Shown one piece after another: positions 1-64,000 of a DNA stretch of 64,000 nt (positions are counted from its first letter, which is position 1; every line of letters starts with the position of its first letter). The position numbers and the translations under genes are program-made. The notes under the pieces were generated by a model that was given only the letters and a program-made list of their open reading frames with translations, was not told the origin of the DNA and made no database searches. The stretch is from Heptranchias perlo (taxonomy: Eukaryota). The stretch lies in contig NW_027139264.1 of the NCBI RefSeq assembly GCF_035084215.1, positions 186,001-250,000 of the forward strand, written 5' to 3'.

Positions 1-1025
1 GGCATCCCCTCTTGTTGGGCTTGTCACGTACTGGCTAAAAAAGTTCTCCTGGACACCAATCAAGAATTTTGAGCCCTCTGTGCCCCTCACACTGTTTGAA
101 TCCCAGTTGATGTTCGGGTAGTTGAAATCCCCTACTATTATTGCCCTCTTATTTTTGCACTCAGAAATTTGCCGACATATTTGTTCTTCTATCTCCCTTT
201 CGCTATTCGGGGGTCTAGAGTACACTCCTAGTAGTGTGACTGCCCCTTTTTTATTCCTTAGCTCAACCCATACGGCCTCGATTGATGATCCATTTAGCAT
301 ATCATCCCTTCTCACAACTCTAATTGATTCTTTAACCAATAATGCTACCCCCCTCCTTTTTTATCACCCACTCTATCCTGCTTGAACACTCTATATCCAG
401 GGATATTGAGCTGCCAATTATCCCCCTCTTTAAGCCAGGTTTCCATTATAGCAATGATATCATGCTGCCACGTGTCTATCTGTGCCCTTAGCTCATCTGC
501 TTTGTTTGTAATACTCCTTGAATTGAAGTATATACCCTTTAACCCCGTCAAATTCCTGTGCTGAACACTATTTAACCTTTGCTTTTTTGCATTTCTGAGT
601 CGCAAACTACGTCACTAACTGCTTTTCTACTTTGCGTTTCCTGGTCTGAATTTGTCCTATCTGGACCTGCCCTTTGGTTCCCATCCCCCACCATACTAGT
701 TTAAACCCTCCCCAACACAACTCGCAAATGTCCCCACGAGGATACTGGTCCCGGTTCTGCTTGGGTGCAATCCTTTCATCTTGTACAGGTCCCGCCTTTC
801 CCAGAATCGGTCTCAATGCCTCAGGAATTTAAACCCCTCCCTCCTACACCATCTCTCAAGCCACGCATTCATCTGGTCTATTCTCCTATTTCTGCTCTCG
901 CTGGCATGTGGCACTGGGAGTAATCCTGAGATTACTTCCTTAGAGGTCCTGCTTTTTAATTTATTTCCTATCTCCCGATATTCTGCTTGCAGGACCTCAT
1001 CCGTTTTTTTTTTACAATACTTCAC
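1..1025 (-). mobile_element. CR1 LINE fragment (ORF1 esterase-like end + ORF2 endonuclease start)
   Basis: VISGLLPVP...NAWLERWCRREGF and YFNSRSITNKADEL...DIIAIMETWL. Confidence 0.85.
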
Positions 1026-2559
1026 ACTAAATTGTGGGAGTACGACTTAGGTTCAAACGAGTAAAAGGCGACTTGGGACAGACGTCAGGATGATATCTTC
1101 CTCATGCTAAAGCCTCGATTTTAACCTAACCTGTCCAGAGGGAATGGGATGGATTTGGTTCAACTTCAATGGAGCGTAAAATCGGGCAGGGTATAAATAG
1201 GGCGAACCATGTGACCTGTTACTAAACGGGGAACAGAGAGGAGACAATAGGAGGGAGTCCACAGTTAAAGTCAGAGGTCCTGTGGTGGGATAAAGTTGAT
1301 GTAGATAGGGTGGAGTCAGCTTGGAGCATCAACCAACTGATGTCCAGGTTCGGTGACAGGGTGTGGAGGGTGAGTGAGTCCAGAAGCTATTTGAAGGGTA
1401 GATTATCGGAGGACGCACTGCTGGGGGGGATTTCCGTGGGGATGAAGAGTCAGGAGGTTTGGAGAATCGATCGCAGAGCAGAAGAACAATGGTGAAGATG
1501 GAGGTCACTGTAAGATCTAGAAGCAGCGGAGGAATGGACTTCGGCCCAGGGGAGTGAATTTCTGGCCAGGAACCAGAGTGTAGAAAAATAAAGCTGAAAA
1601 ACCAGTAGTACAGTCATAAACTCAGCAGGTAATAGCTGGGGGATGGGCTGTGGGCTGGACAAAGTTACCTTAACTCTTAAGCAGCTGAGTCTTCCAGTGG
1701 AGTAGCGTAGTGCTGAGAAGTCGAGGAATTTAGAAGCCAAATTTGAGCAAAGATCCAGTTTTCACTGATGTAAACAAAGAGCAGGCCCGGTCGGGGAATG
1801 GGCAGTGGGCCCAGGTAAGTTTAAACTTGCAGCTTGAACTTGTGGGTAGGGGTAAAATGCACCCACTATTAGAGCCAGGGAACTTAAACAGTGGAAGAGA
1901 GGAGATTGGGGGAGAATGGGCAAAGGATGGCAATGGATGACCAAGGATAGGATTGTCCAGCAAAGGAGCTCCCGAGGGAGCAGCCAGCCCAGGAGCCATC
2001 TTGTTAACAGTAGGAATCGTAGGAACATAACATTGTACAGCACAGAAGAAGGCCATTTGGCCCATCATGCTATGCTGGCTCTCTGAAAGCGCTACCCACT
2101 TTCTCCTGACCTTTGCCCAGACTCTTTTAAAAAGAAAAATTAAAAAAAATATTTATCCACTTTCCTTTGAGCAGCTATTGTGGGACCTGTTCCCCCCTCT
2201 GGTCGGGCAGTCTGACCAATGCTTTCCTGCTCCAGAACTCCTGGGAGCTCCTAACGGAAGCTGCCACTTCACCAAGCTCTGAGCTTCCAGCTAGTAAAAT
2301 GAATGGTGGGAGAATCACGGCTGAGGAATTTTCCAACGTGGGCTCGTGGTGTCCGCTTGGAGCATTGAAGCAGGAAATCCCAGCCTCCGTCTCCGAACAT
2401 CCCTCTCCATTAACAAAATTCCCCCTAATCTCTCCCTTTGCTCTTGACCTTAAATTTATGCCCTCTAGTTTCCGACTTACTGACCAACAGAAAGTGTTTA
2501 TTCTCTTTATTTTCCAACCCCCTGAGAGTTTGGACCCCTCTATCAGATCCCCTTGACCA

Positions 2560-4862
2560 TTAGCAATTCGGAAGGCAAATGGTATGTCGGCCTTTATTAC
2601 AAGAGGATTGGAGTGCAGGAGTAAAGATGTCTTACTGCAATTATACAGGGCCTTGGTGAGACCACACCTGGAGTATTGTGTGCAGTTTTGGTCTCCTTAC
2701 CTAAGAAAGGATATACTTGCCGTAGAGGAAGTGCAACGAAGGTTCACCAGACTGATTCCTGGGATGGCAGGATTGTCGTATGAGGAGAGATTGAGTAGAC
2801 TAGGCCTGTATTCTCTAGAGTTTAGAAGAATGGGAGGTGATCTCATTGAAACATACAAAATTCTTACAGGGCTCGACAGGGCAGACGCAGGGAGGATGTT
2901 TCCCTTGGCTGGGGCGTCTAGGACCAGGGGTCACAGTCTCAGAATAAGGGGTAGGTCATTTAGGACTGAGATGAGGAGAAATTTCTTCACTCAGAGGGTG
3001 GTGAATCTTTGGAATTCTCTACCCCAGAGGGCTGTGGAGGCTCAGTCATTGAGTACATTCAAAACAGAGATCGATAAATTTCCAGATATTAAAGGCATCA
3101 AGGGATATGGGGATAGTGCAGGAAAATGGGGTTGAGGTAGGAGATCAGCCATGATCTGATTGAGTGGTGGAGCAGGCTCGAGGGGCCGGATGGCCTACTC
3201 CTGTTCCTGTTTCTTATGTTCTTATCTCTGTACCAATGAAAAGAATCCCAGTCTGTTCTCATAACTCAAGCCTCTCATCGGAACCTAGGTATAGCAGGAG
3301 GCCATTCAGCCCCTCGAGCCTGTTCTGCCATTCAATTACATCATGGCTTGATGCATATCTTAACTCCATCTACCAGCCTTGATTCCGTATCCCTTAATAC
3401 CCTTACCTGACAGAAATCCATCAATCTCAGTTTTGAAATTTTCAATTGACCCCCAGCCTCAACAGCTTTTTGGGGGAGAGAGTTCCAGATTTCCACTCCC
3501 CTTTGTGTGTGGAAGAGTTTCCTGACATCACCCCTGAACGGCCTAGCTCTAATTTTAAGGTTACGTCCCCTTGTTCTGGACTCCCCCCACCAGAGGAAAT
3601 AGTTTCTCTCTATCTACCCTATCAAATCCTTTAATCATCTCAAACACCTCAATTGGATCACCCCTTAATCTTCTACACTCAAGGGAATACAAGCCTCGTC
3701 GATGCAACCTGTCCTCATAATTTAACCCTCTAAGCCCGGGTATCATTCTGCTAAATCTCCAAGGCCAATCTATCCTTCATGAGGTGCGGTTCCCAGAACT
3801 GAACACAGTATCTCCAGATGTGGTCTGACCAGAGCTCTGAACAGCTGGAACATAACTTCCTCCCCTTTGTATTCCAGCCCCCGAGATAAAGGCCAACGTT
3901 CCATTAGCCATTCCATTTTTGTAGCTGTCCACCAGATTCCCTGGGATCGCCCGAGCAAATCTCTTCCCGACCTTCTCCGTGAGCTTGACATCCTCTTCAA
4001 CACATGGTATCCAAAATCGGACGCAACGTCCTCACTGTGGCCTAATATGGGAAAATGTGAAGTCATCCACTTTGGGAGGAAAAATAAAAAAGCAAAATAT
4101 TATTTGAATGGAGAAATACTACAAAATGCTGCGGTACAGAGGGATCTGGGTGTCCTCCTACATGAAACACAAAAAGTCAACATACAGGTGCAGCAGGTAA
4201 TCCGGAAGGCAAACGGAGTATTGGCCTTTATTTCTCGGGGGATGGAGTATAAAAGCAGGGAAGTCATGCTACAATTGTACAGGGTGCTGGTGAGACCACA
4301 CCTGGAGTACTGCGTACAGTTCTGGTGACCTTATTTAAGGAAGGACATACTTGCATTGGAGGCAGTTCAGAGAAGGTTCACGAGGTTGATTCCGGGGATG
4401 GAAGGGTTGTCTTATGAGGAAAGATTGAACAGGTTGGGTCTATACTCATTGGAGTTTAGAAGAATGAGAGGAGATCTTATGAAAAATACAAGATTCTGAG
4501 GGGACTCGATAGGGTAGATGCTGAGAGGACGTTACCCCTCATGGGAGAATCTAAAACTAGGGGGCATAGTCTCAGAATAAGGGGTTGCCCGTTTCAGACG
4601 GAAATGAGGAGGAATTTCTTCTCCCAGAGGGTTGTGAATCTTTGGAATTCTTCATCCCAAAAAGCTGTGGAGTCATTGAATACATTCAAGGCTGAGTTAG
4701 ACAAATTTTTGATCAGCAAGGGAGTCAAACGATATGGGGAAAGGGCGGGAAAGTGGAGTTGAGGTAAAAATCAGATCAGCCATGATCTCATTGAATGGCG
4801 GAGCAGGCTCGAGGGGCTGAATGGCCTATTCCTGCTGCTATCTCTTATGGTCTTATGGTCTA
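2560..4862. mobile_element. Cluster of three CR1 3' fragments (+ 2560-3225, - ~3290-3920, + ~4040-4862)
   Basis: RT C-terminal motifs LYRALVRPHLEYCVQFWSP and RRNFFTQRVVNLWNSLP; CR1 3' UTR with short tail repeats. Confidence 0.9.
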
Positions 4863-4948
4863 ACCAGGCTCAGCATTAGCCGTTTCCACTTTGAGTTACT
4901 TATGATTAACGTCATTTTTGAGACTGGTTTCTGTCTGTGATCCTGCAG

Positions 4949-5209
4949 ATTTCCACATCCTCGCATTTTACTACATACTGAGCCGTGGCGGGGCCGAGAT
5001 GCCCGAGTACAGCTTGGTCGCGATGCTCGATGACTATGAGATAGTGTATTTCGACAGCACCCTGCAGCGGACTGTGCCCAGACAGCAGTGGATGGCCGAC
5101 TCCTTTGACAACCATCACTGGGACGCCATCGCCATCACAATGGCGGGGTTCCATGGTCTGGTCAGAGGAAACGCCGAGATATTTTACCGACAGCAACACG
5201 GTGCCTCGA
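4949..5209 (+). CDS. MHC class I heavy chain (nonclassical), alpha1 exon
   Basis: Acceptor tcctgcag| and donor |gtgagt; 261 bp, phase 1-1. Translates (D)FHILAFYYILSRGGAEMPEYSLVAMLDDYEIVYFDSTLQRTVPRQQWMADSFDNHHWDAIAITMAGFHGLVRGNAEIFYRQQHGAS, with class I alpha1 hallmarks H3, LDD..IVYFDS, PR..W and W60-D61. Confidence 0.93.
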
Positions 5210-5534
5210 GTGAGTATCCTCACAGATTCGGTGCAGCTATCGACTGACAGGAGGAAAGGATTTGTATCCATATAGAGCCTTATCCTGTCTCGGAGAAATG
5301 TCCCGAACCACTTTACACCCATTAAATGACTTGGGATGACCTGGTCATTGGCACTATCTGGGAGAAACATGGCAGACATTTTCTGCACAGCAAATGGCAA
5401 TGAGATGATTGATTTGTTCATCTGTTTTTATTGGTGTGGATTGAGGGAGAAATGGGAGCAATTGGTTCTTTTTATGTTCATTTGAACAGGAAGACGAGGT
5501 CTCGATTTAACGTCTCATCTGAAGGACGGCATCT

Positions 5535-7410
5535 CCGATAGTGCATCACTCCCTCAGTACTGCCCCTCCGACAATGCATCACTCCCTCAGTACTGCCCCT
5601 CCGACAATGCATCACTCCCTCAGTATTGCCTCTCCGACAATGCATCACTCCCTCAGCACTGACCCTCCGACAATGCATCACTCCCTCAGTTCTGCCTCTC
5701 CGACAATGCATCACTCCCTCAGTACTGCCCCTCCGACAATGCATCACTCCCTCAGTACTGCCTCTCCGACAATGCATCACTCCCTCAGTACTGCCCCTCC
5801 GACAATGCATCACTCCCTCAGTATTGCCTCTCCGACAATGCATCACTCCCTCAGTACTGCCTCTCCGACAATGCATCACTCCCTCAGTACTGCCTCTCCG
5901 ACAATGCATCACTCCCTCAGTATTGCCTCTCCGACAATGCATCACTCCCTCAGTACTGCCTCTCCGACAATGCATCACTCCCTCCGTACTGCCTCTCCGA
6001 CAATGCATCACTCCCTCAGTATTGCCTCTCCGTCAGTGCAGCACTCCCTCAGTACTGCCCCTCCGTCAGTGCAGCACTCCCTCAGTACTGCCCCTCCGTC
6101 AGTGCATCACTCCCTCAGTACTGCCCCTCCGACAGTGCATCACTCCCTCAGTACTGCCCCTCCGACAATGCATCACTCCCTCAGTATTGCCTCTCCGTCA
6201 GTGCAGCACTCCCTCAGTACTGCCCCTCCGTCAGTGCAGCACTCCCTCAGTACTGCCCCTCCGACAGTGCATCACTCCCTCAGTACTGCCTCTCGGAGAG
6301 TGCATCACTCCCTCAGTACTGCCCCTCCGACAGTGCATCACTCCCTCAGTACTGCCTCTCTGACAGTGCATCACTCCCTCAGTACTGCCCCTCCGACAAT
6401 ACATCACTCCCTCAGTACTGCCCCCCGACAGTGCAGCACTCCCTCAGTACTGCCTCTCTGACAGTGCATCACTCCCTCAGTACTGCCCCTCCGACAGTGC
6501 AGCGCTCCCTCAGTACTGCCCCTCCGACAGTGCAGCGCTCCCTCAGTACTGCCCCTCCGACAGTGCAGCACTCCCTCAGTACTGCCCCTACGTCAGTGCA
6601 GCGCTCCCTCAGTACTGCCCCTCCGACAGTGCAGCACTCCCTCAGTACTGCCCCTCCGTCAGTGCAGCTCTCCCTCAGTACTGACCCTCCGACAGTGCAG
6701 CTCTCCCTCAGTACTGACCCTCCGACAGTGCATCACTCCCTCAGGACTGCCCCAACGTCAGTGCAGCTCTCCCTCAGTACTGCCCCTCCGACAGTGCAGC
6801 ACTCCCTCAGTACTGCCCCTACGTCAGTGCAGCTCTCCCTCAGTACTGACCCTCTGACAGTGCATCACTCCCTCAGTACTGCCCCTCCAACAGTGCATCA
6901 CTCCCTCAGTACTGCCTCTCTGACAGTGCATCACTCCCTCAGTACTGCCCCTCCGACAATACATCACTCCCTCAGTACTGCCCCCCGACAGTGCAGCACT
7001 CCCTCAGTACTGCCTCTCTGACAGTGCATCACTCCCTCAGTACTGCCTCTCCGACAGTGCATCACTCCCTCAGTACTGCCCCTCCGACAGTGCAGTGCTC
7101 CCTCAGTACTGCCCCTCCGACAGTGCAGCGCTCCCTCAGTACTGCCTCTCCGACAGTGCAGCGCTCCCTCAGTACTGCCCCTCCGACAGTGCAGCACTCC
7201 CTCAGTACTGCCCCTCCGACAGTGCAGCACTCCCTCAGTACTGCCCCTCTGACAGTGCAGCACTCCCTCAGTCCTGCCTCTCCGACAGTGCAGCACTCCC
7301 TCAGTACTGCCCCTCCGACAGTGCAGCACTCCCTCAGTACTGCCCCTCCGACAGTGCAGCACTCCCTCAGTACTGCCCCCCCGACAGTGCAGCACTCCCT
7401 CAGTACTGCA
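5535..7410. repeat. 33-bp SINE-derived minisatellite (~57 copies) in MHC alpha1-alpha2 intron
   Basis: Unit CAGTGCAGCACTCCCTCAGTACTGCCCCTCCGA, embedded in a minus-strand SINE (~5250-7478). Confidence 0.95.
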
Positions 7411-7555
7411 CTGGAGTGTCAGCCCAGATTATGCGCTGAAATCTCTGGAGTGGGGCCTGAAACCACGACCTTCTTACTCTCACCTCTGGTTCAGAAGGTT
7501 GTGGGTTCAAGACCCACTCCAGAGACTGGAGCAGAAAATCTCGGCTGGCACTCCC

Positions 7556-8080
7556 AGTGCAGCACTGAGGGAGGGGCAGCACTGAGGGAGGGGCAGCACT
7601 GAGGGAGGGGCAGCACTGAGGGAGGGGCAGCACTGAGGGAGGGGCAGCACTGTGGGAGGGGCAGCACTGAGGGAGGGGCAGCACTGAGGGAGGGGCAGGA
7701 CTGTGGGAGGGGCAGCACTGAGGGTGGGGCAGCACTGAGGGAGGGGCAGCACTGAGGGAGCGCAGCACTGTGGGAGGGGCAGCACTGAGGGAGGGGCAGC
7801 ACTGAGGGAGGGGCAGCACTGAGGGAGCGCAGCACTGAGGGAGGGGCAGCACTGAGGGAGGGGCAGCACTGTGGGAGGGGGGCAGCACTGAGGGAGGAGC
7901 AGCACTGAGGGAGGGGCAGCACTGAGGGAGTGCAGCACTGAGGGAGGGGCAGCACTGAGGGAGGGGCAGCACTGTGGGAGGGGCAGCACTGAGGGAGGGG
8001 CAGCACTGTGGGAGGGGCAGCACTGTGGGAGGGGCAGCACTGAGGGAGGGGCAGCACTGAGGGAGGGGCAGCACTGAGGG
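7556..8080. repeat. 17-18-bp G-rich minisatellite
   Basis: Unit GCAGCACTGAGGGAGGG(G), following a + strand SINE head. Confidence 0.95.
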
Positions 8081-8529
8081 ATTTGATGTGAGCACCTTGA
8101 ACGTTGGAATGAAATCATCGCTGCCACTTGTTTCTCCTCTTCTAAAGCTGCGTTGCCAGGGTTACTAACAAACAGATGAAATCAGGACAGGCGGGTCCAT
8201 CAAGCCTGTCCTGTCTTGGCACGGTGAAACAACACACACACACACACCATCAGCACCCTCTCCCTCCCACAGTCACACAATCTCCTGGGAGAGGCCAAAG
8301 AAAGAGGATGAAACTGAGGCCAAGTTAGGAAAGCAAACACTCTGGGAGATTCCTCTGCGACCCCCCCCCCAGGGAATCGAGGAAGGTGCAGGAGACCACA
8401 GTGTCTGATATCACTGGTCCCCATTAACCCCACACACCTCCTATAACTCGAGATACTTTCTATTGGTCGCCAGTCCCCTTTCCAACACTTGCAGTCTACA
8501 CACACACACTGTGCATGCAGGCAACTTGT

Positions 8530-10435
8530 TCATCGAATCACAGAAAGGTGACAGCACGGAAGGAGGCCATTCGGCCCATTGAGTCTGTGCTGGCTCTGTG
8601 CAAGAGCAATCCAGCTAGTCCCTCTCCCCTGCCCTATCCCTGTAGCCCTGCAAATTGTTTCCTTTCATTACTTATCCAGTTCCCTTTTGAAGGCCACGAT
8701 TGAATCTGCCTCCACCACCCCCTCGGGCCGTGCATTCCAGATCCTAACCACTCGCTGTGTAAAAAAGTTTTTCCTCAAGTCACCTTTGGTTCTTTTGCCA
8801 ATCACCTTAAATCTATGACCTCTGGTTTTTAACCCTTCCGTCAATGGGAATAGTTTCTTCATGATTTTAAACACCTCGATCAAATCTCCTCGCAACCATC
8901 TCTGTTCCAAGGAGAACAACCCCAGCCTCTCCAGTCTATCCACATAACTAAAGTCCCTCATCCCTGGAATCATTCTGGTAAATCTATTCTGCACCCTCTC
9001 CAAGGCCTTCACATCCTTCCTAAAGTGCGGTGCCCAGAACTGGACACAATACTCCCGTTGTGGCCGAACCAGTGTTTTATAAAGGTTCATCATGACTTCC
9101 ATACTTTTGTACTCTATGCCTCTATTTAAAAAGCCCAGGATCCAGGATGCTTTTTTAACCGCTTTCTCAACCTGCCCTGCTCCCTTGAATGATTTGTGCA
9201 CATATACCCCCAGATCTCTCTGTTCCTGTACCCTTTTAGAATTGTGCCCTCCAGTACCTCTTCTATATCAATTTTTAGCCCATCCAGTATCTTAACTATA
9301 TCTTCCTTTACTGAGACTCTGGCAGCATCTTCTTCCTTGGTAAAAACAGATGCAAATTACTCATTTAGTACCTTGGCCATCTCCTCTGCCTCCATGAGTA
9401 GATCTCCTTTATGGTCCCTAATCGGCCCCACCCCTCCTCTTACTACCTGTTTACTGTTTAGATGCCTGCAGAAGACTTTTGGATTCCCTTTTATGTTGGC
9501 CGCCAGTCTGTTCTCAGACTCTCTCTTTGCCCCTCTTATTTCCTTTTTCACTTCCCCTCTGAACTTTCTATATTCTGCCTGGTTCTCACTTTTATTATCA
9601 ACCTGATATCTGTCATATGCCCCTTTTTTCTGTTTCATCTTACTCTCTATCTCTTTTGTCATCCAGGGAGCTCTGGCTTTAGTTGCCCGACCTTTCCCCC
9701 TCGTGGAGACTGTACCCGAACCATCTCCTCCTTAAAGGCCGCCCACTGTTCAATTACAGTTTTGCCTGACAATCTTTGATTCCAATTTACCCGGGACCAG
9801 ATCTGTTCTCATCCCGTTGAAATTCCAGAGATCGATGACTCTCTGTGACAATCTAACCTATTGCTAAGGTTAAAGTTCAAGACAGCAGGACATAAATGGA
9901 ACCTCAACGTAACACAGCTGCTCAGGAGCATCGAAAGAGGAAGAGGCCATTCAGCCCCTCGAGCCTGCTCCACCATTCATTTATATCATGGCTAATCTGC
10001 ACCGTAACTCCATTTTCCAGCCTTTGCTTCCAATCCATCGATACCCTTACCTCACAAAAATTTAACAATCTCAGTCTTGAAAGCTCCAATGGGCCGCCAG
10101 CATCCCACAGCCTTTTGGGGGAGAGAGTTCCTGATTCCCACTCCCCTTTGTGTGATAAAGTGCTTCCTGATTTCACTCCTAAATGGCCTGGCTCTAAATC
10201 TAAGATCTTGATTCCCCCACCTGAGGAAATAGTCCCTCTGGAATTCCCTCCCTAAACCTCTCCGCCTCTCTCTCCTCCTTTAAGATGCTCCTTCAAACCT
10301 ACCTCTTTGTCCAAGCTTTTGGTCACCTGTCCTAATATCTCCTTATGTGGCTCGGTGTCAAATTTTGTTTGTCAAGTGCCTTGTGATGTTTTACTCCGTG
10401 AAAGGCGCTATATAAATGCAAGTTGTTGTTGTTGT
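8530..10435. mobile_element. CR1 fragments (-) and L2-type 3' end (+, ~10240-10435)
   Basis: LYKTLVRPQREYCVQFWAP; L2-like tail aggcgctatataaatgcaag(ttg)n. Confidence 0.8.
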
Positions 10436-10490
10436 ATGTACCCGATCGAACCCTTTTCACATTTTCAATTGACTTGAGTTGTTTTTCCAG

Positions 10491-10766
10491 GTGTTTTCTT
10501 TGTCCAGGGAATGTGTGGCTGCGAACTGAACAGCGACAACTCCACGGAGGGGTTTATAAAGTTTGGATATGACGGGGAGGACGCGTATGTTTTTGACAAG
10601 GACAGATTGAGTTGGATTGCGGTGAATCCAGAGTTCCAGACTTTAGCAGACCGGTGGAATGCGAACACCTTCATGAACAAATACTTCAAGACCCTGTTGG
10701 AAAAGGACTGTGTGAAGTGGCTGCTGATATACCTTCGGGCTGGGCGAGAAGCACTACAGAGGAAAG
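10491..10766 (+). CDS. MHC class I heavy chain, alpha2 exon
   Basis: Acceptor gtttttccag|, donor G|gtacct; 276 bp, phase 1-1. Encodes VFFVQGMCGCEL...FGYDGED...W...RWN...DCVKWLLIYL...LQRK with the C101/C164 pair, YDGxD motif, W133, W147 and W167. Confidence 0.96.
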
Positions 10767-11430
10767 GTACCTCGAGCGAGCGGGAACTGGAGGTGCCGTA
10801 CAGGCAAAGTTTATATTCCCAGTCTGTCCTGAGCCAGCTGTTCCCGGACAGGGTAGCAGTGAGGGGTGCTGCACCTGGCCTCAGTACCCCTTGGGGTGGG
10901 TGGGGTGGGGATGGGGGAGATAAGCGGGCAGGTGACCTAAATCCGATGACCTACTCAGTCTCCCCGGCTGGAAAGCCCGTGCGTGTTGACATCGGGTGAG
11001 GACGGGGTTCAACTAAATTGTAATACCCCCATGGTTGAATAGCTTCCTGGTCCTCACTGTGAAGGCTCACTCGTGAACACGAGTGAGCCTTCACAGTGCT
11101 TGTGTGCGTTACCGGAACGTGACCCGTTACATGGAATTTACAACACAGAAACAGGCCATTCGGCCCAACAGGTCTATGCCAGTGTTATTGCTGCACCCTC
11201 CCTACTTCATCTCCCCCTATCAGCATATCCTTCTATTCCTTTCTCCCTCATGTGTTTATCCAGCTTCCCCTTAAAGGCATCTGTGCTATTCGCCTCAACT
11301 ACTCCTTGTGAGAGCGAGCTCCACATTCAAACCACTCTCTGAGTTTCTCCTGAATTCCCCATTGGATTTATTAGTGACTCTCTTATATTTATGGCCCCTC
11401 GTTCTGGCCTCTGCCACAAGTGGAAACATC

Positions 11431-13099
11431 GGGGGAAAAATTTGGATGTAGCCGTTTTTGGGCGGGGGCAGCGTGATGTGCTTTACCCCGTGTCCAATGG
11501 TCCCGGCGCAGGCAGGATGCAAGTTTCGACCCACCCGAGGACCGACCTGCGATCAGCGTTCCATCCCAGGCCTTGCACCTGGAATCAATGCAATTCACAC
11601 TTTCCACCACCAGAGGGAGTCCAATCTCTTAAAGGGAGGATGTTTGTCGGAAATCTCTTAAAGGGAGCTGGTACCTGTTATTTGCTGAAAATAACAGTCT
11701 ACTGTCTGCACGGAGTCTGAACGGAGATCAGACATCGCACATGTAAAACACAAATGCAGGTCCCATCCCTATGTTTACACACTGATGAGTTATGTTAAAA
11801 CATTGAATAAAGGTTGCGCAATACTAAATCCCACATCCTCCAATCTGCACAACAGACCTCACCAATCTGCCGATCTGAGTTGGTACCAGGCCTGTGAGAG
11901 TACATGCACCAAGGTTCTCTGCTGATGCACTAGAGGCCTTGGTGCAAGAGGTGGACAGAAGGAGGGACATCCTATATCCACAGTGGGGGGAAGGGAGGGG
12001 GGGGGCAGAGACCCTCCAGACATGTACTCAAAAGCCAGTGGGAGGCAACGGGGGACGAAGTCAATGCCAGGCTCACAGCATCATGAACATGGATGCAGTG
12101 CAGGAAGAAGTTCAATGCTTTGACATGAGTGTTCAAGGTGAGTGAGGTCAACTGTCAGGTGGTGTCTCCAACCAACTGCTCCACACACTACACCCCCATC
12201 ACCCACATACCAACAAACTCTTTCCATCAGTACTCAACTCTTCCCATCAGATGCTTCCTCTCACCCTTCCACATTACCACTGTTTCAAGCCACCCACCCA
12301 CAACTCACAGGCCACACGCACTGGCAGCTATTCAACCATGACAGGCACATCACCCAGACACAGGAGAAGGTGGCGCATATCAAGAGGCAGCAAGTGGCAG
12401 TGACATTCAGCCCCTCGAGCCTGTTCCACCATTCAATGAGATCATGGTGGACCTGTGACCTAACTCCATATACCCGCCTTAGCCCCATATCCCATAATAC
12501 CCTTGGTTCACAGAAATCGATCAATCTCAGATTTAACATTCACAAGTGAGCGAGCATCAACTGCCGTCTGCAGAAGAGCGTTCCAAACATCTCCCACCCT
12601 TTGTGTGAAGAAGCATTTCCTAACTTCACTCCTGCACCTCCTGGCTCTAAATGTTTGGCTATGTCCCCGCGTCCCAGTATTCAAGTGTAGGAGACCTCCG
12701 AAAACAGTTATGAATGTCTTGGCAGCCAGAAGCAATAATCCAGCCGCTAACCTGTAAATCCTGCATGGTCCCTTTAAATAGTGCCGGTGGGGGGTTCTCC
12801 AGGAACTGTAAGACACGTTCAGATGGTCGGGGTTAAGACTGTGCGTTGAGTTGAGCGTTAAGTCCCGAAATGGTGTCTATCACTTTAAATCAGCGTTGCA
12901 CACTGATTGAAGCCATTTTCTCCCTACTTTACATGATTCCAGCGTTCGTTATCTGCGCCTGCGCTAACTCCGATACCAAGATGGCGTCTGGCACACGTCA
13001 CGCAGGAAATGTGCGTGCGCATCCGAGACGCCATCTTGGATGTCGGAGAGGCCGTCTCGCGCCGAAACAACGGGCGCTACACGGCCCTATTTAGCGCCC
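11431..13099 (+). mobile_element. PIF/Harbinger-type non-autonomous element with Myb/SANT-like remnant
   Basis: ATC target duplication (11428-11430 / 13100-13102) inside a CR1 3' fragment; GGG..AAAT..TGTAGC imperfect TIRs; PRFSADALEALVQEV...WMQCRKKFN remnant at ~11900-12130; internal CR1 fragment ~12405-12680. Confidence 0.7.
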
Positions 13100-13310
13100 A
13101 TCTTCCCTACGTCTATCCTATCAAACCCTTTCATAATCTTAACGACCTCTATCAGGTGACCCCTCAGCTGAACTCCGGTGAACTCCAGCTGTCTCTCAGC
13201 ATCAGTCATCTGCCTTCAGGCCGAGAAAATTGATGGTGGTGGGCGGGGTAGAAATGAAGGCAAAAGAAGAGAACTTGTCACCGATTGTACTCTTTGTTTA
13301 AATCTCTCAG

Positions 13311-13583
13311 TCGCCCCTGAGGTGTTTATTGGGAAGAGGAGTGACGGGGACAGAGTGCTAAGGGTCTCCTGCCTTGTGTCGGGGTTCTACCCCTGGGCCA
13401 TCGAGGTGACTTGGTTGGGGAATGGCGAGGAGATCGCTGACATTGAATCCAGTGACGTGCTGCCCAACCAGGATATGACCTATCGGGTACTGAAAACGAT
13501 CGAGCTGAGTGGAGACGACAGGAAGAGCTACTCCTGTCATATCGAGCACGCCAGCCTCCTGCGGGGGATCAACGTACCCTGGG
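13311..13583 (+). CDS. MHC class I heavy chain, alpha3 (Ig C1-set) exon
   Basis: Acceptor aatctctcag|, donor G|gtgagt; 273 bp. Encodes VAPEVFI...SCLVSGFYPWAIEVTW...LPNQDMTY...YSCHIEHASL...VPW with C1-set motifs C-x3-GFYP, W and YxCxxxH. Confidence 0.96.
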
Positions 13584-13719
13584 GTGAGTGGCAAATCGGG
13601 GGGGGGGGCTCAGGGTCTTTCCCTGTGTCTCGGGGGGGCCGCGAGGTACTTCCTGGAACTCTGGGTCCTTCCCCGATTCTCGGGAGGGCCGCAGGGCTTT
13701 TCCCCGTGTCTTGGGGGCC

Positions 13720-14950
13720 CACAGGGTCCTTCCCCATGCCTCTGGGTCATTCCCCGTGCCTCTGGGTCATTCCCTGTGCCTCTGGGTCATTCCCTGTGCC
13801 TCTGGGTCCTTCCCCGTGCCTCTGGGTCCTTCCCCATTCCTCTGCATTCTTCCCCATGCCTCTGGGTCATTCCCTGTGCCTCTGGATCATTCCCCGTTCC
13901 TCTGCATCCTTCCCTGTGCCTCTGGGTCATTCCCTGTGCCTCTGGATCATTCCCTGTGCCTCTGGATCATTCCCTGTGCCTCTGGGTCCTTCCCCGTGCC
14001 TCTGGATCATTCCCTGTGCCTCTGCATCCTTCCCTCTGCCTCTGGGTCCTTCCCTGTGCCTCTGGATCATTCCTCGTGCCTCTGCATCCTTCCCTCTGCC
14101 TCTGGGTCCTTCCCCGTGCCTCTGGATCATTCCCCATGCCTCTGCATCCTTCCCCGTGCCTCTGGGTCCTTCCCTGTGCCTCTGGATCATTCCTCGTGCC
14201 TCTGCATCCTTCCCTGTGCCTCTGGGTCATTCCCCGTGCCTCTGCGTCCTTCCCTGTGCCTCTGGGTCATTCCCCGTGCCTCTGGGTCATTCCCCTTGCC
14301 TCTGGGTCCTTCCCTGTGCCTCTGGGTCATTCCCCGTGCCTCTGGATCATTCCCCGTTCCTCTACATCCTTCCTCATGTCTCTGCATCCTTCCCTGTGCC
14401 TCTGGGTCATTCCCTGTGCCTCTGGATCATTCCCTGTGCCTCTGGGTCATTCCCCGTGCCTCTGGGTCCTTCCCCGTGCCTCTGGGTCCTTCCCTGTGCC
14501 TCTGGATCATTCCTCGTACCTCTGCATCCTTCCCTGTGCCTCTGGATCCTTCCCCGTGCCTCTGGGTCCTTCCCCGTGCCTCTGGGTCATTCCCTGTGCC
14601 TCTGCATCATTCCCCGTGTCTCAGGGTCCTTCCCCGTGCCTCTGGATCATTCCCCGTTCCTCTGCATCCTTCCCTGTGCCTCTGGGTCCTTCCCTGTGTC
14701 TCAGGGTCATTCCCTGTGCCTCTGCATCCTTCCCCGTGCCTCTGGGTCATTGCTGTGCCTCAGGGTCCTTCCTTGTGTCTCTGCGTCCTTCCCCACTTCT
14801 CTGGATCCTCCCATGTGACTCTAGGTCATTCCCTGTGACTCGAGGTCATTCCCTGTGACTCGAGGTCATTCCCTGTGCCTCAAGGTCATTCCCTGTGCCT
14901 CAAGGTCATTCCCTGTGCCGCAGGGTCCTTCCCCGTGTCTCTGCATCCTT
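13720..14950. repeat. 20-bp minisatellite just after the alpha3 exon
   Basis: Unit TCCCYGTGCCTCTGGRTCMT. Confidence 0.95.
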
Positions 14951-14954
14951 CGGG

Positions 14955-15410
14955 GGAGCGCTGCACTGTCAAAGGGGCAGTACTGAGGGAGTGCGGTACT
15001 GTCGGAGGGTCAGTACTGAGGGAGAGCTGCACTGTCGGAGGGTCAGTACTGAGGGAGTGCTGCACTGTGGGAGGTGCCATCTTTCAGATGAGATGTTAAG
15101 TCAAGGCCCCAACTGCCATCTCAGGTGGAGGTAAAACATCCCATGACATTATTTCGAGGATGAGCAGGAGAGTTATCCCCAGTGTCCTGGCCAATATTTA
15201 TCCCTCAATAAACATGAATATAAAAAAAGTGATCTGATCATTATCACATTGCTGGTCGTGGGATCTTGCTGTGCGCAAATTGGCTGCCGGGTTTTCCACA
15301 TCACAACAGTGACTACACTTCAAAATAGTTTAATTGGCTGTAAAGTGCTTTGAGACATCCTGAGCTCATGAAAGGTGTTATATAAATGCACCTCTTCCTT
15401 TTCTCTTTCA
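14955..15410 (+). mobile_element. Same SINE family, 5'-truncated, with ~3.5 copies of the 33-bp unit
   Basis: Body and tail match 61480-61795. Confidence 0.7.
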
Positions 15411-15579
15411 ATAGCACATGCCCACCTTTCACGGTGTTACACTGAGCAAAATCCCCTTCAATTTACCCAATAGCACAATTGGTAAATGACCTGCCCAATG
15501 TGGAACAAAGACGGACAGACCAGAGGGTCCCAGATTTAACCCCTGGCCTCTGCTGAGTGGGAGGATTTCAATTGGAGAG

Positions 15580-16560
15580 ACTGCCCTTTCCCCATAGCCC
15601 TGACTCAATTCCAAACGAATCCCACTGCCCCACTCTCTCCCCATAGCCCTGTATCAATCCCAAACTAATCCCACTGCCCCACTCTCTCCCCATAGCCGTG
15701 TAACAATCCCAAACTAATCCCACTGCCCCGCGCCCTCCCCATAGCCCTGTATCAATCCCAAACTAATCCCACTGCCCCACTCTCTCCCCATCGCCCGGTA
15801 TCAATCCCAAACTAATCCCACTGCCCCACTCTCTCCACACAGCCCTGTATCAATCCCAAACTAATCCCACTGCCCTACTCTCTCCCCATAGCCCTGCATC
15901 AATCCCAAACTAATCCCACTGCCCCACTCTCTCCCCATCGCCCTGTATCAATGCAAAACTAATCCCACTGCCCCACTCTCTCCCCATAGCCCTGTATCAA
16001 TCCCAAACTAATCCCACTGCCCCAATCTCACCATAGCCCTGTATCAATCCCAAACTAATCCCACTGCCCCACTCTCTCCCCATTGCTCTGTATCAATCCC
16101 AAACTAATCCCACTGCCCCACACTCTCCCCATAGCCCTGTATCAATCCAAAACTAATCCCACTGTCCCACTCTCTCCCCATAGCCCCGTATCAATCCCAA
16201 ACTAATCCACTGTCCCACTCTCTCCCCATAGCTCTGCATCAATCCCAAACTAATCCACTGTCCCGCTCTCTCCCCATAGCCCTGTATCAATCCCAAACTA
16301 ATCCCACTGCCCCACTCTCTCCCCATAGCCCTGTATCAATCCCAAACTAATCCCACTGCCCCACTCTCTCCCCATAGCCCTGTATCAATCCCAAACTAAT
16401 CCCACTGCCCTACTCTCTCCCCATAGCCCTGCATCAATCCCAAACTAATCCCACTGCCCCACTCTCTCCCCATCGCCCTGCATCAATCCCAAACTAATCC
16501 CACTGCCCCACTCTCTCCCCACAGTCCTGTATCAATCCCAAACTAACCTCACTGCCCTGT
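15580..16560. repeat. 49-bp minisatellite derived from a CR1 3' UTR
   Basis: Unit CCCTGTATCAATCCCAAACTAATCCCACTGCCCCACTCTCTCCCCATAG; resembles CR1 3' UTR at ~44850 and continues into CR1-like sequence. Confidence 0.9.
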
Positions 16561-17028
16561 ATCTCCCTGAGCTTCGAATGTTTAGCCACCCTTCCCTTAA
16601 AACATACAATGGTCTCTGTCTCAACCACTCCCTGTGGCCAAACATTGCAATGTGCAACCATCATCTGTGTAAAGAAATGGCCAATAGTTTCCCCTCCTTG
16701 GCATTGCACTGTTATTTTACAGTGTGTAATTCTGCAGCCTCTATCCCTGATATCAGATGGTTCGTGTGTTGATTTAATCTGCTGACTACAGAATTGCACT
16801 TTAAACTCTGTAACGAGTCAGGAACTGCCCTGTTTCTGAGATTAATGAATGGTAACTAGTTGTATTCTGCTTATTATTTGTAATGGAGCCAGTTAGGCAT
16901 GTTTCAATCCATTTTAAATTGTTCATTACCCTATCAGACATGTACTGTACCAGTGTGCAGCTTAATGAAGCACCTAATGAAATCATTAGGAAATAATTAT
17001 TGATCAACATCATTTTAAAATTCAATAG

Positions 17029-17219
17029 AGAGGGCGACAGAAGGAGGCACGAATGTCGGGATTGGGACTGGAGCAGCAGCCGTCTCACTCACTCTTCTTG
17101 GCATCATCGTCGGAATTGGCTTCTGGAGCAAGAGGCAAAACAGGAGAGACCAGCAGAGCCCATCAGAGACCAGCAAAGCCCATCAGAGACCAGTAGAAAC
17201 TGGCAGAGTCCTGCCGTGA
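17029..17219 (+). CDS. MHC class I heavy chain, connecting peptide + transmembrane + cytoplasmic exon (to stop)
   Basis: Acceptor ttcaatag| in phase 1. Reads ERATEGGTNVGIGTGAAAVSLTLLGIIVGIGFWSKRQNRRDQQSPSETSKAHQRPVETGRVLP* (TGA 17217-17219): a hydrophobic helix followed by a basic stop-transfer segment. No obvious internal donor. Confidence 0.8.
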
Positions 17220-17550
17220 TGAGCAGAGACCGGCAGAGTCCTGCAGTGACCGGCAGAGACCAGTAAGACCAGCAGAGTTCTGCAGTGACCAGCAGAGAAT
17301 ATCAGAGACCAGAAGGGACTGGCAGAGACCAGCAGAAAGCGACAGAGTCCAGCAGAGACAGACAATGTCAGAGACGAGCAGAGAACAGCAGGTTCCTCAC
17401 CTGCTGACCAACAAGATCCATTTTCAGTAGTTAATTCCACGAACGATATATTTTCTTCCATTCTCCTCCCATATTCTCCTGAAGTTGCAAACTCTTAAAT
17501 GGTGTACGTGCCAGGACCACCCAGAATATCACCTGTGCTCCATCTTCAGA

Positions 17551-17935
17551 TGTTTGATGGGACAGTGTAGAGGGAGCTTTACTCTGTATCTAATCCATGC
17601 TGCACCTGCCCTGGGAGTGTTTGATGGGACAGTGTAGAGGGAGATTTACTCTGTATCTAACCCATGCTGTACCTGCCCTGGGAGTGTTTGATGGGACAGT
17701 GTAGAGGGAGATTTACTCTGTATCTAACCCATGCTGTACCTGCCCTGGGAGTGTTTGATGGGACAGTGTAGAGGGAGCTTTACTCTGTATCTAACCCGTG
17801 CTGTACCTGCCCTGGGAGTGTTTGATGGGACAGTGTAGAGGGAGCTTTACCCTGTATCTAACCCATGCTGTACCTGCCCTGGGAGTGTTTGATGGGACAG
17901 TGTAGAGGGAGATTCACTCTATCTAGCCCATGGTG
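17551..17935. repeat. 67-bp tandem repeat (~5.7 copies)
   Basis: Unit GTTTGATGGGACAGTGTAGAGGGAG...CCCTGGGAGT. Confidence 0.92.
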
Positions 17936-18169
17936 TACCTGGCCATACCCATGTTTATACCAGCTGTGGTTTGTCCTATACAGCAAAAGTTCCCACAACC
18001 CACACCCACACACCAGAGGCAAGTATTCCGCTAGATGTCAACCCAGAATTCAGTGTGAGTCTCCACTCGCTGGGACTGGGGCTCAAACCCTGCCCTTTCT
18101 GACTCAGGGGCAAGAATTCTACAGTTAAGCCAAAGGTTCGCTCCCACCGAGAGGGGACAATTGGATTGA

Positions 18170-19290
18170 AAGAAAGTACTTGCATTTATATAGCGCCTTT
18201 CACGACCATAGGTCGTCCCAAACCTTTACAGCCAATGAAGTACTTTTGAAGTGTAGTCACTGTTGTCATGTAGTAAACATGGCAGCCGATTTACACTCAG
18301 CAAGATCCCACAAACAGCAACGTGATAATGAGCAGATCATCTGTTTTTCAGTGATGTTGGTTGAGGGATAAATATTGGCCAGGACACCAGGGAGAACTCC
18401 CCTGCTCTTCTTCGAAATAGTGCTATGGGATCTTTTACGTCTGCCAGAGAGGTTAGACAGGGCCTCGGTTTAACATCTCATCCGAAAGATGGCACCCCGT
18501 CAGTGCAGCACTCCCTCAGTACTGTCCCTGAGATAGTACAGCACTCCCTCAGTACTGACCCTCTGACAGTGCAGCACTCCCTCAGTACTGCCCCTCCGAC
18601 AGTGCAGCGCTCCCTCAGTACTGACCCTCCGACAGTGCAGCGCTCCCTCAGTACTGACCGTCCGACAGTGCAGCACTCTCTCAGTACTGACCGTCCGACA
18701 GTGCAGCACTCTCTCAGTACTGCCCTCCGACTGTGCAGCACTCCCTCAGTACTGCCCTCCGACTGTGCAGCACTCTCTCAGTACTGCCCCTCCGACTGTG
18801 CAGCACTCTCTCAGTACTGCCCCTCCGACAGTGCAGCGCTCCCTCAGTCCTGACCGTCCGACAGTGCAGCACTCTCTCAGTACTGCCCCTCTGACTGTGC
18901 AGCACTCCCTCAGTACTGTCCCTCCGACAGCGCAGTGCTCCCTCAGTACTGCCCTCCGACTGTGCAGCACTCCCTCAGTACTGCCCCTCTGACAGTGCAG
19001 CACTCCCTCAGTACTGCCCCTCCGACAGCGCATCACTCCCTCAGTACTGCCCCTCCGACAACGCAGCGCTCCCTCAGTACTGCCCCTCTGACAGTGCAGC
19101 ACTCCCTCAGTACTGCCCCTCCGACTGTGCAGCACTCCCTCAGTACTGTCCCTCCGAGAGTGCAGAGCTCCCTCACTACTGCACTCGGTGTGTCAGGCTA
19201 GATTTTGTGCTCAAGTCTCTGAAGTGGGACTTGATCCCATGACCTTGTGACTGAGAGAGGGGAGTGCTACCCACTGAGCCATAGCTGACA
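18170..19290 (-). mobile_element. Same SINE family with internal 33-bp expansion (~18500-19180)
   Basis: Tail, body and tRNA-like head are all present around the tandem array. Confidence 0.75.
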
Positions 19291-20740
19291 CCGTTGGGTG
19301 GTGGTCGAGTCCCCACCACTTATAATGGACGGGTTCGTGCGAGGGGGATTCACCTGCTATTCGCGGTGGACGATGTGACCTGATGGCCGAGCCCCTGGAG
19401 GTGGTGGGAAGCATGGCGAGGGTTTGTGCTGTATCCTCACACTGATCAGGGTCAGGCCTCTTGAAACCTGTTGGTATTTTCGAGATATATTTTGTAAACT
19501 CACTTCACTCAAGTTTAGATTTAAACACTGGCGACAGCATCAATTTTTGGTTTGTGATTGGCCGTTGCCATGCTGTGAGTGTGACCCTTTACTCTACTCT
19601 CGCCATTGCAGCCGGGGTGGGTTTCCTGGTGAAGTTTCGAAAGTAGCCGATTAATGTAAGATTCATTACTCGTGATGAGAGTTTACTCTGCGTATCTACT
19701 GCTCCGAGTGGGGACACGGGGAGCGTTCTGCTAAAGAGGTTCTGGAGTTCGGGCTGAAACACGCAGCGGTCCTGGCCAGTTTCACCTCCGGCCCACTCCA
19801 CCACCACAGCAGGTCAATATTTGTGAGAAGTAATCGCAGGAGTTATAGCGGCCATGGAGGGGCGCGGGATGGGGGGGTGACAGATGGCAGCAGGGGGCTG
19901 CCTGGAAGGACTTAATAACAGGTGATCGCCCTTTACAGATGTGCGAACAGCTGTTTGAACTGCCCGAAATAGTCGGCCTACTTAATACGGTTTAAGTGGG
20001 CACCTTATTACTGATGCTTATGGTGATGGGAGATGGTTACAGAGGCCTAGTGTGAAAAGACTTAACGATAACCCCATACTGGATATCACCTCGTGTGCAG
20101 TCAACTTTCTGGAAGTGCGAGCTGATAACGGGCACGGAGAGGGCAACGGGGAATCTGGGACCTCAGTGACCGTCGAGACCAAAAGTCCATCTCCTTAACC
20201 ATTGAGATTTAAGGATTGAGAAAGAATCAGAGGAACGACAGAGTGAATTAGTGTCAAATCAGGGACTGAAAGAGAAATAAAGAGGCAAGAAAATATTGGA
20301 TTAAAAAGAGACAGAAAGGAAAAGTAAGAAAAAAAAAAGTAAAATTTTAAATTTTAAAAATCTCTAAGAAGAATTTACTACCTGCCGGGTGAGATTCACT
20401 TGTTTAAATCGTCCCCTTTCTGGGCAGGAGAGATTGATTAGCATTAACAATTATCACATTGTTAAGAGGGTATTTACGATGTTAAGTTCCAGCCCTGACT
20501 TTGAGGCGAGTTTAACGGGCGATTAATGTGCAAATCCAGCAAGTTCTTAAAAATAACGGAGGTTGAGGTCGTGAGAAGCAAATGGCGGAACGGCGTAAAT
20601 CGACCAGCAAATTCCGGAGATTTGCATCTCACGGTGTGTCTCTTAATCCCCTGACCTTGCTGGCCGATTTGTGCATTAATAACGACGTGTGTCGTGAGCC
20701 CCCCGTTACCTCTCCAGGAGAATTCGGCCCCGTTAACTCA

Positions 20741-21279
20741 TTACAGTTTCAAATGACGCCGTTGAAAAGAGGTTCCGTGTTTCTCCTACTTTTGTTCAAC
20801 CAAGGATTAAAGAAAGGGAACAGTTTGTCTTTGAACGTGTGAGTGAAAAAGTGCAGAGATGGAACATGTCATCAGCATTGTAAAAGGACACCTGTCCTCC
20901 CTCATAGACCCTGATCTTCCTGGGCTTGGTTGTTAGTTTGAGGACAGTGGAGGGTGAGGTCAGAGCCCCTTCGATGTGCTCGTACCTCTGACAGATGGTC
21001 CACGACCCAATCGAGGGTCAGCGTGATCTGCCCCTTCCTGTTGGCCGTCTCCTGGGCCAGTCCCAAGTCCCAGTCGGTCTTGTTGGCCGCCTCCATCTCC
21101 CAGTAGTGATTCCCTGAGGTCAATCCCTGGCTGCTCAGAACGCAGGTGCACTGCTCATACCCCTGGCAGACGTTGTTTAGGTTATTGGCTCAGATCATTG
21201 GCGTCCACCATGGTCAGGTCCTCAGGTACTACAAGCCTGGACTGCCCGGTTCTGGGATCGAGAGTGATCAGAGCCAGCA
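20741..21279 (-). pseudogene. TRIM paralogue pseudogene, B30.2 exon
   Basis: LITLDPRT...VLSSQGLTSGNHYWEMEAANKTDWDLGLA...[14 protein letters not shown]...KLFPFFNP...RHLKL*; same acceptor phase as the intact exon 6; several frameshifts and deletions. Confidence 0.9.
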
Positions 21280-22072
21280 CTTTTAATAATAGACAGGGAG
21301 AACGTTATAAACATTCGACAATTATAACTGGAACATGAAAATACTGAAATCCAAGGTGATATATCGAGAAGGTGTTATCGGCTTTGCATACAGTACACAA
21401 TTCCTTCTGGGGACACGTTCCCCCCTCATATCTTGCCGATAACACCCCTCTTTACGAAACAGTATATCCTCTGACTCGCCCCCTCCACAATCCCGCAGGG
21501 GAATCGTTCACCTTTATCAACATTTCCCCTTCTCTTGATACAGGGGTATTGATTCCTTGCTCTGATCTGATTCCAATAGAGCCCTAGTACCTTCAGAATC
21601 TTACCCACATGGCCGACCTTCATATATCAGCCTGCACGGGGACTGCTGGCAAGCTATTATTCGACTGTGGAAGGCATCACAGCTCAGCCTGACCTGGGCC
21701 CCACCGGATTCCCACACGGGCGAGGGATCAGGACCAGGAACCGTAGCTCAGAGTCTGACTCACCCCCAGCCCAGGGAGAGCCGAGAATGATTGGTGCTCA
21801 GGTCAGCTAACTTGGCCCAGGCTAGAAATGCCACAGGAGATAGAGGATCCATAAAGAAAATCACATCAATTGGGGAATATTTTCCTCTGTGCGTAAAGTT
21901 ACAGAAAGATTCTTCTATTACTAAACTGGGGAGGTTTATAAGAAAATCTGTCTTTCACCTGAGTTCAAATACAACCCAGATGAAAGGTCGATAAAGGTTT
22001 CATGTGAGGAGAGTTTAGGGCCGTCTCAAGCAATTCTTGTTATTTGTGGGTCCATAGGGGATAGGAATTAAT

Positions 22073-22720
22073 TGGGGAGTGGGGCTCAGTCGGGTTAGAG
22101 TGGGGAGTGGGATTCAGTCGGGTCAGAGTGGGGAGTGGGACTCAGTCGGGTCAGAGTGGGGAGTGGGCCTCAGTCGGGTTAGAGTGGGGAGTGGGACTCA
22201 GTCGGGTCAGAGTGGGGAGTGGGGCTCAGTCGGGTGGGAGTGGGGAGTGGGGCTCAGTCGGGTCAGAGTGGGGAGTGGGACTCAGTCGGGTCAGAGTGGG
22301 GAGTGGGGCTCGGTCGGGTCTGAGTGGGGAGTGGGATTCAGTCGGGTCAGAGTGGGGAGTGGGGCTCAGTCGGGTCAGAGTGGGGAGTGGGATTCAGTCG
22401 GGTCAGAGTGGGGAGTGGGACTCAGTCGGGTCAGAGTGGGGAGTGGGACTCAGTCGGGTCAGAGTGGGGAGTGGGACTCAGTCGGGTCAGAGTGGGGAGT
22501 GGGGCTCTGTCGGGTCAGAGTGGGGAGTGGGGCTCAGTCGGGTCAGAGTGGGGAGTGGGACTTAGTCGGGTCAGAGTGGGGAGTGGGACTCAGTCGGGTC
22601 AGAGTGGGGAGTGGGATTCAGTCGGGTCAGAGTGGGGAGTGGGGCTCAGTCGGGTCAGAGTGGGGAGTGGGGCTCAGTCGGGTCAGAGTGGGGAGTGGGG
22701 CTCAGTCGGGTCAGAGTGGG
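22073..22720. repeat. 28-bp G-rich minisatellite (~23 copies)
   Basis: Unit TGGGGAGTGGGRCTCAGTCGGGTCAGAG. Confidence 0.95.
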
Positions 22721-23484
22721 AGACTTGTTTTTATGTTCACTGTAATGACCTCACGTATTAGATACACATTGAATGAATGATTTCACTTCATCCTTAAAGG
22801 AGATCATGTCCGGCTTTATAATAAAAATACAAATGAGTCTCCGTGTGCAGAGTTTATCGAAGTTTGATCCTTGTGCATGTCTCTCCAGTTGGTTGCGGCA
22901 TTGAAGGGGGGTGGGGGCGGTGGTATTTTCGGACTCCCTGCTCCAGCGATGGGACCTCACCCCCAGAGGGCAGTTTATCAGTAAATAGTCGGCCCACTGC
23001 CCGTGATTTTCCATTCATTAATGGCAATGGACCAAGAATTGTGGGCACCTCCAATGATCCACACACTGTGTGCAAGGCTCTGCCAGTGGCCCAGGGCCCC
23101 GATAATCTCAGCTCAACAGGTCTACGTTCCTTCAGAGCGTTGGGTAGCTCAGCTGGTTGAGAGCTGGACGAAGGGGTTAAGGGTCCCAGGTTTGAATCCC
23201 AACAACGTCCACTCAGCCTTTCAACTGTCTGAGGTTCATGAAGTGAATACCATATTGCAGGGCGTAGGGAGAAATCCAGAGACTGCTCGCAGTCCTTCCC
23301 ATTGCTAATGGGGCTGCCCCAGACGGCCCTGACTCCTCAGTAATAGGTATGGGGATGACCAGCTGATTAAAACAGACCAAGGATGGAACCTGCAATCTTC
23401 ATCTGGGGCTCAACCACCTATTTCATAAACTCACTGTGTCATCAGAACAGCTGCAGACAACAGAGATAACATCAAACCTCACAT

Positions 23485-26400
23485 GGTAAATCTATCGGTG
23501 TTCACCGAGAGAGGGGATTAGGGTAAATCTATCGGTGTTCACCGAGAGAGGGGATTAGGGTAAATCTATCAGTGTTTACCGAGAGAGGGGATTAGGGTAA
23601 ATCTATCGGTGTTCACCGAGAGAGGGGATTAGGGTAAATCTATCGGTGTTCACCGAGAGAGGGGATTGGGGTAAATCTATCGGTGTTTACCGAGAGAGGG
23701 GATTAGGGTAAATCTATCGGTGTTCACCGAGAGAGGGGATTAGGGTAAATCTATCGGTGTTCACCGAGAGAGGGGATTAGGGTAAATCTATCGGTGTTCA
23801 CCGAGAGAGGGGATTAGGGTAAATCTATCGGTGTTTACAGAGAGAGGGGATTAGGGTAAATCTATCGGTGTTTACAGAGAGAGGGGATTAGGGTAAATCT
23901 ATCAGTGTTTACAGAGAGAGGGGATTAGGGGAAATCTATCGGTGTTCACCGAGAGAGGGGATTAGGGTAAATCTATCGGTGTTCACCAGGAGAGAGGGGA
24001 TTAGGGTAAATCTATCGGTGTTTACCGAGAGAGGGGTTTGGGGTAAATCTATCGGTGTTTACCGAGAGAGGGGATTAGGGTAAATCTATTGGTGTTCACC
24101 GAGAGAGGGGATTAGGGTAAATCTATCGGTGTTCACCAGGAGAGAGGGGATTAGGGTAAATCTATCGGTGTTTACCGAGAGAGGGGTTTGGGGTAAATCT
24201 ATCGGTGTTTACCGAGAGAGGGGATTGGGGTAAATCTATCGGTGTTGACCAGGAGAGAGGGGATTTGGGTCAATCTATCGGTGTTTACCGAGAGAGGGGA
24301 TTAGGGTAAATCTATCAATGTTTACCGAGAGAGGGGAATGGGGTAAATCTATCAGTGTTTACCGAGAGAGGGGATTGGGGTAAATCTACCGGTGTTCACC
24401 GAGAGAGGGGATTAGGGTAAATCTATCAGTGTTTACCGAGAGAGGGGATTAGGGTAAAACTATCAGTGTTTACCGAGAGAGGGGATTAGGGTAAATCTAT
24501 CGGTGTTCACCGAGAGAGGGGATTGGGGTAAATCTATCGGTGTTCACTGAGAGAGGGGATTAGGGTAAATCTATCGGTGTTCACCGAGAGAGGGGATTAG
24601 GTTAAATCTATCGGTGTTTACCGAGAGAGGGGATTAGGGTAAATCTATCGGTGTTCACCGAGAGAGGGGATTAGGGTAACTCTATCGGTGTTCACCGAGA
24701 GAGGGGATTAGGGTAAATCTATCGGTGTTCACCGAGAGAGGGGATTAGGGTAAATCTATCGGTGTTCACCGAGAGAGGGGATTAGGGTAAATCTATCGGT
24801 GTTCACCGAGAGAGGGGATTAGGATCAATCTATCGGTGTTCACCGAGAGAGGGGATTAGGGTAAATCTATCGGTGTTAACCGAGAGAGGGGAATAGGGTC
24901 AATCTATCGGTGTTCACCGAGAGAGGGGATTAGGGTAAATCTATCGGTGTTTACTGAGAGAGGGGATTAGGGTAAATCTATCGGTGTTCAGCGAGAGAGG
25001 GGATTAGGGTAAATCTATTGGTGTTTACCGAGAGAGGGGATTAGGGTAAATCTAATGGTGTTCACCGAGAGAGTGGATTAGGGTAAATCTATCGGTGTTT
25101 ACCAGGAGAGGGGATTAGGGTAAATCTATCGGTGTTCACCAGGAGAGAGGGGATTGGGGTAAATCTATCGGTGTTCACCAGGAGAGAGGGGATTAGGGTA
25201 AATCAATCGGTGTTTACTGAGAGAGGGGATTAGGGTAAATCTATCGGTGTTCACCGAGAGAGGGGATTAGGGTAAATCTATCGGTGTTCACCGAGAGAGG
25301 GGATTAGGGTAAATCTATCGGTGTTCACCAGGAGAGAGGGGATTAGTGTAAATCTATCGGTGTTTACCGAGAGAGGGGATTAGGGTAAATCTATCGGTGT
25401 TCACCAGGAGAGAGGGGATTAGGGTAAATCTATCGGTGTTTACCGAGAGAGGGGATTGGGGTAAATCTATCGGTGTTTACCGAGAGAGGGGATTAGGGTA
25501 AATCTATCGGTGTTTACCGAGAGAGGGGATTGGGGTAAATCTATCGGTGTTCACCAGGAGAGAGGGGATTAGGGTAAATCTATCGGTGTTTACCGAGAGA
25601 GGGGATTAGGGTAAATCTATCGGTGTTTACCGAGAGAGGGGATTAGGGTAAATCTATCGGTGTTTACCAGGAGAGAGGGGATTAGGGTAAATCTATCGGT
25701 GTTTACCGAGAGAGGGGATTGGGGTAAATCTATCGGTGTTTACCGAGAGAGGGGATTAGGGTAAATCTATCGGTGTTTACCGAGAGAGGGGATTAGGGTA
25801 AATCTATCGGTGTTTACCAAGAGAGGGGATTAAGGTAAATCTATCGGTGTTTACCGAGAGAGGGGATTAGGGTAAATCTATCGGTGTTTACCAAGAGAGG
25901 GGATTAAGGTAAATCTATCGGTGTTTACCGAGAGAGGGGATTAGGGTAAATCTATTGGTGTTTACCGAGAGAGGGGATTAGGGTAAATCTATCGGTGTTT
26001 ACCAGGAGAGAGGGGATTAGGGTAAATCTATCGGTGATACCGAGAGAGGGGATTGGGGTAAATCTATCGGTGTTTACCAGGAGAGAGGGGATTGGGGTAA
26101 ATCTATCGGTGTTTACCGAGAGAGGGGATTAGGGTAAATCTATCGGTGTTTACCGAGAGAGGGGATTAGGGTTAATCTATCAGTCTTCACCGAGAGAGGG
26201 GATTAGGGTAAATCTATCGGTGTTTACCGAGAGAGGGGATTAGGGTAAATCTATCGGTGTTTACTGAGAGAGGGGATTAGGGTAAATCTATCGGTGTTCA
26301 CCGAGAGAGGGGATTAGGGTAAATCTATCGGTGTTTACCGAGAGAGGGGATTGGGGTAAATCTATCGGTGTTCACCGAGAGAGGGGATTAGGGTAAATCT

Positions 26401-29400
26401 ATCGGTGTTTACCGAGAGAGGGGATTAGGGTCAATCTATCGGTGTTTACCAGGAGAGGGGATTAGGGTAAATCTATCGATGTTTACCGAGAGAGGGGATT
26501 AGTGTAAATCTATCGGTGTTTACCAGGAGAGGGGATTAGGGTAAATCTATCGATGTTTACCGAGAGAGGGGATTAGGGTAAATCTATCAGTGTTTACCGA
26601 GAGAGGGGATTAGGGTAAATCTATCGGTGTTTACCGAGAGAGGGGATTAGGGTAAATCTATCGGTGTTTACCAGGAGAGGGGATTAGGGTAAATCTATCG
26701 ATGTTTACCGAGAGAGGGGATTAGGGTAAATCTATCGGTGTTTACCAGGAGAGGGGATTAGGGTGAATCTATCGGTGTTTACCGAGAGAGGGGATTAGGG
26801 TAAATCTGTCAGTGTTCACCGAGAGAGGGGATTAGGGTAAATCTGTCGGTGTTTACCGAGAGAGGGGATTACGGTAAATCTATCGGTGTTTACCGAGAGA
26901 GGGGATTAGGGTAAATCTATCGGTGTTCACCGAGAGAGGGGATTAGGGTAAATCTATCGGTGTTCACCAGGAGAGAGGGGATTAGGGTCAATCTATCGGT
27001 GTTTAAGAGGAGAGAGGGGATTAGGGTAAATCTATCGGTGTTTACCGAGAGAGGGGATTAGGGTCTATCTATCGGTGTTTACCGAGAGAGGGGATTAGGG
27101 TAAATCTATCAATGTTTACCGAGAGAGGGGATTGGGGTAAATCTATCGGTGTTTAACAGGAGAGAGGGGATTAGGGTAAATCTATCGGTGTTTACCGAGA
27201 GAGGGGATTAGGGGAAATCTATCGGTGTTCACCGAGAGAGGGGATTAGGGTAAATCTATCGGTGTTCACCAGGAGAGAGGGGATTAGGGTAAATCTATCG
27301 GTGTTTACCGAGAGAGGGGTTTGGGGTAAATCTATCGGTGTTTACCGAGAGAGGGGATTAGGGTAAATCTATTGGTGTTCACCGAGAGAGGGGATTAGGG
27401 TAAATCTATCGGTGTTCACCAGGAGAGAGGGGATTAGGGTAAATCTATCGGTGTTTACCGAGAGAGGGGTTTGGGGTAAATCTATCGGTGTTTACCGAGA
27501 GAGGGGATTGGGGTAAATCTATCGGTGTTGACCAGGAGAGAGGGGATTTGGGTCAATCTATCGGTGTTTACCGAGAGAGGGGATTAGGGTAAATCTATCA
27601 ATGTTTACCGAGAGAGGGGAATGGGGTAAATCTATCAGTGTTTACCGAGAGAGGGGATTGGGGTAAATCTACCGGTGTTCACCGAGAGAGGGGATTAGGG
27701 TAAATCTATCAGTGTTTACCGAGAGAGGGGATTAGGGTAAAACTATCAGTGTTTACCGAGAGAGGGGATTAGGGTAAATCTATCGGTGTTCACCGAGAGA
27801 GGGGATTGGGGTAAATCTATCGGTGTTCACTGAGAGAGGGGATTAGGGTAAATCTATCGGTGTTCACCGAGAGAGGGGATTAGGTTAAATCTATCGGTGT
27901 TTACCGAGAGAGGGGATTAGGGTAAATCTATCGGTGTTCACCGAGAGAGGGGATTAGGGTAACTCTATCGGTGTTCACCGAGAGAGGGGATTAGGGTAAA
28001 TCTATCGGTGTTCACCGAGAGAGGGGATTAGGGTAAATCTATCGGTGTTCACCGAGAGAGGGGATTAGGGTAAATCTATCGGTGTTCACCGAGAGAGGGG
28101 ATTAGGATCAATCTATCGGTGTTCACCGAGAGAGGGGATTAGGGTAAATCTATCGGTGTTAACCGAGAGAGGGGAATAGGGTCAATCTATCGGTGTTCAC
28201 CGAGAGAGGGGATTAGGGTAAATCTATCGGTGTTTACTGAGAGAGGGGATTAGGGTAAATCTATCGGTGTTCAGCGAGAGAGGGGATTAGGGTAAATCTA
28301 TTGGTGTTTACCGAGAGAGGGGATTAGGGTAAATCTAATGGTGTTCACCGAGAGAGTGGATTAGGGTAAATCTATCGGTGTTTACCAGGAGAGGGGATTA
28401 GGGTAAATCTATCGGTGTTCACCAGGAGAGAGGGGATTGGGGTAAATCTATCGGTGTTCACCAGGAGAGAGGGGATTAGGGTAAATCAATCGGTGTTTAC
28501 TGAGAGAGGGGATTAGGGTAAATCTATCGGTGTTCACCGAGAGAGGGGATTAGGGTAAAACTATCGGTGTTCACCGAGAGAGGGGATTAGGGTAAATCTA
28601 TCGGTGTTCACCGAGAGAGGGGATGAGGGTAAATCTATCGGTGTTCACCAGGAGAGAGGGGATTAGTGTAAATCTATCGGTGTTTACCGAGAGAGGGGAT
28701 TAGGGTAAATCTATCGGTGTTTACCGAGAGAGGGGATTAGGGTAAATCTATCGGTGTTTACCAGGAGAGAGGGGATTAGGGTAAATCTATCGGTGTTTAC
28801 CGAGAGAGGGGATTGGGGTAAATCTATCGGTGTTTACCGAGAGAGGGGATTAGGGTAAATCTATTGGTGTTTACCAGGAGAGAGGGGATTAGGGTAAATC
28901 TATCGGTGTTTACCGAGAGAGGGGATTGGGGTAAATCTATCGGTGTTTACCAGGAGAGAGGGGATTGGGGTAAATCTATCGGTGTTTACCGAGAGAGGGG
29001 ATTAGGGTAAATCTATCGGTGTTTACCGAGCGAGGGGATTAGGGTTAATCTATCAGTCTTCACCGAGAGAGGGGATTAGGGTAAATCTATCGGTGTTTAC
29101 CGAGAGAGGGGATTAGGGTAAATCTATCGGTGTTTACTGAGAGAGGGGATTAGGGTAAATCTATCGGTGTTCACCGAGAGAGGGGATTAGGGTAAATCTA
29201 TCGGTGTTTACCGAGAGAGGGGATTGGGGTAAATCTATCGGTGTTCACCGAGAGAGGGGATTAGGGTAAATCTATCGGTGTTTACCGAGAGAGGGGATTA
29301 GGGTCAATCTATCGGTGTTTACCAGGAGAGGGGATTAGGGTAAATCTATCGATGTTTACCGAGAGAGGGGATTAGTGTAAATCGATCGGTGTTTACCAGG

Positions 29401-32400
29401 AGAGGGGATTAGGGTAAATCTATCGATGTTTACCGAGAGAGGGGATTAGGGTAAATCTATCAGTGTTTACCGAGAGAGGGGATTAGGGTAAATCTATCGG
29501 TGTTTACCGAGAGAGGGGATTAGGGTAAATCTATCGGTGTTTACCAGGAGAGGGGATTAGGGTAAATCTATCGATGTTTACCGAGAGAGGGGATTAGGGT
29601 AAATCTATCGGTGTTTACCAGGAGAGGGGATTAGGGTGAATCTATCGGTGTTTACCGAGAGAGGGGATTAGGGTAAATCTATCGGTGTTCACCGAGAGAG
29701 GGGATTAGGGTAAATCTGTCGGTGTTTACCGAGAGAGGGGATTACGGTAAATCTATCGGTGTTTACCGAGAGAGGGGATTAGGGTAAATCTATCGGTGTT
29801 CACCGAGAGAGGGGATTAGGGTAAATCTATCGGTGTTCACCAGGAGAGAGGGGATTAGGGTAAATCTATCAGTGTTTACCAGGAGAGAGGGGATTAGGGT
29901 AAATCTATCGGTGTTTACCGAGAGAGGGGATTGGGGTAAATCTATCGGTGTTTACCGATGGAGGGGATTAAGGTCAATCTATCGGTGTTTAAGAGGAGAG
30001 AGGGGATTAGGGTAAATCTATCGGTGTTTACCGAGAGAGGGGATTAGGGTCAATCTATCGGTGTTTACCGAGAGAGGGGATTAGGGTAAATCTATCAATG
30101 TTTACCGAGAGAGGGGATTGGGGTAAATCTATCGGTGTTTAACAGGAGAGAGGGGATTAGGGTAAATCTATCGGTGTTTACCGAGAGAGGGGATTAGGGT
30201 CAATCTATCGGTGTTTACCGAGAGAGGGGATTAGGGTAAATCTGTCAATGTTTACCGAGAGAGGGGATTGGGGTAAATCTATCGGTGTTTACCGAGAGAG
30301 GGGATTGGGGTAAATCTACCGGTGCTTACCGAGAGAGGGGATTAGGGTAAATCTATCGGTGTTTACCGAGAGAGGGGATTCGGGTAAATCTATCGGTGTT
30401 TACCGAGAGAGGGGATTAGGGTAAATCTATCGGTGTTTACCAGGAGAGAGGGGATTGGGGTAAATCTATCGGTGTTTACCAGGAGAGAGGGGATTTTGGT
30501 CAATCTATCGGTGTTTACCGAGAGAGGGGATTAGGGTAAATCTATCAATGTTTACCGAGAGAGGGGAATGGGGTAAATCTATCAGTGTTTACCGAGAGAG
30601 GGGATTGGGGTAAATCTACCGGTGTTCACCGAGAGAGGGGATTAGGGTAAATCTATCAGTGTTTACCGAGAGAGGGGATTAGGGTAAAACTATCAGTGTT
30701 TACCGAGAGAGGGGATTAGGGTAAATCTATCAGTGTTTACCGAGAGAGGGGATTAGGGTAAAACTATCAGTGTTTACCGAGAGAGGGGATTAGGGTAAAT
30801 CTATCAGTGTTTACCGAGAGAGGGGATTGGGGTAAATCTATCGGTGTTTACCGAGAGAGGGGATTCTGGTAAATCTATCGGTGTTTACCGAGAGAGGGGA
30901 TTAGGGTAAATCTATCGGTGTTTACCAGGAGAGAAGGGATTAGGGTAAATCTATCGGTGTTTACCGAGAGAGGGGATTAGGGCAAATCTATCGGTGTTTA
31001 CCGAGAGAGGGGATTAGGGCAAATCTATCAGTGTTCACCAGTGGAGAGGTTTATGGTAAATCTACCAGTGTTCACCACGGGAGAGGTTTATGGTAAATCT
31101 ACTGGTGTTTACCAGGGGAGATGTTTTTTGTAAATCTACCAGTGTTCACCACGGGAGAGGTTTATGGTAAATCTACTGGTGTTTACCAGGGGAGATGTTT
31201 TTGGTAAATCTACCAGTGTTTACCAGGGGAGAGGTTTATTGTAAATCTACCAGTGTTTACCAGGGGAGAGGTTTATGGTATATCTATCGGTGCTAACTAG
31301 GAGAGTGTATTGCGGTATATCTATCGGTGTTTACCGGGAGAGTGCATTGCGGTATATCTGTTGGTGTTTACCGGGAGAGTGTATTGCGGTATATCTATTG
31401 GTGTTTCCCGGGAGAGTGCATTGCGGTATATCTGTTGGTGTTTACCGGGAGAGTGTATTGCGGTATATCTATTGGTGTTTACCGGGAGAGCAAATTGCTG
31501 TAAATCTATTGGTGTTTACCGGGAGAGTGTATTGCGGTATATCTATCGGTGTTTACCGGGAGAGTGCATTGCGGTATATCTATCGGTGTTTACCGGGAGA
31601 GTGTATTGCGGTATATCTGTTGGTGTTTACCGGGAGAGTGTATTGCGGTATATCTGTTGGTGTTTACCGGGAGAGTGTATTGCGGTATATCTATTGGTGT
31701 TTACCGGGAGAGTGTATTGCGGTATATCTGTTGGTGTTTACCGGGAGAGTGTATTGCGGTATATCTATTGGTGTTTACCGGGAGAGTGCATTGCGGTATA
31801 TCTGTTGGTGTTTACCGGGAGAGTGTATTGCGGTATATCTATTGGTGTTTACCGGGAGAGTGTATTGCGATATATCTATCAGTGTTTACCGGGAGAGTGT
31901 ATTGCGATATATCTATCGCTGTTTACCGGGAGAGTGTATTGCGGTATATTTATCGGTGTTTACCGGGAGAGTGTATTGCGGTATATCTATTGGTGTTTAC
32001 CGGGAGAGTGTATTGCGGTATATCTATTGGTGTTTACCGGGAGAGTGTATTGCGGTATATCTATCGGTGTTTACCGGGAGGGTGTATTGCGGTATATCTA
32101 TCGGTGTTTACTGGGAGAGTGTATTGCGGTATATCTATCGGTGTTTACTGGGAGAGTGTATTGCGGTATATCTATCGGTGTTTACCGGGAGAGTGTATTG
32201 CGGTATATCTATCGGTGTTTACCGGGAGAGTGTATTGCGGTATATCTATCGGTGTTTACCGGGAGAGTGTATTGCGGTATATCTATTGGTGTTTACCGGG
32301 AGAGTGTATTGCGGTATATCTATCGGTGTTTACCGGGAGAATGTATTGCGGTATATCTATCTGTGTTTACCGGGAGAGTGTATTGCGGTATATCTATCGG

Positions 32401-33340
32401 TGTTTACCGGGAGAGTGTATTGCGGTATATCTATTGGTGTTTACCGGGAGAGTGCATTGCGGTATATCTATCGGTGTTTACCGGGAGAGTGTATTGCGGT
32501 ATATCTATCGGTGTTTACCGGGAGAGTGTATTGCGGTATATCTATCGGTGTTTACCGGGAGAGTGTATTGCGGTATATCTATCGGTGTTTACCGGGAGAG
32601 TGTGTTGCGGTTTTTCTATCGGTGTTTACCGGGAGAGTGTTTTGCGGTATATCTATCGGTGTTTACCGGGAGAGTGTATTGCGGTATATCTATCGGTGTT
32701 TACCGGGAGAGTGTATTGCGGTGTCTTTATCGGTGTTTACCGGGAGAGTGTATTGCGGTATATCTATCGGTGTTTACCGGGAGAGTGTATTGCGGTATAT
32801 CTATCGGTGTTTACCGGGAGAGTGTATTGCGGTATATCTATCGGTGTTTACCGGGAGAGTGTATTGCGGTATATTTATCGGTGTTTACCGGGAGAGTGTA
32901 TTGCGGTATATTTATTGGTGTTTACCGGGAGAGTGCATTGCGGTATATCTATCGGTGTTTACCGGGAGAGTGTATTGCGGTATATCTATCGGTGTTTACC
33001 GGGAGAGTGTATTGCGGTATATCTATCGGTGTTTACCGGGAGAGTGTATTGCGGTATATCTATCGGTGTTTACCGGGAGAGTGTGTTGCTGTTTTTCTAT
33101 CGGTGTTTACCGGGAGAGTGTTTTGCGGTATATCTATCGGTGTTTACCGGGAGAGTGTATTGCGGTATATCTATCGGTGTTTACCGGGAGAGTGTATTGC
33201 GGTGTCTTTATCGGTGTTTACCGGGAGAGTGTATTGCGGTATATCTATCGGTGTTTACCGGGAGAGTGTATTGCGGTATATCTATCGGTGTTTACCGGGA
33301 GAGTGTATTGCGGTATATCTATTGGTGTTTACCTGGAGAG
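23485..33340. repeat. ~9.9-kb 37-bp satellite with two subfamilies
   Basis: Subfamily A (to ~31020): ACCGAGAGAGGGGATTAGGGTAAATCTATCGGTGTTY. Subfamily B (from ~31280): ACCGGGAGAGTGTATTGCGGTATATCTATCGGTGTTT. Intermediate units lie between them. Confidence 0.98.
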
Positions 33341-33452
33341 AGCATTTGTCGCATTTCTTTCTAGACTGTGTATTGCAGGGGTTCCCTGAACACTCCCAAG
33401 TCCAGATCACTGCTCACCACACAGTCTGTCATTTACTCTCTTTTCCTGGAAC
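33333..33452 (-). pseudogene. TRIM pseudogene, exon 5 equivalent
   Basis: ttcctcag|...VVSSDLDLGVFREPLQYTV*KEMRQMLSP|gtaaac, homologous to FRGPLLYAVWKEMKQIISP of the intact gene. The Trp codon is TAG and the 120-bp length implies a +1 frameshift. Confidence 0.85.
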
Positions 33453-33564
33453 CTGAGGAAATGGTTCATTAACAGGTTTGTTTGAAATATTTAGCCATGG
33501 GGGGTTGTAAAAATAAATAAACAGTGTGAGAATGTGGAAGACAAGGTTTAAAATTCACCCTCAC

Positions 33565-33586
33565 CTCCGCTTCAGTCCTTTAACTC
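33565..33586 (-). pseudogene. TRIM pseudogene, exon 4 equivalent (22 bp)
   Basis: tacgcag|GAGTTAAAGGACTGAAGCGGAG|gtgagg; one base shorter than the 23-bp exon, 112 bp from the exon 5 equivalent. Confidence 0.7.
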
Positions 33587-34074
33587 CTGCGTACAATTAG
33601 AAACACCACACATCACGATTAGTAAACACGTTTACTGCACATAATCTGCCTTTTGCATTAAAGCGAAAATCGCACCTTCCCCGAAGGCCATGGATAAAGA
33701 CATCGCCATGCTGACCTGGTGGGCTCGGCTTTCTGCTCACTCAGCTCTTCACTCCCAAGGCAACAATCGGGCTCAGTGCCCTGGACTGCAGAGAAGCTGT
33801 TTACAGGAGGAGGATCAGCTGTGATATCTTCTACAGTCGAATAGCCGACTGATTCTCTCATACAAAAACTGGCCACCTGCATCAAAGTACTGGAGGGCTG
33901 CCCACAGCTGAACTGCAATGTCAGTTAGCACATTATCAAAGGGAGGGAGAAGATGAAGCTAATTATACAAACAGACATGTTTGTTTTATTGTAGAAACTC
34001 AGGGGTCGAAATTGGTCTGGGGCAGGATCGTAAATTGACAGGATCGTAAAGCGGGCAGGATTATTTAAAAAAAT

Positions 34075-36020
34075 TCATTCATGGGATGTGGGCGTCGCTG
34101 GCGAGGCCGGCATTTATTGCCCATCCCTAATTGCTCTTGAGAAGGTGGTGATGAGCCACCTTCTTGAACCGCTGCAGTCCGTGTGGTGACGGTTCTCCCA
34201 CAGTGCTGTTAGGAAGGGAGTTCCAGGATTTTGACCCAGCGACAATGAAGGAACGGCCGATATATTTCCAAGTCGGGATGGTGTGTGACTTGGAGGGGAA
34301 CATGCAGGTGGTGTTGTTCCCATGCGCCTGCTGCTCTTGTCCTTCGAGGTGGTAGAGGTTGCGGGTTTGGGAGGTGCTGTCGAAGAAGCCTTGGAGAGTT
34401 GCTGCAGTGCATCCTGTGGATGGTACACACTGCAGCCACAGTGCGCTGGTGGTGAAGGGAGTGAATGTTTCGGGTGGTGGATGGGGTACAAATTAAGCGG
34501 GCTGCTTTGTCCTGGATGGTGTTGAGCTTCTTGAGTGTTGTTGGAGCTGCACTCATCCAGGCAAGTGGAGAGTATTCCATCACACTCCTGACTTGTGCTT
34601 TGTAGATGGTGGAAAGGCTTTGGGGAGTCAGGAGATGAGTCAGTCACCGCAGAATACCCAGCCTCTGACCTGGTCTTGCAGCCACAGTATTTATATGGCT
34701 GATCCAGTTAAGTTTCTGGTCAATGGTGACCCCCAGGATGTTGATGGTGGGGGATTCGGCGATGGTAATGCCGTTGAATGTCAAGTGGAGGTGGTTAGAT
34801 TCTCTCTTGTTGGAGATGGTCATTGCCTGGCACTTGTCTGGCACAAATGTTAGTTGCCACTTATGAGCTCAAGGCTGGATGTTGTCCAGGTCTTGCTGCA
34901 TGCGGGCTCGGACTGCTTCATTATCTGACGGGTTGCGAATGGAACTGAACACTGTGCAATCATCAGTGAACATCCCCATTTCTGACCTTATGATGGAGGG
35001 AAGGTCATTGATGAAGCAGCTGAAGATGGTTGGGCCGAGGACACTGCCCTGAGGGACTCCTGCAGCAATGTCCTGGGGCTGAGATGATTGTCCTCCAACA
35101 ACCACTACCATCTTCCTTTGTGCTAGGTATGATACCAGCCACTGGAGAGTTTTCCCCCTGATTCCCATTGACTTCAATTTTACTTGGGCTCCTTGGTGCC
35201 ACACTCGGTCAAATGCTGCCTTGATGTCAAGGTCAGTCACTCTCACCTCACCTCTGGAATTCAGCTCTTTTGTCCATGTTTGGACGAAGGCTGTAATGAG
35301 GTCTGGAGCTGAGTGGTCCTGGCGGAACCCAAACTGATCATCGGTGAGCAGGTTATTGATGAATACGTGCTGCTTGATAGCACTGTCGATGACACCTTCC
35401 ATCACTTTGCTGATGATTGAGAGTAGACTGATGGGGCGGTAATTGGCCGGATTGGATTTGTTCTGCTTTTTGTGGACAGGACATACCTGGGCAATTTTCC
35501 ACATTGTCGGGTAGATGCCAGTGTTGTAGCTGTACTGGAACAGTTTGGCTCGAGGCACGGCTAGTTCTGGAGCACAAGAGTTCAGCACTACAGCTGGGAT
35601 GTTGTCGGGGCCAATAGCCTTTGCTGTATCCAGTGCACTCAGCCGTTTCTTGATATCACGTGGAGTGAATCGAATTGGCTGAAGACTGGCTTCTGTGATG
35701 GTGGGGATATCAGGAGGAGGCCGAGATGGATCATCCACTCAGCACTTCTGGCTGAAACTCTTCAGACTTGCCTTTTGCACTCACGTGCTGGACTCCGCCA
35801 TCATTGAGGATGGGGATGTTTGCAGAGCCTCCTCCTCCCGTTAGTTGTTTAATTGCCCACCACCATTCATGACTGGATGTGGCAGGACTGCAGAATTTTT
35901 ATCCGATCCATTGGTTGTGGAATCGCTTAGCTCTGTCTATAGCATGTTGCTTCCGCTGTTTAACACGCATGTAGTCCTGAGTTGTAGCTTCACCAGGTTG
36001 GTCCCTCATTTTTCGGTACG
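34075..36020 (-). mobile_element. LINE (CR1/L2-group) RT fragment with 3' end
   Basis: 289-aa ORF with ANYRPISLLS, QFGFR, LDIKAAFDRVWH, GVPQGSVLGP and FTDD; the same 3' end recurs at ~49225-49915 (+) and ~54320-54610 (-). Confidence 0.9.
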
Positions 36021-36490
36021 CCTGACTCGCACCAAGTCCCGTTCTCCCATCACCCCCTGTGCTCACTGACCTACATTGGCTCCAGTCCACTAACGCCTTG
36101 ATTTTAAAATTCTCACCCTTGTTTTCAAATCCCTCCATGACCTCGCCCCTCCATATCTCTGTAACCTCCTCCAGCCCGACAACCCTCTGAAATCTCTGTA
36201 CTCCTCTGATTTTGGCCTTTTGTCCATCCCTGATTTCCTTTGCTCCACCATTGCTGGCCGTGCCTTCAGCTCCCTCGGCCCTAAGCTCTGGAATTCCCTT
36301 CCTAAAGCCCTTCGCCTCTCCACCTTTCTCTCCTCCTTTAAGACACTCGTTAAAACCGACCTCTGACCAAGCTTTTGGTCACCTATCCTAATATCTCTTT
36401 ATGTGTCTCTGTGTCCAATTTTGTTTGATAATTGCTCGTGTGAAGCACCTTGTGACGTTAAAGGCATTATATCAATGCAAGTTGTTGTTA
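36020..36490 (+). mobile_element. L2 LINE 3' end
   Basis: HITP.L..LHWL...FKIL.LVFKSLH-type RT C-terminus and gcaagttgttg tail. Confidence 0.75.
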
Positions 36491-36609
36491 TAATTGGATT
36501 TAATTTCAATACTGTAATTAAAGTGATTTCCCCTAGTTAGACTTAATTAGATTATAATGAGGCTCCGTCCTGATTTCAATGCGAGGTTTTCCTCCCTCCA
36601 CATTGTGAA

Positions 36610-36772
36610 GAGGACCCAATGATCCAGTTCTAGACAGGGACCCAACGATCCAGTTCCAGACAGGTACCCCGTGATCTGGTTCTAGACAGGGACCCAACGA
36701 TCCGGTTCTAGACAGGGTCCCAGTGATCTGGTTCGAGACAGGGACCCACTGATTCGGTTCCAACCAGGGACG
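36610..36772. repeat. 26-bp tandem repeat (~6 copies)
   Basis: Unit CAGGGACCCAACGATCCRGTTCTAGA. Confidence 0.85.
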
Positions 36773-38419
36773 CCAGAAATGTTGGAAATATGTTATTATT
36801 AATGCTACCAAAGGGTTGTTAATCCTTCTTAATAATAATTTCCACCATGATTCGGGCCCGAGTGTGACCGAAGATGCAAGCTTCGACACAAAAACAACGT
36901 TCTAATACAGTTATATCAAATAAACAAGGATGGTACAACCTGTCCCTTGGAAGTTTCAAGCTGATCAGGCCTGGTGTCGTAGGGTGTGTTGGCCTTCATT
37001 GCCCCAGAAGCTGCTTCTAACTGTGGTGGGCCAGTGTCCCAGTTTATACATCTTTCCGAAGCATAGTTGCTTCTGGTGGCTTAACGACGTCATCCCGTGA
37101 TGTCATCTGTCTCGAACGTCTCTTCCCCCCCACCCCAGGGTGCCCATTGTTCCAGACATCTTTCAGATATCCATCCCATGGTGTTAACTGTTGTCCATTC
37201 TATCTTATGGGGGTGGGCCATCCCCTTATCTTTCTGTGTATTTAATCTGTGCCCAGGTCCTGGGTCTTTGATTGTGCCTTGGAATGTTTTGTTATCTGTT
37301 CCTGACAATTTGGTCTTCAATGCGTCAGTTCACAGTTTTCTTGACTTTGCAATATTCCCAATCACTTTGCCTGATGTCAGGCATATCATTTCCTGTGGAG
37401 TGTTGGCTCCCTTTGTATTCTCACAGAGGCAAGGTCTGCCCACAGCCTCGCTTTTCAGACAAGCGCCTAAAGCTTTGCAGGATGGGATACGTGACTATGA
37501 TTTGGTCTAGAAAGCGTCTTTCTTGCAGCCTCCTCCTGTGCTGTGACACTATAAACAGTGGTGATGGGATATTTTCCTTTAGCTTCTAGCAGCGTCAATG
37601 TTCAAATTATTTACAGAAATCGATCGGATGATTTCAGAAGCTTTGAGGGAGAAAGTAATCGAGGGATATCCTGAGAGGGTAGAGGAAGTAAAGAGGGAGG
37701 AGGCTCGTGTGGAGCATAAACACCAGCCTGGACCCGACCGCATAATAAAATAATGCACCAATTGAATTTTAAAACCTATATATTATCTTACCTTTGTTGT
37801 GCTGATTGTTAGAAAAGGTAAATGCTATTTATTTACACCTGTGAGAGAGAGAGGAAGACAGGTGAGTCTTTCCTCATTCTAATTAGATTTATTGAATTTT
37901 AAAAGCAAACAAAGTCTGTTTGAGGGAAACAGCGAGGAAGGGAGGGAAGGGGAGGAGGGAAACAGGAAGAGTGTGGGGGGGGCCTGGGCTCTCTCTCCAA
38001 CTGGTTTTGGGGGAGCAAATAAGGACGGAGGGGAGTGGGTGGAGGGTTCAGGGTGAGGTGAGTGTCAGTGAAGGGAGGGGGCACAGGAGGCAGAGGTTGA
38101 GTGGATAGTTCAAAGGGGAAGAGGTGGGGTTAGTTATGGGAGTGGGGGTGGTTGGAAGGGGAGGGGGTTGTGGGAAGATAAAGGGTGAAGGATGTGATGG
38201 TGGGGGGAGGGAAACACAAGTGATTGGGGTGGAGATGGGAAGGGAACAGCTGAGGGCCATATTTTCCCTGTCGGCCCCACCTCAAATGCAATGGGCAGAT
38301 GTTGCTGGCTCTTTCAGTCACCGCACGACGCCACCAACCACCTCCCATCCAAAAGGAAAGGGAAGAAAGATAGAAGGAGAATCAGGAGAGAGAAGCAAAA
38401 AGAGGGGTTAGTTTCGGTT

Positions 38420-39680
38420 TTAAAATTTTCAACCTTGTGTTCAAATCCCTCCATGGCCTCACCCCTCCCTATCACCTCCTCCAGCCCGACAACCCACCGA
38501 GAACTCTACACTCCTCCAATTGTGGCCTCTTGCGCATCCCCGATTTTAATCGCTCCACCATTGGCGCCCGTGCCTTCAACTGCCTAGGCCCTAAGCTCTG
38601 GAATTCCCTCCCTAAACCTCTCCACCGCTCTACCTCTCTCTCCTCCTTCAAGGAGCTCCTTAAAACCGACCTCTTTGAGGTTTTGGTCACCTGTGCTGTT
38701 ATCTCCTTATGTGGGATGACGGGTGAACGGGCAGCAGAGTTCTGGATGAGCTCAAGTATATTGAGGGTGGAAGGTGGGAGGTCCTCCAGGAGAGCATTGG
38801 AATAGTCAAGTCTGGAGGTAACAAAGCCATGAATGAGGGTTTCAGCAGCAGATGGGCTGAGGCAGGGACGGAGACGGGCGATGTTACGGAGCTAAAAGTA
38901 GGCGGTCTTGGTGATGGAGCGGATATGTGGTGAGAAGCTCATCTCAGGGTCAAATAGGACGCCAAGGTTGCGAACGGTCTGGTTCAGCCTCAGACAGTGG
39001 CCAGGGAGAGGGATGGAGTCGGGGGTCTAGGGAACGGAGTTTGTGGCGGAGACCGAAGACAATGACTTCTGTTTTCCCAATATTTAATTTGAGGAAATTT
39101 CTGCTCATCCAATACTGGATGTCAGACAAGCAGCGTAACAAATCAGAGGCAGTGGAGGAGTTGAGAGGTGATGGGGAGGTCGAGCTGGGTGTCCTCAGTG
39201 TACATGTGGAATCTGATGATGTGTTTTCGGATGATGTCGCCGAGGTGCAGCATGTAGATGAGAGATGGGCGGGGTCCCAGGATCGATCCTTGGGGGACTC
39301 CAGAAGTAATGATGAGGAAGTGGGAAAGGAAACCATTGCAGGTTGAATAGATAAGAATGGAACCAGATGAGGGCAATCCCATCCAACTGGACAACGAAGG
39401 AGAGGCATTGGAGGAGGATGGTGTGGTCAACCATGTCAAAGGATGCAGCAGTTTAAGAAGGATGAGGAGGGATAGTTTACCACGGTCACAGTCACAGAGG
39501 ATGTCATTTGTGACTTTGATAAGGGCCATTTCAGTACTGTGTCAGGGACGGAAACCTGATTGGAGGGATTCAAACATGGAGTTGCGGGAAACGTGGGCTT
39601 GGATTTGGGAGACGACAACACGTTCAAGGACTTTGGAGAGGAAAGGGAGGTTGGAGATGGGGCGGTAATTTGCAAGGACA
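38420..39680. mobile_element. Two L2 LINE fragments (+ then -)
   Basis: FKSLHGLTPPY...KLWNSLP; ALIKVTNDIL, GVPQGSILGP, WMSRNFLKLNIGKTE. Confidence 0.85.
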
Positions 39681-40550
39681 GAAGGTTCAAGGGTGGGTCA
39701 AGGAAGCCTTACTTCCTGTTGTCACATTTTTGTCACACTTTTGTGTCAATGTTTTCCATGATATGGAACCTGCCTATGTAAACAGTCACGCTGTAATTTC
39801 ACCCTCCCACCAGTGGGGGTGCTATAGTATCTCAGCCTGCAATACAAAGAAACTCCGAACTCCAAATAACTCGACTTCTCTGCTTCCCAAGTCCCCCTTG
39901 TTTTCCTCTTTAACTCCAAGTAATAATATCAAATGAAAGTCATTGACAAAAATACCGACCGAGTCTCTGATTTTAAAGAGGCTCTGAATTACAACTGCTC
40001 ACCCAGATCTCATTATCCTCCACCCTCTAACCCTGCTTCACCTGAAGATTACGTTTGGCCGTGATTCAACGTGTACAACACCACGGGATATCTGCCAGTG
40101 TATTATTAAATCACTCGACCTGTCACGTCCTCCCATTGAAACCTCTAATGTAAACAGTTCCTACGGACTTCTGCCCTGCTAAATGTGTCCATACTAACCC
40201 TGTGAAGTCTGTAGGTGACTCTGTAACACTGTGTCATGTTATCAGTGTGACCAATGTCTCTGCTCCAGTTCGAAGTCGTTTCAGGTCGGAGGTCGGATTT
40301 CCTGGAGGATTCTCCCGATTGGTTGATGTAACTTGAGCGTAAGATCAGTGGAAATTGTACGGAAGTTACGGCAGACGTTCAGGAGCAGCCCTGAGGGAAT
40401 TCCCAGTGAGAGTCTCTGACTGGGGGTCAGGTCATTGAGTCCAGGGTGGGGGAGGGGGGGGTGAAATTGGCCTTGGGAGCAGTAGTGAACAATCGGGCAA
40501 TAGTGAATCGGCTGCAGATATACATCCTGTCCAATTATCTTCACCATTGA

Positions 40551-41055
40551 CTGAGAGATGTGTCAGTCAGTTCCCTGCAACTCTATCCTGAGAGATGTGT
40601 CAGTCAGTTCCCTGTAACCCTATCCTGAGAGATGTGTCAGTCAGTTCCCTGTAACTCGATCCTGAGAGATGTGTCAGTCAGTTCCCTGTAACTCTATCCT
40701 GAGAGATGTGTCAGTCAGTTCCCTGTAACCCTATCCTGAGAGATGTGTCAGTCAGTTCCCTGTAACTCTATCCTGAGAGATGTGTCAGTCAGTTCCCTGT
40801 AACCCTATCCTGAGAGATGTGTCAGTCTGTTCCCTGTAACTCTATCCTGAGAGATGTGTCAGTCAGTTCCCTGTAACTCGATCCTGAGAGATGTGTCAGT
40901 CAGTTCCCTGGAACCCTATCCTGAGAGATGTGTCAGTCAGTTCCCTGTAACTCTATCCTGAGAGATGTGTCAGTCAGCTCACTGTAACCCTATCCTGAGA
41001 GATGTGTCAGTCAGTTCCCTGTAACCCTATCCTGAGAGATGTGTCTGTTTCCTGT
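40551..41055. repeat. 37-bp minisatellite (~13 copies)
   Basis: Unit CTGAGAGATGTGTCAGTCAGTTCCCTGTAACYCTATC; unrelated to the large satellite. Confidence 0.95.
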
Positions 41056-41764
41056 GGGCTCTGTAATCTTGGTTGCTGCCCACCTGGGAGAAGTTTCTCC
41101 GCAGATAAGAACCATGAGGAAGGCAAATGGAAACCTTCTCAGCTTCTCTTGCCGAGTGAGCAGTTCAAGAGCCTCCTGTGTGAGACTTGAGTTAGGAGCT
41201 GCCCTCGGGGCAGAACACCACAGACCGAAAGGGAATCATCCCGATTAATCCCCACTTCTGAATATTGATTACAGAAAAATGGAAAATAACAGTGCATCAA
41301 AAGCACTGCAGGGGGCAAAACTCCTTTGAGGAACCAATCCCTCGAAGGATGGCAATGCCCAGTTTACATGCTCGAGCAGCCACTGGGAAATCTCCGAACG
41401 TGGCACATTCTCATCCCTTGAGAAATATTCAGGACTTTCGAGACTCTCACCCGTTTCTCAGGAGGACAAAGTGGCATCGAATGGAAGTCCTGGTTAAAGA
41501 TGTCGCTCAGCCAGAATCCGGTGGGGACCGGGTGTGAAAGGGATTGGCCCCCTGCCCGATTTGACCTGCGCTCGTTCACCCCACACGATGGGTCCCAGCC
41601 CATCGACCGGGAACTCAGCTCTGTAATTTACTGGGAATGGAAACACATCAATGATGGCAGGCTGCCTGTGTCTAAATACAGTACATCAGGACCTTGACCG
41701 ACCAGTTCAGCCCCTGCTCCTGTGATGGGTTCACTCTGCACCTTTTCTGTTCCTTTTAAAACTC

Positions 41765-41770
41765 TTTATT
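41765..41770 (-). terminator. Candidate polyadenylation signal of TRIM
   Basis: AATAAA on the minus strand ~555 nt downstream of the stop; position only. Confidence 0.35.
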
Positions 41771-42324
41771 TGTTGTGAAAGTCTTTGTGTGATTACAGTA
41801 CAGCTTCCACATATTGTGATACATTACTCCCATTATACAATGAGAGTCTGACAGCCTCTCTGGAATTCCAGTCTCTTATCCGTGGGAAAGCCTGCGGTAG
41901 AAGACCACATCAGAGGACAACTGGGGACAGAGCCCGGCAATCGGGAAAGATCAGGGCTTGAAGGAAGGGAAGGTTGGACTGGCAATCGGGAGGGAGAGAC
42001 GGAGAGATCGCAGGTTGAAAGGGGGTGGGATCGGGAGGGAGGGATTGGGGGGAAGGGATCGGGAGGGAGGAGGGATCGGGGTTTGAAGTGGGGGAGGGGG
42101 TCGTACCGGTAATAATGAGATGTCTCACCTCTCGAGAGCGGGACACAGGCTCACCACGCAACCCGCCGCTGTAAAAATGGCGGCCGGCGTGCATGCAGCG
42201 GGTTCGGATCGCGTTTTGCAATCTTACATTTTTAACCCCCCCCCACCCCGGCCCTCTCCCGCCCATCGTGGGGGTTTAATATTGCCCCCATTCTCTCTGT
42301 ACTCTGACTCATCAGTTTAGGAAG

Positions 42325-42869
42325 CTACAGTTTGAAATGACGCAGTTTGAGAGGAGCAGTATTTTTACCCTCATCGTGCGATCCAGGATAGAAATAAGGA
42401 AAGAGTTTCTCAGTGAATGTGTGAGTGAAAGTGTAGAGATTGGACATATCATCAGCATTGTAAAATGACACCTGTCCTCCCTCATAGTCCAGGTAAACTC
42501 CGATGGTCCTGAGTTTCACACTCAGGGTCAGTGGGACCAATGGGTTTTCAATAGCTTCATATTCATTCCCATTTCTCAGCCACACAGTCCAGTATCCACG
42601 TTTAGGCCCCAGTGATATCATTCCCTTCCTGTTAACTGACTCTCTGGCCACACCCACGGCCCACTGAGTCTTGTCCCCGACCTCCACCTCCCAGTAATGT
42701 TTCCCTGATGTGAATCCCTGTGATCCCAGGACATAAGGACACAAATCGAATCTCTCCGGGTTATCGGGAAGCTGTAATTTTCTGTCATCGAGTCTCACAC
42801 TGGTCCAGTCCTCAGACAGGATGAGCTTACGATGAGCTGTGTTTGGGTCCAGGGTCAGTGAGGCTGGGA
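42325..42869 (-). CDS. TRIM exon 6: B30.2 (PRY-SPRY) domain to stop
   Basis: ttccccag|; [13 protein letters not shown]...[18 protein letters not shown]...[16 protein letters not shown]...LFPYFYP...RHFKL*. Spliced CDS is 1590 nt = 529 aa with no disablement. Confidence 0.96.
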
Positions 42870-43096
42870 CTGGGGAAATAAAAATGACATCATGTTAAAT
42901 ATTTTAGACAGAGGAAGGTGGACGGAAACAGGTTAATATCTGATATCTGGAAAACTGGGCTCGGCCCCCAGTCTATAATTTCTGTATCAGTAAATAGTGC
43001 AGACTGGGTACAGTGTACAGTTCGATATATTCCTGGACTCCAGTGTGTTCAGTGAACAGATATTACAGACCAGGCAGAGGAAATCAGTCAGCCAGT

Positions 43097-44095
43097 GGTC
43101 TCAGTCTGATCACTGTCCAGTGAACCCTGGGTCAGAGGGGTCTCAGTCTGATCACTGTCCAGTGAACCCTGGGTCAGAGGGGTCTCAGTCTGATCACTGT
43201 CCAGTGAACCCTGGGTCAGGGGGGTCTCAGTCTGATCACTGTCCAGTGAACCCTGGGTCAGGGGGGTCTCAGTCTGACCACTGTCCAGTGAACCCTGGGT
43301 CAGGGGGGTCTCAGTCTGATCACTGTCCAGTGAACCCTGGGTCAGGGGGGTCTCAGTCTGATCACTGTCCAGTGAACCCTGGGTCAGGGGGTCTCAGTCT
43401 GATCACTGTCCAGTGAACCCTGTGTCAGGGGGGTCTCAGTCTGATCACTGTCCAGTGAACCCTGGGTCAGGGGGGTCTCAGTCTGATCACTGTCCAGTGA
43501 ACCCTGGGTCAGGGGGGTCTCGGTCTGATCACTGTCCAGTGAACCCTGGGTCAGGGGGGTCTCAGTCTGATCACTGTCCAGTGAACCCTGGGTCAGGGGG
43601 GTCTCAGTCTGATCACTGTCCAGTGAACCCTGGGTCAGGGGGGGTCTCAGTCTGATCACTGTCCAGTGAACCCTGGGTCAGGGGGGGTCTCAGTCTGATC
43701 ACTGTCCAGTGAACCCTGGGTCAGGGGGGGTCTCAGTCTGATCACTGTCCAGTGAACCCTGGGTCAGAGGGGTCTCAGTCTGATCACTGTCCAGTGAACC
43801 CTGGGTCAGGGGGGTCTCAGTCTGATCACTGTCCAGTGAACCCTGGGTCAGAGGGGTCTCAGTCTGATCACTGTCCAGTGAACCCTGGGTCAGAGGGTCT
43901 CAGTCTGACCACTGTCCAGTGAACCCTGGGTCAGGGGGGTCTCAGTCTGATCACTGTCCAGTGAACCCTGGGTCAGAGGGGTCTCAGCCTGACCACTGTC
44001 CAGTGAACCCTGGGTCAGGGGGGTCTCAGTCTGATCACTGTCCAGTGAACCCTGGGTCAGAGGGGTCTCAGTCTGACCACTGTCCAGTGAACCCT
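43097..44095. repeat. 42-bp minisatellite in TRIM intron 5
   Basis: Unit GGTCTCAGTCTGATCACTGTCCAGTGAACCCTGGGTCAGRGG. Confidence 0.95.
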
Positions 44096-44322
44096 ACTGG
44101 AAAGTGCGAGTGTCTGGATTCAAATGAGAAAATGTTCTGATTCTGTCTCTACTTGAATCGCTCAATCTAAGGTCACACAAAAAGAACGGCCCCTTGAGTG
44201 AAGTACCAGAGACTGCTGCCCCAGTGATCGGTACACAACAACAGTCAGTACATTCAGGAGAGGGAGAAGAGAGCAGGAAACTCTACAGAAAGTTCACCCA
44301 AACCTGTGGAGTCGTTTCATAC

Positions 44323-44558
44323 CTGGAGAGATGATCTGTTTCATTTCCTTCCACACTGCGTAGAGTAAAGGGCCTCGAAACATGGCGTATTTCAGACTTG
44401 CAGATACCAGTATCTCTTCATCTTCATCTTCCTCTGACGATCTCTCTTGATCTTCACCTTCCTCTGATGATCTCTCTTGATCTTCACCTTCCTCTGACGA
44501 TCTCTCTTGATCTTCCCCTCTCTCTGCACCTTCTCCTCCCTCCCCTTTGTCCAGGTAC
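44323..44558 (-). CDS. TRIM exon 5 (linker 2 with acidic repeats)
   Basis: aaacag|G TAC CTG...TCT CCA G|gtatga; 236 bp, phase 2-1; YLDKGEGGEGAER(GEDQERSSEE)x3 DEDEEILVSASLKYAMFRGPLLYAVWKEMKQIISP. Confidence 0.9.
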
Positions 44559-44650
44559 CTGTTTGAATGGGATTGATTCACTCACTCACTGCTGGATACA
44601 ATCTGTGATCACAGTGTAAGACCGAGTCTGGGTTTGGATTGGGTACTCAC

Positions 44651-44673
44651 CTTTCTCCCAATCTTTTCAGTTC
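44651..44673 (-). CDS. TRIM exon 4 (23-bp micro-exon)
   Basis: tcctgcag|GAACTGAAAAGATTGGGAGAAAG|gtgagt; the typical 23-bp TRIM exon; phase matches both neighbours. Confidence 0.9.
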
Positions 44674-44769
44674 CTGCAGGACAGAGAATCAGAAACATTT
44701 TAATAAATATACCGTACTCTTTAGATTGTACATTTTAATAAATATACCGTATTATTTGGATCGTACGTT

Positions 44770-47390
44770 TTAATCATAGAATCGTTACAGCACAGAAGGA
44801 AGCCATTCGGCCCATCGAGCCCGTGCCGGCTCTTTGTAAGAACAATCCAGTTAGTCCCATTCCCCCCACTCTTTCCCCATAGCCCTGCAACTTTTTTCCC
44901 CTTCAAATATTTATCCAATTCCTTTTCGAAAGCCACGATTGAATCTGCTTCCACCACCCTATCAGGCAGCGCATTCCAAATCATAACTATTCGCTGTGTA
45001 AAAACATTTTTCCTCATGTCGCCTTTAGTTCTTTTGCCAATCACTAAATCTGTGTCCTCTGGTTCTTGGCCCTTCCACCAATGGGAACAGTTTCTCTTTA
45101 TTTACTTTATCAAAATCCTTCATGATTTTGAACACTTCTATCAAATCTCCTCTCAACCTTCTCTGCTCTCAGGAGAACAACCCCAGCTTCTCCAGTCTAT
45201 CCAGGTAACTGAAGTCCCTCTCCCCTGGAACCATTGTAGTAAATCTTTTCTGTTCCCTCTCTCAGGCCTCACATCCTTCCGAAAGTGCGGTTCCCAGAAT
45301 TGGACACAATACTCCAGTTGTGGCTGAAGCAGTGTTTTGTAAAGGTTCAACATGACTTCCTCACTTTTGTACTCTCTGCCTCTATTTATAAAGCCCAGGA
45401 TCCTGCATGCTTTTTTAACCGCTTTCTCAACCTGTCCTGCCACCTTCAAAGATTTGGGCACATATAACTCCAGGTCTCTCTGTTCCTGCACCCCCTTTAG
45501 AATTGTACCATTTAGTTCATATTGCCTCTCCTCGTTCTTCCTGCCAAAATGTATCACTTCACACTTCTCTGTGTTAAATTTCATCTGACATGTGTCCGCC
45601 CATTCCACCAGCCTGTCAATGTTCTCTTGAAGTCTATCACTATCCTCCTCACTGTTTATTACACTTCCAAGTTTTATGTCATCTGCAAATTTTGAAATTG
45701 TGCCCTGTACACCCAAGTCTAAGTATATATCAAAAAAAGCAATGGTCCTTGTACTGACCCCTGGGGAACACCACTGCACACCTTCGTCCAGTCCGAAAAA
45801 TAACCGTTCACCACTACTCTCTGTTTCCCGTCACTGAACAATTTCCTATCCATGCTGTCACTGCCCCTTTTATTCCATGGGCTTCAATTTTGCTGACAAG
45901 CCTATTATGTGGCACTTTATCAAACGCCTTTTGAAAGTCCATATATACACCAACCTTCTCTGTTACCTCATTAAAAAACTCAATCAAGTTAGTTAAACAC
46001 GATTTGCCTTTAACAAATCCGTGCTGGCTTTCCTTTATTAATCCACACTTGTCCAAGTAACTATTAATTTTGTCCCAGATTATCGTTTCTAAAAGCTTCC
46101 CCACCACCAAGGTTAAACTGACTGGCCTGTAGTTGTCGGGTTTATCCTTACACCCTTTTTTGAACAAGGGTGTAACATTTGCAATTCTCCAGTCCTCTGG
46201 CACCACCCCCGTATCTACGGATGTTTGGAAGATTTTGGCCAGTACCTCCGCAATTTCCACCCTTACTTCCCTCAGCAACCCAGGATGCATCCCATCCGGA
46301 CCGGGTAACTCATCGACTTTAAGTACTTTCTCATGTGTCCTCCATCAATTTATAGCCCATCCAGTATCTCAACTACTTCCTCTTTTACTGTGACTTTGGC
46401 AGCATCTTCTTCCTTGGTAAAGAAAGATGCAAATATTCATTTAGTACCTCAGCCATGCCCTCTGCCTCCATGTGTCCCTAATTGGCCCCACCCCTCCTTT
46501 TTCTACCCATTTCCCAATATATGCTACAGGAAATTTTTGGATTCCCTTTTACATTGGCCGTCAGTCTATTCTCATACTCTCTCTTTGCCCCTCTTATTTC
46601 CTTTTCACTTCTCCTCTGTACTTTCTATATTCAGCCTGGTTCTCACTTGTATTATCAACCTGACATCTGTCAGACACCCTTTTTCTGCTTCATCTTACTC
46701 TCTATCTCTTTCGTCATCCAGGGAGCTCTGACTTTAGTTGCCCTAACTTTCCCTCTCGTGGGAATGTACCTCTACTGTACCCGAACCATCTCCTCTTTAA
46801 AGGCCACCCATTGTTCGATTACAGTTTTGCCTGACAATCTTTGATTCCAATTTACCCAGACCAGATCCGTTCTCAACCCACTGAAATTGGCCCTCCTCCA
46901 ATTAAGTATTTTTACTCCAGTTTGCTCCTTGTCCTTTTCCATAACTAATCTAAACCTTATGATATTGTGATCACTGTTCCCTAAATGTTCCCCCACTGAC
47001 ACTTGCTCCACTTGACCCACCTCATTCTCCAGAACCAGATCCAGCAATGCCTCCTTCCTCGTTGGGCCGGAAACATACTGAGCAAGAAATTCCTCCCCCT
47101 CTTTGCCCTTTACACTATTACAATCCCAGTCTATATTGGGATAGTTGAAGTCCCCTATTATCACTACTCTACAGTTCTTGAACCTCTCTGTAATTTCCCT
47201 GCAAATTTGCTCCTCGATACCCATCCTACTATTTGGTGGCCTATCGAATACACGCAGTAGTGCACTGGCACCTCTATTGTTTCTTAACTCTATCTAACCA
47301 AATAGAGTCTGTCCTTGGCCCCACAGGGACATCCTCTCTCTCCAGCACTGCAATATTCCCCTTCATCAACACTGCCACCAACACCACTAT
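44770..47390 (-). mobile_element. CR1 LINE ORF2 remnant in TRIM intron 3
   Basis: IIGDFNYPNIDW, LGNSDH, NYRPVSLT, DFQKAFDKVPH, KFADD, 3' UTR. Confidence 0.92.
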
Positions 47391-47844
47391 TTTCTTTCCT
47401 TCCCGATGTATAATCAGTGGTTTTAGTGAAATGTGATGTGATCTGGGGAGTTTTCACTGACGGGCTCCAGTGATGTGACACCGTGTCCGTTACCCCCTGG
47501 AATACACTGGACAGGGTCTCCTCTGCTGCTGAAGACTTTGAAGGTTCACTGAGCCTTTCCTTTTATTTATGGTCTATATTTTCCCAGTAACTCAGAGCTT
47601 GTCTCTGGTCTGTGCAGCCCTGAGCTGGGGACAGTGGTGTTACACCTAACCTCAGTATCCCTTCGATAGGGAGACAACAGCCTATGTACCAGCTCCTGGA
47701 CACTTCCAGGCAGCTCTGGGGAAACATGCAGCTGTGGAGACATCAGACCAGAACAGGAATAGGCTCATTGTGATGCCCACACAGTCAAATAGCCTCCTGT
47801 TGCTCACTGTTTGTGCAATAGATGTGCAGCAGCCACAGAAATAT

Positions 47845-48140
47845 ACCCCAGCCTATCGCTGTTCCCAGGGCTAGTACCCATGAGACTGTACCCCAACATG
47901 TCTCTGTTCCCAGGGCTCGTACCCATGGGACTGTACCCCAACATGAATCTGTTCACAGGGCTAGTACCCATGGGACTGTACCCCAACATGTCTCTGTTCC
48001 CAGGGCGAGTACCCATGGGACTGTACCCCAACATGTCTCTGTTCCCAGGGCTAGTACCCATGGGACTGTACCCCAACATGTCTCTGTTCCCAGGGCTAGT
48101 ACCCATGGGACTGGACCCCAACATGTCTCTGTTCTCAGGA
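47845..48140. repeat. 45-bp tandem repeat (~6.5 copies)
   Basis: Unit GTACCCCAACATGTCTCTGTTCCCAGGGCTAGTACCCATGGGACT. Confidence 0.92.
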
Positions 48141-48249
48141 CAGAAGCGAAATGGAGCAAACTATAGGGCCTAAACTCTCAAAACCTGAATGAAGAATCCT
48201 CAGTAACCTGTGGGAGATATTCAGATGGTGAGTTCATCGGATATTTACA

Positions 48250-50120
48250 GGTGAGGGAAGCCATTTGGCCCATCAATTCCTCCATCTAGAACGACTAAAG
48301 GTGCCCCCCTACATTGCATCATCTAATTGGTTCCTGTCCTAACGCTGCCCATTTGCTCATTACTGTTGTGTGAGAAGAACTTCCTGATATCAGTCCTGAA
48401 ATTACATTTACACGTTTGACCCTGTGTCCCCTTGGCCGACTCCAACAATTAAAGTATGATTTTGATTTACCATTTCCATACTGTTTACTATCCCTTATAC
48501 CGCGATAGAATCACCTCTCGGACACCTCGGGGATTATTTAGACTTTAGGCGATAATATAGCACGGACGATATTGGCTCGGTCTCTCGTTAAACACCTCTC
48601 CCCATTTTTATTTCTATTGACTTCAAATCTGGAGAGATGTTTAATAGGTGACTGAGCTGATATCGGTCCTTTTACACTGTCGCCCAGTGTCAAAATTACA
48701 CCACTCCTTTCCAGAGTGAAGTGTTCAAGTCTCTCCAGTCTGTCCCAATAACTGAGACGCTTGATACCAGGCCTCACTGCTCTCCTCTGCCCTGCCTTAC
48801 TTCTCGGTGACCAGAACTAGGCACAGTATTGTATCGAATTGCATAGAATCTACAGCACAGAAACAGGCCATTCGGCCCAACTGCTCCATGCCAGTGTTTA
48901 TGCTCCACACGAGCCTCATCCCACCCCTCTTCATCTAACCCCATCAACATATCCTTCTGCTCCTTTCTCCCTCATGTGTTTATCCAGCTTCCCCTTGATT
49001 GTATCTGTGCGACTCACCTCAACCACTCCATGTGGTCGCGAGTTCCACATTCTAACCACTCTCTGGGTAGATAAGTTTCTCCTGAAATAGTGACTATATT
49101 ACACTTATGGCCCGTAGTTTTGGACACCCCTACAAGTGGATACATATTCTCTATGTCTCCCCTATTAAACAATTTCATAATTTTTAAGACCTCTATCAGG
49201 TCATCCCTCAGCCTTCTCTTTTCGCCGAATCCCCCACCATCAACATCCTGGGGGTCACCATTGACCAGAAACTTAACTGGACCAGCCACATAAATACTGT
49301 GGCTACAAGAGCAGGTCAGAGGCTGGGTATTCTGCGGCGAGTGACTCACTTCCTGACTCACCAAAGCCTTTCCACCATCTACAAGCCACAAGTCAGGAGT
49401 GTGATGGAATACTCTCCACTTGCCTGGATGAGTGCAGCTCCAACAACACTCAAGAAGCTCACCACCATCCAGGACAAAGCAGCCCGCTTGATTGGCACCC
49501 CATCCACCACCCTAAACATTCACTCCCTTCACCACCGGCGCACTGTGGCTGCAGTGTGTACCATCCACAGGATGCACTGCAGCAACTCGCCAAGGCTTCT
49601 TCGACAGCACCTCCCAAACCCGTGACCTCTACCACCTAGAAGGACAAGGGCAGCAGGCACATGGGAACAACACCACCTGCACGTTCCCCTCCAAGTCACA
49701 CACCATCCCGACATGGAAATATATCGCCGTTCCTTCATCGTTGCTGGGTCAAAATCCTGGAACTCCCTTCCTAACAGCACTGTGGGAGAACCTTCACCAC
49801 ACGGACTGCAGCGGTTCAAGAAGGCGGCTCACCACCACCTTCTCAAGGGCAATTAGGGATGGGCAATAAATGCCGGCCTCACCAGCAAAACCCACATCCC
49901 ATGAACAAATAAAAAAAATGAGCCCCAGCCTGTTCAATGTTTCCTGATAGTTATAACCTCTCAGTTCTGTTATCGTCCTTGTGATTCTTTTTTGTACCTT
50001 CTCCAGTGCCTCTATATCTTGTTTATGGAGACCACAACTGTTCACAGTAGTCTAATTGTGGTCTAACCAAGGTTTGATCCAGGTCTAACATAACCTCTCT
50101 GCTTTTGAATTCTATCCCTC
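48250..50120. mobile_element. CR1 3' fragments with a second LINE 3' end nested at ~49225-49915
   Basis: CR1 sequence is interrupted by AGQRLGILRR...VMEYSPLAW and an A-rich tail. Confidence 0.75.
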
Positions 50121-50690
50121 CATTCAAAGTGGGGTCTGATCAGAGTAACTGCACAGTGTGATCACAACTTTCTCTGACCTGTATGGACGAGTCAGTCCAT
50201 TGACTGCAAATGAAAATTGGGTGCAATGTAAAACAGGCTGTCGATTCGTTATCGCCTGTTTTGCACGACCGTCTTTGGCGAATTTATACCCTTCTGTGTC
50301 TCGACCCGCTGCCAACGACCTTCTGATCTACGACTTGTCTCGGCTGAATCTGCTTTCCTCCCTCCACCTATCTACTTTGAATGATTTCCGATTGCTGCCT
50401 CAATGTTCCCCACAAGTCTCTTTACCCCTCCTTGGTCTGGATGCAGCCCATTTCTTCTGTAACAGTCCTTTTTTGGACATTGTCATCTGGTTCCAGTTAT
50501 ACAGGAAGATACTGTTATACCTGACAGGTTCAGACAGTCTCCTCCACAGTCAGAGCTCAAACTGGACTGATACCTGTTTGTCCTCAGTTATACTGCACGT
50601 TGTGCAATGTTGTGATGTGGTTTGAGCCCTATTATAATGTGCTGTTTACACTTACACCAACAGGTTGGGGATTGGTTTATAAAGGATCAC

Positions 50691-50924
50691 CTTGAGAAAA
50701 GAGATACTGTCTTGCTGCTCGATGTCTGCACAAAGGTTCAATATGTTCTCCTCAAGTGATCTCAGTTCCTCCTCAATTCTTTTCAAGTTCTTCTCCATTG
50801 GGCGTAGATCTTCCTCCTTTTGCCTCCTCAGCTCTTCCATTAAATGTTTCTCTTTGTCTTCAAGATATTGATGAATTTTGGCAAATTGTGCAGCGATGTC
50901 TTGCTCCAGGGATCCTGTGAGCTC
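50691..50924 (-). CDS. TRIM exon 3 (coiled coil, 234 bp)
   Basis: catcttag|GAGCTC...CTCAAG|gtgatc; ELTGSLEQDIAAQFAKIHQYLEDKEKHLMEEL...DSISFLK. Confidence 0.92.
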
Positions 50925-51004
50925 CTAAGATGGTGAGAGAGATCATTTAAGCTGCAGGTTGTTAAAGGGCCGCAGTGTTTAAAGGTGACGTAAGTAGGAC
51001 TTAC

Positions 51005-51100
51005 ATTCAGTTCTGAAATCTTCTCCTCCTGCCGCCGTTTTAATTCACTTTTACTTTTCTTTTCATCCTCCATGGAATCCAAGGACAATTTCAGCTGGTC
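51005..51100 (-). CDS. TRIM exon 2 (coiled coil, 96 bp)
   Basis: ttttag|GACCAG...GAAT|gtaagt; DQLKLSLDSMEDEKKSKSELKRRQEEKISELN; typical 96-bp TRIM exon. Confidence 0.93.
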
Positions 51101-51299
51101 CTAAAAATGGAATCAGATCTCATCATAATCCATTTCAATGTCAGCCATTGTATTCCAAAACAGTGGGATCGGACGTTCAGGGAATATTACATGTGTTACT
51201 AGTGTGTACCCCTTTCTTTACAAGAGGCAGAGTGAAAAGTACCCAATCAAACCAGGCACAGCTTCAAACCAACAACTGGTTTATGTTATATTAAATATA

Positions 51300-51660
51300 T
51301 GAAAGGGTTTGATAGGGTAGACGGAGAGAAAATGTTTCCACTTGTGGGGGAGACCAGAACTAGGGGCCATAAATATAAGATAGTCAGTAATTAATCTGAT
51401 AAGGAATTCAGAACAAGCTTCTTTACCCAGAGAGTAGTTAGAATGTGGAACTCACTACCACAAGGAGTAGTTGAGGCGAATAGTACAGATACGTTTAAGG
51501 GGAAGCGAGATAATCACATGAGGGTGAAAGGGACACAAGGATGTGCTGATAAAGTTAGAAGAGGGGTGGGAAGAGGCTTGTGTGGAGCATAAATGCCGGC
51601 ATGGACCTGTTGGACTGAATGCCCTGTTTCTCTGCTCTACATTGTATGTAATTCCATGCA
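51300..51660 (+). mobile_element. CR1 3' fragment
   Basis: FFTQRVVRMWNSLP motif and 3' UTR. Confidence 0.75.
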
Positions 51661-52414
51661 AGTCTATATGGCTTTCACACTGAGAACAATCAGATCCCTC
51701 ACTCCCCAGTTATTAAATACAATAAAGATACACACTCTTCAAACCTTCTCTAGCTAAGCTTTTCAAATGAGCTGGTCCAGACTTTGAATTTGTGGACAAC
51801 GTCTCACTGCTGATGTGAGAACACAGCTCAGTCCCCCTGTCTGGGAGAGAGAGAGAGAGAGACTTATTTGTCACCTGCCGTAAGTCTATGAGATGGAGAA
51901 TTCCTCCCACTGAACTGTCAATCAATGTTATGACCCCTGCCGTGGAACACCTACCCACTGATGAGGCAACAGCAGAGCGTTTATGTGTCGGTTTCAGCTA
52001 AGCCCCCTGCTGGGACAATGGAATGGGAGGATACCTGGATCCTCAGGTATTGCACAGACTGATCTTCACACAATGGCTCGTCATGTTTGACATTGTACAC
52101 ATTGACCTTCCTATTGTTCATTCACATTTTAAGTCACCGTGGTTGAGAACAGTTCAAGGCAACTGGCTCATTGTAAACAAAATCATTGTGTGTGCAACCT
52201 TGGGAGTTCGTCCCTTAAAAACTGAATCTAACATTGCAGAAATATTATATGTTAAAAAATCAGCTCAAACAACACTGGTACAAACAAAGTTCCTACAATG
52301 ACATTTGTATTTTCAACAGATCAACCAGACCAAAAGTAACCTGAACAGTAATTCTCCAACATCCAACCCCCTGTCTTAGTTCACCGAGGGAGTTTTACCC
52401 TCTCCAGACCCAGT

Positions 52415-53335
52415 AGAGACACTGTACCCCATCGAACTCCCCACCCTCTCACACAGACACTGTACCCCATCCAACTCCCCACCCTCTCACACAGACACTG
52501 TACCCCATCCAACTCCCCACCCTCTCACTTAGACACTGTACCCCATCCAACTCCCCACCCTCTCACTTAGACACTGTACCCCATCCAACTCCCCACCCTC
52601 TCACTTAGACACTGTACCCCATCCAACTCCCCACCCTCTCACTTAGACACTGTACCCCATCCAACTCCCCACCCTCTCACTTAGACACTGTACCCCATCC
52701 AACTCCCCACCCTCTCACACAGACACTGTACCCCATCCAACTCCCCACCCTCTCACACAGACACTGTACCCCATCCAACTCCCCACCCTCTCACACAGAC
52801 ACTGTACCCCATCCAACTCCCCACCCTTTCACACAGACACTGTACCCCATCCAACTCCCCACCCTTTCACACAGACACTGTACCCCATCCAACTCCCCAC
52901 CCTCTCACACAGACACTGTACCCCATCCAACTCCCCACCCTCTCACACAGACACTGTACCCCATCCAACTCCCCACCCTCTCACACAGACACTGGACCCC
53001 ATCCAACTCCCCACCCTCTCACACAGACACTGTACCCCATCCAACTCCCCACCCTCGCACACAGACACTGTACCCCATCCAACTCCCCACCCTCTCACAC
53101 AGACACTGTACCCCATCCAACTCCCCACCCTCTCACACAGACACTGTACCCCATCCAACTCCCCACCCTCTCACACAGACACTGTACCCCATCCAACTCC
53201 CCACCCTCTCACACAGACACTGCACCCCATCCAACTCCCCACCCTTTCACACAGACACTGCACCCCATCCAACTCCCCACCCTTTCACACAAACACTGTA
53301 CCCCATCCAACTCCCCACCCTCTCACACAGACACT
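52415..53335. repeat. 38-bp minisatellite in TRIM intron 1 (~24 copies)
   Basis: Unit AGACACTGTACCCCATCCAACTCCCCACCCTCTCACAC. Confidence 0.95.
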
Positions 53336-53456
53336 CTCTCCCCCCGTGGCCCTGCCAAATCTTTCTGACACTCTCCCTATCAGTTCATGCTGGCACTTAA
53401 CCAATATTACTCTTATTGCGTTTCGTGGAGACGGGTCGCTCACTTAAACCCCTCAC

Positions 53457-53912
53457 CTTGTACTTTTGAACTGCCCTCTGGACCGGCAGGAACCTGTGGT
53501 CTGAATGTGCGGGAGAATCTACACAACTGGCACAGATCAGGATCTCATCCTCCTCACAGAACAGCATCAGTTTCTCATTATGTTCCTCACAGTGAGACCG
53601 ACCTTTCTCTGGGTTCAGGATCAGCTCTGGGTTCAGGTTCAGGTTCAGGTCTGGGTCTGGGTTGAGGTCCAGCTGCCGAGCTTTCTCGGAGAGATTGGCC
53701 AACACCCTGTTCCTGCCGTAGTTTCTCCGGGGGAAAACCACCCGACATTCCGGGCAGGACACGGTCTCCCCCTGCTTGTCCCAACACTTGTCGATACAGG
53801 ATTTACAGAAGTTGTGATCACAGTCCAGCCGCACCGGCTCCACAAACAGAGAGAGGCAGACGGAGCAGGTTAAATCCTCGCTCAGGGTTACGATCTGTTT
53901 GCTGACGGCCAT
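53457..53912 (-). CDS. TRIM-B30.2 E3 ligase (TRIM39/TRIM35/A33-like), exon 1: RING + B-box2
   Basis: ATG at 53912; C3HC4 RING CSVC...CDHNFCKSC...CPEC; B-box2 CEEH...C...CASC...HSDH; donor AAG|gtgagg; 456 bp. Confidence 0.96.
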
Positions 53913-53946
53913 CTCAGTTCCTGCTCCTTATTCTGTCGCTCACTTT

Positions 53947-53965
53947 ACTTTCAGTTTCATTTCCC
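53947..53965 (-). promoter_or_regulatory. ISRE / IRF-binding element upstream of TRIM
   Basis: Minus strand GGGAAATGAAACTGAAAGT: three GAAA cores including GAAA-CT-GAAA, 35-53 nt upstream of the ATG. Confidence 0.7.
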
Positions 53966-54319
53966 TCAGTTTATTGTGAAACTCACTTCACAATCTGTCC
54001 TCTGAAAGGGACACTGTCAGCAAACAAAACTGTCTGGCAAATCTTTATTTCTTTGAATGTCAAACGTGCAAAACACAATGGCCCCAAAATTCCTGAGTCT
54101 GAGGGGGGAGGGCTGGAATTTGGACTGGGACCCTGTTCCTGCGAGGTCTCTTGTGCTGCACCCCTTCCATGGTGATATCACAAAGACTGGCAGGATCACA
54201 TCTCCACCCCATCCCCTGCCAAAAATCCCACCAGTTCCACCAGTACTACAGGCCAGGAGAAAGTACACCTGCAGGAAGCGGGCGAACATTTTAAAATCAC
54301 CCCCATATTCTTTTTTTTT

Positions 54320-57010
54320 ATTCATTCATGGGATGTGGGCGTCGCTGGCGAGGCCGGCATTTATTGCCCATCCCTAATTGCCCTTGAGAAGGTGGTGGTG
54401 AGCCGTCTTCTTGAACCGCTGCAGTCCGTGTGGTGAAGGTTCTCCCACAGTGCTGTTAGGAAGGGAGTTCCAGGGTTTTGACCCAGCGACGATGAAGGAA
54501 CGGCGATATATTTCCAAGTCGGGATGGTGTGTGACTTGGAGGGGAACGTGCAGGTGGTGGTGTTCCCATGTGCCTGCTGCCCTTGTCCTTCTAGGTGGTA
54601 GAGGTCGCGAATTGGAAGTCAACATGGTTTTATGAAAGGGAAATTGTGTTTTTATCTTCGTTTTTTGAGGAGGTAACTAGCAGGGTAGATAAAGGGAAAT
54701 CAGTGGATGTAGTATATTTGGATTTTCAAAAGGCATTCGATAAGGTGCCACATGAAAGGTTGTTACACAAGATATGGGCTCATGGGGTTGGGGGTAAAAT
54801 ATTAGCATGGATAGAGGATTGGTTAATGGACAGAAAACAGAGAGTAGGGTTAAACGGGTCATTCTCAGGTTGACAGGCTGTAACTAGTGGGGTGCTGCAA
54901 GGATCAGTGCTTGGGCCTCAGCAATTTACAATCTATATTAATGACTTAGATGAAGGGACCGAGTGTAGTATATTGAAGTTTGCTGATGATACAAAGCTGG
55001 GTGGGAAAGCAAGCAGTGAGGAGGACACAGAGCCTACAAAGGGATATAGATGGAATAAGTGAGTGGGCAAGAAGGTGGCAGATGGAGTATAATGTGGGGA
55101 AATGTGAGGTTCTTTTGTTCTTAAGGCAGGTGTATGGAGTTAGGTCACAAATCAGCCATAACCTCATTGAATGGAGGAACAAGCTTGAGGGGCTAAATGG
55201 CCTACTCCTGTTCCTATGTTCCGAAACGTTACAGTGGGAATGTTTCTTTGGAGCCCCCAAGTTGAGATCAGGACTCTCCTCTTGTTCTCAATCATCATGG
55301 GTAATCGATTTAATATTTGGCTTTTTCATACGTGTTCTGCAAATGCCTGTAGCCTTTCTTTTAAAATCTACGTGGATTCACTTTATTTTAGAACCCAACA
55401 CTTAAAACACAACTCTTTTCCAAATCCTATCTGTGGAAAAATGGTCAAAAAGGGCTGAAATGTGACATGGGAACAGGAATAGACCATTCGGCCCCTCGTG
55501 CCTGTTCTGCCATTCTATTAAATCATAGCTGATCTGAATCTCAACTCCATTTACCTGCCTTTTCTCCATAACCCTTGCTATCCTGATCCAATGAAAATCT
55601 ATTGATCTGAGTCTTGAAAATATCAATTGACCCCCAGCATCCACAGCCTGTTGGGGGGAGAGAGTTCCAGATTTCCATGCCCCTTTGTGTGAAAAAGTGC
55701 TTCCTGATTTCACTCCCGAATAACCTCGCTCGAATTTTAAGATTTTGCTCCCATGTTGTGGCTTCCCTGTATCTACTCTATCGAATATATTATCATTTTT
55801 TACACTTCGGTTAGATCACCCCTAAAGCTTCTCAACCCAAGGGAATATAATCCAAGTTTATGCTCTTCTGCCCTCGTAATTTAACCCTGTAAATTCTGAT
55901 GAATCTGTGCTGCGCCCCTTCAAGGCCAATCTATCCTTCCTGAGGTGCGGTGCCCAAAAACGTCCTATTCCCCATATCAATGTTTTAGAATCTCTGCCCC
56001 AGCAGCCACCCCTCGCAAAGCATTCCATATCTTTGGAGAGATTAGAGAAGCTGGGATTGTTCTCCTGAGGGCAGAGAAGGTTAAGGGACATTTAATCCAA
56101 GTGTTCAGAGGACACGGATTTAAGATAATTGGCAAAAGAACCAAAGGTAAGATGAGGAGAAATGTTTTTACGCAGTGGGTTGTTAATTATCTGGAATACA
56201 CTGCCTGAAAGGGCGGTGGAAGCAGATTCAATAGTAACTTTCAACGGGGAATTGGATATATACTTGAAAAACAAAAATTTGCAGGACTGTGGAGAAAGAA
56301 AAAGGGAGTGAGATTAATTGGATAGCTCTTTCAAAGAGCATGATGGGCTGATTGGCCTCCTTCTATGCTGTAAGATTCGATGATCTCAATGAAAAGTTTT
56401 TTCCAACTTTCCCCTCCCAGTTCACTGACAATCCTGAGCCTATGCACCCCTGTTACTGCCTCACCGACCAGTGTAACCGTCCCTTGCCACTGTGATCGCT
56501 TTGGAGAGGGTGCAGAGGAGATTCACCAGGATGTTACCAGGGCTGGAGCGCTTCAGCTATGAAGAGAGACTGGGAAGATTGGGTTTGTTTTCCTTGGAGC
56601 AGAGGAGGCTGAGGGGGGACATGATTGAGGTGTACAAAATTATGAGGGGCACAGATAGGATGGATACTAAGGAGCTTTTTCCCTTCGTTGAGGGTTCTAT
56701 AACAAGGGGACAGAGATTCAAGGTAAAAGGCAGGAGGTTTAGAGGGGATTTGAGAAAGAACTTTTTCACCCAGAGGGTGGTTGGAGTCTGGAACTCACTG
56801 CCTGAAAGGGTTGTGGAGGCAGGAACCCTCACAACATTCAAGAAGCATTTGGATGAGCACTTGAAATGCCATAGCATACAAGGCTACGGACCAAATGCTG
56901 GAATATGGGATTAGAGTAGACAGGGCTGATGGCCGGCGCGGACACGATGGGCCGAAGGGCCTCTATCCGTGCTGTATAACTCTATGACTCTATGACTCTA
57001 TGACTCTATC
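54320..57010. mobile_element. Cluster of LINE/CR1 fragments; youngest at 56490-57010 with (CTATGACT)n tail
   Basis: DFQKAFDKVPH, ALERVQRRFTRM...FFTQRVVGVWNSLP, and an 8-bp CR1 tail repeat. Confidence 0.88.
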
Positions 57011-57127
57011 CCCCACAGAACTTTGTAAATCGCTGAGATCTCCCAATAAGAAAAGCCCCAGTTCTTTGAGCTGTTCTTTATAGAATGTTCAGCATGAATT
57101 CACAATCTTCATCTAAGCCTGGCCTGA

Positions 57128-57199
57128 TCTCTCTCTCGCTCTCTCTCGCGCTCTCTCGCGCTCTCTCTCTCTCTCTCTCTCGCTCTCGCTCTCTCTCGT

Positions 57200-57230
<31 letters not shown>
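57128..57230. repeat. (CT)n microsatellite
   Basis: Interrupted CT run. Confidence 0.9.
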
Positions 57231-58531
57231 GGCACCTCATACTTGTCAGTTATTACCTGTGGTTGAATAGATGCCCAGTTTTGACTAATCAGATCACTCC
57301 CAGCTGGTGACTGGTTTGTACACTAACACATCATCTCTATTTACTTTGCCAGTATTTAATGTTCTCTGCAGTAATATCCTGGACTATGGAACAGATCCTG
57401 TTCTGATTTGTACACCAAGGATTATTTCCACTGGAACAGAAAAGGCTTGGGGGAAGATATAATATAATTTTAAAAATACTGTGACTAAGGAAAGAGCATC
57501 TCTCCCACAATTGGGAGATGCTCTTTCAGATGTGATGCGTCCATCCTCTGGAGAGAGACAGAGAAAACAGGCACAGATAAGATAGACACACAGGCACAGA
57601 TGCTTCTGCTCTCTGGGGAGAAGAGGGACAGGCACAAACAAAAAGAGTCAGACAGATATAATTTTTAGTGATATTTAAAGGAGTCACATTTCACCCCTCT
57701 GCAATCAGAAGGGTTTCAGAAGCCAAGAATTTTCAGACAGGCTCGAAGGTTGAGAGAAAGTTGTAAAGAGATTTGAAGCATTCTTTGAAAGCTAGAAGGT
57801 GTTTAAAAGCAGAATTTGGAAGTCTTATGGTAGTCTTTAGCTGAGCAGAAGCAAAATAATGCAACATGTACTGCTACAGGTGATGAAGTTCAGTGAAATA
57901 GAACAGAATTCTAGCACTGACCAGGTTTTGCTAAAGCTAGAAAACAACTAAAGAAAGATGACAATGACCATGAGGTGGAGCCTGAGCATCACAGAGGAAG
58001 GTGGAACTGCCCAATGTCACAGCAGCCACCCTCCTACAAAAGGACAGGTTGTGTACCTTGTATCCCGAAAGGACAGTCATAACACTGGAAACTGAGCAGT
58101 GATGCATTGACTATGGACTGTAAACTTAACCTTGCCAAATCTATAACTTGTACTGCTACAATGCTGAGATACTGTTGAACCTGTCGTGGTTTGGGTTCTC
58201 TGATCTCTTTGCTCTTACTGTAAAGTCTAACTTAACCGTATGATGGTATTAATTGTGTTTTTACAGCTGTTAAACAAGTTTGTGTTAGTTAATTATCCTT
58301 GTCTGGTTCAAACTTAGATGACTGATAAATTGGGAGTTAATGTCCATCCAGTGTTGTCCTGCTGTTGATTGATGTGGTTCAGTGAACTAAGAGTTTTTCT
58401 CTTTGAAATATTAATCCCCATCATTTTTAAAGCATACTCACATTGCTCATAGCAATCACTCAGTTGTTCATACATTTGCATGTATGTGCTTAATATATCA
58501 CCATGGAGACCACCGAGAGTCTCTCTCTAAA

Positions 58532-58587
58532 CATATATATAATATATATATATAGTGTGTGTATATATATATACATATATATGTATA
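58532..58587. repeat. (TA)n-rich microsatellite
   Basis: TA/TG dinucleotide run. Confidence 0.85.
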
Positions 58588-59705
58588 GTTTCTGTTGTGT
58601 GATATATTCGCACTAACATTCTCAATTCTAAATGGACAGATGTAGGATCATCTTTGTTGGGGGGAGGGTTTCTTGCTCAAGTCAAGTTTCAGAGAAGGGA
58701 CCTGCCCCTGTTTTTGGATGTCTTTATAAGTCTACTCCAGTATACCTGGTACAACTTGCCCACAATCATAAGAGTATAGCTGACGGAATTTTATACTTTG
58801 ACTCGTCCGTATCCTTTCCAACCAGATTGTGACGTTGGCCATACTGGACTCGGATGGTTTTAGTATTTAATAGATCGACACGGATGCCTCCCTGTATTAT
58901 TTGTTCTAATGATCTGCTCAAGATGTTTACTATCTGTTGTGGATATATAGTAGGTGTACCTGGTCTAAAGGCTATCGGTTGATTACATCTACTTGTTTGT
59001 CGGCTACTCTGGCCAGAGTTTTTAAGTCCATAATAGTCTCAATTTCATCCAGAGGCAGACCTATCTGGATATGTTTTGTAAATTTGTCTACCTGACTTTC
59101 TAAAGCCTTAACTGATGAGATATTCCAACCAGTCGCTATACCGAATCCTCCAATTTCAAACTAGCCTCATAGGGACCTTTTCCTTACCACTCTCTTCCTC
59201 CTCTGGATCATTATGTGGTTCCTTACAGATCAGGGCGCATCTTTTATATCGGTTCAATAGGTTGGCAGATTTCCAGTCCATGATCCAGGTTTGTTCTTTG
59301 ATCCCGAATTCAAAGAATCCTTGGTCGAATTCTTGAAATTGATTGTTGCCCACTTCCTGTTGCCCAGTTCTCCTCGCACAGTACCTCGAAGTCTGTGCTT
59401 CCCTCCCTATTGCAGTATCTTGTCCTATGATTACATTTTGGCAGACCAGTCCAATTGGTACAGCGTATCAGTGCCCATTTTTGTAAATCAGTAACCAATG
59501 GTTTTTCCCCATATTATACATTGTGAATGATAATATCATGATACTCCTGGATCAGGAGTCCATTAGGGGGGCAGATTTTATATCTGGATTATCTCTTACC
59601 ACTTCGATATGGTCCTTTTTATAAGGTTTTGTTTGGTCCACATGGAACCACTTACTTTGTCTTTTGGGGTCCTTAGTTCTAAACTTTAGCACTGATGGAC
59701 CCAAT

Positions 59706-60572
59706 GGGGTCGATTTTGCAATGGTGGCGGGTTGGTGGCGGGGGCGGGGGGTGAAGGTGTCCGAGGCAAACCCACATAAATAAAACTTACCGTTTCCAAC
59801 ACGACCGCATGGTGATTGCTGATGATTGACGTCCTCTCCGGGTTGATTGACAGGCTGGGTGGGGGGCTGCGAGAAAAAGAGAGAGAGAGAGAGAGAGACA
59901 CGTCATCCGGCACTGGAATGGAAGATGGGGGCGAGAGGGGAAGATTGTGGGGGGGGGAAGAGAGGGGAAGATCGGGGTGGGGGGAAGAGAGGGGAAGATG
60001 GGGGGGGAAGAGAGGGGAAGATCGGGGGGAGAAGAGAGGGGAAGATAGGTGGGGGAAGAGAGGGGAAAATCGGGGGGAGAAGAGAGGGGAAGATCGGGGG
60101 GGGGAGGGGAAGATCGGGGAGGGGAGGGGAAGATCGGGGAGAGGGGGAGATCGGAGAGGGAGACATCGGAGCAGGTTGGAAAGGTAGGTTGATTTTGTGT
60201 TTTAACTTCCTTCTGTGGTTTTTGATGTACTTTATTTTGTTTCTTTTTCCCTGATCCTGCACCAGGCATGAATCAGGAGCGGTGGGCAAGCTGCCCAGGT
60301 AAGTTAAAAATCATTACAATCATTTAATCTGTCACAGGTAATGTGCCTTAAGTACCTCAATGAGGTACATTTTGCTCTTTAACGACCATCCCGCCGGCTT
60401 TAATTGCTGGCGGAACTTCTGGTTTCGGGTCGCTCACGCGCACACAGGTGCGTCCTTGGGAAACTCAGAAGTTGGTGGGTTGGAGCCGGCTTCCGAACCT
60501 GAACGGGATTTCTGCGATTTTCGGAGCCCCCCGTCCCCCAACGCACCCGCAGTTTCCCCCTAAAATTGAGCT
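59706..60572. mobile_element. MITE (Harbinger-like) inserted in the retroviral integrase
   Basis: AAT target duplication (59703-59705 / 60573-60575) and imperfect TIRs. Removing it restores the in-frame integrase sequence RPFTVIEILGPSVLKF. Confidence 0.75.
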
Positions 60573-61376
60573 AATATCTCTATTACTGTGAACGGTCTTC
60601 TCCACTTGGGATACAGTGAGTGGGATGGATTACTGAACCATTTTAACATAACGTCTCACCAACTAGGTACAACTGCTCCATCTGTGTAAGTTCCTGGTTT
60701 CTTTTTACTGTATCAGTAAACCTTCCCAATTGGTGGGCAGTCCACTCGTTAATTTACCTGATGGCCTTCTTTAGATTAATCTTCAGTTTGATCAACTGCT
60801 CGTTTCAGAGAGTCCCGACAACCCCTCGTACATGAGGTGGGAGTCACGTACTTCACCTTGTCTTTAGGGACTCAATCCCCTGGCGGAGGAAGGAGTTGAT
60901 CTTCTGGCCACCCAGGCTAATGGCCACTTCACATTCCAATTGTTGCTACACGTTTTCTGACAATTATTTTTGAAGTGCAATTTGCTCTTTCCACTGTCCC
61001 GGGTGACTGGAGACAGTATGAAATGTGAAGCTGTTGTCTTTATGCCCAACAGATTCATGCATTCACGCACGGCCTCTGCAGTATAATGGGGACCTTGGTC
61101 AGTCAATTTCCTTTGGCGAATCCCACTGAGTGCTAACTTGTCCTTTCAGAGCTCCAGCACTTGGGATAGCTTCCACCCATTTTGAAAAGGGGTCCACTAC
61201 AGTTAAAATATATTTGTTTCATCTTGCGGTTGTGGTTAAAGGCTCTATTCAATCAATCATGATCCCTCTTTTAGTAGGGTCACCGGGGTGGGGGCTTTGT
61301 TTTGTCGTGGTTGGGTTTATGTGGGTGCATGTGTGACGTTGGTTATAACGTATTGTTACATCCTTCGTCATTTCTG

Positions 61377-61795
61377 GTCAGCCGTGGCTCAGTTGGGAGC
61401 ACTCTCACCTCAGAGTCAGAAGGGTGTGGGTTCAAGTCCCACTCCAGAGACTTGAGCACAAAATCTAGGCTCACGCTTCAGGGGGTACTGAGGGAGTGCT
61501 ACACTGTCAGAGGTGCTGCTCTTTGGATGAGACATTGAACCGAGGCCCTGTCTGCTCTTTCAGGTGGAGGTAAGAGATCCCAAGGCATTATTGAAGAAGA
61601 GCAGGGGAGTCCTGGCCAATATTTATCCCTCAACCAATACCTAAAACAGTTATCTGGTCATTATCACACTGCTGTTTTTGGGACCTTGCTGTGCGCAAAT
61701 TGGCTGCCACGTTTTCTACATTACAACAGTGACTACACTTCAAAAGCACTTCATTGGTTGTGAAAGGCGCTATATAAAATGCAAGTTTTTCTTTT
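61377..61795 (+). mobile_element. tRNA-headed SINE (Deu-SINE/SacSINE-like) inserted in the retroviral integrase
   Basis: A-box TGGCTCAGTTGG, B-box GGTTCAAGTCC, conserved body, and L2-like tail ggcgctatataaaatgcaag. Family name is from recall. Confidence 0.75.
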
Positions 61796-63529
61796 AGCAG
61801 CCAAAGTCTTTTACCCATTGTGTGGTTTTCATTATTGTGTCCAGCTGTTGAGACACTGTGTGCCATGTACAGTAATATGGCCCAACTCATTAAGCCTCCT
61901 TTCAGTACTGGAGAATGGGCTGCATGGAGCACAATTTCTTCTACTGTCAACTTATTTAAATGTGGATGAAATTTTGGGTGGATTTGTGGTTGTGGTTCCC
62001 TCCAGAAACCCATTCAGTGATCAGATTTCGGTATTTTATGCCTGCAATTATTGAATATGTGGTATCTCTTGTTCTGTTGTCATTTTCTCCCCTTTTGCTC
62101 ATGTCACAGCAGATACTGGTATTGGGGAAGGTGCTTCCTAAATCTGCCTCCCTTGGGCACGGTGATGTACTAACAGATCCAGTCGATCATTCCTGGATTT
62201 ATCAGACCCTGGAGTGTGGAAGTGTCCCTTTTAATACTAATAGCAATCAGGGCATTATTTCCGAAGCAAAAAATGTATTGAAACAAGTGGGCATAATGGA
62301 CTGGCTTCCCATCAGAGGAAGTGAAATCATTAATAACCCAGTTTCTCCCTGTTTGGTTTAACAAATTGCACAAAAAAGGAAGAGTCAATAAACAGGAGAC
62401 ACCACAATGGGGGCACCAGGCAGGAAATTAAAGGGCTTCAAGAGCAGCGGCTACGGCTGCACCTTCGCCATATTGGACAGAATGGGCCCTAACACCATGA
62501 GGAGGGAGGGACAGATACTATACTTACACCCGAATACTGTACTCCTCCAGAGTAAAATGGTGTACCATCGGTATATACAAAAAGAAGGGCTTTGGGCGCC
62601 TTCCTTCCATGGTATAAAGGGTACAGAGGCCGGTGGGGAAGAGATGTCACACCGGCAGCATCTCTAATAGCACAGCCAGACTTGACTGACCGCAGTTGGT
62701 TTGGTTGGAACACTATGGATGTCCGGATCCTGGAGCGATTGAGCCCAGTTTGATGCTCAACCTTCTTGTAGGCGTTGGACAATTAACAGACAAAGTGGGC
62801 CGGTGTGAAGAGTGTAGATCAGTTCTGTTAAACCCTGTAATAGGCACAAAATAGTGGACAGCCCAGGTTGTGGCTCGGACGCGAAGCTCACGTAGCAGAA
62901 AACGGTGGTTCTGCTGATGTCAGGACATGGCTAGGATAAGCAACGGCCCAACGGAGTCCTTGTACCCTCTGGAATAAGGCAGTGGATATCGCAGAAGAGG
63001 AGCACGAGACTTCTGAACGAAATGGGCATGTGGGATCTGTGGAATCCAGGCAGAGTCAGTGCCTCTTTAAGAAAGAAGGTGTCTTGTCTGGCTGCAGTCC
63101 GTTCTCACCGTTGATCCTTTTTTTTAGAAGAAAATACAATGGTTTTGTGATATCTGCAAATTTAGGTACGAACCATCGGGGAGAATCCGAAAAGCCCTCA
63201 AAATGCCCCGAGTATTTTTTTAGGTCATGGGGTGGGGGTAACCTTAATATATCATTCACTCGGTCTGGGACCGGGCATCCAACCTGTGCGGAAACATTGT
63301 GGGCGGGAATAGGTGCTGAATGGGTTAAAAATGGCTCTTTGACAGGCTGAGTTTTAGCCCAGCTTGTGACGGTGTTGTGAATAAGTGTGGTAACACTTGG
63401 AGATGTTGCACTGGCGTCTCTGTACAAGCAAGTCGTCAACATAAAACAGAACTTGAGGCTCTAACTGTAAGGGTTCGAAAGTAGATTCCATAAATTAGTG
63501 AAACTAATTCGTCAAGTTGTTTATATACA

Positions 63530-64000
63530 CTTAACATTTTTTGAGGAGGTAACAAGGAGGGACGCTGAGGATAGTGTGTTTGATGTCGTCTACGTGGATT
63601 TTAGCGAGGCCTTTCACAAGGTCCCACATGGCAGACTGGTCAAAAAAGTACAAGCCCATGGGATCCAAGGGAAAGTGGCAAGTTGGATCCAAAATTGGCA
63701 GGAATCAAAAGGTAACAGTCGAAGGGTGTTTTTGCGACTGGAAGGCTGTTTCCAGTTGGGTTCCGCAGGGCTCAGTACTCGGTCCCTTGCTTTTTGTAAT
63801 GTATATTAATGATTTGGACTTAAATGTAGGGGGCATGATTGAGAAGTTTGCAGATGATACAAAAATTGGCCATTAGGTTGATAGTGAGGAGGAAAGCTGT
63901 AGACTGCAGGAAGATTTCAATGGACTGGTCAGGTGGGAAGAAAAGTGGCAAATGGAATTCAATCCGGAGAAGTGTGAGGTAATGCATTTGGGGAGGGCAA
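63530..64000 (+). mobile_element. CR1 RT fragment truncating the retroviral element
   Basis: VYVDFSEAFHKVPH, VPQGSVLGPLLF, KFADDTK. Confidence 0.88.

Follow-up and report, generated by a model that had tools for sequence, protein, structure and literature searches.

The window analysed here, a stretch of 64,000 nucleotides from Heptranchias perlo (contig NW_027139264.1, positions 186,001 to 250,000), carries an MHC class I gene in which most of the residues that hold a peptide have changed, and this raises the question of what its product carries instead and to which class I lineage it belongs. The gene (exons 4949..17219, + strand) is called the focal gene below, and its clade of 15 shark-and-ray rows the focal lineage. 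The features of the window are:

4949..5209, + strand: alpha1 exon, open frame with AG/GT borders; F7, H59, Q84, without the N86 sequon; helix motif in common with UGA
10491..10766, + strand: alpha2 exon, open, AG/GT borders; G97, C99, A123, L143, R146, L159; NST sequon
13311..13583, + strand: alpha3 exon, C1-set Ig domain (Pfam C1-set, E 1.3e-16)
17029..17219, + strand: exon for connecting peptide, transmembrane segment and 29-residue tail, after the AG at 17029; TGA at 17217-17219
42325..53927, - strand: TRIM gene (RING/B-box 53397-53927, coiled coil 50652-50924, PRY/SPRY 42325-42894), in the same amplified unit

The layout is that of a class I heavy chain, with leader, alpha1, alpha2, alpha3 (C1-set) and transmembrane exons, phase-1 introns and the C101-C164 pair. 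The alpha1 exon matched Pfam MHC_I (E 3.9e-6), and its top sequence match in the PDB was 9CH4 (E 1.2e-22). The alpha1, alpha2 and alpha3 exons are in phase 1 with AG/GT borders and zero stops, and all four exons of the window match the stored protein P0021 letter for letter, bearing out an earlier note on this DNA which had described all exons as open; the splice of the transmembrane/tail exon and the end of the tail follow the NCBI model, not RNA. Besides the four exons that the note had proposed to splice, a leader exon lies about 5.8 kb upstream of the window (G000:C1097:180183), which brings the coding exons to five; the stretch 4949..10766 covers alpha1-alpha2 alone. A spliced transcript, which the note had proposed to look for, was found, the alpha2-alpha3 joint (a GT..AG joint that skips 2544 nt) being present in contigs from three of four RNA-like runs of one sample; X5-X7 were classed as RNA by this joint, no run being recorded as RNA, and run X13 had zero coverage of the exons. 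A simple pattern scan of the 782 nt upstream of the leader revealed CCAAT boxes and no match to ISRE, kB or X2.

Residues were numbered from the mammalian class I row P0044 (98 from H3 to C101, 63 from C101 to C164), and the anchors then read F7 H59 Q84 A123 L143 R146 W147 L159 Y171, in exact agreement with the residues from which a loss of the peptide-terminus anchors had been claimed. Two of the nine (W147 and Y171) are kept, which is not the anchor set of classical UAA. The reported loss of the N86 glycan site and the new sequon are both real: residue 86 is H, and all 15 of 15 members of the focal lineage carry an NST/NTT sequon in alpha2. The putative beta2m-contact residues Q96, D119, G120, D122, W60 and the alpha3 Pro are retained in the focal copy, as had been said of all these but W60, with D119 being variable among relatives (D/N/K/G).

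The groove had been described as largely apolar, and apolar residues do occupy 25 of its 36 positions, with a mean hydropathy of 1.20. The background, 121 diverse class I sequences (those of 147 cluster representatives with one full alpha1-alpha2), had a mean of 0.05 and an sd of 0.45; four of the 121 reach 1.20, and among the 66 of them with at least seven anchors none lies above 0.38. The index is nevertheless not diagnostic: one UAA/UBA-like copy in the same genome scores 1.06, and its nine anchors (Y Y R L T K W Y Y) are all of classical-like type. Across the 15 rows, conservation is 0.88 in the groove versus 0.82 at other alpha1-alpha2 positions (p=0.043), and 20 of the 36 groove positions are invariant. 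On the floor, three small residues (G97, C99 and A123) do not vary, two of which (G97, A123) had been singled out as small before; H59 is invariant as well, and N77 is retained.

The focal lineage, whose 15 rows are 64-75% identical, formed a clade with UFB 100, as did UGA, and both joined with UFA at UFB 97-99; with 121 further class I rows added, FastTree supported the common UFA/UGA/focal clade at 0.967. The earlier note had left it open whether the gene belonged to a known chondrichthyan lineage or a new one, and the trees place it within the known UFA/UGA clade, yet separate from both. Sisterhood with UGA received UFB 91-94 (72 in a reduced tree) and the alternative grouping with UFA was not rejected (AU p=0.256, on 29 of 44 rows); the sister relation to UGA is not firm. 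In a tree of alpha3 only, from which one row without alpha3 was excluded, the focal lineage fell with UEA- and UBA-like rows (support 68). Grouping with classical-like, UDA-like or UEA-like rows was rejected (AU p <= 0.0014), with p=1.1e-4 for UDA and p=0.00135 for UEA on alpha1-alpha2, the UDA and UEA labels being assigned in this analysis; UDA largely retains the anchors. With two of nine anchors, transcription and this rejection of a classical-like grouping, the assignment to nonclassical class I is supported. The gene is not UFA, as a separate UFA-like gene lies on contig C1101 and identity is 34%, nor UGA, as a separate UGA gene is present in the genome (P0029, E 3.8e-141 to 9CH4) and the two clades have UFB 100 each; the published UGA definition may lump the two. 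By their PDB titles, 9CH4 is UGA and 8GM8 is UFA. Among the best 150 representatives, no chimaera or bony-fish member of the lineage was recognised, which does not imply absence, and the ESM Atlas returned generic class I clusters only. Our literature search, which covered few subscription journals, returned PMC10751288 and PMC12562908 but neither a description of the focal lineage, which may be named elsewhere, nor a primary UFA/UGA paper; for the species name with MHC it returned a single mitochondrial paper. The supplement of PMC10751288 labels genes only as 'MHC-Ib', and its table probably already includes the orthologue from sawfish under this label, unnamed.

UGA is the closest known molecule both in sequence (E 1.8e-70, 41% identity) and in structure (see below). 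The two have in common alpha1 and alpha2 helix motifs, G97, F156 and L159, and the focal gene matches the UGA of its own genome at 20 of 36 groove positions, versus 7-10 of 35-36 for other lineages. On contig C1080 the two types of gene are neighbors, an arrangement that apparently recurs in sawfish and catshark. Yet the two clades are reciprocally monophyletic, with sharks and rays in each (41-46% identity between, 62-78% within), and the focal gene has H59, C99, R146 and D122 where UGA has Y59, F99, K146 and Y/F122. UGA carries the N86 sequon that the focal gene lacks, and a YxxPhi tail motif is found in 13 of 19 UGA rows versus 0 of 15 in the focal lineage, by tails taken from gene models, not cDNA. 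With UFA it shares the larger clade, the loss of anchors and, for one copy, contig C1101, but only 7 of 35-36 groove positions. Clade and location in the MHC-Ib cluster, with neighbors on C1080 and C1101, are those of UFA/UGA genes. For both UFA and UGA, a review (PMC12562908, section 2.1) cites a personal communication by which binding of CD1d-like lipids is suggested from a crystal structure and mass spectrometry. CD1 itself (chicken CD1-1, human CD1a, CD1d) resembles the focal gene in its apolar, non-polymorphic groove, and CD1a further in its tail without the motif (CD1a tails lack YXXZ according to PMC5002277), but identity is 21-26%. The trees contain no identified CD1 sequence and the fold is that of class I in general, so that "CD1-like" stands as a functional likeness at most. 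Chicken YF1*7.1 offers a precedent, being described in PMC2998441 as a lipid binder with a classical-like fold and an apolar groove; YF1 is near classical class I in sequence, whereas the focal lineage is ancient, conserved and depleted of anchors.

This is an intact, spliced nonclassical class I gene related to UGA and UFA, and its product probably pairs with beta2-microglobulin and carries lipids or other greasy ligands, not peptides. Lipid display is suggested because peptide-holding features are lost, the groove is greasy, and the lineage is a separate sister of two reported lipid binders. The AF2 model (mean pLDDT 82.5) matched UGA best (Z 28.8, rmsd 1.7, 267 aligned), followed by chicken CD1-1 (Z 26.6) and ZAG (Z 26.2), then peptide-binding class I and HFE (Z 25.3-25.7; HFE 25.6), FcRn (Z 24.2) and UFA (Z 22.7). 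The 50 matches listed by Foldseek were mostly MR1, which filled the top ranks (TM 0.87-0.90), with no CD1 among them. Since these ranks, and the scores of peptide binders and HFE, lie so, the modelled fold does not single out a ligand class. The MR1 matches, together with MR1 as the best PDB sequence match of alpha2 and a groove rich in aromatics with C99 and H59 invariant, could point to small aromatic or metabolite ligands bound in the manner of MR1, possibly with one of these two residues as a reactive or polar contact. This we consider unlikely, as UGA fits better (TM 0.94, rmsd 1.7), identity to MR1 is only about 33% and the nearest relatives are reported as lipid binders.

It is a little less likely still that bulky residues (F7, F70, F81, F116, F156, W147, W167) pack the groove shut and that the protein, like HFE or FcRn, acts without a ligand as a receptor or stress signal; the Z scores of these two and the strong conservation, compatible with a fixed partner, would suit this, but the floor is small and invariant and the mean groove residue volume of 162 is not above that of UGA (161-170) or the mammalian row (160). 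HLA-E and H2-M3 present narrow sets of hydrophobic or modified peptides, and the retained W147, Y171 and N77, as well as the equally apolar groove that a classical-like copy can have, would allow the same here; with seven of nine anchors altered, Y59, Y159 and T143 included, and the changes fixed across the focal lineage, we regard this as the least probable of the three.

If lipids are bound, G97, C99 and A123 would leave a cavity for an alkyl chain, with R146, H59 and D163 in position to meet a polar head group. Without a YxxPhi tail, the protein would pick up its ligand either in the ER or at the surface and early endosome, like CD1a, while UGA would sample later endosomes. Recognition would fall to invariant or innate-like T cells or to an NK-type receptor. 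More tentatively, and less probably than not, the lineage could be a third ancient shark/ray lipid-presenting one that splits the labour with UGA as CD1a does with CD1b/d: its groove is more hydrophobic, a free cysteine on the floor, invariant, may contact or capture ligand, and there is no endosomal sorting motif. On this reading, a recent amplification in this species gave at least six loci, with a faster-changing TRIM, while the groove stayed frozen. With lipid as ligand, the MHC of cartilaginous fish would contain three or more old class I lineages of lipid type. This would speak more strongly for a display of lipids that is roughly the same age as that of peptides and that different trafficking routes had already divided. 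The surprise is limited, since shark CD1-like class I has been published for UFA and UGA; the focal lineage allows a direct test beside two solved shark structures.

The assembly contains 12 distinct, near-identical copies of the focal gene, versus one copy found of UGA, and clusters of other species have 1-4 members each; this amplification had gone unmentioned in the earlier note. UFA/UGA-type genes are single or low copy according to a passage in PMC12562908, and the 12 copies depart from this. All 12 lie on small unplaced contigs, several of them in tandem units of 150-172 kb with the TRIM gene (by a k-mer map), and the copy on C1101 lies with UFA, UEA-like and UDA-like genes. Alpha1-3 is open in 12 of 12, and the leader exon was found in three of the five copies on the contigs examined. 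In alpha1-alpha2, two replacement sites in 422 versus six silent in 109 indicate purifying selection on the groove exons (p=0.0013), and both replacements lie outside the 36 groove positions, so that the polymorphism check proposed earlier gave a near-invariant groove (12 copies of one assembly, not a population sample). A normally low-copy nonclassical gene was thus multiplied without groove diversification, and recent tandem amplification would raise dose, not ligand diversity. A separate question is whether the copies are partly uncollapsed haplotypes, about six or fewer per haplotype. Their unplaced contigs speak for this; DNA contigs X1-X4 over 10450-11080 collapse variants and lack a single-copy baseline for depth. 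Redundancy seems possible but rather doubtful, as three copies stand head to tail on C1097 and three on C1105, all 12 differ (12 haplotypes in 631 nt) with variants shared in blocks, and, of five flanking windows compared, four diverge by a mean of 1.1-1.5% and one by 3.4%. With at most two alleles per locus in a diploid, 12 distinct copies require at least six loci. A self-BLAST of the region was dominated by minisatellites, and the k-mer map was used in its place.

The exons that an earlier note had claimed for the nonclassical class I gene proved to be real: alpha1, alpha2 and alpha3 each have AG/GT borders, are in phase 1 and keep open frames.

4949-5209, forward strand: alpha1 exon (Pfam MHC_I, alone below the curated cut-off)
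10491-10766, forward strand: alpha2 exon (Pfam MHC_I)
13311-13583, forward strand: alpha3 exon (Pfam C1-set)
from 17029, with TGA at 17217-17219, forward strand: TM/tail exon

The leader exon falls outside the window, some 5.8 kb before its start. Splicing was observed at the alpha2–alpha3 joint, which crosses a 2544-nt GT..AG intron, in contigs from three of four RNA-like runs of one sample; a 1438-nt contig from an RNA-like run extends 350 nt 5′ of alpha2 and 539 nt 3′ of alpha3, lengths that would be compatible with a full message. An Ile-to-Val variant in alpha3 was seen in one RNA-like run, so the transcripts come from at least two copies or alleles. Long minisatellite arrays lie within and around the gene (5520-8080, 13700-14940, 15590-16560, 22060-22720 and 23480-33400), its cytoplasmic tail itself extends into a short-unit repeat, and a PRY/SPRY relic with stops and frameshifts is found close downstream (20850-21360, reverse strand).

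The gene had been placed beforehand in either a known or a new chondrichthyan nonclassical lineage. Its lineage is in fact a real third member of the known UFA/UGA clade, separate from both, and probably unnamed. Orthologues are present in sharks and batoids, with ectodomain identities of 64-75%, and among 1.84 billion 50% clusters the full-length members formed a single cluster, the next being UGA at 45%. In 44-row trees, the 15 rows of the lineage and the 17 of UGA each formed a clade with UFB 100 that contained both sharks and rays. The split between the two clades is therefore older than that between sharks and rays; they were sisters (UFB 91-94) and were joined with UFA at 97-99. AU tests on 29 rows rejected a placement with the UEA-like, UDA-like or UAA/UBA-like rows (labels of our own, based on the anchors, the number of copies and their location, UAA/UBA-like not denoting a positively identified classical UAA) and did not reject one with UFA; a tree of alpha3 only gave another, weak grouping. 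The nearest solved structure was 9CH4, titled as the shark nonclassical class I UGA (8GM8 is titled as UFA); this genome has its own UGA gene (protein P0029, E 3.8e-141 to 9CH4) and its own UFA-like gene, both distinct from the gene under study. The literature searched, which did not extend to the primary lineage papers, held no named lineage matching the gene, and the sawfish orthologue has probably been tabulated already, without a lineage name. The catshark gene model LOC119975565 (P0041) merges a UDA-like and a UFA-like gene in a single protein of 802 residues.

Residues were numbered from a mammalian class I row that has the cysteine spacing of HLA. The peptide-terminus anchor states described earlier were recovered on rechecking (F7, H59, Q84, A123, L143, R146, W147, L159 and Y171). 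At the 36 positions taken as lining the groove, 25 residues are apolar and two charged, with a mean hydropathy of 1.20. This index ranged from 1.06 to 1.51 in the 15 rows of the lineage, 0.49 to 1.15 in UGA, 0.50 to 0.79 in UFA-like and -0.71 to -0.85 in UDA-like rows. The background, namely those 121 of 147 cluster representatives with full alpha1–alpha2, had a mean of 0.05 (sd 0.45); four of the 121 reached 1.20, and the 66 representatives with at least seven anchors never exceeded 0.38. The index alone is not proof, since one UAA/UBA-like copy of this assembly (G000:C1161:298001-308000) scores 1.06 despite classical-like anchors. Across the lineage, 20 of the 36 groove positions do not vary, including G97, C99, A123, H59 and R146.

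An AF2 model built with 66 rows had a normal class I fold (mean pLDDT 82.5). Compared against 48,161 chains, it matched UGA best (Z 28.8, rmsd 1.7, 267 aligned), followed by chicken CD1-1 (Z 26.6), ZAG (26.2), a marsupial peptide-binding class I (25.7) and HFE (25.6), with UFA at Z 22.7; the matches listed by Foldseek were mostly MR1, and the best TM-score among them was that of UGA. The fold thus confirms that the gene is kin to UGA, and it does not single out a ligand.

The lipid-presenting role proposed in the earlier note is suggested by reports of lipid binding in UFA and UGA and by a precedent in the chicken. Both shark molecules are mentioned in a passage of PMC12562908, as a personal communication, as binding CD1d-like lipids; for UFA, PMC10751288 makes the same point as unpublished data, and chicken YF1, as presented in PMC2998441, supplies the precedent. 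Most likely, the heavy chain would fold with beta2m, an ER or membrane lipid would be taken into a cavity above the small floor residues, and its head group would be displayed to a receptor of innate-like lymphocytes, the loaded molecule bypassing late endosomes. In contrast to UGA, the lineage lacks the N86 sequon and conserves one in the alpha2 loop (15/15). YxxPhi is present within the first 40 tail residues in none of its 15 members versus 13 of 19 UGA proteins (P0029-P0066), where it is CD1-like and near the membrane, a contrast that is provisional because the tails are gene-model predictions. In mammals, according to a passage of PMC5002277, YXXZ directs CD1b, CD1c and CD1d to later endosomes, and CD1a is without it.

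Alpha1, alpha2 and alpha3 each had 12 matches (98-100%) over eight contigs of the assembly, and all 12 copies are open with intact splice sites. The window's contig, C1097, carries three head-to-tail copies; the units there measure 160 and 172 kb and also include a zinc-finger ORF and the TRIM gene. C1105 carries three more copies, spaced 151-153 kb apart. All 12 copies are distinct over a 631-nt test stretch, with flanks diverging by about 1-3%, implying six loci or more in a diploid. A leader exon was located for three of five copies examined; it was not found for the third C1097 copy or the C1101 copy, both with intact alpha1-3 and TM. Among copies, the groove exons differ at 2 of 422 replacement sites versus 6 of 109 silent sites (Fisher p=0.0013), and no comparable replacement deficit was found in alpha3 (four replacement, one silent). 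The distance from one copy to UGA is about 120 kb, and a second copy is on the same contig as the UFA, UEA-like and UDA-like genes; the array thus belongs to the MHC-Ib cluster described in PMC10751288. The copy on contig C1080 has its downstream side towards UGA and the copy on C1101 has it towards UFA, so that either an inversion or two arrangements seem to exist in the array.

The TRIM gene (42325-53927, reverse strand) has copies on C1097, C1105, C1101, C1203, C1406 and C1424, with 11 PRY/SPRY exons and protein identities of 92-100%. Four copies were compared pairwise, and in five of the six comparisons pN was 0.035-0.041 and pS 0.016-0.036; these counts, small as they are, hint at diversifying selection on TRIM beside a frozen class I groove. 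The C2H2 zinc-finger ORF of the repeat unit, recognised by eye, lies at about 290 kb and 323 kb of C1097 and occurs twice in the second unit.

Follow-up and report, generated by a model that had tools for sequence, protein, structure and literature searches.

We consider it highly probable that a TRIM pseudogene of the shark Heptranchias perlo harbors a locus-specific minisatellite, which likely originated when a 37-base stretch across a splice donor was duplicated in tandem, and which likely has no effect on splicing other than a longer intron. The array lies on the minus strand of a 64,000-nt stretch of contig NW_027139264.1 (positions 186,001 to 250,000; hereafter the window, to which all coordinates refer). 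TRF delimited it there as one tandem repeat at 23485-33342, with a period of 37, 264.8 copies, and 93% matches. Parsing from the donor GT of the pseudo-exon at 33332 down to 23485 resolved 265 units arranged head to tail, of which 233 measure 37 nt, 30 measure 39 nt, and one measures 36 nt, the array closing with a 21-nt head; these sizes fall within the 10-100 bp range of a minisatellite. Each unit combines 21 nt of intron start (the head) with 16 nt resembling the exon end (the tail, 11/16 matches). The ~10-kb array reported on this strand in a preliminary description of the window is thus real, and it starts exactly at the donor GT.

The exon remnant that abuts the array, which precedes the PRY-SPRY exon, is 120 nt long (33333..33452, minus strand) and is interrupted, in the window copy, by stop codons in frame (33433-33435 and 33361-33363). 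Its final 16 nt (33333..33348, minus strand) are in register with the tail of each unit, matching those of subfamilies A and B at 11/16 and that of subfamily i at 10/16 positions; the match of 11/16 against the best of the three tails had a p value of 0.0007 in simulated local sequence. All 12 arrays identified in the assembly start at the donor GT and stop on the 21-nt head, which is the footprint of duplicating an exon end plus an intron start. Tail match and head ending together indicate that the first unit spanned the exon-intron boundary. The exon end reads QMLSP, its counterparts in array-free paralogues being QIISP, DFISP, and NSISP, and at least 16 of the 17 paralogues share the donor position. 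This family-type motif and donor position mark the exon end as old coding sequence, and the transfer therefore ran from exon to repeat. The founder would have been a tandem copy of 37 bases, 16 from the exon end and 21 from the intron start, probably expanded by slippage and unequal exchange into an array in which three subfamilies may have arisen and later been shuffled in blocks. As a counterpoint to duplication, five of the 16 tail positions do not match the exon end. No array-free version of the exon was found in the assembly, where the closest paralogues reach at most 58%, so that the 21-nt head finds no counterpart beyond the arrays with which to be compared.

Inspection of the letters revealed that the preliminary description had quoted both the end of the exon and the 9-mer (33368..33376, minus strand) correctly, but its placement of the 9-mer in every unit fails, given that the exact motif occurs in just 43 of 265 units, all of them of subfamily B. 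Within the exon, the 9-mer falls in the conserved Q-Y-T codons of the family and 28 nt out of register. Chance alone would seldom place it in B units (p = 0.003, or 0.014 for any of the three subfamilies), and plain duplication does not account for it.

Searching the 3.25-Gb assembly with the 21-nt core returned 1,486 forward and 1,447 reverse exact matches, and the 12 arrays hold exactly these 2,933 of 2,933; the reversed control scored 0. No exact core match lies outside the 12 arrays, in a search whose exact pattern misses distant relatives of the unit. A dispersed satellite or transposon-derived tandem repeat was rejected on this count, which left no exact core match at unrelated loci. The locus specificity for which the preliminary description had called for a genome-wide search is thereby upheld, whereas its portrayal of the array as peculiar to one dead gene is not, for the array is present in 12 assembled copies of the pseudogene. 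Since all core matches reside in these near-identical copies, birth at the exon/donor junction, as originally proposed, is well supported by this confinement along with the register and the exon-end match.

Array length varies from 106 to 701 units (3.9-26.1 kb) among the 12 copies, with ~4,580 units altogether. Between copies, 0-13 differences were counted in 400 nt of flank and 0-15 in 700 nt, and two copies with identical near flanks carry 459 and 701 units. Copies C1105b and C1097c show 0/400, 0/700, and 5/~2,150 flank differences; most copies differ by 1-3% and display distinct block orders. The duplicated block to which all 12 belong combines MHC class I and TRIM genes, and in the window it includes an MHC class I-like gene with alpha 1, alpha 2, and C1-set exons (4966..13600, approximate bounds, plus strand) that was co-duplicated with the pseudogene. 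Both the array and the death of the gene would be older than the amplification of this block, in which the arrays could serve as markers separating loci from haplotypes. Searches for an array-free parent came back empty: the 29 protein matches of the exon are the 12 copies and 17 paralogues at no more than 58%, the 57 DNA matches of the PRY-SPRY remnant comprise the 12 copies and others at no more than 91% over short pieces, and the 70 kb examined on C1080, which carries the twelfth MHC class I copy, hold a different TRIM and no such pseudogene.

The pseudogene, for which the assembly offers no close intact parent, retains the last three exons of the TRIM family. On the minus strand of the window, these are a 22-nt remnant of a short exon (33565..33586; 23 nt in the intact neighbor), the 120-nt remnant, and a frameshifted PRY-SPRY exon (20742..21279). 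Several frameshifts in PRY-SPRY are common to 12/12 copies, which also carry a stop within the two small exons. Upstream RING, B-box, and coiled-coil exons were detected neither in the window nor in 5 kb upstream of the other copies, and a possible coiled-coil remnant at ~33676-33912 escaped detection both by tblastn with 120 proteins and by a 74-sequence profile. Probable RNA contigs end near a donor-like site of this latter stretch. The array-bearing copy is therefore far from an open-frame RING/B-box/coiled-coil/PRY-SPRY TRIM, given its stops and the frameshifts shared by 12/12 copies; the host gene being dead, no protein is affected by the array, and the product of the pseudogene would be non-coding.

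An intact TRIM of six exons encoding RING, B-box, coiled-coil, and PRY-SPRY (529 aa; 42325..53912, minus strand) neighbors the pseudogene. This gene had been taken as the paralogue for comparison; it shares only 52% protein identity over 29 residues with the pseudogene, its intron start is unrelated, and it is thus not the parent. The intron lengths given earlier, ~12 kb and 1.45 kb, are correct (12,053 nt, 2,205 nt of it array-free, and 1,453 nt), but the comparison does not hold, as ~1.0 kb of the neighbor's intron is itself a separate 42-bp minisatellite (43097-44095, TRF). The neighbor has the same RING, B-box, and PRY-SPRY set as shark genes named zinc-binding protein A33-like or TRIM39-like, and so-named Heptranchias perlo proteins match its PRY-SPRY at 92% identity. 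Unlike these genes, the pseudogene is frameshifted, without detectable upstream exons, and without a close intact parent.

From the exon outward, the units follow the order B, then seven odd units (i), then A, with 55 B units at 31298..33332, the i units at 31039..31297, and 203 A units, among them the 39-nt variants and the partial unit that closes the array, at 23485..31038 (all minus strand). Relations among subfamilies were drawn from consensus distances (B-A 6, B-i 10, and i-A 8), the 16 informative positions being too few to root a unit tree. The i units had been placed correctly between B and A and described as intermediate; by these distances, they make up a third subfamily instead. 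A polar gradient of divergence from the exon, also proposed earlier, was rejected: the tail matches the exon end at 10.9/16 positions in B and 10.7/16 in A (Spearman rho -0.06, p = 0.31), with no trend inside A and a weakly opposite one inside B (rho -0.28, p = 0.04), and B blocks recur downstream in 5 of 12 arrays (C1105a, C1105c, C1424, C1486a, and C1486b). Heads are nearer to unit 0 in B (19.8/21) than in A (18.2/21), although unit 0 belongs to B. Thirty-five consecutive units at 27233..28537 (minus strand) recur letter for letter 88 units on, at 23950-25254, the product of either a recent duplication of this block or misassembly.

The donor is reiterated in later units by sites similar, but not identical, to the first. 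Internal junctions in the window carry GT at 256/264 and G|GT at 242/264, yet AG|GT at 0/264. The statement that many still carry CTCTCCTG|GT shrinks to 36/264 junctions, and CAG|GT appears at 7 of 4,573 internal junctions over the 12 arrays. Donor strength was scored as a simple count of matches to the U1-pairing consensus; the first donor matches at 8/11, and at least 7/11 is reached by 66-68% of the internal sites of B-rich arrays. Many decoy donors are thus not much weaker than the first by this crude count. Among paralogues, CTG|GT and CCG|GT are used as true donors, the -2 base being a silent proline position.

Splicing was assessed on contigs of sequencing runs, confining inspection to exon-side stretches. 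In run X5, one 215-nt contig (depth 2.7) links the exon at its first donor to the sequence right after a cryptic acceptor AG (23419-23418; feature 23417..23419, minus strand) situated 67 nt beyond the array, and likely skips 17-26 kb of array. This run is one of four probable RNA runs of one sample, whose RNA status is predicted and in none recorded, and the other three (X6, X7, and X8) lack coverage of the exon. Contigs of two DNA runs show the exon joined to the array. A further joint, of a unit to mid-exon in DNA run X1, was set aside as a proximity-ligation artefact on account of the GATC-GATC at the joint, which we take to be the signature of such a library. Functional decoy donors have found no support so far, the sole spliced contig from the exon-side stretches using the first donor. 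That contig and the F7 precedent suggest that the spliceosome may pick the most upstream donor and ignore the hundreds behind it, most of which would also be weaker through loss of the A at -2. A bolder reading, which we hold to be unlikely, is that the array has encroached on the exon it borders: a unit precedes the old donor in two copies, so that a repeat-derived donor would now be used and beat ~460-700 look-alikes over 17-26 kb, and splice donors may be hotspots of minisatellite birth in sharks. If true, the 12 copies would offer a natural range of lengths in which to test first-donor selection, far beyond the F7 scale.

It is quite unlikely that the array was born in a live gene and helped to kill it, with decoys or the long intron disturbing splicing to PRY-SPRY before the exons decayed. 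The array is old, since a drift of 5/16 from the exon end and subfamilies 6-10/37 apart far exceed the 1-3% between block copies; the sole spliced contig bypasses the PRY-SPRY acceptor and lands on the cryptic one, and the length of the ABCA7 VNTR accompanies lower expression and exon skipping (PMC5954066). Nevertheless, the first donor appears still to work over an array of likely 17-26 kb, the RING, B-box, and coiled-coil exons undetected upstream and the shared PRY-SPRY frameshifts are lesions that need no array, and human genes tolerate such arrays (PMC1557585). Near-total loss of the A at -2 would fit decoy weakening in a live gene, but this base is silent in a proline codon and CTG|GT and CCG|GT are among the true donors of paralogues.

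Duplication of the junction also has to be weighed against the very unlikely scenario of an unrelated repeat that came to lie at the start of the intron, by insertion or by origin there, and that resembles the exon end through chance and later exchange at the CT-rich tract they share. The 11/16 match is modest and partly low-complexity, and exchange between exon and units does occur, in that C1105b and C1097c look like an exon end with a single additional unit inserted; such exchange could explain the 9-mer too. However, a source elsewhere is missing (0/2,933 core matches outside the 12 arrays), 12/12 arrays stop exactly on the 21-nt head, the exon end retains the family protein motif, and all three subfamilies match it in register. 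Finally, the flawless 35-unit repeat and the near-identical flanks of some copies (C1105b/C1097c), which may be two haplotypes of one locus, would befit false duplications and an over-expanded repeat on unplaced contigs, but an array that is partly an assembly artefact is extremely improbable, as short-read contigs of two DNA runs carry the exon-array junction, looped unit contigs occur in three more runs (one under another organism label), and most copies are 1-3% apart with distinct block orders; this reading could reduce the copy count and lengths, not the array's existence.

Structures of this kind have already been described in human genes (PMC1557585, PMC5954066), and the shark array is a large additional case; a paper on this locus or array was not found in the literature covered, which leaves out most subscription journals. 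The minisatellite described here extends the donor-reiterating class, known from few human genes, to a shark pseudogene and to a larger size (up to ~700 units), and its one spliced contig suggests first-donor selection over 17-26 kb of look-alike sites. According to Borensztajn et al. (2006; PMC1557585), the 37-bp VNTR of human F7 intron 7 comprises 4 exon and 33 intron bases in 5-9 copies within a working gene, and of its identical donors only the one farthest upstream is in use. The likeness lies in a first unit across the exon-intron boundary, a donor repeated into the intron, and variable length, the shared 37 being a coincidence; the shark array differs in its 16 + 21 bases, 106-701 copies, three subfamilies, donors altered at -2, and residence in a pseudogene within a 12-copy block. 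The same paper cites minisatellites with junction-spanning units in IFI6 (6-16) intron 2, CBS intron 13, LMNB2, and PDGF intron 4, with 10-26 copies in single-copy working genes, where the authentic donor is used alone or plus the next two. A substitution in the second CBS repeat, said in a title cited there to prevent alternate splicing, is comparable to the lost -2 A of the shark units. According to De Roeck et al. (2018; PMC5954066), the 25-bp VNTR of human ABCA7 intron 18 runs from the donor GT over 12 to ~427 units, up to 10.7 kb; the window's array likewise begins at a donor GT and its size is within this known range, whereas ABCA7 is a working gene with measured effects (one-unit retention and exon skipping) and the shark arrays reach 26 kb with no protein at stake.

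The array occupies 23485-33342 as a single tandem repeat of period 37 and 264.8 copies, parsed into 265 minus-strand units that run from a GT at 33332 to 23485, which bears out in outline the ~10-kb, ~265-unit structure of the preliminary description. It is directly preceded by a 120-nt TRIM exon remnant (33452-33333, minus strand), and a frameshifted PRY-SPRY exon of the same pseudogene lies 2.2 kb past its far end; the array-bearing intron measures 12,053 nt. CpG is not depleted in the array (observed/expected 1.15 over 23485-33332). The 64-kb window contains ~15 distinct minisatellite arrays exceeding 150 bp, and it also carries an MHC class I-like gene (4966-13600, plus strand). Upstream of the pseudogene lies an intact six-exon TRIM gene encoding 529 aa (53912-42325), whose PRY-SPRY is closest to Heptranchias perlo proteins named 'zinc-binding protein A33-like' (92%). 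This neighbour had been taken as the paralogue for comparison, but it did not give rise to the pseudogene: the two share 52% identity over 29 residues, and their introns start with unrelated sequence. Of the neighbour's 1,453-nt intron, 1.0 kb consists of another minisatellite. The two minisatellites in its introns do not span the donors, beginning 121 and 227 nt away from them. The exon preceding PRY-SPRY in this gene (44323-44558, minus strand) has been lengthened to 236 nt by an acidic coding repeat of 30 bp (3.8 copies at 44413-44526) whose length seems variable among copies.

Each unit of the 37-bp array consists of a 21-nt head beginning with the donor GT and a 16-nt tail (18 nt in 39-nt variants). 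The head stands at both the start and the end of the array in all 12 assembled copies of the pseudogene, the pattern left by tandem duplication of exon end plus intron start. The tail agrees with the last 16 nt of the exon at 11 positions in the consensus of subfamilies A and B and at 10 in that of subfamily i; 11/16 against the best of three tails has p = 0.0007 in sequence simulated from the local flank. These last exon bases are old coding sequence, reading QMLSP where paralogues with a donor at the same place have QIISP, DFISP and NSISP, which argues that transfer ran from exon to repeat and not in reverse, so that the repeat would derive from the exon. The array is real, and with good probability it was born at the exon-intron junction, as originally proposed.

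Several details of the internal structure differ from the first depiction. The exonic 9-mer (33368-33376) that was thought to sit in each unit is exact in only 43 of 265 and marks subfamily B; chance poorly explains its presence there (p = 0.003 to 0.014), yet it lies 28 nt out of register, and subfamily B may stem from a later exchange with the exon. Units do not diverge with distance from the exon, tail-exon match being equal in B (10.9/16) and A (10.7/16; rho -0.06, p = 0.31), nor are the i units intermediates, since their consensus lies 10 differences from B and 8 from A, both more than the six between B and A. B-i-A blocks recur several times in 5/12 arrays, and 35 units of the window array are repeated exactly. 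An identical 158-nt odd unit, containing ~120 nt of unrelated sequence, occupies a B-to-i boundary in C1424 and in the C1105 copy at 247 kb. Of the supposed donor-like sites, GT itself is kept at 256/264 internal junctions of the window array, but the 'many' units said to retain CTCTCCTG/GT amount to 36/264; AG/GT occurs at 0/264, and CAG/GT at 7 of 4,573 internal junctions across all copies.

Seven contigs (76-464 kb) together carry 12 copies of the exon, array and both flanks at 97-100% identity, with arrays of 3.9-26.1 kb and 106-701 units. These total ~4,580 units, the raw count of 4,585 including four false splits within an inserted element. That ~6.2-kb element with long terminal repeats breaks the C1101 array (~402,000-408,200; loci L064-L065) and is present in no other copy. 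Across the assembly, a degenerate 21-nt core matched exactly at 1,486 forward and 1,447 reverse sites (reversed control, 0), and exactly 1,486 and 1,447 lie inside the 12 arrays; by exact matching, the repeat is therefore confined to this locus. Sequencing data that bear the label of a second organism contain a looped B-unit contig and 262 nt of flank with six differences, and thus the array is not private to the sequenced individual. Of 12 near-identical matches to the MHC class I exon, 11 lie 12-18 kb from an array; near the twelfth (C1080), no pseudogene was found within the 70 kb read. For the alpha 2 exon of the MHC class I-like gene, protein identity is 99-100% in 12 matches. Together with the TRIM pair, the gene forms a block that recurs at intervals of 145-180 kb along C1097 and C1105. 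Two pseudogene copies on C1486 (72-106 kb) are separated by only 25 kb; the PRY-SPRY exon of one is truncated, and just one of the two has an MHC class I exon nearby. Some copies may be alternative haplotypes of a single locus: C1105b and C1097c differ in unit number (459 versus 701) despite identical near flanks. C42, a contig of at least 15.9 Mb, carries many divergent members of this TRIM family, and the unplaced block may belong in its vicinity.

A stop read earlier at 33361-33363 is a tryptophan codon in 6/12 copies. All 12 nonetheless contain a stop within one or other small exon and have PRY-SPRY frameshifts in common, which places both the array and gene death before block amplification. 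Array birth may have preceded or followed gene death, the assembly holding no close relative, array-free or intact. Upstream exons of the pseudogene were not detected. At 33640-34050, upstream of the small exons, contigs from probable RNA runs reach depths of 5-118, and several of them stop close to a donor-like site at 33675; this stretch may be a decayed coiled-coil exon, although it gave no protein match.

One of four probable RNA runs (X5, RNA by automated guess, from the same sample as the DNA runs) provided a single 215-nt contig (depth 2.7) in which the exon from 33431 is joined to 114 nt whose first base directly follows the AG at 23419-23418, itself 67 nt beyond the array. The joint corresponds to GT...AG at the first donor; in DNA runs X1 and X2, the exon runs into the array instead. 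The alleles appear to fit only C1105b or C1097c, in which the skipped intron would be 17.1 or 26.1 kb. There the exon ends CCG/GTAAGC and the usual CAG junction lies one unit farther downstream, most simply through insertion of one unit at the exon end, so the donor used would be repeat-derived. The spliced frame ends after two codons.

Most likely, a single duplication across the donor seeded the array, with growth by slippage and unequal exchange that also shuffled subfamily blocks, before segmental duplication multiplied it together with the MHC class I/TRIM block. In splicing, the most upstream donor is likely chosen and internal ones neglected, and the array is presumably neutral. A literature search found no paper on the shark locus. 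In the human F7 intron 7 37-bp VNTR (PMC1557585), the first unit spans the junction and splicing uses the most upstream donor alone, IFI6, CBS, LMNB2 and PDGF being further cases; the ABCA7 VNTR (PMC5954066) begins at a donor GT and reaches ~427 units and 10.7 kb. The shark array has the structure of this junction-spanning, F7-type class, but differs in size, three subfamilies, altered donors and a multi-copy pseudogene host. It is thus an addition to an already known kind of structure.
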